64,000 bases of DNA from a virus. The translations under genes and the position numbers were made by a program. This document shows positions 1-64,000 of the stretch, piece after piece (the stretch's first letter is position 1; every line of letters begins with the position of its first letter). The notes under the pieces were generated by a model, which ran no database searches, had not been told where the DNA came from, and worked only from the letters and a program-made list of their open reading frames with translations. The stretch lies in the IMG/VR virus record IMGVR_UViG_3300044641_004197, positions 8,265 to 72,264 of that record. One strand, given 5' to 3'.

Positions 1-601
1 CGTGTGCAAATATTGTATTTGTTAATCTATAAGAATCTGCCCATCTAGCATCTTTGTTTTGCAATTCTTTAAAATTATTTTCCCAGTTAAATGGATATTT
101 AAATATCAAACCATTATAATGATTATTTAAATCTAAAAATAAATCGGGTCTTAATTTAAACACTAAATCATATGAAATATTATTTTCAATTTCATATTGT
201 TCCATCAATTTAACACCTTCTTCAAAACTGTGATATTGATATAATCGTTGAAAGTCATTATTATATTTTTCATTTGCACACCAAAATACAAATTTGTCAT
301 CTTGATAATTTTCAACTTTCGATTTTATATTATCATAATTAGTTTCTATAACTAATTTTTTAGGTTTTAATATGTTATTAATATTGTTGACATCTTCCGA
401 TGTCAATAAATTCTGAGAAAATTTTGTTTTATCAAAATTTAAATCGCAAGTTTTTTCATGAGTGTGGACGAAGAAATCAGCTTTTACGTCAATCTCGTCA
501 TCACTATAATTAAAATATTTATTAAAAATATCTAAACAAACTTCACTATACTTTCTGTATCTTGATGATACAATCACAGCAACTTTAATTTCTTGCTTCA
601 T
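1..601 (-). CDS. Partial (runs off window) glycosyltransferase-like / glycan-locus protein
   Basis: Manual translation from ATG at 601: MKQEIKVAVIVSSRYRK...YDLVFKLRPDLF. It has the same N-terminal beta-strand and YDxVxxxRPD motif as ORF 21101..21880. Not in the ORF track because it is open at the window edge. Confidence 0.6.
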   Translation of the reverse strand, partial: MKQEIKVAVIVSSRYRKYSEVCLDIFNKYFNYSDDEIDVKADFFVHTHEKTCDLNFDKTKFSQNLLTSEDVNNINNILKPKKLVIETNYDNIKSKVENYQDDKFVFWCANEKYNNDFQRLYQYHSFEEGVKLMEQYEIENNISYDLVFKLRPDLFLDLNNHYNGLIFKYPFNWENNFKELQNKDARWADSYRLTNTIFAH

Positions 602-602
602 A

Positions 603-1646
603 TTATTTAATAGCTAATTCTCTATATGGTGTTATATTTCCCCATTTAACATTATATTTATCAAAATTAGGATGTCTTAACATATCCATAAATTCATTAT
701 ACTCTGGATGTTCTTCTTTATAAACCATAGCATTTGTAAAAAATGTAGATTCATACCAAGGATAAATTAAATATGGTGCCGGTGTAAATCCGTAATCGTT
801 TGCAAGTTCAACAAACTGAGGCAATTCTTTATAATTCTTCTGTTGTAAAATAAAAGACATTTCTACATAAAAAGTATATTTGTTTACTTCAATTTGTTCT
901 TTTAAGAATTTAGTATTATCATTTAATGCCTTCCAATTTCCACCTACACGTATTTGATTATAAGTTTCTTCTGTTGCAGCATCATATGAAATTAATATAT
1001 GAACTATGTTATTATGAATTCTACTAATTTTTTCCCAATATTTAGGTGTCATCATTACAGCATTTGTCTGCAAACCAATCTTTAAATTAGGATATTGTTC
1101 ACCATCAATGCTAAACAAAAACTCTCTATATAATTTTGCCGCAAAGGGATCACCTGATCCTGTTATGTTAATAGTTATAATTTTATCCGGATTATTCTTA
1201 ATAAGTTCTAGTAATTTAAATTGAAACTTTTCATTAAGTTCATAATCTTTAACATTTAAATGATGTGCAATTTTTTCAGGACGACAACTTGGACATTCTA
1301 AATTACAACTTCTGTCATTGCACAAGTGTATATATCCTGGGAGTTTATCATATTCCAAGATGTAATTATCGATAATGGATCGGATTTCTGCGTCTTCAGT
1401 ATCTCTATCAGGTAAAGTTCCTTCTTGAATATACGGACAAATTTCTTGTTTACAATATTTAAAATTTCCATCAAGTATTGATTTTCTAACATCTTTCGCG
1501 TCAGAACTATTCCAAACATCAAATATATTGTCCGTTCTCAATTTTCCTATATTTTTGTGAATATAACAACATTGAGTTGCATATTCGTCGCCTACCAACA
1601 AAAAATCCCACGGCGCTTTACAAAACTTTTTAGTTAAATCTTTCAT
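603..1646 (-). CDS. Radical SAM protein with N-terminal SPASM/twitch-like Cys domain
   Basis: CNLECPSC (CxxxCxxC), ITGSGDPF, LQTNA and SYDAATEETYNQIR motifs; N-terminal CKAPW...CC...IG...C...C pattern. Confidence 0.85.
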   Translation of the reverse strand: MKDLTKKFCKAPWDFLLVGDEYATQCCYIHKNIGKLRTDNIFDVWNSSDAKDVRKSILDGNFKYCKQEICPYIQEGTLPDRDTEDAEIRSIIDNYILEYDKLPGYIHLCNDRSCNLECPSCRPEKIAHHLNVKDYELNEKFQFKLLELIKNNPDKIITINITGSGDPFAAKLYREFLFSIDGEQYPNLKIGLQTNAVMMTPKYWEKISRIHNNIVHILISYDAATEETYNQIRVGGNWKALNDNTKFLKEQIEVNKYTFYVEMSFILQQKNYKELPQFVELANDYGFTPAPYLIYPWYESTFFTNAMVYKEEHPEYNEFMDMLRHPNFDKYNVKWGNITPYRELAIK

Positions 1647-1649
1647 ATA

Positions 1650-2030
1650 TTATTCTGTTTTTTCTTGTGTATAAATTTGATATAACGGATTGTTTTTATC
1701 AATTATTTTCCATATCTTCGATGTTTCGTCGCGGGTGACTACACATTCAATATTTATTTTAGTTAATTTTTTACTATCTATATCTTCTTCCAAATCAATA
1801 TATGATAAACATTTAATTATGTCTCCGTTAAATTCAACATCTATATATTTTTTACCAGCATACTCTTCAATCAAAGTTTCTGGCGCAACTTTCCACTTTT
1901 TTTCAAAATCATCATAATATACAAATGTTTGATTTGGTAATTTAACAACATCAAATCCATTGACATGTTTCAAATCGTCGATTGGAACTTTATAAACTGT
2001 ATTCTTGAAGTAAATTTCTTTTATACGCAT
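1650..2030 (-). CDS. Hypothetical protein
   Basis: 126 aa ORF tightly packed between neighbours. Confidence 0.7.
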   Translation of the reverse strand: MRIKEIYFKNTVYKVPIDDLKHVNGFDVVKLPNQTFVYYDDFEKKWKVAPETLIEEYAGKKYIDVEFNGDIIKCLSYIDLEEDIDSKKLTKINIECVVTRDETSKIWKIIDKNNPLYQIYTQEKTE

Positions 2031-2035
2031 AATAA

Positions 2036-4615
2036 TTATAACTTTTGATATATTTCAGAGTTGCTGAACTCAGAAACAAATGTTTCTAACATTATATTCT
2101 TTCTTAAATCAAAGTTCAACAAATAATTATGAGTCTGTCTAATCAAATCTAAATTTTTTAATTTATTTTCAGCCTCATTATAGTCGTTGAAATAAAATGG
2201 ATAGTCTTCTCCTAAATATTCAATGACTGCAGGATGTCGATTTATCAAAATTGGAGTAGCTCTTGCTATTGCTTCAATAATTGCATTATTGGCACTACTA
2301 TCATATAAGTCTAAAAATATAATATTTTCGGTCAATAATTTGTCATAGTCATCATTAGACAGATGATCCAATAAATTGACGGACTTAGTTTGATGTTCAG
2401 TTAATTCAATGTTATATAAAGCACGTTCTACTTTAGATAATCTGAATATAGTATCCTTACATTTATTATTTGGTAACAACCTTACTTTTTTATAAGGACT
2501 GTTTAGTAAATAAAAAGAATTTAGTTTTCTCAACCACCATCCAATATTAACTACCGATTTATCGTTGTTCTTTATAAAATTTTCAAAATTAAACTTGTTA
2601 TCTGGAATTTCAGTTGGATGATATAATACATTTATTGGTATATGTGAAATAATAGCTTTTAAGAAATTTGCATGATATTTCGACAATACATATAAACCTT
2701 TACAGTAAATTAAACTTTGTTTGAAATACTTATCATTTAATATAGAATTTGGATATGCACTATTATCACTAAACCAAGTAGGCATATTAGGTGGGTTATG
2801 AAAAAATCCAACCCATGGCTTTCTATATGGAATATTTTTCTTGGATATAAACTCTTCTTTTCTCCACACAAAAGCATTTTCCAAAAACCCATCAACAATT
2901 ATTCCACGGTTATTATGTAAATCAAACAATCCACCCAAAGCATAATCCCATCCAGATCTATGAGAATAGAATGAAATCTGGTTGTAATTTAAATTTATTT
3001 TACCACTTGGATTGTGTTTTGACGTTTTTATAAACATCTCACCATAGTTACCATACTCAGTCACAATTTTACCGCCTAATTCTAGGCTCCTGTTTGTTTT
3101 TAAATTCTCATAGTATTCAGGAGTAATATATCGAATAGAATCTATATTAAGAGTTCTTATGTTATCATTTTTATAATTTAAACTGATTGCATAAAGTTTA
3201 TATGACAACTCTCTAGTATCACTGCTATTATATGTAAGTGAAGGAACAAAATAGTTTTGCAATAGTTTTATTTTAGGACTTATTTTAGTTATTTCTAAAT
3301 TATTAGAACCCACACTAAAACTGTATTCTTTATTATTACAGTATAACTTACCCTCAAATTCCGCGATAAAATGTAGAGTAATAGAATTTATAGTGTTGTC
3401 AAACACATATATGTCGAGTTCTTTAGATATCCATTTGAAATGAGATTTTCCGTCATGTTCCAAATCATAAACACCTTCACCAATACAGATTGGGTTTTTT
3501 TGTAAAAATTTACCAAATTGATTATCCGTATTTTTTAACATCAATTTCGATACGTGATCCAAATCAACTATTGCCCATTTATACGATTCGTCAAAATTAA
3601 ACTTAGGAAATGAGGAAGAATTTACTGATTCTAAAGAGCAATTTACTAGTCCATCATAATTCTCGCCCAAATATTCTACATGACCACCAAATTTAGTAGT
3701 AATAATAGGTTTATTCAAATTAAAAGCATCAAATATACCTAATCCAAATCCCTCTGCTTTAGCCAACGAAATATAACAATCTCCGATATCATGTAAACTC
3801 TGTAATTCATCGAAGTTTAAATTTTCTTTAATAAAGGCTATAGGTGCATATTTTTTATTATTACATAACTTTATAGTTTCACTTATAGATTCAATACATT
3901 TCTTCTGTTCTTCTACTGAATGACCGTCTCTAAATGTTTTCAATAACAAAATAACACCATCATTTTCAGTGTATGTTTCGCAAAAAACCTTTACTAATTC
4001 TAATACGCCTTTTCTATCCGTTAATTGAGATATCGAATAAAACTTATAGGCATCTTCAAATTGTCTATCAAGGATAGGAGAATCTGAAAAAACAATTGAT
4101 TTTTTCTTTAAAAAATGTTCTAACTCATATCTTTTATAAGGATAGGAAACAAATATATGAGGATCTACTAATATAGGTTTCTTTACACCCGATTTAATAA
4201 ATGTAGTTTTATTCCATTCAGTAGGCACACTCACATAATCGACCGCACTATTATTTATAGAATCAACCCATTCAGGCACCAACTTTTCAAATTCCCAGAC
4301 AGTCCTTCCTATTAATACACCAGTATTTAACTTTAAATCACTAATCAGTTTAGGCCATATATCTGGTGTAGAATGAATAATAGTAGTATCTAGATTTTCT
4401 AATTCTATAGAAGTAGTCTTATTAATATAAATATCAAAGTTAGAGCTTTGATTTTTGTGGGATTCATCACATGCAAATTGTATTGATTTAACGTCTATTT
4501 TTTTATTTAAAAGTTCGTAAATATAACCTTTAGCCGCATTCGCATATCCGGATGTTCCAGACTGACATACATATAATACTTTATTTTTTATAAAATTCCA
4601 AGAACTATTATTCAT
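2036..4615 (-). CDS. Multidomain glycosyltransferase (GT4-like N-terminal domain, linker domain, second GT-B-like C-terminal domain)
   Basis: SGYANAA start, TVWE, EGFGLGIFDA and GGHVEY (GT4); C-terminal SANNAIIEAIARATPILIN. Confidence 0.8.
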   Translation of the reverse strand: MNNSSWNFIKNKVLYVCQSGTSGYANAAKGYIYELLNKKIDVKSIQFACDESHKNQSSNFDIYINKTTSIELENLDTTIIHSTPDIWPKLISDLKLNTGVLIGRTVWEFEKLVPEWVDSINNSAVDYVSVPTEWNKTTFIKSGVKKPILVDPHIFVSYPYKRYELEHFLKKKSIVFSDSPILDRQFEDAYKFYSISQLTDRKGVLELVKVFCETYTENDGVILLLKTFRDGHSVEEQKKCIESISETIKLCNNKKYAPIAFIKENLNFDELQSLHDIGDCYISLAKAEGFGLGIFDAFNLNKPIITTKFGGHVEYLGENYDGLVNCSLESVNSSSFPKFNFDESYKWAIVDLDHVSKLMLKNTDNQFGKFLQKNPICIGEGVYDLEHDGKSHFKWISKELDIYVFDNTINSITLHFIAEFEGKLYCNNKEYSFSVGSNNLEITKISPKIKLLQNYFVPSLTYNSSDTRELSYKLYAISLNYKNDNIRTLNIDSIRYITPEYYENLKTNRSLELGGKIVTEYGNYGEMFIKTSKHNPSGKINLNYNQISFYSHRSGWDYALGGLFDLHNNRGIIVDGFLENAFVWRKEEFISKKNIPYRKPWVGFFHNPPNMPTWFSDNSAYPNSILNDKYFKQSLIYCKGLYVLSKYHANFLKAIISHIPINVLYHPTEIPDNKFNFENFIKNNDKSVVNIGWWLRKLNSFYLLNSPYKKVRLLPNNKCKDTIFRLSKVERALYNIELTEHQTKSVNLLDHLSNDDYDKLLTENIIFLDLYDSSANNAIIEAIARATPILINRHPAVIEYLGEDYPFYFNDYNEAENKLKNLDLIRQTHNYLLNFDLRKNIMLETFVSEFSNSEIYQKL

Positions 4616-4646
4616 AACTTATATTGTATCAGATAAATAGATACCG

Positions 4647-5597
4647 TCATTTTAATTCTTTCAACAATCTAGCAATACAAGCCATGAAAGTAATTTCTTT
4701 ATTTACCACCAAACTACTCTGATGCAAATACTCCGCAATTGTCAAAATTGCCAATGTCTGTTTACCAGCCGCATATTCATCAACACGTTCAAATAACAAC
4801 TGATAAAGTTCATCGAATTGACGAAGACCTTCATCCGCAACCAATTGACGAATATCATTAAATGCAGTTGAAGGTTTAGTTCTCATTAATTCCATTAACT
4901 TAACCTTAATATCCTTACCAACCGAATCCATTTGATTGATCTTGATCTCCCCATTCAAAACACTCTGTTGGGAATAATTCAAAATCTTTCTGATATCTGG
5001 ATAATAAGCATTTACAATATATGCCAAATCGCCTGGAACATACTTAATCTGTTCTTTAGACAGAATATTACTTATATGGATTGCCACCTCTTTCTTACTA
5101 AGAGGTTCAATCTTATAAGTCTGACAACGAGACACCAACGCGGAAATAATCTTCTCTACATAATTACAAGTAAGGATAAACCGTGTAGTCAAACTATAGG
5201 TTTCCATCATATTACGAAGAGCCGCTTGAGCTTCTTGACTCAAGAAATCTGCCTCATCAAGAATGATAACCTTAAGTTTCTTAAATCCAGCACTACTAGC
5301 AAAACCCTTGATCTTATTACGAACGTTATCTACACTATTTTCGTCAGACGCATTTACATACAAAATATCACATTGAATGTTCTTGGTGATCGCTTTTGCC
5401 AGTGTAGTCTTTCCAGTTCCAGCAGTTCCATAAAATAACAAGTGTGGAACGTCTCCTTTATCGATAAAGGACTTAATAGTATCTTTTAATTGTTGATTTC
5501 CAATATAATTCTCTAAAGTAGTTGGACGATACTTCTCAACCCAAAGATAATGTGTATTTTCTGACGGTTTAACTTCTTCAAATTCAATAAAACTCAT
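4647..5597 (-). CDS. gp44: Clamp loader AAA+ subunit (RFC small subunit / T4 gp44-like)
   Basis: WVEKYRP, Walker A GTAGTGKT, NASD, ILDEAD and SRC motifs. Confidence 0.95.
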   Translation of the reverse strand: MSFIEFEEVKPSENTHYLWVEKYRPTTLENYIGNQQLKDTIKSFIDKGDVPHLLFYGTAGTGKTTLAKAITKNIQCDILYVNASDENSVDNVRNKIKGFASSAGFKKLKVIILDEADFLSQEAQAALRNMMETYSLTTRFILTCNYVEKIISALVSRCQTYKIEPLSKKEVAIHISNILSKEQIKYVPGDLAYIVNAYYPDIRKILNYSQQSVLNGEIKINQMDSVGKDIKVKLMELMRTKPSTAFNDIRQLVADEGLRQFDELYQLLFERVDEYAAGKQTLAILTIAEYLHQSSLVVNKEITFMACIARLLKELK

Positions 5598-5610
5598 ATA
5601 ATTAATAGTA

Positions 5611-5648
5611 AAATTGGCTTCTCTTACAACAGGTAAAAGAAGCCAATT
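5611..5648 (-). terminator. Stem-loop, probable intrinsic terminator
   Basis: AATTGGCTTCT...AGAAGCCAATT inverted repeat between the clamp and clamp loader genes. Confidence 0.5.
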
Positions 5649-5690
5649 CTTAATGATGTAGGTTTTCCTTTTCTGTTAACATCCAGTATA

Positions 5691-6428
5691 TCAGTCAACG
5701 TTCTTAGTTTCAACGATATAATAAACCGATGTAAAGTCTCCACAAACAAACTCAGCCGTAGCTAGTCCTGCATCGCTAACTTTAAGGACAGCGGTTTCAC
5801 AATCCTTATTAGCCATCAAGATTTCCTTGAAGTGGTTTGCGTTAAAATGAATAGTCTTAGACACGGTATCCTTACCTTCATTGGTATCAACCGACAACTT
5901 AACTCTGTTGGTATTAATGCTTGAATATCCCAAGACAAACTCCAACTTACCCTTCTTGTTCATCAAGAGTGTGAAAGTATCAACATCTGGAAGAGCATTC
6001 TTCGCCTGAATAAACCTACCAACAAACTCAGAAGTCAACTTGATCTCCACATTAAACGGAGGAACCTTCTTAAGAGGTGGTGCTGCCGGAATAACTGAAA
6101 GGTCAGCGGTAACATACTGAATATCAGTTTTGTCATCACTGAAGGTAATACTAGTCATCTTATCATTGACAATATCATAATTACCCTTGATTTCGTCATC
6201 CAATACATTCAACAACTTCAATAGTTTGGAAGTATCATTAATACCGATTTCAGAGTTATCCAACTCATCAAAATTGTTCTTTACAACTGACAATAATACA
6301 TTCTTGTCGTCAGTCAAAGCATTGACTTTAAGTGTCTTGGATGCGCTATCCACGATAATTCTAACCGATTCGATAGTTCCACCCAAATAATATTTGTTAA
6401 TGAACGTTTTTAGTGTTTCTTTTGTCAT
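5691..6428 (-). CDS. gp45: DNA sliding clamp (T4 gp45/PCNA-like)
   Basis: 245 aa acidic beta-rich protein between the clamp loader and PolB; EIGINDTSKLLKLL resembles gp45. Confidence 0.8.
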   Translation of the reverse strand: MTKETLKTFINKYYLGGTIESVRIIVDSASKTLKVNALTDDKNVLLSVVKNNFDELDNSEIGINDTSKLLKLLNVLDDEIKGNYDIVNDKMTSITFSDDKTDIQYVTADLSVIPAAPPLKKVPPFNVEIKLTSEFVGRFIQAKNALPDVDTFTLLMNKKGKLEFVLGYSSINTNRVKLSVDTNEGKDTVSKTIHFNANHFKEILMANKDCETAVLKVSDAGLATAEFVCGDFTSVYYIVETKNVD

Positions 6429-6453
6429 ATTTTTTATTTAATTGTATTCTACT

Positions 6454-6482
6454 ACTATACTTTATGGTTTCTTTATGGTCAA
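6454..6482 (-). promoter_or_regulatory. Sigma70-like promoter for the clamp
   Basis: TTGACC-17 nt-TATAGT on the minus strand. Confidence 0.55.
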
Positions 6483-6895
6483 CTTTTTATATCAAAATCA
6501 AAGAATTGTTTTGCAGTATCCGTATAATCGTCCGGTAAAATTATGCAGGGAGACCCGTCAACTTTATATAAATCATCTGGTGAAATATAAAAACATCCTA
6601 TCTTATAATCTGCATATGCTACACTTCTCATTTGATAATATACCTTTGCATTACAATCAGTTGTTCTAAACTCAATATAATATACCTTTGGGTCACTTAA
6701 TCTATATAATTGACTGGTTGGTATATACAATTTAGTATCAACGATTTGATTTTTATTGAATTCTACATACGGCCCCCTTTGTCCTATAACCACTCTGTTA
6801 TAACCATGGGAAATAACATATGGAACATTTACGCACAAAGGGATATTTGACCCATCCTCAATCGGAATGGTTAGCATTTCTTTATATTTACTCAT
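6479..6895 (-). CDS. Hypothetical phage protein
   Basis: 138 aa ORF in the replication operon. Confidence 0.75.
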   Translation of the reverse strand: MSKYKEMLTIPIEDGSNIPLCVNVPYVISHGYNRVVIGQRGPYVEFNKNQIVDTKLYIPTSQLYRLSDPKVYYIEFRTTDCNAKVYYQMRSVAYADYKIGCFYISPDDLYKVDGSPCIILPDDYTDTAKQFFDFDIKS

Positions 6896-6898
6896 AAC

Positions 6899-9442
6899 TT
6901 AAAATCCGAAAAACTCACTAGCTTTAGCTTCATCTTCATTAGGATACGACCAGTGTAATACTTCATAGAAATCAATTAGTTTACTCTTGAGTTCTTGTTC
7001 ATACATCGTATCTCTATCAATATACTTCTCAATGAAGTTCATTATTTGATCTGGATCGGTTCCATCCGCTTTCATAGCAAGACATTCGATACCATATTCA
7101 TTTTGTTTTAGATATACCCACTTAATTTTCTGACCGTGGAAGATCGGTGGAATGATCTTGGTAAGACCAAACTTCTCAAGCAAGTCATTATAATGTAAAG
7201 CCGCTTTAACTTGTGCAGGAGTTCCACTGATAATCTGAAAAGGCAATCTCTTCTTTGGATTGTAATCCTTTCGTTTATCTTGACTCTGGAACTTAACACT
7301 GGTGTTCTTAGCAATATCAATAACACTATATGTCTTCATATCCTCCTTAAACTGAAGAATATTCTTATTAATAGTCTCTTGTTCCACTTTCTTTAGAAGA
7401 TCAATCAAGAAACCTTTCATAAAAGTTCTGAACTTTGCTGGGAATGATGTTCTTACAACGTCAATACCTTTAACTTCAAGTTCATCACACACTACACCAC
7501 CCTTGTTGATGATGAACTGGGCATATCTCTTCTTAGCCAACCAAAAGGATGTCTTAGCAATCACTTCTTGTTTCGCATCAAATCTATGAGTCTTGATATT
7601 AAATAATCTCAATGCCATTATATCAAACATCTTGTTTACATATGTCTGAGCTTCGCCAGTAACCTTTAGAATAGCCTCAGTCATTTGAGTTTCATCATTC
7701 AAATCAATATCAGGCATAGTCTTTTGGATAATAGGCAATGCACTAGCAAAGCAACTATCAGTATCTACATAGATAACATAGTCTTTGTCGTTTGCATCTT
7801 CACCCAACGTATTTTTATAGTATTGGTTAATAGCCTTATTAGCAGTTTGAATGATACTAACACCACTCAAAGTAACTGCTTCCGCATTATCCTTATCATA
7901 AAAACGGAATACAGGCAAACCCAAACAGCCATAAATACTGTTAAGCAAAATCTTTTGAATCTTTTGTCGTTGATCATAAAACTCATATAATTCCCAGTTC
8001 TTTTCTTCAGCATACTTACTGGCCATCTTACGCATTTCTTTACGTTCATTGAACCACTTAATTAGAATATTTGGTATAGTTCCACACTCTCCGTTTTCCG
8101 GAGGTTGTTTATACATAGCACCATTACTTGCAATACTGAAATTATTATCAACCAGTAACTTTTTAAAATCATCACTATTATAACTTTGACCGGCAAGATA
8201 AACTGTAGGAAGATTTCCCCTCACAAATTCTTCAGCAGACCAATTTTCTGCTTTACCTACCTTAGTCTCTGGACTGATGTTAAGACTGATGATGATATTC
8301 GGATACATTGATGTAAGGTCCAAATCAAACACCCAATCATAACGGCCAGGAACAGGATCTTTAACAAATGCTCCTTCAAACCCTTCTTCATTTTCTTCAA
8401 GTCTCTGTTCGTATTCTTCACGTCCTTCTAAAGGTTTATTTGGAGCAACTTTCTTCTTTCTACGAAGATACATAAGAATAGCACCCTCAAGGTATCTTGA
8501 TGAAGTTCCAAACTGTTCATAAGAAACGTGACCGGTATGACAAATACCTCTAGCAAGATCGATAAATTGAAGTTTCTTGTCAAGAGCTACAACGATTTTA
8601 ACGTCATTCAAGTTATATTCGATATATTTGTTGATGTCTTCCTTATACAAATCATTCAAACTACCCTTATAACTGATCTTATCAATATTAACAACCTTCT
8701 TACCAATCGCACCTAGAGTATAACTAGGTTCATTCTTACCACTGAACTTCTTATATAGAATCAGATAATCCAAACAAGATACACCTGCAATAGTCATCTT
8801 TTCGGAAAACTTATTGAAATATGCAATACCAATCGGACTAATTCTCTTTGCGTTGGTTTCTCCAACAACACGTTTGGTTCTATTGTAGAGATAGGTCATA
8901 TCGAACCCATCAATGTTCCACCCAGTAACAATTGTAGGTCTGATTTCTTCCCACTTACTATAAAAATGTAACAACAATGATTCTTCATTGTCAAAACTTT
9001 TGATTTCAACATCTTCAGTTATACTATCTTGAAGTTTACATTCTTTATCTAGAATGAATGCAGTATACTTCTTTGTAGTAGAATCGTGAACAGCAATAGC
9101 TGTAATTTCTTTATCTCCTTGTTCAATAACAGGAAATCCACCCTCCGAACTCACTTCGATATCGATAGTAGCAACAGTATGACCTTTTGAAGGATTATCA
9201 CTATCTTCATACGCATCAATCAAAATACGAGTCTCCAGTGGAACATCACTCTCATACAATGACGGATCTCTCGGATTGAAATTGTAAACCTTCTCTAACT
9301 TATCTCCATAAATGCTCGTATATGTTCCACTTGCACTCTTTCTATAGGCATAATTTCTAAATGGAAACTTAAGGTATCCTTTTTCATCATCCCACAAATG
9401 GATTTGGTTGTCTTTTCTATCAATAAAGATGTTCTGATACAT
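6899..9442 (-). CDS. gp43: Family B DNA polymerase (T4 gp43-like)
   Basis: Exonuclease motifs DIEV, GWNIDGFD and YNLND; polymerase motifs DLTSMYP, KILLNSIYG, YVDTDS and KKRY. Confidence 0.97.
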   Translation of the reverse strand: MYQNIFIDRKDNQIHLWDDEKGYLKFPFRNYAYRKSASGTYTSIYGDKLEKVYNFNPRDPSLYESDVPLETRILIDAYEDSDNPSKGHTVATIDIEVSSEGGFPVIEQGDKEITAIAVHDSTTKKYTAFILDKECKLQDSITEDVEIKSFDNEESLLLHFYSKWEEIRPTIVTGWNIDGFDMTYLYNRTKRVVGETNAKRISPIGIAYFNKFSEKMTIAGVSCLDYLILYKKFSGKNEPSYTLGAIGKKVVNIDKISYKGSLNDLYKEDINKYIEYNLNDVKIVVALDKKLQFIDLARGICHTGHVSYEQFGTSSRYLEGAILMYLRRKKKVAPNKPLEGREEYEQRLEENEEGFEGAFVKDPVPGRYDWVFDLDLTSMYPNIIISLNISPETKVGKAENWSAEEFVRGNLPTVYLAGQSYNSDDFKKLLVDNNFSIASNGAMYKQPPENGECGTIPNILIKWFNERKEMRKMASKYAEEKNWELYEFYDQRQKIQKILLNSIYGCLGLPVFRFYDKDNAEAVTLSGVSIIQTANKAINQYYKNTLGEDANDKDYVIYVDTDSCFASALPIIQKTMPDIDLNDETQMTEAILKVTGEAQTYVNKMFDIMALRLFNIKTHRFDAKQEVIAKTSFWLAKKRYAQFIINKGGVVCDELEVKGIDVVRTSFPAKFRTFMKGFLIDLLKKVEQETINKNILQFKEDMKTYSVIDIAKNTSVKFQSQDKRKDYNPKKRLPFQIISGTPAQVKAALHYNDLLEKFGLTKIIPPIFHGQKIKWVYLKQNEYGIECLAMKADGTDPDQIMNFIEKYIDRDTMYEQELKSKLIDFYEVLHWSYPNEDEAKASEFFGF

Positions 9443-9449
9443 AATATAA

Positions 9450-9677
9450 CTAGTTTATACCCAATTTAAGTTTGAGACCAGTAAATTTATCCATGTGTTC
9501 TGGTTTTATAAATTTTTCACACTGCACTATTCTATCCACCAATCGGTTATGTTTGATCGAACAAAATAACCTTGGTTCCATTTCCCAAGACATTACAGAA
9601 GGATTTACTTTATTTACGATGAACCACAATAAAGACAATTCATCTTCGTTTAAGGATTCTAGTTGAGATAATGTCAT
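9450..9677 (-). CDS. Hypothetical protein
   Basis: 75 aa ORF with its own TTGATT-17-TATATT promoter. Confidence 0.65.
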   Translation of the reverse strand: MTLSQLESLNEDELSLLWFIVNKVNPSVMSWEMEPRLFCSIKHNRLVDRIVQCEKFIKPEHMDKFTGLKLKLGIN

Positions 9678-9708
9678 TCAACCAATATACCACACTAAAA
9701 ACAAGAAA

Positions 9709-10449
9709 TCAATTTATTTTAATACCAACGACTTTTTTATCGATTACCACAAATTTTATATTTTCGTTTTGTTTTTGTGTATCATTCAATGTAGAGGAGA
9801 AAAACTTAGATTCATCTTCTTCCATCTTACGAACATTAAATAAATGTTGTTTTCTAAACACCTCACCGTTTCTTCCCGTAAGTTTTGGTGCTTCTACTAC
9901 CACTACTATATCACCTGTCTTTAATGTGACCTCTTTTTTACTGAATGTATCAAGCAATTTGATTTCACCTTCAATCGAAGCAACAGTGACACTCTTCTCA
10001 TCTACTTTTATAAAATACTTACCCGATTTAGGCACAATAGTTGTCATCATAGTTCCCAATATTAAATTTGGATTCTTAACTACAACTTCTAATTCACCTT
10101 CCAACAAAGAAGACTGTAACTCACTTTCTGCATATATAATAGTTTCTGGTTGATTCTCTATGTTCTTTATTGGATGATCAAACGTATCTATTTGAATTTT
10201 AGTATTTTGATTTAACTTAAATAGTATATCATTGCTGAATACCACCGATGATTCGCCGTTCGTAGATGTAGATAAAGATATATTATTCGTATTTACATAA
10301 TAACTCTTACCAACAACAATTTCTATCTTTTCAATTTTATTATTTTTGACATTTTCTATTTCAGTTTCTTTTGATTTATTTATATAAAATGTTCCGTCGC
10401 CAAGTAACGTTAACGTAAAAAATATAAGTGATATAAAATGTTTGATCAT
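9709..10449 (-). CDS. Secreted FecR-domain-like protein
   Basis: N-terminal signal peptide; FSNDILFKLNQNTKIQI, LLEGEL and VASIEGEIKL resemble the FecR beta-strand pattern. Confidence 0.6.
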   Translation of the reverse strand: MIKHFISLIFFTLTLLGDGTFYINKSKETEIENVKNNKIEKIEIVVGKSYYVNTNNISLSTSTNGESSVVFSNDILFKLNQNTKIQIDTFDHPIKNIENQPETIIYAESELQSSLLEGELEVVVKNPNLILGTMMTTIVPKSGKYFIKVDEKSVTVASIEGEIKLLDTFSKKEVTLKTGDIVVVVEAPKLTGRNGEVFRKQHLFNVRKMEEDESKFFSSTLNDTQKQNENIKFVVIDKKVVGIKIN

Positions 10450-10478
10450 AATTAGTTGTAGTATATACTATCATAAAT

Positions 10479-11390
10479 ATGTCCGAACCTACACAAGAAA
10501 TCAAAAAGAAAAAGGTAAGTTTCAGCCAATTTTCAATGTGGATGAAATGTCCTTATAGTTGGAAACTAAACTACCTTGAAGGTAAACGCATTTTTGACGC
10601 AAGCCTAAATACGTGTTTCGGAACAGCTATCCACGATACAGTTCAAACCTATATCAAGAAGCTTTATACTGAAAGTGTAGAGTCCGCAGAATCATTGAAT
10701 TTATATGAAATGTTCAAGAATAAATTTGATGATGAAGTTGTAAAAGAAAAGTCAAAGAATGAAAAATTCCCGTTTACAGACGAAGAATATACAGATTTTA
10801 TATTCGACGGTGAGGATATTCTAAAGACTTTTATAAGTCCTAAGAATAGAGTTAAATATTTTCCTAGCAATAAATATGAATTTGTTGGTGTAGAACTTCC
10901 GTTGGAAATGCCTATCAAGAACAATGTAGAATTTATTGCGTTTATCGATTTGGTCTTGAAAGATAAAGAAACTGGTAAAATTAAGATATGGGATTTTAAG
11001 ACCAGCACGAATGGATGGAATAAATATCAAAAAGCCGATCCCGTCAAGTATAGTCAGGTTCTATTGTATAAAGCATTTTATGCCAAAAAGTTTAACTTGC
11101 CTATCAATATGATTGAAGTTGAGTTCTTTATATTGAAGAGAAAGTTGTATGAAAACGTAGACTTCCCCCAAAGTAGAATTCAAATATTTGAACCTTTACA
11201 TGGAAAATTACAGATAGTCGAATCTCTCAACGATTTCTCACAATTTGTATCCGAATGTTTTACTGCCGACGGTTCGTATAACACGGAACAATCCTATCCT
11301 AAAATTCCAGGCAAAGCAAAGAAGAATTGTAAATATTGCGCACACTATAAAGTAAACTGTGATGCCAAGGCAGATAAACTTCTTGATTAA
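10479..11390 (+). CDS. PD-(D/E)XK nuclease (RecB/AddB/Cas4-like)
   Basis: SFSQ..WMKCP, FGTAIH, FIDLV, DFKTS, QVLLY and C-terminal CKYC.....C Fe-S cysteines. Confidence 0.88.
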   Translation: MSEPTQEIKKKKVSFSQFSMWMKCPYSWKLNYLEGKRIFDASLNTCFGTAIHDTVQTYIKKLYTESVESAESLNLYEMFKNKFDDEVVKEKSKNEKFPFTDEEYTDFIFDGEDILKTFISPKNRVKYFPSNKYEFVGVELPLEMPIKNNVEFIAFIDLVLKDKETGKIKIWDFKTSTNGWNKYQKADPVKYSQVLLYKAFYAKKFNLPINMIEVEFFILKRKLYENVDFPQSRIQIFEPLHGKLQIVESLNDFSQFVSECFTADGSYNTEQSYPKIPGKAKKNCKYCAHYKVNCDAKADKLLD

Positions 11391-11429
11391 AAAAATATCA
11401 AAAACTTTTTCGTCCATATATATGAATAT

Positions 11430-11648
11430 ATGAACAAAGAAACAGTTATGACATCTGTAAAAGTTCAAAAAGAACTTTACGAAGAATTCAAAAATAAAAC
11501 AAACAAAACCAAGTTTTATTTACAAGATTTAGTCAATCGTTCAATGAACCTATATTTGACCGACGAATCTTTCAAGAAAAGAATAGACGAATTTGCGCAA
11601 TCTCAAGTAACAGATTCGTCTAAACCATTTAATTTGACCCCCGTATAA
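11430..11648 (+). CDS. Ribbon-helix-helix DNA-binding protein
   Basis: TSVKVQKELYEEFK...LQDLVNRSMNLYL, a typical RHH pattern. Confidence 0.7.
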   Translation: MNKETVMTSVKVQKELYEEFKNKTNKTKFYLQDLVNRSMNLYLTDESFKKRIDEFAQSQVTDSSKPFNLTPV

Positions 11649-11702
11649 TTTTTTTATAAGATTTTCATTACTTTTCTAAGATTTTCTAATATATAGTAAT
11701 AT

Positions 11703-11852
11703 ATGAAAAAGAAATCAGATAAATGGTCCATTCAAATTTCGAAAAATTTGTATGAAAGTCTAAGAACTCATTGTAAAGAACGGGGATACAAAATCAGTGG
11801 GTTTGTAGAAAAAAGCATTAAATATACAATTTCAGGAAGCGCATTAGTATAA
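11703..11852 (+). CDS. Small ribbon-helix-helix protein (49 aa)
   Basis: Manual translation MKKKSDKWSIQISKNLYESLRTHCKERGYKISGFVEKSIKYTISGSALV; below the ORF-track cutoff. Confidence 0.65.
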   Translation: MKKKSDKWSIQISKNLYESLRTHCKERGYKISGFVEKSIKYTISGSALV

Positions 11853-11860
11853 AACAACTT

Positions 11861-12409
11861 ATGAAGAAAAAAATACTTTTACTTAGTGACGATTTAAGAA
11901 TGAATAGTGGCATTGCTACTATGAGCAGAGAATTAGTTCTCGGAACAGTCCATCGTTATGATTGGGTTCAAATCGCCGGTGCAATCAAACATCCAGAAGC
12001 AGGTAAGATAGTCGATTTAAACCAAGCAACCAATCAAATGTTAAATAGAGACGATTGTTATGTCAAATTATATCCAGTTGATGGATATGGTAATGATCAA
12101 ATTCTATTCTCTGTAATGCAAATTGAAAAAGTAGATGCAATTATGCATTTTACAGATCCTAGATTCTGGGGATGGTTGTATGCAGTAGAACAACAAATTA
12201 GACAGAAAATTCCATTGACATATCTTGATATTTGGGATGACTTACCATATCCTATGTGGAATAGACCATTTTATGAATCTTGCGATTCATTGTTCGCAAT
12301 TAGCAAACAAACCGACAACATTAATAAATGGGTTTTGAGACCAGAACATTGTTTCTCTTTAGAAGGAGAATTTGACAGTGAAGGAAATGTAATAAAGGAG
12401 ACCGTATAA
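11861..12409 (+). CDS. GT4 glycosyltransferase, N-terminal half (split gene)
   Basis: KILLLSDDLRMNSGIAT, HFTDPRFW and YESCDSLFAISKQT: GT-B acceptor domain only. Confidence 0.8.
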   Translation: MKKKILLLSDDLRMNSGIATMSRELVLGTVHRYDWVQIAGAIKHPEAGKIVDLNQATNQMLNRDDCYVKLYPVDGYGNDQILFSVMQIEKVDAIMHFTDPRFWGWLYAVEQQIRQKIPLTYLDIWDDLPYPMWNRPFYESCDSLFAISKQTDNINKWVLRPEHCFSLEGEFDSEGNVIKETV

Positions 12410-12410
12410 T

Positions 12411-13421
12411 ATGCCATTTAAATTTAAAGATAAAATCATTGATAAACATTTGTTGCATTATGTTCCGCACGGAATAAATAGCGAAGAATTCAAGCCGTTG
12501 CCAGATAATCACCTATCTATACGTAATAGAAAAAAAGAATTATTTGGTGATGAAAATTATGAGTTTGTCGTATTCTATAATAGCAGAAACGTTCAAAGAA
12601 AGAAAACAAGCAATTTAATTCTGGCATTCAGAGCATTCTGTGATAATCTTACAGCTGAAGAAGCGAGGAAATGTGCGTTAGTATTGCATACAGAAAAAAC
12701 ACAAGACGCTGGAACTGATCTACCCGCAGTAATTAAATCATTGTGTCCAAACTACAAAGTTGTATTTAGTGATGCAAAACTACCACCTGCGGAAATGACG
12801 GCTCTATATAATATCGCATCCGTAACAGTATTGCCTAGTTCTAACGAAGGTTTTGGATTGAGTATCGCAGAATCAATTATGTGTGGAACTCCTGTAATAG
12901 TCAATGTTACAGGTGGATTACAAGATCAAATTGGACAATTAGAAGATGACGGAACTCCAGTTAAATTCAATAAAAACTTTGGAACTAACTCTATTGGTAA
13001 GTTTAAAAAATATGGAAAATGGGCAAAAGCAGTCTACCCAACTGTTAGAACAATTCAAGGAAGCGTTCCGACACCATATATTTTTGATGACATCTGCACA
13101 TGGGAAGATACCGCAGAAGCAATAATGTATTGGTATCTATTCAAAACCAATAACAAAGATGAATATGAAAAATGTGGCATTGAAGGTAGACGTTGGGCAA
13201 TGAATGAAGGTGGTATTAATTCTAAAAACATGTGCGAACAATTTATTAAAGCAATGGATTTTACTATTGAAAATTATGTAAAACCAAAGAATTTTAAATT
13301 GTATACTGTCAATGACTACTTCGATCATAAACAACCAGATGAATGTATTGGAGTGGAAATTCCAAAAATTAATATTGACAAATTGAAGAAAGAAATTGAT
13401 AATACTATATCTTCAGTATGA
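12411..13421 (+). CDS. GT4 glycosyltransferase, C-terminal half (split gene)
   Basis: YVPHGIN, NSRNVQRK and EGFGLSIAESIMCGTPVI..TGGLQDQ; AAGGAG Shine-Dalgarno at 12395-12400. Confidence 0.85.
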   Translation: MPFKFKDKIIDKHLLHYVPHGINSEEFKPLPDNHLSIRNRKKELFGDENYEFVVFYNSRNVQRKKTSNLILAFRAFCDNLTAEEARKCALVLHTEKTQDAGTDLPAVIKSLCPNYKVVFSDAKLPPAEMTALYNIASVTVLPSSNEGFGLSIAESIMCGTPVIVNVTGGLQDQIGQLEDDGTPVKFNKNFGTNSIGKFKKYGKWAKAVYPTVRTIQGSVPTPYIFDDICTWEDTAEAIMYWYLFKTNNKDEYEKCGIEGRRWAMNEGGINSKNMCEQFIKAMDFTIENYVKPKNFKLYTVNDYFDHKQPDECIGVEIPKINIDKLKKEIDNTISSV

Positions 13422-14113
13422 AAATACAAATATTAAAGAACGAAACGTATACTAATGAAAGTCAAGTTCCTAAAAAAGGAACGCAACGATCCACTGGATA
13501 TGATATAATCGCATCCAGTGAACCTGAAATTGTAGGAGAATTGAATGCAAACGGTTCTTATAAAAGAATTGATTATATTCAATACAAAACCAATTTAAAA
13601 CTAGCCGTTCAAACTGATCGAACCTTTAGTGGATTTGGTCATACTGACATAGATTATGACATTCTAGCATTTCCACGTAGTAGTGTTAGTAAGTATAATC
13701 TAGTATTAGCCAATAGTATTGGATTGATTGACGCAGATTATCGTGGTGAAGTGTTGCTTCGTTTCAAGTATATCTGGCAACCAGAAGATTATAATGTATA
13801 TACACATGAATCCGGCGACGGATCTCCTTTATACACTTATATCGGAGGTAAACCTAATGTTGGCAAAATCTATAAAAAAGGTGACAAGATTTGTCAATTA
13901 AAGGTTACGAGAGTTGAACATGTTGAATTTTTCATAGTAGATGAATTGGATTCTACTAATAGAGGCGAAGGTGGATTTGGTAGCACGGACAAAAAAGTTG
14001 AACAAAATTTAGATTCAATTATGTCGTCCTATAAAAAACAACCGGTCTACACTCCAGAAAAAAAGTATATAGATTTAATAAAAGAAAGAGAAGAACTAAA
14101 TAATAATTTATGA
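13418..14113 (+). CDS. dut: Trimeric dUTPase
   Basis: GYDI, PRSS, GLIDADYRGE, KICQL and RGEGGFGST motifs. Confidence 0.93.
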   Translation: MKIQILKNETYTNESQVPKKGTQRSTGYDIIASSEPEIVGELNANGSYKRIDYIQYKTNLKLAVQTDRTFSGFGHTDIDYDILAFPRSSVSKYNLVLANSIGLIDADYRGEVLLRFKYIWQPEDYNVYTHESGDGSPLYTYIGGKPNVGKIYKKGDKICQLKVTRVEHVEFFIVDELDSTNRGEGGFGSTDKKVEQNLDSIMSSYKKQPVYTPEKKYIDLIKEREELNNNL

Positions 14114-15411
14114 GCAAACCATTATGTGTTATTGAAGCGCCTGTATTTAACAGAAGCGGTTACGGTGATTTATCAACTGATATTGCAAAGAGCATATTAA
14201 GATACGGAAAATATGACTTAAAGATTGCAGCAACTAGATGGGGAACATGTCCTTCAAAAATGTTTGCCGATGATCTAACCAAAGAAGAAGATAAAGCACT
14301 GTCTGCATGTCTGATAAACGGTCAATTAAATAAACAACCTGACTTATATATCAAGATAAGTATTCCAAATGAGTTTCAACCACATGGTAAATACAATATT
14401 GGTATAACTGCGGGAATTGAAACAACTGTTCCAAGTGGTGATTTTGTTGAAGGAATGAATAAAATGAATCTTAACATTGTTACATCAAACTTTGTTAAGT
14501 CTACATTTGCGAGTGTAAATTATCAAAAACAGTTTGAAAATGGAACAACACAACCATTGAAGGTAGAAAAACCAATGGAAGTATGTTTCTGGGGTGCAAA
14601 TACAAAAATTTATAAGAAAACAAATGAAATAAGCGAAACCGTCCAAGAAGAATTGGATAAGATTCCAGAGACATTTGCATTTTTGTTTGTCGGCCAATGG
14701 ACACATACAGGAATCTATGATGATAGAAAAGATATCGGTAACTTAATTAAAAGTTTTCTAAACGCATTTAAAGATAAAAAAGATCCACGTCCATGTTTGT
14801 TGTTAAAGACTAGTGGAACTAATTTCTCCAAAGTAGATAAAGATGAACTTCTTAAAAAAATAAAGATTATACGTGATGAAGTAGGCGGCAATCTACCAAA
14901 TGTATATCTTCTCCACGGTGAATTAAATGATGTCGAGATGAACTCTCTTTATAACCATCCAAAGGTAAAGGCACATTTGAATTTTACTCACGGTGAAGGA
15001 TTCGGCCATCCAATCTTACTATCATCTTTAAGTGGCAAACCATTGTTTGTTTCTAGATGGAGCGGTCATTTGGACTTTTTAAATCCAAAATATTGTAACT
15101 TCTTTGAAGGAAATGTAAAACCAATTAATCCCGCATCTGTAAATCAATGGTTGGTAAAAGAAGGAAGTTGGTTCTATGTCGCATATAGTTTGGCAGAAGA
15201 AAAGATTAAAAATTTCTATTATTCTCCAAGTAAAGATATTATTGAAAATGCGGAAAAGTTAGCGGAAGAAAATTCTGCAAAATTTAGTATAGAAGAAATG
15301 GACAAGACATTACACGCTATATTAGATAAATACGTTCCACAGTTTTCAGTAGAAGAAAAGATCGTTCTACCTAAACTCAAGAAAATTGAAATGCCAAAAC
15401 TAAATAAGTAA
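14110..15411 (+). CDS. GT4-like glycosyltransferase
   Basis: RSGYG, FLFVGQW, DRKDIG, HGEGFGHP and WSGHLDF. Confidence 0.85.
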   Translation: MSKPLCVIEAPVFNRSGYGDLSTDIAKSILRYGKYDLKIAATRWGTCPSKMFADDLTKEEDKALSACLINGQLNKQPDLYIKISIPNEFQPHGKYNIGITAGIETTVPSGDFVEGMNKMNLNIVTSNFVKSTFASVNYQKQFENGTTQPLKVEKPMEVCFWGANTKIYKKTNEISETVQEELDKIPETFAFLFVGQWTHTGIYDDRKDIGNLIKSFLNAFKDKKDPRPCLLLKTSGTNFSKVDKDELLKKIKIIRDEVGGNLPNVYLLHGELNDVEMNSLYNHPKVKAHLNFTHGEGFGHPILLSSLSGKPLFVSRWSGHLDFLNPKYCNFFEGNVKPINPASVNQWLVKEGSWFYVAYSLAEEKIKNFYYSPSKDIIENAEKLAEENSAKFSIEEMDKTLHAILDKYVPQFSVEEKIVLPKLKKIEMPKLNK

Positions 15412-15412
15412 A

Positions 15413-16081
15413 ATGGATACTCCTTTTATATCATATCTAGTCACTACGAAAAATACAGGGTTTGAACTTCAAACCCTTTTGGAAAGACTGTATAAATACG
15501 GTCAAAACAATGAATGTATTATATTAGATGATTACAGTGATAATCCTAATACATTAGAAATGTTAAATAATGTATCGAATAATAATTTCTTCAAAGTTTA
15601 TAAACATAAATTAGATAGAAATTATAGCGAACACAAAAACTATGGAAAAGGTTTTTGTAAAGGTGAATATATATTTCAAATTGATGATGACGAATTGCCT
15701 ACCGAAACGTTATTGGAAAACTTAAAAGATATAATCGATTTGAATAAAGATATTGACTTATTCTGGATTCCACGTATAAATGATTTTAAGGGGGTAAATG
15801 AAAGTAATTTCCGCCAATGGGGATGGAGATTGACTCCATACGAAGACAGATTAATTGTCAATTGGCCAGATCCGCAAGGTAGATTGTTTAAAAACGTCCC
15901 TTATATTGAATGGAAACGCAGATTACACGAAAAAGTAGAAGGATCTAAAAATCATGTGCATCTACCCTATGATTACGAATTAGCACTCCATCATAATAAA
16001 ACTATAGAAAAGCAAATACAAACTAACGTAAATTATAATAAAATGTTTACCGAAGATGAAAATAAAGGGTTTAAAATATGA
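15413..16081 (+). CDS. GT2 glycosyltransferase
   Basis: ISYLVTT, ILDDYS, FQIDDDE and LHE. Confidence 0.85.
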   Translation: MDTPFISYLVTTKNTGFELQTLLERLYKYGQNNECIILDDYSDNPNTLEMLNNVSNNNFFKVYKHKLDRNYSEHKNYGKGFCKGEYIFQIDDDELPTETLLENLKDIIDLNKDIDLFWIPRINDFKGVNESNFRQWGWRLTPYEDRLIVNWPDPQGRLFKNVPYIEWKRRLHEKVEGSKNHVHLPYDYELALHHNKTIEKQIQTNVNYNKMFTEDENKGFKI

Positions 16082-17010
16082 ATAAAACAGATAAAATTTT
16101 TGTTGCTGGCCATAAGGGTCTTGTTGGATCTGCGATTGTAAGAAAACTTGTATCCGATGGATATACTAATATTCTAACCGTGGATAAATCTGTAGTTGAT
16201 TTAAAAAATCAATATAGTGTAAATCAATGGTTTAAAACAAATACACCTGATTATGTATTTCTCGCAGCCGCAAAAGTTGGTGGAATTCATGCAAATAACA
16301 CATATCCAGCAGAATTCATTACTGAAAATTTGTTAATACAAAATAATGTAATAGAAGCGTGTCATGAGTATAAAGTAAAAAAATTAATGTTTTTGGGCAG
16401 TGTTTGTATATATCCAAAATACGCTCCTACACCTGTAAAAGAAAAATACTTATTGTCAGGTGAATTAGAACCTACAAACGAATGGTATGCGGTTGCCAAA
16501 ATTGCAGGAATCAAACAATGTCAGGCATATAGAAAACAATATGGTGATAACTTTATTAGTGTAATGCCATGTAATTTATATGGTATCAATGATAACTTTC
16601 ATCCAACCAATTCACATGTATTACCCGCATTGATAAGAAAGTTTCATGAAGCCAAAATAAATAATAATAATGAAGTTATATGTTGGGGAGATGGTTCTGC
16701 TAGAAGGGAATTTTTAAATGCTGACGATTTGTCGTCTGCATTATCGTTCCTAATGAATAACTATGAGTCTTACGAAATAGTAAATGTTGGATATGGTGAA
16801 GATTATTCAATTAAAGAAACCGTCAACTTTATTAAAGAAATAGTAGGATATGAAGGTAATATTGTATGGGATACATCAAAACCTAACGGAACACCAAAAC
16901 GTTTATTAGATTCTACTAAAATTTTTAATATGGGATGGAAACCTAGTATTGAATTACGTGATGGATTAAAGCAGGCATATGATTGGTTTAAATCTAATAT
17001 AAAAGAATGA
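16078..17010 (+). CDS. fcl: GDP-L-fucose synthase
   Basis: GHKGLVGSA, AAAKVGGI, GSVCIYP, YAVAK and HVLPALIRKFHEAK. Confidence 0.95.
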   Translation: MNKTDKIFVAGHKGLVGSAIVRKLVSDGYTNILTVDKSVVDLKNQYSVNQWFKTNTPDYVFLAAAKVGGIHANNTYPAEFITENLLIQNNVIEACHEYKVKKLMFLGSVCIYPKYAPTPVKEKYLLSGELEPTNEWYAVAKIAGIKQCQAYRKQYGDNFISVMPCNLYGINDNFHPTNSHVLPALIRKFHEAKINNNNEVICWGDGSARREFLNADDLSSALSFLMNNYESYEIVNVGYGEDYSIKETVNFIKEIVGYEGNIVWDTSKPNGTPKRLLDSTKIFNMGWKPSIELRDGLKQAYDWFKSNIKE

Positions 17011-18002
17011 AAACTGCGTTTTTGACAGAAATGAATTTTGTAGGAACTGTTCCTCGCACACACAGAAACATGAGAACAGAATTTGCCTGGATGTGTGCGC
17101 TTAAGTCAGATCATTATTATATTCATAACTTTAATGATATTAAAAATTACGACGCAGTATTTATTATTTTTCCAAAATCAGTGGTAAAATTAAATGCGGT
17201 AGGATCAGAGTTGCACTACAATGGACCAGATAAAGACATTACAATATATTCAAAACCTGTAATTGAGACATTAAAACAAAATAATAAAAAAGTGTGTGTA
17301 GTTCAAGAAGGACCATCTTGGTTTTTCAATGACTATGACATGGTTACTCAATTTAACTTTTATAATCAATTATCAGAAGCAGATGTAATCTTTGCTCATA
17401 ATGTATATGATATGGATTTTTACAATGGTTTATTCCCCCAGACAAAGATTGCGAATATTCCAAGTTTAATGATAAATGATCCATCTACATGTATTACATC
17501 ATGGACTACAGAACCTAAATCAATTATTGGAGGAAATTTTTGTAGATGGTATGGCGGATTCCAAAGTTATATGGTTGCTACAGAATTTCAATGTCCAATT
17601 TATGTTCCGTCATCGCATTGTAAACGGCCAGGAGAAGAATCAGTTCCAGACTTAAAACATTTGGGTTGGGTTACTTGGGCAGATTGGATGAAACAACTAT
17701 CTTCATTCAAATATGCAGTCAATTTGATGCCTACGGTTGCGGCAGGCACATTTTCAATGAATTGTGCTTATTTTGGGATTCCGTGTATTGGAAATAAAAA
17801 TGTAGATACTCAAAACACATTATTTCCAAGTTTAAGTGTAGATGTTAATGATGTATTTAAAGCCAGATCACTTGCATCAGCATTAAAAACAGATCTTGAT
17901 TTTTATAACGACTGTAGCGCTTATGCAAAAAGAAAAATTAAAGAAAGTTATCATTTTGACGAAAACAAATGGTTAACTCACATTAATAATATAATATCAT
18001 GA
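17007..18002 (+). CDS. Putative glycosyltransferase-like protein
   Basis: C-terminal AGTFSMNCAYFGIPCIG resembles a GT-B donor-binding segment; glycan-locus context. Confidence 0.55.
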   Translation: MKTAFLTEMNFVGTVPRTHRNMRTEFAWMCALKSDHYYIHNFNDIKNYDAVFIIFPKSVVKLNAVGSELHYNGPDKDITIYSKPVIETLKQNNKKVCVVQEGPSWFFNDYDMVTQFNFYNQLSEADVIFAHNVYDMDFYNGLFPQTKIANIPSLMINDPSTCITSWTTEPKSIIGGNFCRWYGGFQSYMVATEFQCPIYVPSSHCKRPGEESVPDLKHLGWVTWADWMKQLSSFKYAVNLMPTVAAGTFSMNCAYFGIPCIGNKNVDTQNTLFPSLSVDVNDVFKARSLASALKTDLDFYNDCSAYAKRKIKESYHFDENKWLTHINNIIS

Positions 18003-20368
18003 TAATTCAAATAACATTACTAAGAAACGAACTTCACTTTTTAAAAGAACTTTTTCCTATATGGAAGAAGTTTGCGGACGGATTTGTTTTTCTAGACGAT
18101 TCATCAGATGATGGATCATATGAGTTTCTTATAGAAAATAAAGAAAAATATAACATCCTTGATGTGATTAGGATGAATCGAAATGATTCTCAGTTAACTA
18201 TTGAAACAGATATCCGTCAATCAATGTTTGATACTGCAAATAAATATAGCCCTAATATAATATGTTTAGATGCAGATGAATATTTGGATGGATCATTATC
18301 AAAAGAAGAGTTAGAAAATTTGTTACAAAATAATGGAGATGCTACGTATTTTCTAGATTGGATACAATATACATCAGAAAATACTATAAGAACAGATGGA
18401 CCTTGGGCAGAAAATATTAAAGATAGAATCGGTAGATATGCATCAGGTGGTAAATTTAAAAGAGCACAAACACATTCTACACATCTACCAATTAACAATA
18501 AGACACTCAGAATACCAAGAGACAAACTTTTCATATCACATCTGCAATGGTTGAATAAAAACTTTGTGGGTGTAAAACAGTATTTTTGGAAAGTAACAGA
18601 TTATGTTACAAAAAATAAATTCAATGAAGCGGTCGTTGATTCATCGGCATATGATGCTTCCGTTGCAAATTTTAACTGGCAAGAAGAATACTTTGAATAT
18701 CCATTAAAAGTTCGAAGTGATATCTTAGAAGATATTTCAAACTCTTCAAATTATAGAATCAAATATATAAATGAAAAGACCAAAGAGTTTTCGATTCCAA
18801 ATCTAGGAGACTGGAACCTAAATATAGCGGATTCTATTCCTATGTATTTTTCTACAGTATCGGACGAAAAACACTTTCCATTACTATTAAATTTAATAGG
18901 AAGCATTCACACTTATCATTTTTATGATGTGGAAGAAATCGGTGTATTTGATTTAGGAATGACAGATACTCAAATCAATGAATTAAACAACATCAAGAAG
19001 GTTAAGATTTATGAAATTGAAAAGACCAATCCTAAAATATTTGAACTTATTAATACAGGAATAAATAGAAATGTAAAATGGTTGTTTTCGTTGAAACCTG
19101 TAGTCATTAAGCAATCTCTAGAAAAGTATCCATATGTTGTTTATTTAGATGCAGGATCTACAATCTTAAAACCAGTAAACCGTTTATTCCAACATATAAC
19201 AGAACATGGGTATTTTTTAAGTGATTGTGGACATTCAATTGCTCAAATGACCCCAAAACATATCATAGATAAGTTTAATCTTGATCAATCAATCTTAAGT
19301 GAATTAGGAATTGATGCCGGTTTTATGGGAGTTTCTAGAAAAGTATATGATACTTTCATTAAGCCTGTTTATGAATTATCATTTGACATAAATAATTTTA
19401 TTGATGACGGCACCTGTCCAGATGGATATGGTATGGGAAGACACGATCAAACTTTATTTAGTATATTTGCAAGAAAATTAAATTTAGATATTCAATTACA
19501 TGATAGAGACCCAGATGTAATGAATACCATTGTAAATGGAAAATCAACTCCATTTATAATTACCCACACTTTATCTAAAGTGAGTTCTTTGACATCTATA
19601 TTTAGATCAAGATGGAATATTATGCCTAATGTGGCAAAAACACATGCATCAGCTATCAAACGTAAATACGTATTATCAGTAATTACAGGAATAGGTCCTG
19701 GTGGTAAATATGAACAATTTATCGACGGTTATTTTAAAAATATTGAAGAACAAATACTGTTTAATAGGACCGAACATATAGTAATTTATTCCGAATGGTC
19801 TTCTAAATTTGATCAATGGACTGGTTATAGAAATATTAAATTTATAAAAGAAAAAGAATCAAAGGGCGTTTATAATGCATGGAATATAGGTTTGTCGAAT
19901 TGTAACAGTGAATATATAACAAACTGGAATGTTGACGATCTTCGACATCCAATTAATACTAAAATTAAATATGACATGTTAAATAATAATATTGATATTG
20001 ACATGGCATACAATTATTATGTTGCCACAACAACAAATGAAACCTTTTACAATATAAACTTAGAAAATAGACAAATATTACAATTTCCAGACAATTATCA
20101 TCTATACGCAACACAAGCATGTCTCGCTGGACCAGATCCGATGTGGAGAAAGTTTGTTCATAGATTCATTGGGAATTTCAACGGAGAAGACTTTTCTATT
20201 GTTGCTGATTGGGATATGTGGATACGAATGGCAAAATTCGGGTGTAAGTTCAAACTAATTCCAGAAATTCTTTGTATATTTTCAATTCACGAAAACAACG
20301 AAAGTAAAAGATCCGAAAAATTAGAAAATCAAAACAAATTAATTATACAAAAATATGGAAAAAATTAA
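17999..20368 (+). CDS. Three-domain glycosyltransferase (GT2 + GT-A-like + GT2)
   Basis: N-terminal FLDDSSDDGS/CLDADE; middle VYLDAG...RHDQTLFS; C-terminal GVYNAWN, WNVDD and DWDMWIR. Confidence 0.8.
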   Translation: MIIQITLLRNELHFLKELFPIWKKFADGFVFLDDSSDDGSYEFLIENKEKYNILDVIRMNRNDSQLTIETDIRQSMFDTANKYSPNIICLDADEYLDGSLSKEELENLLQNNGDATYFLDWIQYTSENTIRTDGPWAENIKDRIGRYASGGKFKRAQTHSTHLPINNKTLRIPRDKLFISHLQWLNKNFVGVKQYFWKVTDYVTKNKFNEAVVDSSAYDASVANFNWQEEYFEYPLKVRSDILEDISNSSNYRIKYINEKTKEFSIPNLGDWNLNIADSIPMYFSTVSDEKHFPLLLNLIGSIHTYHFYDVEEIGVFDLGMTDTQINELNNIKKVKIYEIEKTNPKIFELINTGINRNVKWLFSLKPVVIKQSLEKYPYVVYLDAGSTILKPVNRLFQHITEHGYFLSDCGHSIAQMTPKHIIDKFNLDQSILSELGIDAGFMGVSRKVYDTFIKPVYELSFDINNFIDDGTCPDGYGMGRHDQTLFSIFARKLNLDIQLHDRDPDVMNTIVNGKSTPFIITHTLSKVSSLTSIFRSRWNIMPNVAKTHASAIKRKYVLSVITGIGPGGKYEQFIDGYFKNIEEQILFNRTEHIVIYSEWSSKFDQWTGYRNIKFIKEKESKGVYNAWNIGLSNCNSEYITNWNVDDLRHPINTKIKYDMLNNNIDIDMAYNYYVATTTNETFYNINLENRQILQFPDNYHLYATQACLAGPDPMWRKFVHRFIGNFNGEDFSIVADWDMWIRMAKFGCKFKLIPEILCIFSIHENNESKRSEKLENQNKLIIQKYGKN

Positions 20369-21104
20369 ATTGAACGAGGACTTTGATAGATGGGTAAAAA
20401 ATTGGTCTAACGATGAAAAAACCAATGATGAAATTTACTATGAATTCCAAAATAAAACAATGGAAAATGATGCATTAAAATTTCATGTAGACTATATTGG
20501 TAAAAACTCTATGGGATTTGGAGAAGTGCCGTTTAGATATATGTGGATGTTGTTAGTAAATCAAATGCCTGATACATTTAAATTTCTAGAAATCGGAGTA
20601 TACAAAGGATCTGTTCTTTCATTGGTTCAATTGTGTTCTAATCAATTAAATAAAACTCCATCAATTTACGGTGTAACTCCACTAAATCAATCAGGAGACA
20701 AATATCTTCCAGCATATGAAAATGCTGATTATTTACATTGTATAGGAACAGTATATAACGCTTTAAATTTAAGTATAAATAACACAACGATAATAAACGG
20801 ACTATCTACAGACCCTACTATAAAATCTATGGTCAAAGAAGAATCTCCATTTGACATGATTTATATTGACGGAAGTCACAATTATGAAGATGTTGTAAGT
20901 GATATTTTGTTCTGTGATCAATTATTAAAACAAAACGGACTACTAGTCATGGACGATGCGTCTTCAGATTTGTCATTAGGAAAGTCTTCATTATTCCGTG
21001 GTCATGCTGATGTTGCATTAGCAATCAAAAATTCACTGGACACTACAAAGTATAAACATTTATTTGCTTGTGGTCACAACAGAGTATGGATGAAAACACA
21101 ATGA
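20355..21104 (+). CDS. Class I SAM-dependent methyltransferase (Methyltransf_24-like)
   Basis: FLEIGVYKG, DMIYIDGSH and LLVMDD. Confidence 0.85.
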   Translation: MEKIKLNEDFDRWVKNWSNDEKTNDEIYYEFQNKTMENDALKFHVDYIGKNSMGFGEVPFRYMWMLLVNQMPDTFKFLEIGVYKGSVLSLVQLCSNQLNKTPSIYGVTPLNQSGDKYLPAYENADYLHCIGTVYNALNLSINNTTIINGLSTDPTIKSMVKEESPFDMIYIDGSHNYEDVVSDILFCDQLLKQNGLLVMDDASSDLSLGKSSLFRGHADVALAIKNSLDTTKYKHLFACGHNRVWMKTQ

Positions 21105-21880
21105 AAATAGCATTATGTTTAACAGGACAATATAGGACATTCGACTCTGACTTAGTTCAGAAAAGTCTCAACCATTTTGTTTTAGATAAATATCCATGTG
21201 ATGTTTATGTCACTACATGGAAATACCGAGGTCTTTCTTTAAATCACGGAAATAAAATTATTTATAAAGACGAATTTGAAGAAATTACACCTGATCATAT
21301 TTTAAACTATATACCAAATGCTATTGTAGATATAGAAGATTATGAAGTCTGGAAATCCAACTTAGACAGTAAATATGTCGATTTATTAAATCAATTATCA
21401 TCGACATTATATTCGGGAATGATTCCACAATTATATAAAAAATGGAAAATTAACAATTTACTCAATAAACAATATGATTGGGTAATTGTTGCTAGACCTG
21501 ATATTGCATATTTTTCTTCTCCAGAAATTTATAGTAGTTGTGATAATATAGTCTGGAATATAAATCCACAGAATAAAATTGGACATTATCCCAATCGTAT
21601 TTATGATATTTTTGTAATGGGTTATCAAGAAAATATTAAAAAATTAAATAGTTGTTATTTAAATATTTTAAATTTATTAGACGATCCATTTCATAGCAAT
21701 CTAGGATCTACAGATTGTTGTAAAATGCTTTACATACATGCAAAAATGTTTAACAATTTGGATGTAAAATCTGTGTCTGACATTATCGGAGATATATATA
21801 GAGGACAATCTCCGATTGATTTTATAAATCATTATAAAAACAACAACGTTAATACGGAGGACTTACAAAATTTATTGTGA
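21101..21880 (+). CDS. Glycosyltransferase-like protein
   Basis: MKIALCLTGQYRTF and YDWVIVARPD; start placed at the ATG overlapping the upstream TGA. Confidence 0.65.
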   Translation: MKIALCLTGQYRTFDSDLVQKSLNHFVLDKYPCDVYVTTWKYRGLSLNHGNKIIYKDEFEEITPDHILNYIPNAIVDIEDYEVWKSNLDSKYVDLLNQLSSTLYSGMIPQLYKKWKINNLLNKQYDWVIVARPDIAYFSSPEIYSSCDNIVWNINPQNKIGHYPNRIYDIFVMGYQENIKKLNSCYLNILNLLDDPFHSNLGSTDCCKMLYIHAKMFNNLDVKSVSDIIGDIYRGQSPIDFINHYKNNNVNTEDLQNLL

Positions 21881-21888
21881 ATATTTAA

Positions 21889-21916
21889 TTGACAAATATC
21901 ACATTTAATGTAAGAT
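21889..21916 (+). promoter_or_regulatory. Sigma70-like promoter at the head of the branched-sugar operon
   Basis: TTGACA-16 nt-TAAGAT. Confidence 0.45.
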
Positions 21917-21938
21917 TACATAAAATAGATTTATTAAT

Positions 21939-23264
21939 ATGCAAGTTACAAAAGATGAAATTTTAAAATTGGTTTCTCAATACATAAACGAAAAACATTC
22001 TAATAAAACATGGACACCAGGAGTTGATTGGGTTCAATATGCAGGACCATTATTTGATGAAAACGAATATATCGCAGCAATAGAATCACTTTTAAAAGGA
22101 TGGTTAGTTTTAGGACAAGATGCTATTACATTTGAAAATAACTTTCCTCTATTATTTGGAAAAGAGTACGGTATTCTTACTAACAGTGGAAGTAGTTCAA
22201 ATCTTATTATGATGTTAGTAATGACATCTAAAAGACTGTATAATCTCCCAAAAGGAACAAAAGTAATTACTCCAATCGCTGGATTTCCTACTACTCTGAA
22301 TCCTATTTTGCAAGTAGGATTTGAACCTGTATTTGTAGACGTTGATCTAGACACTCTCAACTTAAATCTAGATCAAGTCGAAGAAGCAGCTAAAAAAGGA
22401 GCTAAAATAATTACTTTTGCGCACGTTCTTGGCAATCCGCCTAATATGAATAGATTGATGGATATAGTTAAAAAATATAATCTAATCCTATTAGAAGACT
22501 GTTGTGATGCTCTTGGTTCTACTTATGACGGTAGACCATTGGGAAGTTTTGGAGAACTATCAAGTTGTAGCTTTTATCCAGCTCATCATATGACTATGGG
22601 CGAAGGTGGATTTGTTGCTTGTAATACCAAGATTCAAGAAATAATTGCACGTAGTTTTCGTGAATGGGGACGTGGATGTTATTGTGTAGGTAAAAAAGCT
22701 AATCTATTGAAGAATGGAAGTTGTGGAAATAGATTCTCAAACTGGTTACCTGAATTACCAGATGAAATCTTTGATCACAAGTATGTTTATGATGAAATTG
22801 GATATAATTTAAAACCAATTGAACTACAAGCTTCTATTGGACTAGAACAAATGAAGAAACTTCCAGAAATCCATAAAAGAAGGAAAGAGAATCATTTCAA
22901 ACTAAAACAAATATTCGGTAAGTATGAAGAATTCTTTCATCTACCGAATGCAACTGAGTTGTCAGATCCAAGTTGGTTTGCATTTGCGTTAACCATTAAA
23001 GACAACAGTAAATTTAAACGTAAGGATATTGTAGACTTCTTGGAATCAAATAAGATTCAAACTAGACCTTATTTTGCTGGCAATATTATGTTACAGCCAG
23101 CATACACAGGACTTATGGATAAAAATCAAGTTTTAACAAAATACCCAAATGCAAGAAAAATAACAACTGATACTTTCTTTTTAGGAACAAGTCCTGTTAT
23201 AACATTAGATCAGTTAAATTATGTAGAAAACACCATAAATAATTTTTTTAAAAAATATGTATAA
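21939..23264 (+). CDS. rfbH: NDP-4-keto-6-deoxyglucose 3-dehydrase (RfbH/AscC, E1)
   Basis: SGSSSN and EDCCDA; SFYPAHHMTMGEGG has His in place of the aminotransferase Lys; GRGCYC...CGNRF Fe-S cysteines; DHKYVY. Confidence 0.92.
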   Translation: MQVTKDEILKLVSQYINEKHSNKTWTPGVDWVQYAGPLFDENEYIAAIESLLKGWLVLGQDAITFENNFPLLFGKEYGILTNSGSSSNLIMMLVMTSKRLYNLPKGTKVITPIAGFPTTLNPILQVGFEPVFVDVDLDTLNLNLDQVEEAAKKGAKIITFAHVLGNPPNMNRLMDIVKKYNLILLEDCCDALGSTYDGRPLGSFGELSSCSFYPAHHMTMGEGGFVACNTKIQEIIARSFREWGRGCYCVGKKANLLKNGSCGNRFSNWLPELPDEIFDHKYVYDEIGYNLKPIELQASIGLEQMKKLPEIHKRRKENHFKLKQIFGKYEEFFHLPNATELSDPSWFAFALTIKDNSKFKRKDIVDFLESNKIQTRPYFAGNIMLQPAYTGLMDKNQVLTKYPNARKITTDTFFLGTSPVITLDQLNYVENTINNFFKKYV

Positions 23265-23895
23265 ATTAATAAATTCAGTAAACATATACAATTATCCATC
23301 ACATATGAAAAGACCAGATGGATTTTTCGGCTCTAATTTTTTTGAAAAATGGATACCTAATTGGCAATCTCATTTAGGACATCTAAAAGGATTACCAAAC
23401 ATTTATGGAATTGAAATTGGATGTCTAAATGGCGACTGTTCTATATTCTGTGCAGAGGAAATAACAAACGGTGAAGGAAGTATACATCATTGTATAGACA
23501 TAAATAAAAACGAATATTTTACAAATAATATAAGTCCATATAAAAATATTAAATTTACACAAGGAAAATCCTGTGATGTTTTGAGATCCAATATATTTAA
23601 ACCAAAATCAGCAGATTATATATATATTGATGGATCTCATCTTGCAATTGACGTATTAACCGATGCAGTTCTATCGTGGTATCTTCTTAAAGACAATGGG
23701 ATATTAATATTTGATGATTATGGTTGGGGAGTTCATACAAATGATGAAAAACAAAAACCAAAATTGGGAATTGATGCGTTTTTAAATGCTTATACACAAC
23801 ATTATGAAGTGATTCAATTTGGATGGCAAGTATTTTTAAAAAAATTACCTTATACATATTCAGACGAAGAATTAGAAGCAAATTATCAAAAATAA
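23257..23895 (+). CDS. Class I SAM-dependent methyltransferase
   Basis: IEIGCLNG, YIYIDGSH and GILIFDDY. Confidence 0.85.
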   Translation: MYKLINSVNIYNYPSHMKRPDGFFGSNFFEKWIPNWQSHLGHLKGLPNIYGIEIGCLNGDCSIFCAEEITNGEGSIHHCIDINKNEYFTNNISPYKNIKFTQGKSCDVLRSNIFKPKSADYIYIDGSHLAIDVLTDAVLSWYLLKDNGILIFDDYGWGVHTNDEKQKPKLGIDAFLNAYTQHYEVIQFGWQVFLKKLPYTYSDEELEANYQK

Positions 23896-23896
23896 T

Positions 23897-24874
23897 ATGA
23901 AAAAAATTGTATACGTAACAGGATGTTTAGGTTTTATTGGATCATACGTCACCAGAGCTTGTTTAGAACAAGGATGGTATGTTATTGGCGTAGATAAAGG
24001 AACCTATGCGGCTAGATATGAAAATCTAAAAGAATTTGAAAAATATGGACCAAACTGTTTTAAATTTATTAATTCAGACATCAACGATTTAACATCATTG
24101 TTTGACTGCGATTATATAATTAATACAGCAGCAGAAACTCATGTTGATAATTCAATTGTATCAAGTGACGAATTTATTCATTCCAATATCAATGGCGTAA
24201 AACATCTACTAGATCTCATAAGACTTAAGAGTAAGTTTACGATGCCTACATTACTTCATTTTAGCACTGACGAAGTATATGGAGATATTAAAGAAGGATC
24301 TCATACCGAAACCGATTTGTTAAAACCAAGTAATCCATACTCCGCAACAAAAGCTGCTGCTGATATGTTAATAACGGCATGGGGAAGAACCTTTAAAGTT
24401 CCATATATAATTGTAAGACCGACAAATAACTATGGAATAGGACAGTATCCAGAAAAGCTAGTTCCCAAAGTTTGTAAATTCATAAATCTTGGAAAAAAAG
24501 TTCCTCTTCATAATAACGGAACACCAAAACGAGTATGGTTACATGCAAAAGATACCGCAAATGCAGTCATTACTATCATTAAAAATAACGAAAACAATGA
24601 ATGTTTAAATGAAATATATAATATTGGAGGTGACATTGAACTTCCAAATATTGAAATCGTTGAAAAGGTTCATAAGTTATTGATATCACCATCTGTTCAA
24701 TCATCCGATTGGAAAGATGAAATTTGTGATTTTAATTATACAAGAGCAGGTCAAGATGTCAGATATAGTTTGGATGACAACAAATTAAGAAAATTAGGAT
24801 GGAAAAATGAATGTAATCTTGACACCGAACTACAAAGTATAGTAGAATTCTACAAAAATAATTTCATTTGGTAA
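23897..24874 (+). CDS. rmlB: dTDP-glucose 4,6-dehydratase-like SDR
   Basis: TGCLGFIG, AAETHVDNS, STDEVYG, PSNPYSATKA and NNYG..QYPEK. Confidence 0.88.
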   Translation: MKKIVYVTGCLGFIGSYVTRACLEQGWYVIGVDKGTYAARYENLKEFEKYGPNCFKFINSDINDLTSLFDCDYIINTAAETHVDNSIVSSDEFIHSNINGVKHLLDLIRLKSKFTMPTLLHFSTDEVYGDIKEGSHTETDLLKPSNPYSATKAAADMLITAWGRTFKVPYIIVRPTNNYGIGQYPEKLVPKVCKFINLGKKVPLHNNGTPKRVWLHAKDTANAVITIIKNNENNECLNEIYNIGGDIELPNIEIVEKVHKLLISPSVQSSDWKDEICDFNYTRAGQDVRYSLDDNKLRKLGWKNECNLDTELQSIVEFYKNNFIW

Positions 24875-24881
24875 TCGATTT

Positions 24882-26708
24882 ATGAAAATTAAAATAAGCG
24901 ACTTGATCGCTGAATATTTAAAGGAAGCTGGAATTAAAACTGTGTTTGGGATTATTGGTTCAGCCAATTCTTACATTTTCGATTCTATAAATAAACTAGG
25001 ATATACAGAAATTGTCTGTGTTCATCATGAACAATCTGCTGTTATGGCAATGGGTGCTTATTTTAGAACGAGTGGTAAATTATCAGCTGCAATTGTAACC
25101 GCTGGTGCAGGATCTTCAAATGCAATTACAGGAGTATTGAGTAATTGGGCAGATTCTATTCCCGGTATTATTATATCCGGACAAGAACAATCCAAGTTCA
25201 TAGAAAAATATGAAGGGTTGAGAATGTATGGAATTCAAGGATTTAATTCGGCAAAAATGACGAAAGATATCACGAAATATTCTACGATATTAAAATCAGA
25301 TGATGACATACAATCAATTCTTGAATATTCACACTTTGTAACTATAAACCAAAGGCCAGGGCCAGTATGGTTAGATGTTCCATTCGATGTTCAATCAAAA
25401 TTCACATCTGTAAGAAAATGGAATTTAAAGTCCGCACAATTAATTGATTCTGTAGACGCACTCCCAGTTACTATAGATTGGGATATCAATTATGTAGTTG
25501 ATAAATTAAAGACTGCAAAACGACCTTTAATTTGGGCAGGTCATGGCATTAGATTGTCGGAAATGAAAGATAAGTTTAGAGATTTAACAAAATCATTGAA
25601 AGTTCCTACGATTCTTACATGGAGCGGAATTGATTTACTAGAAGACGAACATCCATATTATTTCGGAAGAGCTGGTATAAGTGGAATGCGATATTCGAAC
25701 TTTATAGTTCAAAATTGTGATCTTCTTCTTGTAATTGGAAGTAGATTATCACTATTACAAACAGGTTACGATATAAATCGATTTGCACCAAATGCAAAAA
25801 TTATAGTTGTTGAGAACGACCCCACTGAATTAAAAAAGTTTGATAATAAATACGATAAAGTTCTTCAGATGGATTGTCGTATTTTTATAAATGAATTGCA
25901 AAAACTAACATTCTCTAATGAGTATACCGAGTGGTTAGAATATTGCAATAAAATGAAACAAAAGTTTCCTTTGTTGGAAGAATGTCATAAGGATGGTGGG
26001 GAAAATTATTTAAATTCATATCATTTTATAAATGATCTATGTGATTATATCGATGACGATGCAATTATAGTTACCGACATGGGAACTGGATTGCTGAGCG
26101 GACATTATTCTATGAGATTAAAACCTAATCAAATAATGTTTACATCACTTGGATTAGGAGAGATGGGATATGGACTTCCAGGTGCAATAGGTGCAGCAAA
26201 AGCATATCCAGGCAGACAAATTATTTGTTTGAATTGTGACGGTGGCATGATGATGAATCTGCAAGAATTACAAACAATTATTCATCATAAAATGAATATA
26301 AAAATTGTAGTATTTAATAACGATGGATATCTAATGATTAAACATACACAAAATATGTTATTCAAAGGACACAAAACATCTGTAGATTCTAATACCGGCC
26401 TTAGTTTGCCTGATTATATAAAAGTCGGAAATTCATTCGGATTTGGATCATGGTCACTTAATAATTGGTCTAACTTCGAAAATACAATAAAAGAATGGTT
26501 GAGTTCAAATAATCCTACGTTGTTAGAGGTATATATGGACCCAAATCAGGAATTTTTACCTAAAGTAAAGGGAATTGCAAATGAAGACGGAACTATTACC
26601 CCAGCATCTTTAGAAGAAATGTCTCCTATACTACCATATAAAGATATCGAAGATGCGATGATTGCAGGTGTAAGTGAAAATTCTAAAAAAATTCGTAGAC
26701 CAAATTAA
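24882..26708 (+). CDS. ThDP-dependent carboligase (acetolactate synthase-like, YerE-type)
   Basis: HHEQSA, RPGPVWLDVP and GEMGYGLPGAIG; CDGG...NNDGY ThDP-binding motif; sugar-locus context. Confidence 0.88.
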   Translation: MKIKISDLIAEYLKEAGIKTVFGIIGSANSYIFDSINKLGYTEIVCVHHEQSAVMAMGAYFRTSGKLSAAIVTAGAGSSNAITGVLSNWADSIPGIIISGQEQSKFIEKYEGLRMYGIQGFNSAKMTKDITKYSTILKSDDDIQSILEYSHFVTINQRPGPVWLDVPFDVQSKFTSVRKWNLKSAQLIDSVDALPVTIDWDINYVVDKLKTAKRPLIWAGHGIRLSEMKDKFRDLTKSLKVPTILTWSGIDLLEDEHPYYFGRAGISGMRYSNFIVQNCDLLLVIGSRLSLLQTGYDINRFAPNAKIIVVENDPTELKKFDNKYDKVLQMDCRIFINELQKLTFSNEYTEWLEYCNKMKQKFPLLEECHKDGGENYLNSYHFINDLCDYIDDDAIIVTDMGTGLLSGHYSMRLKPNQIMFTSLGLGEMGYGLPGAIGAAKAYPGRQIICLNCDGGMMMNLQELQTIIHHKMNIKIVVFNNDGYLMIKHTQNMLFKGHKTSVDSNTGLSLPDYIKVGNSFGFGSWSLNNWSNFENTIKEWLSSNNPTLLEVYMDPNQEFLPKVKGIANEDGTITPASLEEMSPILPYKDIEDAMIAGVSENSKKIRRPN

Positions 26709-27566
26709 ATGAATAAAATTAGAGTCGGAATAATAGGAACAGGAAACATCGGAACAGACCTTTTGATGAAGTCTTTAAAATCAAAAGATTTAGAAATAGT
26801 TGCGTTTGTTGGTAGACGTGCAGATTCTGAAGGAATTTTGAAAGCACAATCTCTCAATGTAAATACATCTACAGAAGGGTTGGATTATTTTATTAAAAAT
26901 AATAACGTCGATGTAGTATTTGACTGCACAGATGCATTCACTGCTCTTAAAAATTGGAATTTCTTTAAAAATTCTAATATTAAAGTAATTGATATGACTC
27001 CATCAAAAATAGGAGAAATGTGTATTCCGATCATTAACGGCGATACAATAAAACAAAATTCAAACGTTAATATGGTAACGTGCGGTGGTCAATCTTCTAT
27101 TCCTTTATTAAATTTAATATCAAATTGTTGTTCTGATATAGAATATATAGAAATCGTATCTCAGATTGCGTCAAAGAGTGCTGGTATAGCAACAAGACTA
27201 AACATAGATCAATATATTCACACCACAGAAGATGCTATATATAAATTTACAAACTGTAAGAAATGTAAAGTAATTCTCAACTTAAATCCAGCAGAACCCT
27301 GCGTTGATATGCAAACAACAATGTTTGTAAAATCAAACGATATAAACTTTGACAAACTTCAATCAGAGTTAAATAATAGATTAAAAATGGTTCGTGAATA
27401 TGTTCCACATTATGAATTAGTGATGATGCCAGTAATTAATGAAGATGGTATTTTAATACTAAGCATAAAAGTTAGAGGAACCGGTGATTATCTTCCTAGT
27501 TATGCGGGAAATCTAGATATCATAAATTGTGCAGCAGTAAATGTAGCGGAAAGATTAAAGAAATGA
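26709..27566 (+). CDS. mhpF: Acetaldehyde dehydrogenase (acylating), DmpF/MhpF family
   Basis: IGTGNIGTDL, NMVTCGGQ catalytic Cys, LNPAEP and GDYLPSYAGNLDII. Confidence 0.93.
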   Translation: MNKIRVGIIGTGNIGTDLLMKSLKSKDLEIVAFVGRRADSEGILKAQSLNVNTSTEGLDYFIKNNNVDVVFDCTDAFTALKNWNFFKNSNIKVIDMTPSKIGEMCIPIINGDTIKQNSNVNMVTCGGQSSIPLLNLISNCCSDIEYIEIVSQIASKSAGIATRLNIDQYIHTTEDAIYKFTNCKKCKVILNLNPAEPCVDMQTTMFVKSNDINFDKLQSELNNRLKMVREYVPHYELVMMPVINEDGILILSIKVRGTGDYLPSYAGNLDIINCAAVNVAERLKK

Positions 27567-28609
27567 AAAATGTAATAATTAACGATCCTTCTTTAAGAGA
27601 CGGAAACCATTGTGTAAAACACAAAATAAATTTAAAAAGTATTGAGAATTATTGTAAATTTGCAGAATCTGCACATATTCCTGTCGTTGAAGTCGGCCAT
27701 GGAAATGGTTTAGGTGCATCTTCACTCTTAATAGGTCAATCTCCTCATACGGATGAAGAAATGTTAACAGTAGCAAGAAATAATTTAAAATTGTCAAAAC
27801 TCAGCGTTCATGTAATTCCAGGAATGGCAACTATAAAACGTGATATTCAACCCGCAATTGATATTGGCGTAGATGTATTTCGTATTGCAAGTCATGTAAC
27901 AGAAGCAAACGTTACACAGAAACATATAGAATATGTAAGGAACAAAGGAAAAAATGCATATGGAGTTTTAATGATGTCAGCATTAGCGGATACAAAAACT
28001 CTAGTAAACGAAGCAAAAAAGATGGAAGAGTATGGTGCAGATACATTCCTCATTATGGATTCAACCGGAACATATCTACCAAAAGACGTTGAAGAAAGAA
28101 TTAAAGCATTAAAAGATAATTTATCAATCAAGATCGGTTTCCACGGACATAATAATCTAGGATTAGCTATAGCAAATTCTTTGGTTGCAGTCCAAAATGG
28201 TGCCGACATAATAGACGCATGTATTCGTGGATTTGGTGCTGGTGCAGGAAACGCTCAATTAGAAGCATTGATTCCAGTTCTTGAACAATATGGATACAAT
28301 ACGAATATAGATTTTCAAAAAGTTATTTTAGAATCAGATAACGTAATGCAGTATATGGTAGAAAACGTGCCAACAACTGCACCCATAAACATATTAACAG
28401 GCTTGAACAAATTGTTCTCTGGTTTTGAAAAACCAATAATTAAAGCATCAAAGTTGTATGGATTGCAATATTCATCATTAATATTTGAATTAGGAAATCG
28501 AAAACTTGTGGCGGGACAAGAAGATCTAATCTTAGAAATAGCTCAAAATATTAAAAAGAAACCATCCAATACGTCTGATGAGGGGTGGGAACGTATTTCA
28601 TGTCCATAG
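27563..28609 (+). CDS. mhpE: 4-hydroxy-2-oxovalerate aldolase, DmpG/MhpE family
   Basis: DPSLRDGNH, EVGHGNGLG, GFHGHNNLG, GAGAGNAQLE and LVAGQED; start at the ATGA overlap. Confidence 0.93.
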   Translation: MKNVIINDPSLRDGNHCVKHKINLKSIENYCKFAESAHIPVVEVGHGNGLGASSLLIGQSPHTDEEMLTVARNNLKLSKLSVHVIPGMATIKRDIQPAIDIGVDVFRIASHVTEANVTQKHIEYVRNKGKNAYGVLMMSALADTKTLVNEAKKMEEYGADTFLIMDSTGTYLPKDVEERIKALKDNLSIKIGFHGHNNLGLAIANSLVAVQNGADIIDACIRGFGAGAGNAQLEALIPVLEQYGYNTNIDFQKVILESDNVMQYMVENVPTTAPINILTGLNKLFSGFEKPIIKASKLYGLQYSSLIFELGNRKLVAGQEDLILEIAQNIKKKPSNTSDEGWERISCP

Positions 28610-28612
28610 TTT

Positions 28613-29452
28613 ATGAAAATATTAATAACAGGAGGTAATGGGTATATTTCAAAAAGTATATCTGAAAAACTTCGAAATATAGGCCACATTGTAATTTCTC
28701 CGTCAAGACAAGAAATGAACGTTACAAATTTTAGTGACGTTAATCTTTTTATTGAAAAACACACACCAGATGTAGTAATTCACGCAGCATCAAAAGGAGG
28801 ATATCGTGATGTTCCAGATACACACGAAGTCTTTTTAGAAAATACAATGATGTTTGAGACTTTAATTAAAGCAATACCATCAAATATCCCTATTATCTTT
28901 TATACATCAGGAGCAGACTTTGATAGACGAAACGAAATAAAAGAAATTATAGAATCTGACGTTGTAAATCGATGGCCAGTAGACCCTTACGGATTGTCAA
29001 AAAACTTGATAGTAAGAAGAATTTTGCAGGGCAATCATAAAAATATAAGTATTTTAAGAATATTTGCAGCGTTCAACGAAGATGAAAAAAACACACGATT
29101 TATTAAAAAATCCATCTTAAATATAAAAGAGGGATTGCCTATTACTATACATCAAAATCGAGAAATTGATTTTTTCTATATTGACGATTTGGTCACTGTT
29201 ACAGATTATTTATTAAATAAATTGCTTAATAATCAATTTCATATTAATATATCATATATCAACAAAACAACTTTATTAGATGTTTCTAAAATTATCTGCA
29301 AATACACAAGTCATTTAAATCCTAAAATAACAATTTTAAATGAAGAAGAAGGTGTTTCATATTCTGGATATGGTCAGAAATTGAATAGTTTTTCTTTGCC
29401 ATTAATAGGATTAGAAGAAGGTATATCTAGAACCGTTAAGAAATTAATATGA
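28613..29452 (+). CDS. NAD(P)-dependent epimerase/reductase (extended SDR)
   Basis: ITGGNGYI and YGLSK. Confidence 0.85.
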   Translation: MKILITGGNGYISKSISEKLRNIGHIVISPSRQEMNVTNFSDVNLFIEKHTPDVVIHAASKGGYRDVPDTHEVFLENTMMFETLIKAIPSNIPIIFYTSGADFDRRNEIKEIIESDVVNRWPVDPYGLSKNLIVRRILQGNHKNISILRIFAAFNEDEKNTRFIKKSILNIKEGLPITIHQNREIDFFYIDDLVTVTDYLLNKLLNNQFHINISYINKTTLLDVSKIICKYTSHLNPKITILNEEEGVSYSGYGQKLNSFSLPLIGLEEGISRTVKKLI

Positions 29453-30723
29453 TTACATTTTGTATAAATACATGTAAAAATGAAAGACACCACCTTGAAT
29501 TATTGTTCAAGTCACTTGCGACCAATCTTTCAAGAAAAGATTATAACATTATTGTATTCGTTGACAGTGATAATCAAAATACAACAGACTGGTTAGTTTC
29601 ACAAAAAAATATATTTAAGAACTTAAAGATCGTAAAAAATCCAAACGCAATTCCAGTAGGATATCAACGAAATATTAATCTGATGTTTGAAATGGCAGAC
29701 ACTGATATTGTTTCGTATATTCAATCGGACATGGTGATCTGTAAAGACTATGATTTAGAAATCATTAAAAATATAGACGATAACACAGTGATATCTAGCA
29801 CCAGAATAGAACCACCTCTACACCCACCTTCTTCAGAAAAAATTACCTTTGATTTTGGATTAGATCCTCAAAATTTTAACTTTGACGAATTTCAAAAATT
29901 TTCCCAACAACAAAAACAAAACAAATTAACAGATTATTGGTTCGCTCCATTTACGCTTTATAGAAAAAAATGGATAGAAATCGGCGGACACGATACTCTG
30001 TTCAGACGTTCAAGAGAAGATTCCGATATCTTGTATAGAATGTGTTTAAATGGAATGAAGTTTAAACAAGATTGGAATGCAATTGTATATCATTTTACAT
30101 GCACATCGTCTAGAGGTAAAGAATGGTGGAAACAAGAAAACCAAGAAAAAACAAAATTACAAAGTATAGCAGATCAAATTGAAATGACTAGATTTTTGAG
30201 AAAGTGGGGCAAATTTAAACACAATACTCAAAAAGACGGAGATGAGTATAAATATAATATTTCAATTAATTTTAATAATGTAAAAAATAATGAACGGTTT
30301 ATATTAGAAAATTATTTTCTGTTTAACAAAATCGGTGTAGATAATCAATCATCATATGAAAGTTTGAAACGAGAGTATAATACGTTCCATGACTATGCAA
30401 ATAGATTGTTGAACGTTTCAGATGAAACATGGAAAAACTTAAAATCTTCATATAGAACATTTGATTTTGAAGACATATTCAGTAACAACATTGTAGATGA
30501 CGATATTGTTATCTCATTAAATTTAAATAAAGCAAATAACAATACAATCAATCATCTAAGACAACTCCAAGACATTGTAAAAAATTCATTAAATGAAACT
30601 GACACCGGAGAATTTATTCTGGACGATTCTATATATATAAAAGTAAATAAAGTCGTAAATAGAATATCAGAAAACATTGTTGTAAACAATCCTCCATTCA
30701 CATTACCATTAGAATATCTATGA
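29449..30723 (+). CDS. GT2 glycosyltransferase
   Basis: ITFCINT, YIQSDM, IGGHD, REDSD and VYHF. Confidence 0.82.
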   Translation: MITFCINTCKNERHHLELLFKSLATNLSRKDYNIIVFVDSDNQNTTDWLVSQKNIFKNLKIVKNPNAIPVGYQRNINLMFEMADTDIVSYIQSDMVICKDYDLEIIKNIDDNTVISSTRIEPPLHPPSSEKITFDFGLDPQNFNFDEFQKFSQQQKQNKLTDYWFAPFTLYRKKWIEIGGHDTLFRRSREDSDILYRMCLNGMKFKQDWNAIVYHFTCTSSRGKEWWKQENQEKTKLQSIADQIEMTRFLRKWGKFKHNTQKDGDEYKYNISINFNNVKNNERFILENYFLFNKIGVDNQSSYESLKREYNTFHDYANRLLNVSDETWKNLKSSYRTFDFEDIFSNNIVDDDIVISLNLNKANNNTINHLRQLQDIVKNSLNETDTGEFILDDSIYIKVNKVVNRISENIVVNNPPFTLPLEYL

Positions 30724-31052
30724 TAACAATAACATGTTTTATTTTGTTCGTTAATATAATCTGGTTTGAAACCGAAGCATTCGTTGAATATATAAAATTA
30801 TTCAGACTTGATTGGTTCAAAGTTAACGAATATTTAAATGCAAAAAAATTAAACTTTGAACTCACATATCATTCATATTTATTAGCAAATCATAACAACT
30901 TTTTTACTAAATTAATAACATGTCCAATATGTTTCACAACGTGGTTAAGCATTATATTGAGTGTATTATTTACACCATCTATATTAAATTTTTCAATTAT
31001 ATTCGTATTATCAATTGTTGGATTTAATATATATAAAAAAACATCAGTATGA
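30720..31052 (+). CDS. Small membrane protein with CxxC (DUF1360-like)
   Basis: Hydrophobic segments; LITCPICFTTW. Confidence 0.6.
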   Translation: MITITCFILFVNIIWFETEAFVEYIKLFRLDWFKVNEYLNAKKLNFELTYHSYLLANHNNFFTKLITCPICFTTWLSIILSVLFTPSILNFSIIFVLSIVGFNIYKKTSV

Positions 31053-31336
31053 TAATAACAAATCTAACAGAGTTCTTTTATTTTTTGAATAACAACGGAT
31101 TTACAAATTTAAATCCTGTATTTGCAAGATTTATAAGTAGTGTCAATGATTTTAACGGAACCTGCGGATGTAAAGCTGCAGAAAAAAGCAAAAAATTAAA
31201 CGTTTGCACACAACTATATACAGAATGTGCAAACGTTTTACCAACTTATAAATCTACATTATTTTCTAGATTTCCTACGGAGTCTTTTATCGAACTGAGG
31301 AATAACTCCATAGTCCTTAATACTATTAGAAGATAA
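31049..31336 (+). CDS. Hypothetical protein
   Basis: 95 aa, ATGA-coupled to the upstream gene. Confidence 0.65.
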   Translation: MIITNLTEFFYFLNNNGFTNLNPVFARFISSVNDFNGTCGCKAAEKSKKLNVCTQLYTECANVLPTYKSTLFSRFPTESFIELRNNSIVLNTIRR

Positions 31337-31954
31337 TACTCCAATACTAGTCAAAGCTGTATTTACGTTTTCAATTATATAAGGACATTCTACAATTTGT
31401 TCCTTGGTGGTGTATTTCTCAGAATAGTCTTCCCATTCAAAACTATAATCTGCTCTATTTTTTACCTTTGGGTTATTAATAGATTCATGTTCATTGGGAG
31501 GCAAATCATATACCTTCTTCTTTCTCTTAGAAGATGTATCATACTTAAACCTAGTAATATGAATTAATTTACCCGCCTGTTTATATTGTAACCATGTGCA
31601 TTCATCTTCTGGATAATGATCATAACGAATATCCGTGATGAAAACAACATCTGCCTTGGATTTACCAACACGTTGTTCCATCTTTTGAGTCCAATATCTA
31701 CCACCACTAATCTTTCTCATTACATCACCATATGCAACTAACAATGGACGAATAATAGTCTTTTCCTCTGTATTTTCTGTAAAGACATCAATTCCTGTCT
31801 TCTTATAAATCAAATCTTTTAAATCAAACTTGAGTTCATATGCCAACGCAAATCTCTCAGTCTTTAATCCTTTTTCTTCTAATACATTCTGCGCAACTGT
31901 GGTAAACAAATCTTTACCACTTCTAGCTAAACCTGATACACCAATCAATTTCAT
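31259..31954 (-). CDS. Deoxynucleoside monophosphate kinase (T4 gp1-like)
   Basis: GVSGLARSGKD, FALAYELK, RPLLVAYG, ITDIRY and HES. Confidence 0.85.
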   Translation of the reverse strand: MKLIGVSGLARSGKDLFTTVAQNVLEEKGLKTERFALAYELKFDLKDLIYKKTGIDVFTENTEEKTIIRPLLVAYGDVMRKISGGRYWTQKMEQRVGKSKADVVFITDIRYDHYPEDECTWLQYKQAGKLIHITRFKYDTSSKRKKKVYDLPPNEHESINNPKVKNRADYSFEWEDYSEKYTTKEQIVECPYIIENVNTALTSIGVLSSNSIKDYGVIPQFDKRLRRKSRK

Positions 31955-32481
31955 TGTTCAAATAACCTTTCAATTTCTTTATCTGTTTTACCATATAACT
32001 TACAAATATCCGTTATATAAGATATCCCAGACTCGTTTTTTAATAAAATCTTACAATAGTCCTTAACTTCATCACTTCCTAACTGGAAGTGTTTGGACAA
32101 TATCTCAATCAATTCTTCATTATATTTTGTGGCGGAAGATTTAATCCACTTACAAAACTTTCTACCAGATGGAGTCAAATCACAACAAACCTTGTAGAAT
32201 TGTTCATTTGGAATAGATTCAAAATATCTAGACAAATATGCCATAGATTCAATAGAACCAACATCCATACTCAACCCCATCAGTAATGTATACTTACTGA
32301 AGGATTTCTTCTCTACATCAGATAAATTTGTATAATAATCATCAGACTTTACCTCACGAATGTGATTTATGTGATCAAATAAACCTTTACTCTTCGTCTT
32401 CGTCGATAAGGTCTTTTTCTCTTCGTTGGATATCTCGGAGCCGTTCTTCGACGGTTTTTGATTTTTCTTCGGTCTTGCCAT
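31951..32481 (-). CDS. gp62: Clamp loader small subunit (T4 gp62-like)
   Basis: LFDHINHI...SFSKY...GLSM...RKFCKWIK pattern. Confidence 0.7.
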   Translation of the reverse strand: MARPKKNQKPSKNGSEISNEEKKTLSTKTKSKGLFDHINHIREVKSDDYYTNLSDVEKKSFSKYTLLMGLSMDVGSIESMAYLSRYFESIPNEQFYKVCCDLTPSGRKFCKWIKSSATKYNEELIEILSKHFQLGSDEVKDYCKILLKNESGISYITDICKLYGKTDKEIERLFEQ

Positions 32482-32734
32482 TTGATTTAATCTTATTGAT
32501 TCTAGCTCTGATAGAGTTGATTAACAATGATAGTTGTTTTTGATTACCATTCAAAGATTTTATATCACTATTTAAACGAGACGTTCTATTATCTAATATA
32601 TCCAATTTTTCGTCAATAGTGTTATTAGACAACAAGTAAAAAAATGCCAATAGCCCTAGAGCTATTGGCATTGTCTTGGGAAATGCCGACGATACTACAC
32701 AAATAATAATTATAAGTATCGTTTTAGTAATCAT
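32387..32734 (-). CDS. Hypothetical membrane protein with coiled coil
   Basis: Two N-terminal hydrophobic helices followed by a heptad-rich tail. Confidence 0.6.
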   Translation of the reverse strand: MITKTILIIIICVVSSAFPKTMPIALGLLAFFYLLSNNTIDEKLDILDNRTSRLNSDIKSLNGNQKQLSLLINSIRARINKIKSNGKTEEKSKTVEERLRDIQRREKDLIDEDEE

Positions 32735-32870
32735 TCTCTTCTTCTAGAAAGTCTTTCACAGACTTCTTTTTGGAAGGATCAAGTCCTTCCCACTTCTTGA
32801 GTTTCTTACTATTTTTTGACTTTTTACCCTTGAAAGGTTTGTCAGAATTACGACGAAATGTCTTTCCCAT
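32724..32870 (-). CDS. Small basic hypothetical protein (48 aa)
   Basis: Manual translation MGKTFRRNSDKPFKGKKSKNSKKLKKWEGLDPSKKKSVKDFLEEENDY; fills the intergenic gap. Confidence 0.55.
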   Translation of the reverse strand: MGKTFRRNSDKPFKGKKSKNSKKLKKWEGLDPSKKKSVKDFLEEENDY

Positions 32871-32891
32871 ATTTCAACTACAATTTATGTT

Positions 32892-33104
32892 TTAACGACG
32901 AGAAGCAGCACGCTTAGTAGCGGTGATGATACGAGTCAAAGCATTGACCTGGCGGCCATTCAACTCAATACGCTTTTCACCCTCAACGATAACCAACTTG
33001 GTTGCCTTCTTGGTAGAAGCAAACGGAACAACAACGTGAGCACGAACACCTTGAACGGCAGTCTTAGCAAACGTGGTGCGCTTATTCTTATTAGTAACGA
33101 TCAT
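32892..33104 (-). CDS. Small basic hypothetical protein
   Basis: 70 aa; AAAGGA Shine-Dalgarno, A-rich leader and upstream promoter. Confidence 0.7.
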   Translation of the reverse strand: MIVTNKNKRTTFAKTAVQGVRAHVVVPFASTKKATKLVIVEGEKRIELNGRQVNALTRIITATKRAASRR

Positions 33105-33168
33105 ATTTTTTCCTTTTTTATTTATTTTGTTTTTGTTTTTCAGTTAGCGATTTACTAACATAAATATA

Positions 33169-33197
33169 ATACTACACGAACAAACTCACATCGTCAA
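33169..33197 (-). promoter_or_regulatory. Sigma70-like promoter
   Basis: TTGACG-17-TAGTAT. Confidence 0.5.
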
Positions 33198-33210
33198 CAA
33201 CTTTTACTTA

Positions 33211-34122
33211 TTATATTTTGTAGGTCTGTTCGAACTTTTCAATAGCATAGTCCTTACCCTTGAACTCAAATTCAAAGTCAACATCCAAATTTTGATATTC
33301 AGCAGGAATCTCACGGACATAATCCGCATGAGCACGGGGATTGCTATTGTTCAAATCATTGTCACTAAAGTGAAACAACGGACGATGCTTACCCCAAGTA
33401 GACATTGCAAGATTAACATCTTCAGTAGCAGTCAACTTGCCAGTATTACAGCGGTAGTGTAAATTGTCATAAGTAATAGGAATGCCAGTATTTTGATATA
33501 CGTAATCATACAGTTCTTGAACTTTCCAACTATTAGGTTTATCTTCGTTTTCCAAAACCAGCCTAGACCTCACTTTCTCAGAAAGGCTGTTATATACATC
33601 AATAAAACGCAAGGCGATGTCCTTTACGTTACCCTTGTAACAATTCATATGAATGTTTATAGGAGCATCATACGAACGAGGAAGACCAAAGTAGTCCATC
33701 ATCTTGCCATGCATCTCCAATTCTTCAATAGATTTCTTAACTACAGCAGAATTGGCACTGGCAGGAACAACGAACTGGTCAGGATGAGTGCTACAACGGA
33801 TATTATACTTTTTGATAACCGCAGCAGCAAGATCAAACTCTTGTTTGATTTTAGAAAAATTATAGGTATTCTCAAGCAACAAATTAGCATCTGGCAATGT
33901 TTCCAGAGGCATCATACCACTACTGATACGATAATTCCAACCACGTTGACCACAAAACTCCAACGTCTTACGAGTAACATAAACGTTGTTAAGAGTTCTA
34001 TCCGCAACAATACGTTCGGCGGAATTACGTTCAAGAGCAAGAAATCTAGTCTTGGTCATGGTTGACGCTTTGATTCCTTGTTCTTGAAGTTTGAGAGAAA
34101 TGCAACAGAGTGACTTTTTCAT
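33211..34122 (-). CDS. uvsE: UV damage endonuclease
   Basis: YRISS, STHPDQF, INIH, RLVLENED, ITYDNLH, FHFS and HADY. Confidence 0.93.
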   Translation of the reverse strand: MKKSLCCISLKLQEQGIKASTMTKTRFLALERNSAERIVADRTLNNVYVTRKTLEFCGQRGWNYRISSGMMPLETLPDANLLLENTYNFSKIKQEFDLAAAVIKKYNIRCSTHPDQFVVPASANSAVVKKSIEELEMHGKMMDYFGLPRSYDAPINIHMNCYKGNVKDIALRFIDVYNSLSEKVRSRLVLENEDKPNSWKVQELYDYVYQNTGIPITYDNLHYRCNTGKLTATEDVNLAMSTWGKHRPLFHFSDNDLNNSNPRAHADYVREIPAEYQNLDVDFEFEFKGKDYAIEKFEQTYKI

Positions 34123-34128
34123 TCTCTT

Positions 34129-34156
34129 ATTATAACTAACTTATTATAAATGTCAA
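34129..34156 (-). promoter_or_regulatory. Sigma70-like promoter, probably giving a leaderless mRNA
   Basis: TTGACA-16-TATAAT; -10 box lies 6 nt before the ATG. Confidence 0.6.
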
Positions 34157-34159
34157 CGG

Positions 34160-35335
34160 TTATCTTCCAACTTCACCGAAATACTTATCCTTAGCCTCTT
34201 CATAAGTCATTCCTATCATTTTATTATAATATAGAATATCAGGCTTCAAGTTACCCTCATTATTTAGCTTTTTATATCTTTCTATTGCCTTTGGTTTCCA
34301 CCATTCAATTATACCATTTACATCTTTCTTAAAGAGTTCTTTCATCTTCAATTGATCTTCTGCAATTTTATTTTGAAGGAACTCTTTGGTATTTTCATAG
34401 AAACAACTATAATAGACACCTCTCTCATATCCATGTTGATAATCAGTAGCTTTAATTTTTAATTCTTGGAATATCATACTGATTACTCTGTTCTTAGCAC
34501 CAGTTACAGGTCCACTAACACCTTCCTTCTGTGTCATTTCCTCTTCGTATTTCTGTTTTTTATTATCCTTAATCCATTGATGCCAGACATCATATACACT
34601 ATCATCTGGTTTAATCATCATTTTACCGGCACTAGAACCGCATTTATGCCACCATTTCAAACTATTATACATACTATAACTTCCATATAAACTTGTAGTG
34701 GTAATACCTACAAGGGATTGTCCATACAACTTCTTCCAAATTTCTCTAACTTTTGAAGATGTAACAAGAGCAGCTACCAATTTACCACCCAAGAAATTAT
34801 ATCCAAACGGTTGGGTGGACATAATACAACTACCAATAGCACTATTAGCAAGTTTCTTATCTTGCAACCTATTCTCATCAGTCCATCCAATATAATTATC
34901 TCTATCTGTAATAGCAATAACGTCACTTGATATACTAACTACACCCAAATAACGTGGATTATCTTCATTACCATCACTAATCAACAGTTTAATAAATCTA
35001 CCAGGAGTTTGAGCATATTCCATCGTATGACAGAATGTTCGTAACAGCACCCAATCAGAATCTAATGGATTATTTAATACATGAACTACCGTTGGATTAA
35101 TATCCTCAATCTCTTGAATTGTCAATTTTTCATCATTGATATCTGTAGGAGTCCATATCTTAGCTTTTGATATTGACGATTTATTAATATAATTTCTTAA
35201 CCCTTGAACTTCCAACCATTTCTTATAAAAGGTCTGTTCTTCCGCCGTCATACTCTTTAAGAAATTTAAGTTATTAATAAACTTGCGTTTCTCTAAATCA
35301 TAGTCAAAATCAAAATCTCCAAAAAATTGGCTCAT
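34160..35335 (-). CDS. DUF4338 / Druantia DruA-like protein
   Basis: PGRFIK, RDNYIGW, QPFGYNFLGGKLVA and GITTTSLYG..SMYN. Confidence 0.78.
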   Translation of the reverse strand: MSQFFGDFDFDYDLEKRKFINNLNFLKSMTAEEQTFYKKWLEVQGLRNYINKSSISKAKIWTPTDINDEKLTIQEIEDINPTVVHVLNNPLDSDWVLLRTFCHTMEYAQTPGRFIKLLISDGNEDNPRYLGVVSISSDVIAITDRDNYIGWTDENRLQDKKLANSAIGSCIMSTQPFGYNFLGGKLVAALVTSSKVREIWKKLYGQSLVGITTTSLYGSYSMYNSLKWWHKCGSSAGKMMIKPDDSVYDVWHQWIKDNKKQKYEEEMTQKEGVSGPVTGAKNRVISMIFQELKIKATDYQHGYERGVYYSCFYENTKEFLQNKIAEDQLKMKELFKKDVNGIIEWWKPKAIERYKKLNNEGNLKPDILYYNKMIGMTYEEAKDKYFGEVGR

Positions 35336-35622
35336 TTAGTTTCTTTCTCAGTCTGTGTTTTTCTAAGTTTAAGTTTAAACCTCAGTTCACATGTTACCAC
35401 ACATTCGTTTAAAGACTTAGTTTTTTCTTTCATTTCTACTACTTCAAATAAATCCCATTCTTCTCTAAACGATTCTTTTAAACCATCCGTCTTGAGTCCG
35501 TTAGTCACTATCTCTACATCGTCCTTAGATAGTTTTTTATTGACAACTTTGTTTTCATCATATACAAAGAAGCATTTTCTGGATGGTTTGTCTAAATACA
35601 ATATAATCTTGTCTCTTTTCAT
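35332..35622 (-). CDS. Hypothetical protein
   Basis: 96 aa, ATGA-coupled to the DUF4338 gene. Confidence 0.65.
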   Translation of the reverse strand: MKRDKIILYLDKPSRKCFFVYDENKVVNKKLSKDDVEIVTNGLKTDGLKESFREEWDLFEVVEMKEKTKSLNECVVTCELRFKLKLRKTQTEKETK

Positions 35623-35741
35623 TTTTTTAATGTTATTGGTAATCTAACCACACTATAGTGGTCTTCATCATACATATTAGAATCAAATTCAAACTATATG
35701 TCTTCTTCGCTTAAAGAAACATAAATTAACTTGCAGTCATC

Positions 35742-35800
35742 AAAAGAAAAGATGCCGAATATAGTCACATTGGACATACTCGGCACCTTTTTGTTTTTGT
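35742..35800. terminator. Stem-loop flanked by A and T runs, probable terminator
   Basis: aagaTGCCGAaTAT...ATAcTCGGCAccttttt. Confidence 0.5.
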
Positions 35801-35805
35801 TTTTC

Positions 35806-36192
35806 TTAGGCATTAACCGTCTTATGTGAGTGTGTCTCTACAACCGCTTCAGTATTCTCGGTAGAATCAGAAGCCTTAATGTTAACCACATTGACAGTAG
35901 AATAACAATCCTTCAAGAGAACCTCAGCCGCCTTAGCAGACTCCAAGGCCTTCTCAGTGACAGGTGCCATAGCAAAAGCCAACTTCGGGCGACCCTTACC
36001 AGTATTAATGGTTCCGATCTCAACAATTGTTGCATCTTCAATGGCATTCTTGACGCGGACACGAAGGGTGATTTCCTTGAAGTCACCATTGGTAGTCAAC
36101 AACGAGTCAATCGTAAAATACGAATCAGCACTAGGCCAGTTCACAACTTGATTGGTCTTGTTCTTACGGTCAGTCTTCTTTGCGTTACTCAT
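35806..36192 (-). CDS. Putative winged-helix DNA-binding protein
   Basis: FTIDSL...EITLRVRVK...VEIGTINTGKGRPKLAF wing motif. Confidence 0.6.
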   Translation of the reverse strand: MSNAKKTDRKNKTNQVVNWPSADSYFTIDSLLTTNGDFKEITLRVRVKNAIEDATIVEIGTINTGKGRPKLAFAMAPVTEKALESAKAAEVLLKDCYSTVNVVNIKASDSTENTEAVVETHSHKTVNA

Positions 36193-36255
36193 ATACTATA
36201 TTTCCTTTTTTATTTTTTGTTTATGTTTGTTTATTGGTTTTTAACCACTTTTAAA

Positions 36256-36284
36256 AGTATAACACGGGTTATATATTATGTCAA
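36256..36284 (-). promoter_or_regulatory. Sigma70-like promoter
   Basis: TTGACA-17-TATACT with extended TG. Confidence 0.6.
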
Positions 36285-38398
36285 TCCTTATTCAAGAACA
36301 TTTTATTAATAGTTTTAGCAATATCAAAAATATTCTTGACGTTCACAAATGATGCATTTTGTCCATACATCACTTTGAATTGCTTTCTCACTGCATCAAG
36401 ATCCTTGTTAGTAGAACTCATAACATAAGAACTATACAATGCTTCATAATCCTCCTTAATAAAATAACTCAAGATTTTATATCCCTTATCACGAACCTTA
36501 TTGACTTGACTACGTGTATGAATACAAGCCTGTTCTCCTCCGTATTGAACGGTCACTCCAGACACATCTTGGTAATTCATAAAAGGTTGACCATCACTAA
36601 AATTTAGAAAATAGTAATTGTCATCCGTAGATGTAGGAAGTTCATTCATAATAGATTCAAAACACATTCCTTCAGGAGTGCATCCTGCGGGAACAATATA
36701 AGGAAACAAATTCTTTACCTTACTAATTTTATCAATATTAGAATCATAAGCAATAACAACATAAGGATGTTCCGAAGATCGACTTGTGCTATGGAAAGTA
36801 GATCTAAAACTAACAGCAACCCTTACATTATCAATCATAGACGCAGCTTTACAAATAGCAGTAACAGCAGTCATTGTAGTCAACCACTTATTACCACCCA
36901 TGCTTGAACTAGCATCTACACTAATATGAATATAAGATTTATTATATTGATCCACATCAATATTATAAAACACGTTCTCATTGTCATAAGACAACTCAGA
37001 CAATATGCGTTTATCAATACGTCCGGTAGGCTTACGCATATGCTTACAAGTGTTGACCTCGTTTCTAACCTGAAGTCTACGACCCAAGACCGCACCCTTA
37101 ACGAATCCTTCATTAATAGCATTAACCATTTCTTTAGAAGCGTATGCCTTATCCTTATGATCAAGCATGCTCAAAGGAAACAACTTACTATCAATCAATT
37201 CTTTAGTCAGTTTCTTGACCAGAATACAATCAACCTTGTATTTACCATCAGACTTAACATAGGTATTACCGACAGAAACAAGTGTCATTCCTGACTTCTC
37301 GATAGCATCAAGAATATTCTTCTCTTTAGTAGAGACCTTTTTCTTCTTGATGTTTCCGTTCAAAAAGTCCTTTTGTTTGTCAAGAGACTTTTTAATTTGA
37401 TTGGTTCTAGTCTTGGATACCTTTGAATCCTCGCCAATGTTGTCCTTAATGGTTTGTTCGTCTGTGGTAGAGACCTTAGTAGTATCTTCCCCACCCAAAA
37501 CATCATCAACATTTTGATTTGAATTAGACGGACTTTTATTAGAGTCTCCTCCTTTATTGTCCAAAGGAATTCCAATTGAACTGGAACTGTCATCGCCTTG
37601 AGATTCAGAATTCTCTTCTGTATTCTGGGATGCAGACTGTCCTTTATCTTGCTTTGTAGGAGCTTCAATAATATTTTGGAGAATAATTGCAACGACCTCA
37701 TAAGCTACCTGCAATCTATCATGGGTAGTCTTAAGACGTTCAATGTCAGAAAGATTGATGATCTTGGCAATATCACGAAGACCCGGCAAAGCATCAAGAT
37801 CGGTGTTTTTATTAGTGAAATTGATGATACGAGCTTCGTAACTTGCAATGCTAGGAACACGATACAAATCGCTCTTAAGCATTATATCAATCTTATTGCT
37901 ATTAAAATACTTATCATAGAGAGCGTTATAATAACCACGATATCCAGGAGCATTCTTGAATACGTAATTATCAATATAACGATCCTCAATATAGTTGAGA
38001 ATGTTCTTGACAAGCACATGAATGTCTTCCTTCGAAATTTGAAGACGTTGGCCGTAAGTATAAAGTTCACGGGGAACCTTCTGCCAGATAGTTTTAAAAA
38101 TATCAAAATCTGACAGAAGGACGTGACTACCTTCGTGAAGGGCCAAACCTACAGCGGGGTCAAAATCTTCCTTATTAACAATATCAGAAGAAATATAAAC
38201 CGTCTTTCCACAAGTGCTGTTGTCGCCACTATCATTAAAATAAACCGGAATAGATTTATTTGTAAGAATGTGAACGAAGTTGCTAATAGCCCTACGGGCC
38301 ATTGCTAGTTTGATCAAGTTGGTGTTGATAGCATTCTCGCTAACATCATCCTCGAAATCAAAATCATCCAACCAGTATTCGCTGTAGGTATTTTCCAT
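36281..38398 (-). CDS. vWA-domain protein with N-terminal zincin-like HExxH domain (CobT-like partner of MoxR)
   Basis: LHEGSH and NYIEDRYID; acidic low-complexity linker; MIDAS motif DASSSM, TPEG and FSDGQP. Confidence 0.85.
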   Translation of the reverse strand: MENTYSEYWLDDFDFEDDVSENAINTNLIKLAMARRAISNFVHILTNKSIPVYFNDSGDNSTCGKTVYISSDIVNKEDFDPAVGLALHEGSHVLLSDFDIFKTIWQKVPRELYTYGQRLQISKEDIHVLVKNILNYIEDRYIDNYVFKNAPGYRGYYNALYDKYFNSNKIDIMLKSDLYRVPSIASYEARIINFTNKNTDLDALPGLRDIAKIINLSDIERLKTTHDRLQVAYEVVAIILQNIIEAPTKQDKGQSASQNTEENSESQGDDSSSSIGIPLDNKGGDSNKSPSNSNQNVDDVLGGEDTTKVSTTDEQTIKDNIGEDSKVSKTRTNQIKKSLDKQKDFLNGNIKKKKVSTKEKNILDAIEKSGMTLVSVGNTYVKSDGKYKVDCILVKKLTKELIDSKLFPLSMLDHKDKAYASKEMVNAINEGFVKGAVLGRRLQVRNEVNTCKHMRKPTGRIDKRILSELSYDNENVFYNIDVDQYNKSYIHISVDASSSMGGNKWLTTMTAVTAICKAASMIDNVRVAVSFRSTFHSTSRSSEHPYVVIAYDSNIDKISKVKNLFPYIVPAGCTPEGMCFESIMNELPTSTDDNYYFLNFSDGQPFMNYQDVSGVTVQYGGEQACIHTRSQVNKVRDKGYKILSYFIKEDYEALYSSYVMSSTNKDLDAVRKQFKVMYGQNASFVNVKNIFDIAKTINKMFLNKD

Positions 38399-38410
38399 AG
38401 TCCTCTTATT

Positions 38411-39364
38411 TTAGAACGGAGGTTGGTTATTGTCAACCTTCAAAGGATCATTGATTAAATTTTCATTCGTAACCGAAGGAATATATTTCTGAACCAATTG
38501 CTTGACATATGTCCGTTCACTGTCAACCCCACCATCAGTTAAGAAGTTAGGATAAATTGCAGTTTCAGCAATTTCGTTCAAATTGAACCCATCCAAAATC
38601 AACTCGCTCATTTCAACAGTAGAACGAGTAGGAATAAAATTAGTAAGCTTACTATCCTCACTCTTTACCTGTTCACGGGTATGATGAGCAATCTCACAAA
38701 CAGCAGCAAGAATCTTTAGGGATGCTTCATCACTAATAGAAAACCTATTCTTAAGATAATTAAACTCAGTAAGATTATCCATAGGGGACATCTCAATCTT
38801 AATAGGGAAACGACTCATCAAAGCCCTATCCATAACACGGGTTGCGGTATACTCATTACCGATATTAGCAGTTCCAATAAAACATACACCCTCAGCAACC
38901 TTAACAACCTCACTGTCCTGCTTTTCATCTAACCTCAAATAACGTTGAATGTCATCCAAAACAGTCATCATAACGTTCCAAGCATCGTGATGAGCACGGG
39001 AAATCTCGTCCAACAAAATAACAGCATTTGGAGTCTTGATAGCCTTGACAAAGGTAGACTCGCTAAAATAAGTTCCAGTTTCCTTATTGTAGTGGGTGTT
39101 ACCAATCAAGGCTGCACGAGCATCTTGAGTAGCACCCAAGTTAAAATAAAAGAAAGGACGATCAAGAGCATTCGCCACCGTTTGAGCGGAAAGAGTCTTG
39201 CCACAACCAGTAGGTCCAACAATCAAAATATTCTTTCCACGATACACCGAGCGAACCATGTATTTCCACTTGATGTCATCCATAACCAAACTAACCGGCT
39301 TAAGTTTGGTTGCGTTGCTAATTAGAGTCTTCGTATCCATTGTCTTGTTTGATGTTTTTTTCAT
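38411..39364 (-). CDS. MoxR/CobS-like AAA+ ATPase
   Basis: GPTGCGKT, LLDEISR, GTAN and MDRALMSRF. Confidence 0.92.
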   Translation of the reverse strand: MKKTSNKTMDTKTLISNATKLKPVSLVMDDIKWKYMVRSVYRGKNILIVGPTGCGKTLSAQTVANALDRPFFYFNLGATQDARAALIGNTHYNKETGTYFSESTFVKAIKTPNAVILLDEISRAHHDAWNVMMTVLDDIQRYLRLDEKQDSEVVKVAEGVCFIGTANIGNEYTATRVMDRALMSRFPIKIEMSPMDNLTEFNYLKNRFSISDEASLKILAAVCEIAHHTREQVKSEDSKLTNFIPTRSTVEMSELILDGFNLNEIAETAIYPNFLTDGGVDSERTYVKQLVQKYIPSVTNENLINDPLKVDNNQPPF

Positions 39365-39373
39365 TACAAATCC

Positions 39374-39401
39374 ATCTTAACACGGTTTATTATAAAGTCA
39401 A
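39374..39401 (-). promoter_or_regulatory. Sigma70-like promoter
   Basis: TTGACT-16-TAAGAT; shares CCGTGTTA with the 36256 promoter. Confidence 0.5.
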
Positions 39402-39403
39402 AC

Positions 39404-39433
39404 AAAAAAACCGCCAAAGTTAATTGGCGGTTT
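39404..39433 (-). terminator. Intrinsic terminator
   Basis: AAACCGCCAA..TTGGCGGTTT hairpin followed by T7 on the minus strand. Confidence 0.8.
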
Positions 39434-39450
39434 GAACTTAAAATTAAAAT

Positions 39451-39792
39451 TTATCTATGACCGTGAAAATGTCTATGATGGTGTATATGTCCCCAAGATC
39501 CATATACAACCACTTGCGGTCCATAATAAACTGGTGCCGGAACATAAACTACAGGAGCAGTTTGAACCACAACAGTCGTGGTTTGATAAACTACTGGAGT
39601 AGATTGAACTACCACTGGTTGTTGATAAACCACAACAGTTTGAGGAGGGTTTACAATTCTATCGATGACTTGAATAGCTGCAACACCTGTCAATACTTTA
39701 CCTACAGTTGCCCATTCTCTATCACCTGCATATGCTGACATATTTGATGCTAACAATGTAGCACCTAACAATACCGCTAATTTATTTTTCAT
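39451..39792 (-). CDS. Secreted Pro/Val-rich low-complexity protein
   Basis: Signal peptide (AYA cleavage site), PVVY repeats and a His-rich tail. Confidence 0.75.
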   Translation of the reverse strand: MKNKLAVLLGATLLASNMSAYAGDREWATVGKVLTGVAAIQVIDRIVNPPQTVVVYQQPVVVQSTPVVYQTTTVVVQTAPVVYVPAPVYYGPQVVVYGSWGHIHHHRHFHGHR

Positions 39793-39793
39793 A

Positions 39794-40453
39794 TTATTTC
39801 TTTTGTCTGCCTCTACCCTTGAAGACAGTAGGCTTAACTACAAGTTTCTTATCTTTTTGTTTTGGATACTTGTATTCGGCCTTTTCACCCTTGACACTGT
39901 GGTCAACTTGTTTCTTTATTTTGTCCACTGATTTCATTGGTGAGGTAGGCAAATCATCTTTCTTTTCAACTGCGTCTTCGACTTTTTCATCGGTTTCTTG
40001 AGGTTTATCAAGGTCTTTCTTTCCTTCCTTGTCCTCAGAGTTTTTAACGCACTTTTCCCATTTTTCTTGACCAAAATCAGGCTTTGTTTCCTTTAATGTT
40101 TCGGTAACAAATTTCTTTAAATCTTCGAATGAAAGATTTAATTTCTTGGTTCTGTCAGTTTTATTTTTAAAATGAGTTACATTGAAACTATCATCTGTTA
40201 CTGGATAGATACTAAAATGATGTGGATCGCAATCACATACATTATATCTCTTTGCATCATCAAGATAAACACGAGCATCTTTATTTGCGGACTTAACGGC
40301 TTCTGCTAATTCTTCCATCTTGGCTTCCAATGAATGTTCTTTCTTAATCTTCATTGGTTTCAACGATTCTTTAATGATGTTACGAATAGCCTTTTCTAAC
40401 TTAACTTCGGCTACACATTCACTGATAATTTTCTTTAGTTCTTTATTGGTCAT
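39794..40453 (-). CDS. Hypothetical protein, possibly virion-internal
   Basis: Highly charged; N-terminal IIxE repeats; TATTTATA upstream. Confidence 0.65.
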   Translation of the reverse strand: MTNKELKKIISECVAEVKLEKAIRNIIKESLKPMKIKKEHSLEAKMEELAEAVKSANKDARVYLDDAKRYNVCDCDPHHFSIYPVTDDSFNVTHFKNKTDRTKKLNLSFEDLKKFVTETLKETKPDFGQEKWEKCVKNSEDKEGKKDLDKPQETDEKVEDAVEKKDDLPTSPMKSVDKIKKQVDHSVKGEKAEYKYPKQKDKKLVVKPTVFKGRGRQKK

Positions 40454-40483
40454 ATATATGAAAATGGTTATATATAAATATTG

Positions 40484-41266
40484 TCAAAAAAATGAATTAT
40501 CATTCTTATTTTCAACTACAATTTCCATTATTTCTTCTTTATAAGTATTGGTTTTTGGAGCGGACAACACTTTATGTTTCAATGATTTAGACAGTTTTTT
40601 GTTTTCTATCTTATTACTGATGAATTTTATATAACGATGTTTACCGCTTTCCTTTTTCCTCCAGAATGTATGACCAATCTTCTTCTTTAATACATCTACA
40701 CTATGACTGCCCCAATTAGCATATACAGTTCTACTATGTATCCATTCGTAATCAGGCGGACCTTTTAAACTTACACTATAATTAGGCATAATAGCCACAT
40801 CGACATAATTATCCCCTTGATATAAAAACCCAGTAGCTTGATAGATTTTACCGAGATGTCCTACTTCACTATCTGCATAACTCAATATGCACTTGATAAT
40901 GGGAAAATCACGGTTTAATTGTCTGAATGACTCCGCAATACAATAACTCTCTATATTCTTACCATACCCATCAGCAATCCATAAACGGGTCAATTCTAAC
41001 ACATTATTATTAACTAATAGAGGACTTATACTAGTGCTAGCATTTCTACCTACTGCCTGTCCATATACTAATACACCAATTAATTTACTATTATAACCAC
41101 CAAAAAAAGTGCTTTCTATATATTCTTTATAGTAAACACCATATGCAACTCTACAAACCGTCCATTTATGAGTATAATGGTTTTTTACAATAATATCCTT
41201 AGCCAAATTCTTTTGAATGGGTCTAAGGTAAATTAATGATGTATCACAATAATGCGTCTCGGACAT
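40484..41266 (-). CDS. mom: Mom-family (GNAT-like) DNA adenine modification protein
   Basis: IVKNHY, LELTRLW, KNIES and ILSYADSEVGHLGKIYQATGFLYQG. Confidence 0.82.
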   Translation of the reverse strand: MSETHYCDTSLIYLRPIQKNLAKDIIVKNHYTHKWTVCRVAYGVYYKEYIESTFFGGYNSKLIGVLVYGQAVGRNASTSISPLLVNNNVLELTRLWIADGYGKNIESYCIAESFRQLNRDFPIIKCILSYADSEVGHLGKIYQATGFLYQGDNYVDVAIMPNYSVSLKGPPDYEWIHSRTVYANWGSHSVDVLKKKIGHTFWRKKESGKHRYIKFISNKIENKKLSKSLKHKVLSAPKTNTYKEEIMEIVVENKNDNSFF

Positions 41267-41296
41267 AACAATTCTAATATCACTATTAGAATTATA

Positions 41297-41686
41297 TTAC
41301 ACCAGTTTCAATTTTTCAACTTTTTTTTTATTAACTTTTCCACTATTTAATAAAGTCTTTATAACCTCATTCGACGCATCAAGTTTGATTTCAAGTTCGT
41401 TTAACTCAGCTTGTAATCGTTTATTTTCGTCTTTATATTCCCTCAACTCTTTCTTTATACTTTCATTTTCTTTTTTATACGCATTCATTTCTTGTCTAAT
41501 CGCATCTCTATCGGTTCTACATTCATCCAAGTCTTTCTTAAGTTCTTTTCGCAACTTTTCATTGGATTCATTTATTAATTTCACCAAATCAAGTCTTGAT
41601 TTTTTAGACGCTATCGCATATGCAACTACAGATGAAAATATAGCCGGTATAATTGCAATTAAAGAAGTAGAAATTGTATCATTCAT
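41297..41686 (-). CDS. Single-TM coiled-coil protein (holin-like candidate)
   Basis: N-terminal hydrophobic helix followed by a long heptad repeat. Confidence 0.55.
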   Translation of the reverse strand: MNDTISTSLIAIIPAIFSSVVAYAIASKKSRLDLVKLINESNEKLRKELKKDLDECRTDRDAIRQEMNAYKKENESIKKELREYKDENKRLQAELNELEIKLDASNEVIKTLLNSGKVNKKKVEKLKLV

Positions 41687-41742
41687 ATTATAAAAACATA
41701 CTTAAATAAATATAGTTATTATAAAATAAATTATAAAAATTT

Positions 41743-42801
41743 TTACAATTTGAAATCGTCAAATGCACTATCGTTAATAGTATTATCTACACCTTTTACA
41801 TAACTACTCAATTCGGTTTCTTGAGGGGCTACTTGTAGTTTCTTACTATCATAGTAACTATCCAACCACCCAGCCAATGGATTGGTTTTAGCAGCTGGAT
41901 ACAACTTCTTATATCCAAGACTTGTTAATCTATTATTGGCCAACCACTCAATATAATGCTTTAAACTCTCAGCAGTCAATCCAATCAAACTACCCTTACT
42001 GAATAGATAGTCTGCCCAGTCTTTTTCTGCATTAACCGCCATTTCATAAGCAGCATAGATCTTCTCTTCATTTTTCTTAACAATATCTTGGAATCCTTCA
42101 TCTGGGTTGTTGATCCAGTTCTTCATGATGTTCTGAGTAATAGCTACGTGTAGATTTTCATCACGGCTAATAAACTTAATAATCTTACTATTACCCTCCA
42201 TCTTTCCACGATAGCCAAAGTAGAAACTACAAGCAAAACTCACATAGAAAATCAATCCTTCAGTGATCTGCGTAGCAAGAACAGCATCAAACAATTGTTG
42301 TTTAACATCATCTGATGGCTTTAGTAGTTCATCATACTTCTTACTGATTGCAGTAGCTCTCTTAACAATTTCTTCATCATTCAAAATACTATCAAAAAAC
42401 TTGGTAGCATCTGGATAAACATTGTTTAGAATGTATGTATAACTGTTACTGTGAATAGTTTCAAAGAAACTCCATGTGTTCATGCAAATCTCCAATTCAC
42501 TATTGGTAACATGCTTCATAAGTTCATGAATACTACGACTCAACATACTATCAGTCATAGTCTGAAACTTTAGATTGCTATCAAATACAAAACGTTCTTC
42601 AGGTGAAAGATTCTTATAATCACTAATGTCCTTCACCAAAGAAACTTCTTGTGGTCTCCAAAAGAAATTCAATTGTTGATCGTATAGGTCATAGAACTTA
42701 GGATACTTGATCAAATCATATCGTTGTAGTGATAGATCTTCTCCCAAGAACATTGGATTTCTTAATTGGTCTATGTTTCTTTTATTTAATACAGTTTTCA
42801 T
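41743..42801 (-). CDS. nrdB: Ribonucleotide reductase class Ia beta subunit
   Basis: FFWRPQEV, ETIHSNSY, EGLIFYVSF, RDENLH and QVAPQETE. Confidence 0.97.
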   Translation of the reverse strand: MKTVLNKRNIDQLRNPMFLGEDLSLQRYDLIKYPKFYDLYDQQLNFFWRPQEVSLVKDISDYKNLSPEERFVFDSNLKFQTMTDSMLSRSIHELMKHVTNSELEICMNTWSFFETIHSNSYTYILNNVYPDATKFFDSILNDEEIVKRATAISKKYDELLKPSDDVKQQLFDAVLATQITEGLIFYVSFACSFYFGYRGKMEGNSKIIKFISRDENLHVAITQNIMKNWINNPDEGFQDIVKKNEEKIYAAYEMAVNAEKDWADYLFSKGSLIGLTAESLKHYIEWLANNRLTSLGYKKLYPAAKTNPLAGWLDSYYDSKKLQVAPQETELSSYVKGVDNTINDSAFDDFKL

Positions 42802-42813
42802 CTTATCCTCCTA

Positions 42814-45102
42814 TTATAGAGCACACGCTCCGCTAGCACAACCACTTTCTTCTATAACCACTTTCTTTGTCTCCAAAGTCTTTTGTTCCATTGCGGTTTG
42901 TTTATCACCGTCATCGGTATTAGCATAATATAAATTCTTAATACCATACTTATAAGCCGTCAAAATATCCTTAATAACTTCCTGAACAGGAACTTTATTA
43001 TTTGGATAACGTGAAGGAATGTAATAAGTGTTGGTGCTAATGCTCATATCAGTAAACTTCTGAATGGCAGCAGCCACTTTTAAATATCCTTCATTACTTG
43101 GCATATCAAAAGCAAAGGTATAATTTTCTTTATACTTGTCAATACCAGGAACAACTACAGGCAAAATGTTACTCTTGCTACCCTTGAAACTAATAGCACT
43201 ACGAGGAGGTTCAATACCATTCGTAGAACTTTGAATTACACTACTAGATTCTACAGGCATACAAGCAGTTAATGTTGAATGACGCATTCCATACTTCTTA
43301 ATATCTTCACGTAGGCTTTCCCAGTCACAATGAAGTTTCTCAGTTATGAATTCGTCAATGTCTCTCTTATAAGTATCAATTGGAAGGACTCCCTGACTAA
43401 ATTTTGTGCGATCAAATTTTTCACACTTACCTACTTCTTTAGCCATCTCAACACTAGCTTTAATCAAATAATAACTAGTCTTTTCCATCCACTTAGCAAC
43501 AAAGTTAGGAGCATCCTTGTCCCAATACTTCAATCCTTCTTTAGCCAACAAAGCAGCCAAGTTACTTACACCAACACCAAGGCTACGTCGTTTCTTAGCG
43601 AAGTTTTCAGCTGCTGGAACGAAATAATCTTGATGGTCAATCAATGAATCCAACATTCTGACAATAATGTCACAAACACTTTCCATTTCATCATCATCCT
43701 TGATTTCCAACCAATTCAATGCGGCCAGAATACATACACCAATTTCACCGTCTTTATCATTAACGTCACTGATAGGAATCAATGGGTGGTTAACCTCAAG
43801 ACATAGATTGCTTGTATCAACTTGATCTAACCAACTACCATGTTCATTGGCGTGATCGACGTGCATTGTATAAATACGTCCAGTTTCAAGACGTTCCTTA
43901 GCCAATAGACCCATCAATTCACGAGCGTTAATCTTCTTCTTGAACTTAATGTTCTTATTAGCTTCAGCCTTTTCATACTTCTCCTTGAATCCTTCCATGC
44001 CGAAAGTATTCCACAATGAAGGACATTCGTGATAACTAAACAATGTAACATCTTGATTCTTGAGGAATCGTTCAAATATAACTTTATCTAATCCAACACA
44101 ATAATCCAACTTACGAACACGATTATCATCAGTTCCCGCATTGTTCTTCAATACAAGAATATCCATGATATCATAATGAAACCAAGCAAAGTTTACAGTT
44201 GCACTTCCGCCACGAATACCATTTTGATGACAACTCTTCACTGTGGATTCAAATGCCTTACTAAAAGGAATTGGTCCGGTATGAATAACTTCACCATTAC
44301 GAATAGGAGCATTAGTAGCACGTAATCTGGATAGATTCAATCCAATACCATAACGGCTTGCGGTGGCAAATCCTACAGCACTATTATTTGCAAAGATACT
44401 CTTGAGTGTATCGTCTACAGTAAACAAACTACAAGAAGCATAACTCTTCATTACAGTTCTTACACCGGCCATAATAGGGGTGGGAAGATTAATCTTATGC
44501 TTACTAAAGTAGTTATACGCCTTCTTTACATATTCCAATCTATTTTCTTTATAGTTCTTAAAGAAGGTCATTGCGATTAGAATATATGCAAACTGAGGAG
44601 TCTCATATATCTTCTTGGTTGATCTGTTCTGGACCAAATACTTATCACACAACTGTTTAATTCCAGCGTATGTGAAATTAAAATCTCTATCGTGTTTAAG
44701 AAACTCGTCAATCTTGTCAAATTCTTGTTTAGTATACCATTGAAGAATTTCTTCATCATATACTAGATTAGAAACGTTGTCTTTGACAAGATCATACAAT
44801 TTAGGTGGATTCTTACCACCCCAAACTTCTTTACGAAGTTGGTAATTAAGCAATCTACTTGCAACAAATTGGTAATTGGGTTTATCTTCGCTAATTAGAT
44901 TAGCAGAAGATTCGATAAGAAGTTTATGTATATCTGCGCTTGACATTCCATCAAAGAATGACAAATGTGCATTCATACCAACTTCTTCAAAACTAACTCC
45001 TTTTATATCCTCCGTAGCCCACTGCAACACTTTGTTTATTTTGTCTGCATTAAACTTCTCGGTTTTTCCGCTACGCTTTTTAATAAAAATATCTTTGTTC
45101 AT
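42814..45102 (-). CDS. nrdA: Ribonucleotide reductase class Ia alpha subunit with ATP cone
   Basis: IKKRSG ATP cone, PTPIMAG, ASC, NLCLE, TNGIEP and C-terminal CASGAC. Confidence 0.97.
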   Translation of the reverse strand: MNKDIFIKKRSGKTEKFNADKINKVLQWATEDIKGVSFEEVGMNAHLSFFDGMSSADIHKLLIESSANLISEDKPNYQFVASRLLNYQLRKEVWGGKNPPKLYDLVKDNVSNLVYDEEILQWYTKQEFDKIDEFLKHDRDFNFTYAGIKQLCDKYLVQNRSTKKIYETPQFAYILIAMTFFKNYKENRLEYVKKAYNYFSKHKINLPTPIMAGVRTVMKSYASCSLFTVDDTLKSIFANNSAVGFATASRYGIGLNLSRLRATNAPIRNGEVIHTGPIPFSKAFESTVKSCHQNGIRGGSATVNFAWFHYDIMDILVLKNNAGTDDNRVRKLDYCVGLDKVIFERFLKNQDVTLFSYHECPSLWNTFGMEGFKEKYEKAEANKNIKFKKKINARELMGLLAKERLETGRIYTMHVDHANEHGSWLDQVDTSNLCLEVNHPLIPISDVNDKDGEIGVCILAALNWLEIKDDDEMESVCDIIVRMLDSLIDHQDYFVPAAENFAKKRRSLGVGVSNLAALLAKEGLKYWDKDAPNFVAKWMEKTSYYLIKASVEMAKEVGKCEKFDRTKFSQGVLPIDTYKRDIDEFITEKLHCDWESLREDIKKYGMRHSTLTACMPVESSSVIQSSTNGIEPPRSAISFKGSKSNILPVVVPGIDKYKENYTFAFDMPSNEGYLKVAAAIQKFTDMSISTNTYYIPSRYPNNKVPVQEVIKDILTAYKYGIKNLYYANTDDGDKQTAMEQKTLETKKVVIEESGCASGACAL

Positions 45103-45215
45103 AAAACTTTAAAATAGGTAATAAATAATTATCATGTTCTAAAAAATAATTTTCAAATTTATTTTTGAAAATTTTCTACTTTTTGAACTTTTTGTTAATC
45201 ATCTTGATATGAGAA

Positions 45216-46601
45216 TTACTCTGAATCCTCTTCGCTCATATGAGCATTCCATTTACCAGACATCATCTTCTTGACAAGATTTTCGCCTTGGTTCATTTCA
45301 TTGATGATTCCCATACCTTCCCTACTGTTTTCAGCAAAGATTTGAATATCACCACAACCCGCGTTCATTCGACTTGGGAATGTAATACCGTCTGGTCCAA
45401 ATCGATTCTTAATAATATGGAATCGTGCGGTGTTACTAACTTTATCGTTAACTTTACGACTGAGTGACATAACAAAATCAGCCGTCATGATTTTACGATA
45501 ACTGTCTGAAATATTATTTGCTTGAATAATATCTTCATCCATAGCAGCACGATTGCTTTGACTTGCAGTCCAAACTGGAACCTGAAGTTCACCGGCAATA
45601 CCACGAAGTTCTTCATAGATACCACCCGCCTCACTATAACTGTTACTATTACGTTCACTTTGGGATGGACGTAGAATATCAGCATAGTCAACGATAATCA
45701 TATCTACTTTTGTCCCCAGAGTTTGGATACGTTCTGCATGAAGCTTCAAACTGTGAGCGGACACAGTTTTGATGGGGAAATACTTAATGATAAGTTTGCC
45801 GGGAACTTCAGAAATTTTCTTCTTTACAACATCAACGTTATTACGAATGTTCTGGAAATCAATACCAGTGAAACACGCATCGTAACGTAGTCCAACGTAG
45901 TTTTCATTCAACTCAAGAGTATAATGTAACACATTCTTACCCTGCTTCATTGCCTCGGCACCAATCTTGGCAAGAACCCAACTCTTACCACTACCAGCAC
46001 AAGCAGTAATAACACCCATTTCACCGCCAGCCAATCCACCGTCCATAACAGTGTCAACTTCTGTCCAATTGGTCTTGACGGTCTTACGAGCCATCATACT
46101 CATACGTTTTTCCACATCGACTTCGTATTCATGACCGATATTTCTTTCCATACCAGCCTTCATAGCAACGTCAACAACATGCTTGATCTTGTCATATTGA
46201 CCATTCTTCAGATGATCAACACTCTCCATGATCGCATTCTTCAACTTTTGATTCTTACAAAATTCAAGGAATTGTTCCTTAATAAATTTCAAATCACTGT
46301 CAGTGATCTTTTGATAAACCAATCTCAATTGGTCAACAACAGTCTTCTTCAACAATTCATTGTCAATACTATCAACCTTGACTTTGAATACCGCCAATGT
46401 AGGCAGTTCTTTATATTGTAGGAAATAACTAACGGTTTCCTTTACAATAAACTGATGTGCATCAGTCTCAAACGATTGCGGTTCCAAAATATCGCTAATG
46501 CGTTCAATAAATGATTTATCACTCACAAGTGCAGAGATGCACTTGGTTTGAAACTCAGTTCCAAACTTCTTTAGATTATCTATAATGTATGTTTCGCTCA
46601 T
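45216..46601 (-). CDS. gp41: Replicative DnaB-like helicase (T4 gp41-like)
   Basis: AGSGKS, YTLEL, IVDYAD, WTASQSNR and KNRFG. Confidence 0.93.
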   Translation of the reverse strand: MSETYIIDNLKKFGTEFQTKCISALVSDKSFIERISDILEPQSFETDAHQFIVKETVSYFLQYKELPTLAVFKVKVDSIDNELLKKTVVDQLRLVYQKITDSDLKFIKEQFLEFCKNQKLKNAIMESVDHLKNGQYDKIKHVVDVAMKAGMERNIGHEYEVDVEKRMSMMARKTVKTNWTEVDTVMDGGLAGGEMGVITACAGSGKSWVLAKIGAEAMKQGKNVLHYTLELNENYVGLRYDACFTGIDFQNIRNNVDVVKKKISEVPGKLIIKYFPIKTVSAHSLKLHAERIQTLGTKVDMIIVDYADILRPSQSERNSNSYSEAGGIYEELRGIAGELQVPVWTASQSNRAAMDEDIIQANNISDSYRKIMTADFVMSLSRKVNDKVSNTARFHIIKNRFGPDGITFPSRMNAGCGDIQIFAENSREGMGIINEMNQGENLVKKMMSGKWNAHMSEEDSE

Positions 46602-46664
46602 AATTTAATAACGTATCCTTGTGAGTATAATACTATACCCACTTCTCTTTTTTTAAAAGATTTT

Positions 46665-47732
46665 TTAAGCCACAAATGAATTCACTTTCCCAAACACCTC
46701 TTGTAGCCAGATTATGCTGTTGGGGAAATTGTTTTGCATATTGTCTTCTAACAACAATTTGCTAAACTTATATCTGTCAAGTTTAATCAGTGGTTTCTCA
46801 AGAATTTCATTGATTCTGAGTTGACTAAATGACTGTATCTGCGTTTCATGTAATTGCATTAATTGCCAATTACGTTCTATAATATTCTTATTATCCAAGA
46901 TGGTATTATACAATTTATACTTTCCCTTGTGGGTATCACTATAATTGTATATTTCTTGTAATGAATATCGTTTTTCGTCAGTAAATATAGGAAAACATTT
47001 GATGATGGTCTTCAATCCCGCACCATTTATACCATCAATGTTATCACTATCGTCACCTTCCATTATACGATAATTTATAAAGTTACTACAAGTTACACCA
47101 TACTCTTGTAGAATTTCAGCACATCCATACAACTTCTTCTTAGTTGGACTCCAGATTTTAACTCTGTCATTTGCCAACTGCAAAAAGTCTTTGTCTGCAC
47201 TCATAATAGTTACATTACTATTTTTAAAATAGTCTGTAGCTAAATATGCAATTGTGTCATCCGCTTCAATATGATCAATTGCCATAGTTGTAACAGGCAA
47301 TGTATCCAAATATCTTACAGTCTTAATCAACTGTATTTTAAGATTCTTTTCTTCTGAATCTGGATTGCTCAGATCCTCATATGTTCTATTGAGACGGATC
47401 TTTGTTTTTCTACCAGCCTTATAATCAGGATAAATTTTTCTGCGTTTCATTGAACCACCATTACCATCAGACACAATTACGATTCTGGTGGGATTCAACA
47501 ATTTAACCGCATATCCAATACTTTTTAAACATCCAGCAATACCACCCGTATGATTTCCATTAGAATTCAATGCGGGACTTGCCATGAATGCTCTAATAAA
47601 AGTATTCATAAAGTCGATTATAAGGACATCAGAGTTGAGGGTCCGATTAAGACCCTCACTCTGCGGGGTTGTTTTTATTTGATCAAACAAACTAAACAAC
47701 CTCTTTTTTTCACTGTCAGTTAGATTGCTCAT
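46665..47732 (-). CDS. rnh: 5'-3' exonuclease / RNase H (FEN family)
   Basis: IIDFMN, YKAGR, EADDTIA, SADKDFLQL and GDDSDNIDGI. Confidence 0.93.
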   Translation of the reverse strand: MSNLTDSEKKRLFSLFDQIKTTPQSEGLNRTLNSDVLIIDFMNTFIRAFMASPALNSNGNHTGGIAGCLKSIGYAVKLLNPTRIVIVSDGNGGSMKRRKIYPDYKAGRKTKIRLNRTYEDLSNPDSEEKNLKIQLIKTVRYLDTLPVTTMAIDHIEADDTIAYLATDYFKNSNVTIMSADKDFLQLANDRVKIWSPTKKKLYGCAEILQEYGVTCSNFINYRIMEGDDSDNIDGINGAGLKTIIKCFPIFTDEKRYSLQEIYNYSDTHKGKYKLYNTILDNKNIIERNWQLMQLHETQIQSFSQLRINEILEKPLIKLDRYKFSKLLLEDNMQNNFPNSIIWLQEVFGKVNSFVA

Positions 47733-48877
47733 TCTTCACTACCAGCAGATTCTTCATCAGTATCCACAACAGCGTCATCAACAATCTGACTATTAGGATC
47801 TTTATATTTCATAATAACAGACTCACAAATCTTCAAATAAACTTCTTCTTTCAAAGATTGATCAGTCTGCATTGCGGATACAAAGTCCTTGGATTGGAAC
47901 TTCCATTCACTGCCATCATCCTTCTTATAGGTATAATAAGCACCACCTTGTTTGATAATGTTATTCTCCTTCAATACTTTGATCCAACTGCTATAGTCGG
48001 CAATACCACTATCGAAGTAAATATCAAAATTAGCTTGACGTTGTGGTGGACCCATTCTGTTCTTAACAACAACTGCCTTACACTCATTACCGATGATTTC
48101 TTCACCCTTTTTGAGTTTACCAGTGTTGTTCAAACGAACACGGACACTACAATGATAAGCCAAAGCCTTACCACCACTCACCACATACTTGTCACCAAAT
48201 GCCATAGCATTTAGATTCTGACGTAATTGATTTGTGAATACAGTAAGAACCTTCTGACGGCCAATCATGTTGGTGATCTTTCTCATGGCCTTACTAATGA
48301 TAATACTCTTACCAGTAGCAAATCCATCTTTACCGTGATCACTCTCTAACTCTGCCTTTGTAGAAGCAGCAGCAACAGAGTCAATAATAAGTGTCAAAAT
48401 ACGATCTTTACTGCTCTTACGAACAATTCCAATCATCTGTTCCATCTTTTCAAAAATATCCTCTACAGTATCCGTTTGGACATATAGAAGATTCTTTAGA
48501 TCTACGCCCAAACTCTTCCAGAATTCTGGAGCAGCGGCGTTTTCAGTGTCCAATACTACTGCGACACCACCTTTACGTTGTGTCTCTGCACAAATATGCG
48601 CAGACACCAAACTCTTTCCGGTTCCTTCCAATCCGTTAAGTTCAACCATCTTTCCAACTGGCAATCCGCCATGTGGACGATTACTAATGGCCAAATCTAA
48701 CATTGATGATCCGGTGCTAATCCAATCACTAATATCGGCGGGGTTTTCTTGTTCATCCAAGAAATAAGCAATTTTACCACCGTCTTTATTTGCTTTATTT
48801 AATTCATTTGCCAACAACTCAACCAATTCGTCTCGTTGTGGTGATTCATTCTGCGTAACATGTGATTTCTTTTTCAT
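47729..48877 (-). CDS. recA: RecA/UvsX recombinase
   Basis: STGS..LD, GLEGTGKS, IIDSVAA, NQLR, GGKAL and VVKNR. Confidence 0.95.
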   Translation of the reverse strand: MKKKSHVTQNESPQRDELVELLANELNKANKDGGKIAYFLDEQENPADISDWISTGSSMLDLAISNRPHGGLPVGKMVELNGLEGTGKSLVSAHICAETQRKGGVAVVLDTENAAAPEFWKSLGVDLKNLLYVQTDTVEDIFEKMEQMIGIVRKSSKDRILTLIIDSVAAASTKAELESDHGKDGFATGKSIIISKAMRKITNMIGRQKVLTVFTNQLRQNLNAMAFGDKYVVSGGKALAYHCSVRVRLNNTGKLKKGEEIIGNECKAVVVKNRMGPPQRQANFDIYFDSGIADYSSWIKVLKENNIIKQGGAYYTYKKDDGSEWKFQSKDFVSAMQTDQSLKEEVYLKICESVIMKYKDPNSQIVDDAVVDTDEESAGSEE

Positions 48878-48891
48878 AAAACTTATAAGTT

Positions 48892-48923
48892 AAAGGGGTG
48901 ATAGTAATATATACCATCACCCC
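48892..48923 (-). terminator. Stem-loop after the SSB gene
   Basis: GGGGTGAT.GTA...TAC.ATCACCCC inverted repeat. Confidence 0.55.
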
Positions 48924-48940
48924 AATCTAAACCAGTTATT

Positions 48941-49762
48941 TTAACTGTTGAACAAATTATCAAAAGCCTTGGTCAAGTCTTCTGTATTTGTCTTGCTAGC
49001 AGAGGCGGACGGTGACGAAGCCTTTGCCTTTGGTGCCGGGGTTGGTGCGGACGGAGCTGCCTCCATCTCAGGATCATCATCCACAACTGCATTCACAGTT
49101 GGTTCGCTTCCATTTTCAGGATTTAACCAAGCATCCATGACACCCTTCAACTGTTCGTAACTCAACTCAGGGAACAAATCCAAAATATTGGTTTGCTTAC
49201 CGAGCAATTCCTTCTGGGAAGGATCAATCGCAACTGAAGTGTTTGGCTTTGGACGAATGGTAGTTTCTGGGAAACTCTTACCACACTCTTCTGCGGTTCT
49301 AAACTCTACAACAATATCACGTCCATTAACTGGATCGGTAATATCACCATAGTCAGCGTCACTGATAATAGAAAGAAGTTCTTGATAAACGTTCTTTCCG
49401 AATCCCCAGAAACGAACACCCTGATCCTCTTCTCCACGGACCAAAACAGGAACATAGGTTCGGAGCTTCGGTTCCATCTTACGGCCCAACTGCCAATCTT
49501 CCTTGTTGCCGGTCTTCTTCATACGATTTGACCATTCAACAATAGGATCAGGACGGTTAAAACTATCAGGAGATAGATAAGTCTTGTTGTTGATATTGTA
49601 GTGGAACTTGAGTTCGATAAACGGATTCTCAGGATTATACTTGTAGGGAACGATACGAACTACTTGCTTTCCGGGGTTTGGTTTCCAAATCAAATTTGTC
49701 TTTTGATTTGCGTTTGAGAGAGAATTCAAACGATTCTTAATTTTAGATAGATCTAATGCCAT
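48941..49762 (-). CDS. gp32: Single-stranded DNA-binding protein (T4 gp32-like)
   Basis: WKP..GKQVVRIVP, FWGFGK, DITDPVNGRD; acidic/Pro-rich tail ending AFDNLF. Confidence 0.85.
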   Translation of the reverse strand: MALDLSKIKNRLNSLSNANQKTNLIWKPNPGKQVVRIVPYKYNPENPFIELKFHYNINNKTYLSPDSFNRPDPIVEWSNRMKKTGNKEDWQLGRKMEPKLRTYVPVLVRGEEDQGVRFWGFGKNVYQELLSIISDADYGDITDPVNGRDIVVEFRTAEECGKSFPETTIRPKPNTSVAIDPSQKELLGKQTNILDLFPELSYEQLKGVMDAWLNPENGSEPTVNAVVDDDPEMEAAPSAPTPAPKAKASSPSASASKTNTEDLTKAFDNLFNS

Positions 49763-49871
49763 AATTGTTTATTATATTAATTGTTAAGTGTTAATTAATT
49801 ATTCGATAAATCCACACGGACTTAATTCATAACTAATACACGTATAACTATAAACAAGAATGACAAATCTT

Positions 49872-50264
49872 TCAACTTATTATATCAAAAAGTTTTATGG
49901 GAATTATTCTAACAGAAACCTCGCCGGTTAAAATAAGGCAATTGTTGTAAAGTTCCCAATTTAATTGGAATTTGTTATCAAATACACCATTATTTTCCTC
50001 AGTTATTAATTTATTCATGGCATTCAACGTATACAAAGTGTTTGTTTGTTTTTTACGGTGAAGACCAATTGTATTTGGAAACTTTGGAAATTGGTTGGAT
50101 TCATTTATATCTATATTGTAAGTGATATAAACGTTTCGTGGAGCTTTTGTTCCACTAAACAAAAAAAGTTTATTTCCATTTACGGAATAAAAACTCCTAA
50201 TTTTTTCAATTAGTTCTTTGTATTCATCGATATTTGAAAATGTGCAAAGTAGTTGTTTTTTCAT
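49872..50264 (-). CDS. Hypothetical phage protein
   Basis: 130 aa; QLLCTF...HRKKQTNTLYTLNAMN. Confidence 0.75.
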   Translation of the reverse strand: MKKQLLCTFSNIDEYKELIEKIRSFYSVNGNKLFLFSGTKAPRNVYITYNIDINESNQFPKFPNTIGLHRKKQTNTLYTLNAMNKLITEENNGVFDNKFQLNWELYNNCLILTGEVSVRIIPIKLFDIIS

Positions 50265-50890
50265 TTTTTAGGACGGATCATTATTTTGCCTATGTCTTCG
50301 ACATATCTGGCAATTCCTACTTCAGAACCTTCTTCCGTATACCAAGTAGATCCTTTATTATAGAAACCGTTTGCTTTGGCTTCTTCTAAAGAGTATTCGG
50401 TTGTTAAAATAGTTTGAACGGTCTGAGCATCAGCTTGTTTTTCTTGCGGAGTTCTCAAGTCAGGTTCTTCTTTATCCTTTTCCGCAGGAGTTTCTGGTTG
50501 TTGCGGTTCTGGTGCAGATGGTTGACTTGGTTCTTGTGGTTGTGTAGCAGGTGGTTCAGAAGATTGTGGTTCTGGTGCAAAAATATTTGCGCCTGCGGCT
50601 TTCTTGGGATTTTCTTCAAAGTGAGTTCCACGAGAAATTGCTCTTTGTTTATATTCCGGTGTGGGGAATGTTACGAGAAGACCCGCAGCATTATAAGCTT
50701 GTCGTTCAGGATATTTACCCTCAACCATCGCATTTCTTATTTCGGCAGATGATGACTCATCCAAATTCAAAGTGGTTTCCAAATATTCTTGTAGAATATT
50801 CAAATGGTCATTATTTTCCATCGAAAAAATGCCGTCTTTTATGCGTGAGTCAAGACAAATGTTCTCTATTATATAAGATAGTATGTTCAT
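50261..50890 (-). CDS. Hypothetical protein with Pro/Glu/Gln linker
   Basis: 209 aa, coupled to its neighbours. Confidence 0.7.
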   Translation of the reverse strand: MNILSYIIENICLDSRIKDGIFSMENNDHLNILQEYLETTLNLDESSSAEIRNAMVEGKYPERQAYNAAGLLVTFPTPEYKQRAISRGTHFEENPKKAAGANIFAPEPQSSEPPATQPQEPSQPSAPEPQQPETPAEKDKEEPDLRTPQEKQADAQTVQTILTTEYSLEEAKANGFYNKGSTWYTEEGSEVGIARYVEDIGKIMIRPKK

Positions 50891-50891
50891 A

Positions 50892-52043
50892 TTAACCTAA
50901 TGTTACTTGCGGTCTTACAAATTGGTTTATTGCATTAAATTTAAAGTTCGGAGGATTAATCAAGAATTCATTCTTTTCATTGATTATCATTATTTCAACA
51001 CCTGCGTTTCTATACTTTTCGTTCAATTGAACAACCATTTGTGTTTGAAATATTTCTGATTTAGGATACTTCTTCAAGAATACACTTAACAAAGAATTGA
51101 CATCTTCAGCAAATGACGTTAATTCTTCAGTGTCTTGAGTATCTTCTGTTTTTTCAATAGTGGTTTGGTGTTTTCCCGATTGAAGCGCTTTCTTCAAATC
51201 ATCAAACGAAATCTTAAAGAATACATCTTTATCTATATCATTTGCTTTGAATACGAAACTTTTACCGGCAGTTTTTTCTGATGACAAACTCTTTTGTGAT
51301 TTTTCGTAAACTACATAGTTACGAAGTTGTTCGATGAAATCATAAAAAGCATTTAATTTTTTAAGAGTAACAGATGCTTCTGATCCGTCCATTAATGCAT
51401 CATATGCATTTGACATCTCTTGAATCTTTTCACCGTCTTTATATTCTTTGGATGTAAATAACTTTTTAAGACCGAATGTTACGTATCTAAAAGAGTTGAT
51501 AGTGTCTAAGTCAATATTAGTTCCAAATCGAATTGTATCTTTTGCCTTCTTAATCTTTTTGATTTCGTATTTCTTTTCACCGATTTGAATATCACCTTTA
51601 TCGCCGATAATCTTTTTGGAATCAGGCAATAATAAATAAAAAGCAAACTCACCCTGACCTATCTGATTCTTTTCATACACAATCAGAGACGGATTTTCTC
51701 TCAAGAATTGAAACGTAGCATCTATCGTTTGATTTGTTTTTCTAAACTCTCTGACATAATTAACCAAAAGTTCCAAATCTTGAGCAGATGGTTGAGTCTT
51801 AAAGAAAGACATGTATCTTTTCTTTACATAGTTTACGATTTCTTCTGTAGTATCAGGAACAACTGACCCCTCCGCTTCAAAAAGTTCATTTAATCTTTTT
51901 CTATCAAACAAAGAAATGTATTTATTTTTAATCAAAAAAGATTCGAAGTGAAATAAATCTTCGGAATTTTTTATATTAAACTTCAGTCCTCCATCTTTTC
52001 TTGATATAAAGTATTCTTGTAGGATATCATCAATTGTTAACAT
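50892..52043 (-). CDS. Hypothetical protein with PD-(D/E)XK-like motif
   Basis: IGQGEFAF...KGDIQIGEKKYEIK. Confidence 0.55.
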   Translation of the reverse strand: MLTIDDILQEYFISRKDGGLKFNIKNSEDLFHFESFLIKNKYISLFDRKRLNELFEAEGSVVPDTTEEIVNYVKKRYMSFFKTQPSAQDLELLVNYVREFRKTNQTIDATFQFLRENPSLIVYEKNQIGQGEFAFYLLLPDSKKIIGDKGDIQIGEKKYEIKKIKKAKDTIRFGTNIDLDTINSFRYVTFGLKKLFTSKEYKDGEKIQEMSNAYDALMDGSEASVTLKKLNAFYDFIEQLRNYVVYEKSQKSLSSEKTAGKSFVFKANDIDKDVFFKISFDDLKKALQSGKHQTTIEKTEDTQDTEELTSFAEDVNSLLSVFLKKYPKSEIFQTQMVVQLNEKYRNAGVEIMIINEKNEFLINPPNFKFNAINQFVRPQVTLG

Positions 52044-52047
52044 ATAG

Positions 52048-52063
52048 TATAAATATATAAATA
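52048..52063 (-). promoter_or_regulatory. Tandem TATTTATA putative late promoter motif
   Basis: Two copies, the nearer 4 nt before the ATG; the same motif occurs at 40473, 61525, 62949 and 63561. Confidence 0.55.
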
Positions 52064-52084
52064 TTTATTGAAATTTTGAATTTC

Positions 52085-53434
52085 TTATATATCAACAAGT
52101 TTCATGTCATTATAATTAACACCCATATAACTTTTGGTAGGAAACTTTCCATTTTCCATCAAAGTCTTTATTTGACCAAAACATTCTTTTTCTTCCAAAC
52201 AAACGTCAAACAAAATACTATCATACGTATACAATATAGCTTTTGTTTGTTTATTGTTTAGATATTGATTTACACTAGCTAATGATTGTATACCAAACTC
52301 AGTTTCACTTGCTTGTAGAATATAGTTAAATAACTTATTTGGGTTGGGTTCGTATATATGATTTGTGGTGATCTGTCTCTTAAAGATCGGAGTTTCTACA
52401 TATTGGTATCTATTAAAGAAATCCCATCTATGATCAATATATTCATTCATCTTTTTATAATAAGGAATCTCCAACAATTCGTCTGGTATGTTACCATACA
52501 TACACTGAAAAGTAACATTCTTAGCTGTTTTAATCTCCTCAGATGTTAATTGTTCTTTTCCGTAATAATACCGTCCAAGATATTCGTAAGCATTTGACGG
52601 TAGATTATAATTAATTAACTTTGCTACCAAATGTGGATGATACGCACTATAATCAATCATAAATAGAATACCGTCCTTTCCGAATCTACTTATGAAACTA
52701 CTACGACACCCATTCTCCTTGTTTAAGGCGCTATAGTTTACATTTCCAAACCGATTGCTAGGTCTACCCGTGGATGTATACATATTATACTGTGTATACA
52801 CAAATTCATTTATTACCTTAACGTTCTTATCTCCAAAGTGAGTATTGAAAATGTCTTCGTTAACTTTTAATCCATTCTTTTCTAGAATCTGTAGATTATC
52901 CGTTATAATTCCGTTTAAATCATTAAAACTACTGTCTAGCCTTACATTTCTAACTCGTTTCAATGATTCCACACACATTTGTTCAAATTTCTCCAAATGT
53001 TTTGTAATAGGAATAACTTTGTTTATATCACTATAGTTAGAAAACTTCTGTTTATAGAAATTATGAGATGCGGTATCGTATTCACTATAATCATCTACTT
53101 TACCATCAGAGATAAAGAATATGATATTGATGTCAAACAGATTTTGAATAGGAAGAATATGACTAAATTTCTTTTTATCAAACACCCACTTTTTACCACT
53201 CAGTCGGTTTAAATCATACTTTAACTGTTCAACATCAAGTTTAAATGATGAATCGTTGTGATTTATGGAAATGACGTTAGTTTTTTGCTTGTGAATATTA
53301 TACGAGAAAAATAAAGAAGGAATTGATACGCATGGATGAAAACGATCATCTACTTGAATTACATCGCAGATTAAATCGTCGTCTCTATTTTCTTTTAGAA
53401 AAAGTTTGTATTCGTCACTCGACCGTATGACCAT
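52085..53434 (-). CDS. Reduced family A DNA polymerase-like protein
   Basis: LEKNGLKV, TSTGRPS, motif A IDYSAYH, motif B AKNVTFQCMYG, YVET, NYILQ and motif C YTYDS. Confidence 0.85.
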   Translation of the reverse strand: MVIRSSDEYKLFLKENRDDDLICDVIQVDDRFHPCVSIPSLFFSYNIHKQKTNVISINHNDSSFKLDVEQLKYDLNRLSGKKWVFDKKKFSHILPIQNLFDINIIFFISDGKVDDYSEYDTASHNFYKQKFSNYSDINKVIPITKHLEKFEQMCVESLKRVRNVRLDSSFNDLNGIITDNLQILEKNGLKVNEDIFNTHFGDKNVKVINEFVYTQYNMYTSTGRPSNRFGNVNYSALNKENGCRSSFISRFGKDGILFMIDYSAYHPHLVAKLINYNLPSNAYEYLGRYYYGKEQLTSEEIKTAKNVTFQCMYGNIPDELLEIPYYKKMNEYIDHRWDFFNRYQYVETPIFKRQITTNHIYEPNPNKLFNYILQASETEFGIQSLASVNQYLNNKQTKAILYTYDSILFDVCLEEKECFGQIKTLMENGKFPTKSYMGVNYNDMKLVDI

Positions 53435-53440
53435 TATAAT

Positions 53441-53469
53441 AATCTACAACAGAAACTTTGTTTTGTCAA
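53441..53469 (-). promoter_or_regulatory. Sigma70-like promoter, probably giving a leaderless mRNA
   Basis: TTGACA-17-TAGATT; 6 nt before the ATG. Confidence 0.55.
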
Positions 53470-53470
53470 C

Positions 53471-53851
53471 TTAACTTGGTTTCCAGTATTCCAGAGGATT
53501 TTTTAGAGTAGATTCGATTTCAGGAATATATTTTTTATGAATATTGATTTGATTCCGATTATATTCATATACACCTTCTTCAATTTTTATTTTATCTTTA
53601 AAAACATCATTTCTCTTTCCTGTCAATTTCCAGTTTATTGCAATTTTTATATATATATTTGTTGATATATCGGTATAATTATCACTTGCAACTTCATAAA
53701 CAATTTTATCGTTTGCTCTTTTTACAAAATATCTAGTGAAAAAACCACCGTCATAATCGCTTTCCGTTGGTATTACTTTATCATAAACAGGATAACTTGT
53801 AATAATCCCGTCATAACTAATATCTCTAGTATTATCTGGATATTCAATCAT
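53471..53851 (-). CDS. Hypothetical protein in the tail/baseplate operon
   Basis: 126 aa; PTESDY..GFFTRYFVK. Confidence 0.7.
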   Translation of the reverse strand: MIEYPDNTRDISYDGIITSYPVYDKVIPTESDYDGGFFTRYFVKRANDKIVYEVASDNYTDISTNIYIKIAINWKLTGKRNDVFKDKIKIEEGVYEYNRNQINIHKKYIPEIESTLKNPLEYWKPS

Positions 53852-53856
53852 TTTAT

Positions 53857-56400
53857 TTAGGGAGTGTTTAATTGAAATTGTGAATTCATTGTTGATTGCG
53901 TAGTTTGTTGACCTCTTTGAAGATTATAAGACGGTCTCAAAGACGCTTTTATTCTGGTTTCCCATCCATTTTCATCAAGTGTATGATTTACATCTCTAAC
54001 TTGAAAAACAACTACATCGTCTGTAAATGGAGGTGGAAGATTTTGTATTTTAAAGTATTCAAATACACGTATGCCAGCAATCCCCATCAATGTAATTTCA
54101 ATTTCAACATTTCTAATAGGTGCGCAGTATACGCCTGGATTTCCAGATTTATCGTTGTCATTTAACATATACACTAAGGCTTCTTTTTCAGGTATATATA
54201 AATCCACAATATTGTATTTTGTTCTGTCGATGGTGGTTTGCATTGTAGTTCCTCTACCACCAGCTCTTTCAGTTTTTGTAGGAAATACCTGCACTCTCAT
54301 TAATACATAATCTGGATTTCCCGGGTCAAATTTAACATATTTTTGCATTATGTTTAAAAAAGTCAACGTTGTCTCTGAATTACGTGGTTGATTTTTATCC
54401 TTATTTATTGGACCCTTTATTTTATCATAATATTGATTTTGATTTGAAAAATCAATTAAATTGTTCATTGAAAGAGATTTTTGTCCAAACGATCTATACA
54501 ATATTTGATTTGCCATTGCATTCGTAAGTGATGTTGTAAAACTCATCTTTTTTATTATAGATGTATTACTTCCGTATGAAAAAACAAAAACGTTATCCGC
54601 ATTTTGTTTGTTGGTAGGCAATTTCTGATCAACTATTTGTAATCTATTGTATGGCGTAGAAAGATTTGGATCTGTCGTTCTTATTTCCGCAACCTCAAGA
54701 TTCCAATAATCACATACAGACTCATTCATTTCTTTTAAAATTAAATCGTATACTTCTTTCATATCAATTGCATCATCATTGATTACAATCGAATCATTTA
54801 TAAAACTTACATTTATGTATACATTTTTTATTAAACCTTCACTATCAAATGAAGTTTTTCCACGTTTATTACTTGTAGATTTTCTACCATAAGCATTTAA
54901 AACACCATCTAAATTATTTCTATATACATCAGAATTATAAGTGCCTAATAAAGCCAGTGTATTATTAGCATTTGGAGGCAACTCATTAATATTATTAAGA
55001 GATATAAAATTTCTCCCCGTCGATTCCGATTTCATATACACAGAATCATTTAACCATTGTCCAGTTTTTCGTCTTTGTGTAGGATCTTCAGGAATCTCTT
55101 CGTCAAAAAACCGGGTCACGTCATCTGCATTTTGGTTATAATTTAAAGAACCTTTACCATTAAATTTTGGAGCATCTGGGTTTGGTATCAATATAGTGCG
55201 ATTGGTAGAAATTAAATTTTTATGATATCCTGCCTTTGCATTCATTACATCCATCTCAAAGAAATTTTTGAGAAAAGAATTTTCTTTATTTTGATTTTTC
55301 AATGAATTCATTATATCCACAAATAATTCAAGTGTAATATAATAATCTTTCATTGCGGCTGACTGATCGTTGCCGTTTTGAGATGTCGAATCAGAAGTCT
55401 TTTTTGATGGAAACTTGTATATATAAGAAGACAAATTTTCTAAATTTTTGCCATATTTGATACTTAAACCACCGAGCAATGTTTTGATATTATCCACCGG
55501 TTCATTTACATTTCCAGATCTTCCTTGTAACTGTTGTTGCGAAGGTAAAAATGGTTCGGCGTCGTTGGGCGTAAAATTCTTTTTCGTCAATGACACAAAT
55601 ATTTGTTGACATTGTGTTTTAAATGGCATTGCAGGACTTTCCCTTCCTGATTGTTCTGTTACTGTATTTACAGTCTTTTCGCCACGAACATTGAATCCAC
55701 TATACAACATCTGTCTAGATTTTATTTCAGTAAAACCTTTTATGATATTATCTTCAAAACTATATTCAAAGTTAGTTACATCACCTACCATAAATTCATA
55801 GTTACCCTTTGAAAGAGGAACTTTGTTTTCATATTGATAATAGTGATTTTCTACTATAGTTTTTAATTCGTTTATATCTGTATAGTTAATTAAAGATTGA
55901 GGATTAAAATTGTCCCACCCCCATTCTACAAATACAGTAATAAGAGGAGTTAACAAATAAGGCGTTATCGCTTTCAACTGATCAATAGAATGACACGTCC
56001 AGTTTAATTTGGCAGTTATAAAAAAGTTTTTCTGAACATCAGCGGTAAACGATGTAATGCCAGGCTCAGGCACATTTATTCTATATTGTGGATTTTTTAT
56101 TTGTTTTGGCGAATCATCATTTGAATATCCATATATTTGAGAATTAGATGATATTCCATATTTATCTTCAAATGTTGATGCCGATTTTAAAATTAACCCC
56201 CAACTGTTTGTATCTTGTGCGGAGTTTACACCATTTGAAAATGCACGAATCCAATGTCTTCTTGGGCCAGATAAATAATTTATACTAGTAGTTGATGGGA
56301 GTTGGCGAATACCATTAGATAAGTAATTAACTCGATTATTTAATTCTTGGACTACCCAAGGCTGAAATGGACCGGATTCCCATGGACGTTCAGATGACAT
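53857..56400 (-). CDS. Putative baseplate hub-like structural protein
   Basis: Lies after the LysM-like gene; C-terminal EITLMGIAGI...FQVRDVNHTLDENGWETRI resembles the gp27/gpD hub fold. Confidence 0.6.
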   Translation of the reverse strand: MSSERPWESGPFQPWVVQELNNRVNYLSNGIRQLPSTTSINYLSGPRRHWIRAFSNGVNSAQDTNSWGLILKSASTFEDKYGISSNSQIYGYSNDDSPKQIKNPQYRINVPEPGITSFTADVQKNFFITAKLNWTCHSIDQLKAITPYLLTPLITVFVEWGWDNFNPQSLINYTDINELKTIVENHYYQYENKVPLSKGNYEFMVGDVTNFEYSFEDNIIKGFTEIKSRQMLYSGFNVRGEKTVNTVTEQSGRESPAMPFKTQCQQIFVSLTKKNFTPNDAEPFLPSQQQLQGRSGNVNEPVDNIKTLLGGLSIKYGKNLENLSSYIYKFPSKKTSDSTSQNGNDQSAAMKDYYITLELFVDIMNSLKNQNKENSFLKNFFEMDVMNAKAGYHKNLISTNRTILIPNPDAPKFNGKGSLNYNQNADDVTRFFDEEIPEDPTQRRKTGQWLNDSVYMKSESTGRNFISLNNINELPPNANNTLALLGTYNSDVYRNNLDGVLNAYGRKSTSNKRGKTSFDSEGLIKNVYINVSFINDSIVINDDAIDMKEVYDLILKEMNESVCDYWNLEVAEIRTTDPNLSTPYNRLQIVDQKLPTNKQNADNVFVFSYGSNTSIIKKMSFTTSLTNAMANQILYRSFGQKSLSMNNLIDFSNQNQYYDKIKGPINKDKNQPRNSETTLTFLNIMQKYVKFDPGNPDYVLMRVQVFPTKTERAGGRGTTMQTTIDRTKYNIVDLYIPEKEALVYMLNDNDKSGNPGVYCAPIRNVEIEITLMGIAGIRVFEYFKIQNLPPPFTDDVVVFQVRDVNHTLDENGWETRIKASLRPSYNLQRGQQTTQSTMNSQFQLNTP

Positions 56401-56402
56401 AA

Positions 56403-56699
56403 TTATGAATTTGCTAATTTAAAACTTTGTAATATTGATGTTATATTTGTAGGAATTCTAAGTTGTTTTGTTACATCCAAACTCAATTTTCCTTTGCCTA
56501 GATTATTTGCAACCGCAATAATCCACCATAAGCTAGTATCTTTGTAATATTGGTATGCCAATGCATCCAAGTAATCATTATCTGATACAGTGATATATAT
56601 ATCAGAATCAGATTCTGGAATAACAGGATATATCAATGTTCTATAAACATTTTTTCCGTCCCATCTTTTACCTACAGTTGTATAATCATATCTGTTCAT
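56403..56699 (-). CDS. LysM-like baseplate protein (gp53/gpX-like)
   Basis: DYLDALAYQYYKDTSLWWIIAVAN...QLRIP. Confidence 0.8.
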   Translation of the reverse strand: MNRYDYTTVGKRWDGKNVYRTLIYPVIPESDSDIYITVSDNDYLDALAYQYYKDTSLWWIIAVANNLGKGKLSLDVTKQLRIPTNITSILQSFKLANS

Positions 56700-56701
56700 A
56701 A

Positions 56702-58984
56702 TTAAGCGGTCGTTAAATTATTTTCATTTATATTAACATCATTCGCAAATTGTTTTGTCGTTATCTTCTCCCATCCAAAATTATTCATCTCCCCAACTTG
56801 AGGTTTTTTAGTTTCTAATAAATTACAATCTATTGTTATGTCAGCTTCCATAGGCATTTGAGCAAATGAATCATCAGTTAACAGAGTTCCATTTTTCAAA
56901 TTATACTTGCCTTTATAATCAGCCGGAAGTGTTTCCCATGTTGCATTATCAGGTATAGCTAATCCCATATTAGTAATAACCACAGGTTGGTTAACATACA
57001 TATCGCCAATAGTTATTTTAATCAATGGTGGAACGATAAACTGATTATTAAAATATTTAGCAGGTTTAGATAAACCAAGCAAATAATTTATTCGTGTCCA
57101 CATTGGTTGTAATTCTTTAATACTCATACAAACAACCGAAAACGAAAAAGACAATGATCGTGTAAATCCTTTATAATTATATACTTTATCAGCATTTCCA
57201 ATATACTGGAAATTGTCCCAGTCACTAGTATATCTTTCATTCATTACTTTCATTGTTGCTCTAAATGGTATATACTTGCTATTAGCAATATCATAAAACC
57301 AGAATCTTATTAGATCCCTATCTTTTAAATCGGTTATATCGTTTATAACATCTGATGTATTTATCGGATCAGCTATTGACGTGTCCAATTTTTTCCCATC
57401 TTTTGATGATAATAGTTGTTCTTTTATATCTTTAAATCGTTTTATATAAGTAGAATCTGTAAATTCTTCATCAGTTATAATTGAATCAGATGATTGTGGA
57501 GAAAGTCCGTCTTTTCCCGCCGTTGTTTTTTGATTTTTTAATCTTTGCCACGAATTACTTGGTAGGTTAGAAACTCCAGAAGGGTCCGATTGAACATCCA
57601 TTAATTGAACCTGAGGATCATTTCTATTATCTAATTTCGTTGGATATGCACCTATACCACTTGGATTTGTGCCACGGATATTATTTATGTATTTATCATA
57701 ATTTGCTAAAATTTCTGATTGTTCTTGCGTTACGGAAGTGTAATATCCTGATCCTTCTTCTCCCAAATCGCCGAATGAACTTTTTTGATTGGACGGTGAT
57801 TGAACAATTCCATTATACTTATAAAAACTTGTAACTTCTTTTTTTTGTGATGGTAATAGATTTCCATCTTGATCAACGTTTGAATATTCGTAAGCGATTT
57901 TACTCTTTCCGCCATTATCAACTTTTACATAGTTAGACCATTTTTGTCTCAATCCATATTGTTGATTACCATCTTTATCTACCCAAACAAATCTAGGAAT
58001 TTTAGGAGAACTTCCAAGGAAAAAACTTTTAATTCTGCCAAATAGCCCAGGTGATGTATATTTGTCTCTTATAACTCCATTTTTAATCATTAAGTCATAA
58101 GAATTTTCATCCGCTTTATATATTGTCCCTGATGGTTGTCCTACAGGTAACAAAGATCCCAACAACGTATTAGCACGGATGTAATTTCCAATATCTAAAA
58201 ATCTGCCCAATAATCCTTTATTTCTAGGTGCCCAATAATCAGTAAACTTCTTGTAAGCTTCAGTTGCAGTAGCACCTCTCGTCAAACCTTTACCGCCGTC
58301 TTGGTGGTTTATTGGTAATGCACCAGGAAGTCTTGAACTAAATGGATTTATCGAATTTAAAAAATTAGCAGGTTGACCCGTCGCTGTTCCGGCAGGTGGG
58401 GTTGGGTTGCCACCGCCAATCAAAGATGATATTGCAGACAATCCAACTGCACCCAAAAGTCCTCCCAACGTAGGTTCAATAAATCTGGTTGGTCTTGACG
58501 ACAATCCTAAAGTTCCCGGTCTGGTTACTGCAATTATAGGAGATAGAGGATTGTATATTTTAGTTTCGTTGAATTTTTGAAATCCTTGTAATAACGTTTG
58601 TTTTACAATAAAACGAGTTCCTTCACTAGATCTTAAAAATTTTCTAATTCTTATGATATCTTCGTCTGTGGATGCTATAGGAAAATTTCTATCGTCATTT
58701 ATTTTTCTGGCATTTATTCTCGTAAAAGAACGCAAAGGGCCAACTTCTTCATTGTTAGGATTGACAGCAAAGAATGGTTGTTGTGTTACAGATCCTCTGC
58801 CTGAACCAGCAGCTTCATAATACCCAAATTTTGTATATAGTGTAGCACTGTTAGCATCAAATAAAGAAAGTATTCTATTTGGAGACGGCGTAGAACTGTA
58901 TGATCTAGGAAATACTAGACCATTTGCCGGAATTTGTGGATTGTTTGTCGTGATCAATCCATCTATGTTATTTTCATTTGCCAT
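56702..58984 (-). CDS. Putative baseplate / tail tube initiator protein
   Basis: C-terminal PFRA...YIGNADKVYNYKGFTRSLSFSF...PPLIKITIGD tube-initiator-like domain. Confidence 0.6.
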   Translation of the reverse strand: MANENNIDGLITTNNPQIPANGLVFPRSYSSTPSPNRILSLFDANSATLYTKFGYYEAAGSGRGSVTQQPFFAVNPNNEEVGPLRSFTRINARKINDDRNFPIASTDEDIIRIRKFLRSSEGTRFIVKQTLLQGFQKFNETKIYNPLSPIIAVTRPGTLGLSSRPTRFIEPTLGGLLGAVGLSAISSLIGGGNPTPPAGTATGQPANFLNSINPFSSRLPGALPINHQDGGKGLTRGATATEAYKKFTDYWAPRNKGLLGRFLDIGNYIRANTLLGSLLPVGQPSGTIYKADENSYDLMIKNGVIRDKYTSPGLFGRIKSFFLGSSPKIPRFVWVDKDGNQQYGLRQKWSNYVKVDNGGKSKIAYEYSNVDQDGNLLPSQKKEVTSFYKYNGIVQSPSNQKSSFGDLGEEGSGYYTSVTQEQSEILANYDKYINNIRGTNPSGIGAYPTKLDNRNDPQVQLMDVQSDPSGVSNLPSNSWQRLKNQKTTAGKDGLSPQSSDSIITDEEFTDSTYIKRFKDIKEQLLSSKDGKKLDTSIADPINTSDVINDITDLKDRDLIRFWFYDIANSKYIPFRATMKVMNERYTSDWDNFQYIGNADKVYNYKGFTRSLSFSFSVVCMSIKELQPMWTRINYLLGLSKPAKYFNNQFIVPPLIKITIGDMYVNQPVVITNMGLAIPDNATWETLPADYKGKYNLKNGTLLTDDSFAQMPMEADITIDCNLLETKKPQVGEMNNFGWEKITTKQFANDVNINENNLTTA

Positions 58985-58987
58985 ATG

Positions 58988-61513
58988 TTATTTGAAAGCT
59001 CCTTGTTTTGTTCCGATTGTATATGCACTTGCAGGTTCATTAAAAGAAAGTGCCGATGCAATTCCAGTGCCAACAACTTTGCCGTCCATAGAAATACTAA
59101 TCTTGACTTGTCTCATTCCTTCCACAACCGCACTTTTGATGGTTTCAGCCATAGCAGTATTAGCAGATTCTTTACTCTTAACTTCCCCACCTTCTATTCC
59201 AGCGGAAATATTTGTTTTTAAATTTCCCAATGCTTCTAATACTTTAACATCTTTAGATTTAAATTCTCCTAAACTTTCACGAATTTCCTTTAATTTTTTA
59301 ACATCTACAGATTGAACAGATTGAACAAACCTTGAAAATGAATCCGCAAGTAACGTCATACTTGTAGCGAGCGGAGGAACAATTTTATTTAATGCGTATA
59401 ATTGAACTAAAAATCCCGCTTGTCCAGCCGCCCCAAATATACTTCCGATACCAAAACCACCTAAAGCTGTGCCTACTCTATGAATTGCATAAACAAATTC
59501 TCCAACCTTACTAAAATCTAATGCGGTTGCTTGTGAAAAAGATTCAACTAATATTTTTAATGCTTCGGCAGCAAGTTTAGCGGAATATGCAAATCCGATG
59601 AAAACAAGTGCTAGACCGCCTAGTATTGCCAATCCCAAACCAAGTTCAGGTGCAGCTGCTCCCAATGCGCCAAGTGGCACCGAAATTGCTGCTATTGCAC
59701 CGGCAATTGCAGTAGATACGGCGGTAATTGATGCACTTATTGCAGTTCCTATTGCGGTTATTATTGATGATATTGATACTGATGCAGTTGTTCCCAATGC
59801 AGTAAATGCGCCTGTCAATTTTGCAATAACAAAAATAACCGCACCAATTCCAACTACCCAGTTTCGAATAGATGGTGGAATCTTGTGTATGTATTCAAAA
59901 ATAGTTCTCATTCCAGTTATGACCGGCATTAATATTTCACCCAACGCAGAAAGCATTTGGTTTATCTCTGCCTGCAATTGTTTTTGAATTGCAAGATTAC
60001 TAATTTCTTTTAATCTGGCCGCAGCTCTGTCAGCTTCTGTTTTCATTCCATCTTCAGAAATGCGGTTCATTTCTTCATATTCTGCTACCATTTTTCTTTG
60101 TTCTTCGGTTCCGTTATATCTTAAAAGATTCAAATCTTTCTGTATTTGTATAGATTCTTGTAAGCTTGCAACTGATAATCCAGATGCCTCTGCAATCGAT
60201 TTTAATGTGAAGTAATCTACTTTATGTAAATCCACTGTTTTCTTTAATGTTTCCAATACACTTTTTGTAGCACCCAACATATCACCTCTATATGATAACA
60301 CTCTAGCATCATTGAAGGATATGTTTTTACCCAACATTACACTTGCTTCTATTTCAGCATTAATTGATTCTTGAAAGTTTAAAAGTTTTTCCGCAGATGA
60401 AGCAACATCGTTTATAGTCAATCCCAATCTTCTTGCTTCAACTGTTTGTTTTACTAATTGAGAAGAAGATCCTCTAAATATAAGTCTTACACTCTCAGAT
60501 AAACTTGCAAGATCTTTCATTACATCAGACAAAGGAACTTTTGCTGCATTAGATAAAGACTTTGCAAATAACATTGCGGATTTTTGAGAAGATAGACTAC
60601 TTTGTGTGATTCCCGCAAATGATTTTGAAATTTTACCGGATTCTTCGCCAGATATACCTAAACTGGTGCTCATCAACGTAAATTCCTCCATCATATCTTT
60701 TGTTAAAAGATTAGATGACCCCAATGCTTTTGCGAAACCAATTTGTGTTTTGTAAACATCTTCCGCAGTTACACCAAGACTTGCATATTTAGAAAGAATA
60801 TCAGCCGTTGACTTTTGGAAAAATGATCCCTCAGATCCTAATAGACCCATTTCTTTTCTGAATGATTCTGCAGCGGTTTCAATCGCCGTCATTTGTTTTG
60901 CGACCCCTAACATTATATCCAAGAGATTAAATGATTTGAACTCTATTCCGGTCAATTCTTTTCCAATTGCCTGCCACTGACGTTTTGTATTTTCAACCGC
61001 TTCTTTTTGTTTTCGTAGATGTTCTTCCAATTCTCTAGATTCAATCAATCTTTTTTTAATCTCATCTGTAATTGCTTGGTTAACGATCAAATCCGATCCT
61101 GAAGTTACTAAAATATCCCCGGTAATACCCAAAGTATTTCGCAAAATTTCGGATTGAGCTCTATATTGTAAATACTGTTGATTTAAAGCATCTTGAATTT
61201 CTTTAGATGCACCTGTGCTAACGGCCGTTGCCGCAGCTCTGTGTAATGCTTCAGTTTGACTTGCTAAAGCCCCCAATGCGTTTAAATCAGAAACTCTTTT
61301 TGCAGCAATTTCTTGTAATTCTTGTAAAGCAACAGTTCTCGCCGTCTCTGTTTTAAGTTGTTTGGCTTTATCTACGATAGCATCGTATTGATTTATAAGA
61401 CCTGATTGAACACCCTTCAAAGCATCTGCTTCAATAACAATCTTTTTAAATGCTTTAGATATTTCTTCTACGGTTGTTAAACTTGACGGATCTATTGTAG
61501 GTGTTACTGCCAT
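58988..61513 (-). CDS. Tape measure protein
   Basis: Ala/Leu/Ser-rich helical protein with hydrophobic segments; C-terminal ISMDGKVVG; directly downstream of the chaperone. Confidence 0.8.
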   Translation of the reverse strand: MAVTPTIDPSSLTTVEEISKAFKKIVIEADALKGVQSGLINQYDAIVDKAKQLKTETARTVALQELQEIAAKRVSDLNALGALASQTEALHRAAATAVSTGASKEIQDALNQQYLQYRAQSEILRNTLGITGDILVTSGSDLIVNQAITDEIKKRLIESRELEEHLRKQKEAVENTKRQWQAIGKELTGIEFKSFNLLDIMLGVAKQMTAIETAAESFRKEMGLLGSEGSFFQKSTADILSKYASLGVTAEDVYKTQIGFAKALGSSNLLTKDMMEEFTLMSTSLGISGEESGKISKSFAGITQSSLSSQKSAMLFAKSLSNAAKVPLSDVMKDLASLSESVRLIFRGSSSQLVKQTVEARRLGLTINDVASSAEKLLNFQESINAEIEASVMLGKNISFNDARVLSYRGDMLGATKSVLETLKKTVDLHKVDYFTLKSIAEASGLSVASLQESIQIQKDLNLLRYNGTEEQRKMVAEYEEMNRISEDGMKTEADRAAARLKEISNLAIQKQLQAEINQMLSALGEILMPVITGMRTIFEYIHKIPPSIRNWVVGIGAVIFVIAKLTGAFTALGTTASVSISSIITAIGTAISASITAVSTAIAGAIAAISVPLGALGAAAPELGLGLAILGGLALVFIGFAYSAKLAAEALKILVESFSQATALDFSKVGEFVYAIHRVGTALGGFGIGSIFGAAGQAGFLVQLYALNKIVPPLATSMTLLADSFSRFVQSVQSVDVKKLKEIRESLGEFKSKDVKVLEALGNLKTNISAGIEGGEVKSKESANTAMAETIKSAVVEGMRQVKISISMDGKVVGTGIASALSFNEPASAYTIGTKQGAFK

Positions 61514-61541
61514 ATATTATACAATATAAATATATGGATAA

Positions 61542-61757
61542 TTATCTTTTTGACCTTATTTTAGATGATGGGCCAGATGATGATTTGTTTATCTGTTCTT
61601 GTTCTTTTTCTTTTGTTTTGAGCAAAAGATTTAAATAAAACATTCTTAAGTGAACGGGTAAATTATACACAATATCTTGCGTAAATGCACCCTCACTATA
61701 ATAAGCTAAGCTGAATATTTCTTCGTGGAGTTGGACTTTATACTGTGGAGTTAGGCC
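61542..61757 (-). CDS. Tail assembly chaperone C-terminal extension, probably reached by frameshift
   Basis: Open frame GLTPQYKVQLHEEIF...YNLPVHLRMFYL begins at a T7 run in the upstream gene and lies immediately before the tape measure gene. Confidence 0.65.
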   Translation of the reverse strand, partial: GLTPQYKVQLHEEIFSLAYYSEGAFTQDIVYNLPVHLRMFYLNLLLKTKEKEQEQINKSSSGPSSKIRSKR

Positions 61758-62583
61758 AAAAAAAGGATACCGTAATCGGTATACCCATCCTTTCTTCAGC
61801 ACCACAGTGTTCACAAACAAAATTGAAACTAGAATCAACTTCGGGAGATATTTCCTTAATATAAGTGCGAAGTGACAGGCTGTCTCTAGATGTCAATTCG
61901 TTTTCTACAAATTTTCTAATTTCGGCCTTGTCTTCGTTTCCGTCAACAGAAGTGATAATATATTTAAGTCTTGTGGTAAGTTCAACAGATCCGTTATTTT
62001 TATACAATTTAGCCGATGTTTTTAACTCACCATCAATCAATTTGTCATCATTGTGAGTTAATAACTTGAAAGTAATTGTTTTTTTACTGTATGGTAAGGT
62101 ATATTCGAATTTGTTTTCTCCATTTGGAAACTTTGATAAATCCAAATCTTTAATCTTGATTTCTGCAAGATTTATAGTAGGTTGGTTAGTTTCACCACAC
62201 TTTTGGCATTTAACTTCTACAGGTCCATAACTATCACCGTATGCCAATCTTCTGGCAGCAATATACAAAGCATTTTTATCACACAATAGAATATCGTCAA
62301 TCTTAATTGATTTATCTACAATTAGATTCTCAATCAATTTATCCAAAACAATACCTTTTTTGATAAGGTTTTGGTTCATCAAAATATCTTCTTCTTTAGC
62401 GGTCATTAACTTCATTTCTATATTACCGGAACTTAATGGATGTCCGGTTGGATAGAAATGACCGCCGCTTGGAAGGTCAATAATTTCAGTTGGATATGTA
62501 GTTGACTCCTTCTTTGATTGTGGAGGAGGTGTATTTGACTGATTAGATTGTCTTGAGATAGGAACTATGAAATTGTCATCCAT
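61738..62583 (-). CDS. Baseplate hub assembly / tail assembly chaperone (T4 gp26/gp51-like)
   Basis: LPSGG.FY, MTAKEEDIL, CQKC and CEHC zinc motifs, ends FFWP. Confidence 0.8.
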   Translation of the reverse strand: MDDNFIVPISRQSNQSNTPPPQSKKESTTYPTEIIDLPSGGHFYPTGHPLSSGNIEMKLMTAKEEDILMNQNLIKKGIVLDKLIENLIVDKSIKIDDILLCDKNALYIAARRLAYGDSYGPVEVKCQKCGETNQPTINLAEIKIKDLDLSKFPNGENKFEYTLPYSKKTITFKLLTHNDDKLIDGELKTSAKLYKNNGSVELTTRLKYIITSVDGNEDKAEIRKFVENELTSRDSLSLRTYIKEISPEVDSSFNFVCEHCGAEERMGIPITVSFFWPNSTV

Positions 62584-62650
62584 AACATTAAAAATAACTG
62601 ATTATTATAACAATATATATTACCGCTATAAAATTTTTAGTTATTTTATT

Positions 62651-62944
62651 TTAGAAATAGGTCGTTTTTGCGGCCTTCAAATTACCATCCGCCTCTTTTT
62701 TCTTTTTCTCTGCATCTTGCACTTTTAGTTCTGCATTTTTCTTTTCTTCCGGTTTTTTAGACGCATCGGCGATTGATTTTTGTTTCTTTGTATCCGTAAG
62801 TTCTTTATCAGCGAGTGTTTTTTGTTTTGTTCTAAGTTTTAACAAAGCTTGTTGAACCTTAGTAGCTTCGGCGTCTGCACCATCTTTTTCTTGAAGCATT
62901 TTTAAGATTCTTCTGACAAACAATCGTGTTGGTTCTTTTTCCAT
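62651..62944 (-). CDS. Lys/Ala/Glu-rich hypothetical protein
   Basis: 97 aa; TATTTATA 4 nt upstream. Confidence 0.65.
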   Translation of the reverse strand: MEKEPTRLFVRRILKMLQEKDGADAEATKVQQALLKLRTKQKTLADKELTDTKKQKSIADASKKPEEKKNAELKVQDAEKKKKEADGNLKAAKTTYF

Positions 62945-62967
62945 ATACTATAAATATAGTTAAAAAC

Positions 62968-62997
62968 AAAAAACCCCACCGTTTTATTGGTGGGGTT
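62968..62997 (-). terminator. Intrinsic terminator after the tail tube gene
   Basis: AACCCCACC..GGTGGGGTT hairpin plus T-run on the minus strand. Confidence 0.8.
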
Positions 62998-63016
62998 AAA
63001 TAAGGAATATATAATA

Positions 63017-63508
63017 TTAATATTGGAGAATACAATAGTCAACACTCAAAGTAACGCCAATTACAAGAGGTTCACCACTGTCTGTCCAATCACCTTCACC
63101 GAAATCAGCTTGGGTAATAAATGCACCCTTTAGTGTCCATTCTTCTACCTTGTCACCGACAGGTCCAAGAACGTTGATAGTCAAATCTTTCTTATAGAAA
63201 TCGCTATATCCATCACGTCCGGTTACAGATTCGTGACTTAAACGAACCCATTCCATTACTGCTTGAGCACCAGAAGGAACGATTGGATCATAAAGTTCCA
63301 TCGTAATATCGTCCCAAGTGGTTTTTCCCTTGTAGTAACGTTGAATATTGATGTGGTCAAGAGTTTTCTTTTCGCTTTTTACTGTTGGTCTCTTTACCTT
63401 TCTTACAAGAAAGCTTGGGATACCATCACAATATAAAATAAAACGATTCTTTGTTTTTGTCTCGAAATTCGTGAAGAATATTTCGTTGCTATTTAGTATA
63501 TCTGCCAT
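63017..63508 (-). CDS. gp19: Tail tube protein (T4 gp19-like)
   Basis: NRFIL, WDDITMELYDP, VMEW, YKKDL, EEWTLKGAF. Confidence 0.88.
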   Translation of the reverse strand: MADILNSNEIFFTNFETKTKNRFILYCDGIPSFLVRKVKRPTVKSEKKTLDHINIQRYYKGKTTWDDITMELYDPIVPSGAQAVMEWVRLSHESVTGRDGYSDFYKKDLTINVLGPVGDKVEEWTLKGAFITQADFGEGDWTDSGEPLVIGVTLSVDYCILQY

Positions 63509-63644
63509 ATTGTTGTCTCCTTATTTATATTAATAAAATCAATACAAGATTGTTTTCATATATAAATATTTTATAATTTAAAAATATTTGACATTTATGT
63601 AAAAATTAATAATAATTATACAGTGTTTAACACTAAGGATAATT

Positions 63645-64000
63645 ATGCCTAGAAAAAAAGATAACACCAGATGGCTTTCTATAGAATGTAAAGTTTGTAA
63701 AACTGTATTTGATTGTAGGGTGTCAAGGCCTAGGACTTATTGTAGTAAGAAGTGTTCAACTAATGATATAGATCTAAATACAATTAGAATCAACAAAACC
63801 AAACAGACTTGTATTGAGAAGTATGGTGGTCATCCTATGACCACAGAGAAAACCAAAGATGCATTAAAGAAATCTTTGTTAGAAAAATATGGAGTGGATC
63901 ATTATAGTAAGCATAATGATTATAATAAAAAAGTCAAATCGACCAAGTTATTGAAATATGGAAATGAAAAATATACAAATGTTGATAAGATAAAGTCTAC
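63645..64000 (+). CDS. Partial Zn-finger / EKYG-repeat protein, probably a homing endonuclease
   Basis: Manual translation MPRKK...CKVCK...YCSKKC...KQTCIEKYG...KKSLLEKYGVDH...KLLKYG; opposite strand to the tail genes; runs off the window. Confidence 0.6.
   Translation, partial: MPRKKDNTRWLSIECKVCKTVFDCRVSRPRTYCSKKCSTNDIDLNTIRINKTKQTCIEKYGGHPMTTEKTKDALKKSLLEKYGVDHYSKHNDYNKKVKSTKLLKYGNEKYTNVDKIKS

Follow-up and report, generated by a model that had tools for sequence, protein, structure and literature searches.

A thumb-truncated family A DNA polymerase of the divPolA1 type, with histidine at the steric-gate position, encoded alongside a T4-type family B polymerase in a phage genome fragment

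The window analysed here is a stretch of 64,000 nucleotides, positions 8,265 to 72,264 of IMG/VR virus record IMGVR_UViG_3300044641_004197. It carries a gene for a divergent family A DNA polymerase of 449 amino acids, flanked by a conserved small gene upstream and by a series of replication and recombination genes downstream. The features of this locus, with positions counted from the first letter of the window, are:

53471..53851, minus strand: conserved upstream neighbour, 126 aa; homolog directly upstream in 49 of 66 loci
53441..53469, minus strand: promoter-like element TTGACA-17 nt-TAGATT, in the 36-nt gap before the ATG and ending 6 nt before it
52085..53434, minus strand: divPolA1 gene, 449-aa open reading frame; Klenow-like polymerase with truncated thumb and a predicted inactive exonuclease-like domain
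50892..52043, minus strand: variable insert just downstream, 383 aa; homolog in only 1 of 80 related loci
50261..50890, minus strand: downstream protein of 209 aa with a Pro/Glu/Gln-rich middle; homolog in 29 of 80 loci
49872..50264, minus strand: linked downstream protein, 130 aa; 55 of 55 loci with at least 3.5 kb of downstream sequence
[quoted passage not shown]
47729..48877, minus strand: UvsX/RecA-like recombinase (phrog_97, E 1.6e-72); 36 of 36 loci with at least 7 kb of downstream sequence
46665..47732, minus strand: 5'-3' exonuclease of FEN / RNase H type (phrog_107, E 4e-32); 35 of 36 loci
45216..46601, minus strand: DnaB/gp41-like replicative helicase (phrog_19, E 8.2e-76); 30 of 36 loci, a count limited by the 8-kb flank

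The 66 loci scored for the 126-aa neighbour are those with at least 500 nt of upstream sequence. Homologs of the 209-aa protein, where present, are always downstream and on the same strand; neither this protein nor the 126-aa and 383-aa neighbours matched any family above cut-off. The order 130-aa protein-SSB-UvsX-FEN is the same in Flavobacterium phage immuto, where the FEN homolog is annotated as a 5'-3' exonuclease, and in Microcystis phage Mel-JY01. Elsewhere, the window encodes a UvdE UV endonuclease (E 2e-41), whose pathway would require a FEN and a gap-filling polymerase, and a Mom-like DNA modification protein (E 1.1e-41) together with many sugar-modifying enzymes. A megablast search of window positions 40000-60000 against phage records gave no match.

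The 130-aa protein is linked to the polymerase at every locus scored. No Pfam or PHROG family matched it, a profile search against PDB sequences returned only chance rows (E at least 0.24), and the protein atlas gave no usable match. Its AlphaFold2 model (pLDDT 93) is a predicted alpha/beta structure with no OB barrel; the best Foldseek match has E 0.13, and the best match in a wide VIA search (Z 4.7) is to generic ferredoxin-like halves. UvsY and gp59 were considered as candidates; both are helical proteins, which does not fit the predicted alpha/beta fold. Complex prediction of the polymerase with the 130-aa protein scored 0.07 against a mark of 0.32, which speaks neither for nor against binding.

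The sequence motifs of the polymerase that had been listed in the first-pass annotation are all present in the 449-aa protein, as read directly and as re-translated from the coordinates:

52889..53434, minus strand, residues 1-182: exonuclease-like domain without a conserved DEDD site (conservation and structural match)
residues 187-192: NGLKVN (re-translated)
52802..52858, minus strand, residues 193-211: thumb stub, one 8-residue helix and a loop (DSSP of the model, Klenow alignment)
residues 220-226: TSTGRPS (re-translated)
52637..52654, minus strand, residues 261-266: motif A DYSAYH, with catalytic Asp261 and His266 at the steric-gate position
52493..52534, minus strand, residues 301-314: motif B IKTAKNVTFQCMYG, containing IKTAK; Lys305, Phe309 and Tyr313 kept
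52205..52231, minus strand: motif C YTYDSILFD (YTYDS is residues 402-406), with catalytic Asp405, Ser406 in place of Glu and Tyr404 in place of His

The Pfam family DNA_pol_A (PF00476) matches only residues 326-428, with 30.6 bits, under the gathering cut-off of 34.3, and is found as a precomputed match in most of the relatives listed. A phmmer search of the protein against PDB sequences produced chance matches only, so that a profile, built from 85 relatives, was needed to align it with Klenow. The AlphaFold2 model (pLDDT 97, pTM 0.93) has Klenow (1kfd) as its best Foldseek match, with E 4e-20, and superposes in VIA on the Bst Pol I large fragment (3hpo) with Z 28.3, 413 aligned residues and an rmsd of 3.2 Å. 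The structural match covers residues 1-445, with the N-terminal domain matched to the exonuclease domain of Pol I. [quoted passage not shown] The first-pass annotation had proposed superposition on Klenow and T7 Pol as a check; that on the Klenow and Bst fragments returns a PolA fold in which the thumb is not intact.

Only 19 residues (EDIFNTHFGDKNVKVINEF) lie between NGLKVN and VYTQY, in good agreement with the 18 or so estimated from the sequence by eye, and in the model a single 8-residue helix (193-200) stands at the place of the thumb helices. The profile matches Klenow in two pieces, profile positions 168-202 corresponding to chain positions 200-234 and profile positions 190-434 to 310-585. 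The distance from the Glu of IERNG to the Arg of TGR is 126 residues in Klenow, as counted in the printed profile alignment, against 22-41 residues (median 38) from E185 to R224 in 250 full-length relatives, the set to which all conservation counts below refer; compared with Klenow, some 88 residues of the thumb are missing. The deletion is shared by the homologs. Thumb-deletion mutants of Klenow link the loss of the thumb to low processivity, and it is reasonable to expect the same of divPolA1, since its thumb is lost as in those mutants. The same mutants are cited in a paper on the CcPol polymerase (PMC10061031).

The exonuclease-like domain is retained as a fold but appears to be inactivated. 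Within residues 1-182, acidic residues reach a frequency of 80% or more among the 250 sequences at just two positions, 61 (D/E) and 101 (D), so that a four-carboxylate DEDD site cannot be conserved, in accord with the earlier view that the 3'-5' exonuclease motifs are degenerate. Conserved in this domain instead are H33, H59, K87, K88, N138, P142, H146 and N174.

The palm and fingers tell a different story. In the profile alignment DYSAYH is aligned to Klenow DYSQIE, with His266 at the place of the steric-gate Glu, Lys305 at that of the motif B Lys, and Asp405-Ser406 at that of the motif C Asp-Glu pair. Both catalytic aspartates, D261 and D405, are kept in 250/250 relatives. The steric-gate position is His in 248, with one F and one Y. 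In motif B, K305 is invariant (250/250), and F309 and Y313 are found in 244 and 240 sequences, respectively; position 301, four before Lys305, is mostly hydrophobic (Y 86, I 79, L 46, V 22), with K in 3 relatives and the Arg of RxxxK in 2. Motif C has Y404 and D410 in 248/250 each, and position 406 is S in 219, A in 28 and G in 3, making Y-D-S/A/G the family pattern. Further conserved residues are R224 and Q374 (250/250 each), R244 (248/250) and N370 (238/250). The four canonical features of Pol I, i.e., the full thumb, the steric-gate Glu, RxxxK and HDE, all differ here and in nearly all 250 relatives, and the odd residues, judged by their conservation, are hallmarks of the family. In short, the 449-aa protein retains the palm and fingers chemistry and has lost about 88 thumb residues and the proofreading site. 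The steric-gate Glu, the motif B Arg and the motif C Glu are residues of importance in Klenow and, because they are replaced family-wide, substrate or rate may differ from those of ordinary Pol I.

Could such a protein be a catalytically dead scaffold, which binds only DNA or replisome partners? The loss of the motif C Glu and motif B Arg would suit this, as would the sub-threshold Pfam score, but across 250 diverse sequences there is little or no variation in the two metal-binding aspartates, in the Lys of motif B, or in the Arg, Gln and Asn that contact primer and template. This is typical of a working active site, and we consider a dead protein extremely improbable. The suggestion of template-independent synthesis is weakened in the same way by the retention of Arg224, Gln374 and Asn370, which we take to be the equivalents of the Klenow residues that read the minor groove of the primer-template.

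Neither does the use of rNTPs, proposed earlier, follow from the replacement of Glu by His. A polymerase retuned for insertion of ribonucleotides, or of a modified nucleotide poorly handled by the replicase, would make sense of a nearly invariant His where Pol I has its barrier to the 2'-OH, of the family-wide alteration of residues on the triphosphate side, including the lost motif B Arg, and of the Mom-like protein and sugar-modifying enzymes in the window. On the other hand, His is bulky and could still block the 2'-OH; position 309, presumably the equivalent of Klenow F762 and Tyr in T7-type RNA polymerases, is Phe in nearly all relatives; and the structural matches listed are all to Pol I. 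The published divPolA1 carriers, moreover, have regular polymerases of three families (PMC11348598), which argues against one special nucleotide. Such retuning seems to us distinctly unlikely.

Polymerases of this kind are already in print. The divPolA1 family was named by Yutin et al. (2024, Virol J 21:200, PMC11348598; preprint 10.1101/2024.04.26.591309), whose text reports it in 14 phage genomes of 155-190 kb, names phage immuto, whose gene 1 is the type member, as a carrier, and describes the truncated thumb, the dead exonuclease, the preserved palm residues and the occurrence in phages that also have a regular polymerase, which may belong to family A, B or C. By sequence comparison, the window gene is a member of this family. 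A tblastn search aligned it to immuto gene 1 at E 3e-46, with 28% identity and 92% of the query covered, and immuto gene 1 matches the profile of the window family over its full length (405.6 bits, E 5.6e-125) and shares the hallmark residues; the regular PolA of immuto does not match this profile at E <= 10. The family is large in metagenomes, with 1009 clusters at 50% identity (E <= 0.001), 535 of them with E <= 1e-30. Compared with the published genomes, the window belongs to a fragment rated 24% complete, and for this reason the genome of this phage is probably larger than 155-190 kb. The words "steric", "histidine" and "ribonucleotide" are absent from the text of PMC11348598, the Figure 5 motif alignments and supplements of which may show the residues themselves. 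A search of the literature on thumbless polymerases found nothing relevant. Added here are the size of the metagenomic family, the near-invariant His, the promoter-like element, the linkage figures, and the gp61-like primases in relatives.

The window also encodes a probable replicase, in a separate cluster:

6899..9442, minus strand: T4-type family B DNA polymerase, likely the replicase (phrog_262, E 4.7e-174, residues 2-845 of 847; PF00136, 120.7 bits)
5691..6428, minus strand: sliding clamp, beside the polymerase (phrog_223, E 4.5e-11)
4647..5597, minus strand: clamp loader, beside the polymerase (phrog_168, E 1.6e-77)

The first-pass annotation credited the phage with the set gp43/44/45/62; the polymerase, clamp loader and clamp are confirmed by these matches, and the 138-aa frame at the position of gp62 (6479-6895) matched nothing. 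Among relatives, 4 of 5 large IMG/VR contigs encode PolB, one of the four being 159.6 kb long, carrying terminal repeats and rated 100% complete; immuto lacks PolB and has a PolA frame of 778 aa. With a full-length T4-type PolB, clamp and clamp loader alongside, relatives similarly equipped with a regular PolB or PolA, and the published description (PMC11348598) in agreement, it is highly improbable that the 449-aa protein serves as the main replicase, as the first-pass annotation had also concluded. The converse arrangement, with divPolA1 as the true replicative polymerase of the lineage, its thumb replaced by a partner and the swappable regular polymerases auxiliary, would fit its place at the head of the SSB-UvsX-FEN-DnaB unit. 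According to the text of PMC11348598, replication genes lie downstream of divPolA1, and the regular polymerases are found less consistently among replication genes. But divPolA1 has neither thumb nor proofreading, the PolB of the window has its own clamp and clamp loader, and a search for longer or fused family forms (787-2245 aa) found none, though this is weak evidence given the search tool; the probability of this arrangement is, in our opinion, very low.

No primase was found on the 72-kb fragment, estimated to be 24% complete, where the first-pass annotation had proposed to look for a DnaG or gp61 type. Among relatives, a gp61-like Toprim frame of 310-333 aa was found in immuto, LR756508, two IMG/VR contigs and, as a weak match, Mel-JY01. 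Priming was one of the functions suggested earlier; given these frames, a role of divPolA1 as sole primase is unlikely.

Among known systems, divPolA1 shares with the Klenow and Bst enzymes the two-domain fold, the catalytic Asp pair, the motif B Lys/Phe/Tyr, the TGR Arg and NxxxQ, and differs from them in the shortened thumb, the steric-gate His, the lost motif B Arg, the Y-D-S in place of H-D-E in motif C and the missing DEDD site. Unlike Pol I, it has no 5'-3' exonuclease domain; the FEN is encoded by a gene of its own, four genes downstream. The divPolA2 of barbaviruses is likewise a second, divergent PolA without a normal thumb that occurs alongside PolB, but according to the text of PMC11348598 its N-terminal globular domain is unrelated, its gene context varies and its structural matches are RNA-polymerase-like, whereas divPolA1 retains the exonuclease-like domain, has a constant gene context and matched Pol I large fragments in all entries listed.

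The CcPol-MP system of staphylococcal SCCmec is also similar, in that an A-family polymerase with shortened thumb and defective exonuclease region is accompanied by genes for an ssDNA-binding protein and a helicase (PMC7581432; PMC10061031). As described there, CcPol has primase activity and needs its small ssDNA-binding partner (PMC7581432), an OB-fold protein encoded between polymerase and helicase (PMC10061031). By analogy, divPolA1 might be a dNTP-using primase with such a partner, or a Pol-alpha-like enzyme that extends gp61-type RNA primers before hand-over to the replicase. Consistent with this, the SSB and the 130-aa protein accompany it in 55/55 loci and DnaB is linked to it as well, and its constancy next to regular polymerases of family A, B or C (PMC11348598) would suit a universal adaptor. 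However, the Toprim frames in relatives indicate a dedicated primase separate from the polymerase, unlike in CcPol-MP; the 130-aa neighbour has neither a predicted OB barrel nor a clear match; CcPol keeps the steric-gate Glu that divPolA1 replaces (PMC7581432); and its exonuclease domain is cut away, while that of divPolA1 is kept whole (PMC7581432; PMC10061031). We regard a primer-related function as unlikely.

The first-pass annotation gave the gene its own promoter. In the window alone this is no better than chance, with 14 promoter-like sites against 14.2 expected, but the upstream regions of relatives tell in its favour: TTGAC is found in 24 of 69 distinct upstream 60-mers (shuffle mean 3.5, maximum 8), mostly at -34 to -37, and the composite -35/-10 pattern in 48 of 69 (shuffle mean 3.4, maximum 8; coding control 4 of 69). 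A promoter-like element at a fixed distance, about -35, is thus supported. The gene would then be transcribed from its own sigma-70-type promoter into an almost leaderless mRNA, as the first gene of a conserved unit with the 130-aa protein, SSB, UvsX, FEN and DnaB.

The analysis shows the fold, the deletion, residue conservation, linkage, the promoter-like element, and coexistence with regular polymerases and primases; catalytic activity, dNTP use, low processivity and pathway we infer. Most likely, divPolA1 is an accessory, distributive, template-dependent DNA polymerase; in its full form, that of an exonuclease-deficient, poorly processive enzyme of short-patch synthesis beside the main replicase, we give this reading about an even chance. 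It may extend invading 3' ends in recombination-dependent replication. Or else it may fill gaps left by the neighbouring FEN after removal of primers or lesions, the two acting as a split Pol I. A role as Pol I substitute does not explain the retention of the gene in immuto, since the regular PolA of that phage could fill gaps, and the strict conservation of divPolA1 while the family of the regular polymerase varies hints at a role more central than repair. The accessory-polymerase reading leaves the preserved H33, H59, D/E61, D101 and H146 unexplained.

A bolder and rather unlikely version would make divPolA1 the fixed adaptor of a very large phage lineage, a thumb-less enzyme that would take over 3' ends, whether of nascent primers or of invading strands, or might even initiate DNA chains together with an SSB-type partner in the manner of CcPol-MP, with the His tuning it to RNA-ended primers or ribonucleotides. 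If true, this could explain how the lineage swaps its replicase between families A, B and C.

Whatever its exact function, divPolA1 is abundant, and the large aquatic phages of its lineage conserve it strictly. In the textbook work on Pol I, the residues changed in its hallmarks are tied to sugar selection, triphosphate binding and processivity, and the family is for this reason a natural experiment in what a PolA core is capable of without a thumb. With two cultured carriers, Flavobacterium phage immuto and Microcystis phage Mel-JY01, its function is directly testable.

The minus-strand ORF at 52085..53434 encodes a protein of 449 aa, in which all motifs quoted by the first-pass annotation, each re-translated from its coordinates, are found. 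Similarity to known sequence families is faint: against Pfam DNA_pol_A the protein reaches 30.6 bits where the cut-off is 34.3, and this over residues 326-428 only, and a PHROG search gave two 'DNA polymerase' families at about 1e-6. An AlphaFold2 model, based on an alignment of the query and 84 diverse relatives, has mean pLDDT 97.0 and pTM 0.93. Its top Foldseek match is the Klenow fragment of E. coli Pol I (1kfd, E 4.2e-20), and all 50 entries listed by VIA-align are DNA polymerase I large fragments (Bst, Taq, M. smegmatis); with the Bst fragment 3hpo, 413 residues spanning model residues 1-445 align at an rmsd of 3.2 A and Z 28.3.

This kind of protein is already published as divPolA1, and the 449-aa protein belongs to it. 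A tblastn search of phage records matched it to Flavobacterium phage immuto, whose gene 1 bears the annotation 'DNA polymerase family A' (E 3e-46, 28% identity over 92% of the query). Mel-JY01, a Microcystis phage, and an uncultured phage of 484 kb were matched as well; polymerases of Twort-like staphylococcal phages were matched by the C-terminal half alone. The text of Yutin et al. 2024 (PMC11348598), who named the immuto protein and its relatives, describes 14 genomes of 155-190 kb, each of which has a regular polymerase too, from family A, B or C; divPolA1 has a truncated thumb, retained palm residues and an inactivated exonuclease with its three Asp replaced, lies upstream of conserved replication genes, and is concluded to probably retain polymerase activity and participate in replication. 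The words 'steric', 'histidine' and 'ribonucleotide' are absent from that text, though its Fig. 5 motif panels and supplements may show these residues. In the literature searched, the name divPolA1 occurs only in this paper and its preprint, and the examined text of the 2023 PolA reclassification (PMC10201439) mentions neither Flavobacterium nor immuto. Immuto gene 1 matches the profile of our alignment over its full length (405.6 bits) and has the same hallmark residues as the query; the regular PolA of immuto, a frame of 778 aa, gives no match to this profile at E <= 10, and in the hallmark columns it carries, unlike divPolA1, E, R and H-D.

The family is large. With E <= 0.001 as threshold, a word-indexed search gave 3380 proteins, of which the 120 best are 262-462 aa long and 40-99% identical. 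Among 50%-identity representatives, searched exhaustively, 1009 pass this threshold, 792 pass 1e-10 and 535 pass 1e-30. Longer or fused forms were looked for and none was found, which is weak evidence. Conservation was counted in the query and 249 of 268 stored relatives, 19 outside 400-480 aa being left out as fragments; these 250 sequences are the best-scoring matches to the query and not an unbiased sample.

The claimed deletion of the thumb is real and family-wide, as three observations indicate. The profile matches Klenow (E 4.2e-11) in two pieces, skipping chain residues ~235-309; the interval from the Glu of IERNG to the Arg of TGR, 126 residues in Klenow by the profile alignment, is 22-41 residues (median 38) in the 250 sequences; and in the model the place of the thumb is taken by a loop and a single helix of eight residues (193-200). 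Residue equivalences to Klenow were taken from the HMMER alignment with the same profile, and the roles assigned to these residues follow the Pol I literature.

Conservation of active-site residues among 250 sequences (query numbering)
D261: 250/250
H266, steric-gate position: 248/250 (one F, one Y)
K305: 250/250
F309: 244/250
Y313: 240/250
R224: 250/250
N233: 250/250
R244: 248/250
N370: 238/250
Q374: 250/250
E377: 250/250
Y404: 248/250
D405: 250/250
D410: 248/250

Both catalytic Asp, whose conservation in homologs had been proposed as a test, are invariant, and the reported alterations extend throughout the family: besides H266, the residue four before K305 is Y in 86 sequences, I in 79, L in 46, V in 22 and the motif B Arg in only 2, and at position 406 Ser stands in 219 sequences, Ala in 28 and Gly in 3, Glu in none. 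Judged from this alignment, the unusual residues are hallmarks of divPolA1 and not noise. They are the ground on which altered nucleotide choice has to be considered as a rival explanation. Another rival is a dead scaffold; the catalytic and primer/template-contacting residues are kept, which points to a working, template-dependent polymerase. Loss of the thumb and of the exonuclease would give this polymerase low processivity and no proofreading. The exonuclease had been called degenerate, and indeed within residues 1-182 just two positions have an acidic residue in 80% or more of the 250 sequences, so that the DEDD site is not conserved.

The same domain (52889-53434, minus strand) keeps other residues, namely H33 (242 of 250), H59 (226), K87 (219), K88 (224), D101 (240), P142 (244) and H146 (197), which an accessory polymerase does not account for; together with D/E61, the His, Lys and Asp residues, kept in most sequences, could form a new metal or ligand site.

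That divPolA1 is the true replicase has to be weighed against the other polymerases of these phages. The window encodes a full-length T4-type PolB (E 4.7e-174), a clamp loader and a clamp; of the gp43/44/45/62 set claimed for it, only the gp62 place is without support, the ORF at that place, 138 aa long and flanked by the clamp and PolB genes, having no match. PolB is found in 4/5 large IMG/VR contigs with divPolA1 relatives, one of these being 159,586 bases long with terminal repeats and rated 100% complete; in immuto none was found. A separate observation concerns contig G002 (behind locus L037), where the PolB match at 69652-71978 lies in two frames (495 and 447 aa), the first match containing a TGA and a TAG, so the gene may be split or interrupted. 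A primer function like that of CcPol-MP or Pol alpha is a further rival, and here the primases bear on the matter: Toprim_2 frames of 310-333 aa, the size of T4 gp61, occur in immuto, which in addition has a weak match to the DnaG zinc ribbon, in LR756508, in 2/5 large contigs and, below cut-off, in Mel-JY01. The source record of the window, 72,264 bases of IMG/VR rated 24% complete, yielded no primase frame, an absence that a fragment cannot demonstrate. Coexistence with a regular replicase and a primase points to an accessory role for divPolA1.

Genes downstream of divPolA1 in the window
50892-52043, minus strand: ORF of 383 aa, no family
50261-50890, minus strand: ORF of 209 aa, no family
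49872-50264, minus strand: ORF of 130 aa, no family
48941-49762, minus strand: SSB, gp32-like
47729-48877, minus strand: UvsX recombinase
46665-47732, minus strand: FEN, 5'-3' exonuclease
45216-46601, minus strand: DnaB, gp41-like helicase
41743-45102, minus strand: RNR, ribonucleotide reductase

Downstream gene order is the same in the window, immuto and Mel-JY01. When 80 IMG/VR loci were searched with the window's proteins, the 130-aa protein and SSB were linked in 55/55 loci whose downstream sequence reaches 3.5 kb or more, and UvsX in 36/36, FEN in 35/36 and DnaB in 30/36 where it reaches 7 kb or more, always on the strand of divPolA1 and in constant order. The 383-aa ORF, between divPolA1 and the conserved genes, has a homolog in 1/80 loci and is therefore probably a lineage-specific insert (weak Pfam hint 'inactive STAND', E 0.12). 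The 130-aa protein has no family or fold match despite a confident model (pLDDT 93); N50, H69, R70, N75, Y78, N81, N84 and W103 are invariant in 41 sequences. Upstream, a 126-aa gene is present in 49/66 loci with at least 500 nt of sequence there. A baseplate hub is also encoded on this side, as are large conserved proteins, which places divPolA1 at the border of the structural and the replication/recombination blocks.

The gene had also been credited with its own promoter.

Promoter-like element
53469-53441, minus strand: TTGACA-17-TAGATT, ending 6 nt before the ATG

Within the window such sites are at chance (14 vs 14.2 in shuffles). TTGAC, the textbook promoter core, is enriched upstream in relatives: of 69 distinct 60-mers, 24 have it, mostly at -34 to -37, against a mean of 3.5 and a maximum of 8 in shuffles. 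These 60-mers come from 74 loci in which the ORF is complete and the upstream sequence long enough. A composite -35/-10 pattern, written after inspection of the sequences and thus somewhat fitted, is present in 48/69, against a mean of 3.4 and a maximum of 8 in shuffles and 4/69 in coding controls. The comparison among relatives is the more telling. The start codon is supported by Met in 190/250 rows at the Met1 column. As in the window (53435-53470), the element lies only a few nt before the ATG in many relatives (loci L014-L093), with no space for a Shine-Dalgarno site, so the mRNA would be leaderless or nearly so.

Several other genes of the window were observed in passing. A Mom-like DNA modification protein (40484-41266, minus strand; Pfam Mom, E 1.1e-41) suggests that a modified base may be present in the phage DNA. 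At 2036-4615 (minus strand) and in the long plus-strand block 11861-31052, several glycosyltransferases (phrog_2170) are encoded, as is an aminotransferase (phrog_3139); with a radical SAM protein at 603-1646 they look like a sugar-modification island. A 317-aa AAA+ ATPase adjoining a 705-aa protein without match (36281-39364, minus strand) best matches a CobS-like 'porphyrin biosynthesis' PHROG (E 1.6e-29), not a clamp loader.

Taken as a whole, the first-pass observation is confirmed and its interpretation, a non-processive nucleotidyltransferase distinct from the replicase, is supported in part. To the published divPolA1 the analysis adds the family-wide steric-gate His, a promoter-like element and figures for gene linkage. 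The constant place of divPolA1 as first gene of the SSB-UvsX-FEN-DnaB unit suggests that this accessory polymerase would act in recombination-dependent replication, in the maturation of fragments or in repair; a UvdE-type UV damage endonuclease in the window (33211-34122, minus strand; Pfam UvdE, E 2e-41) fits a nick-and-fill pathway.
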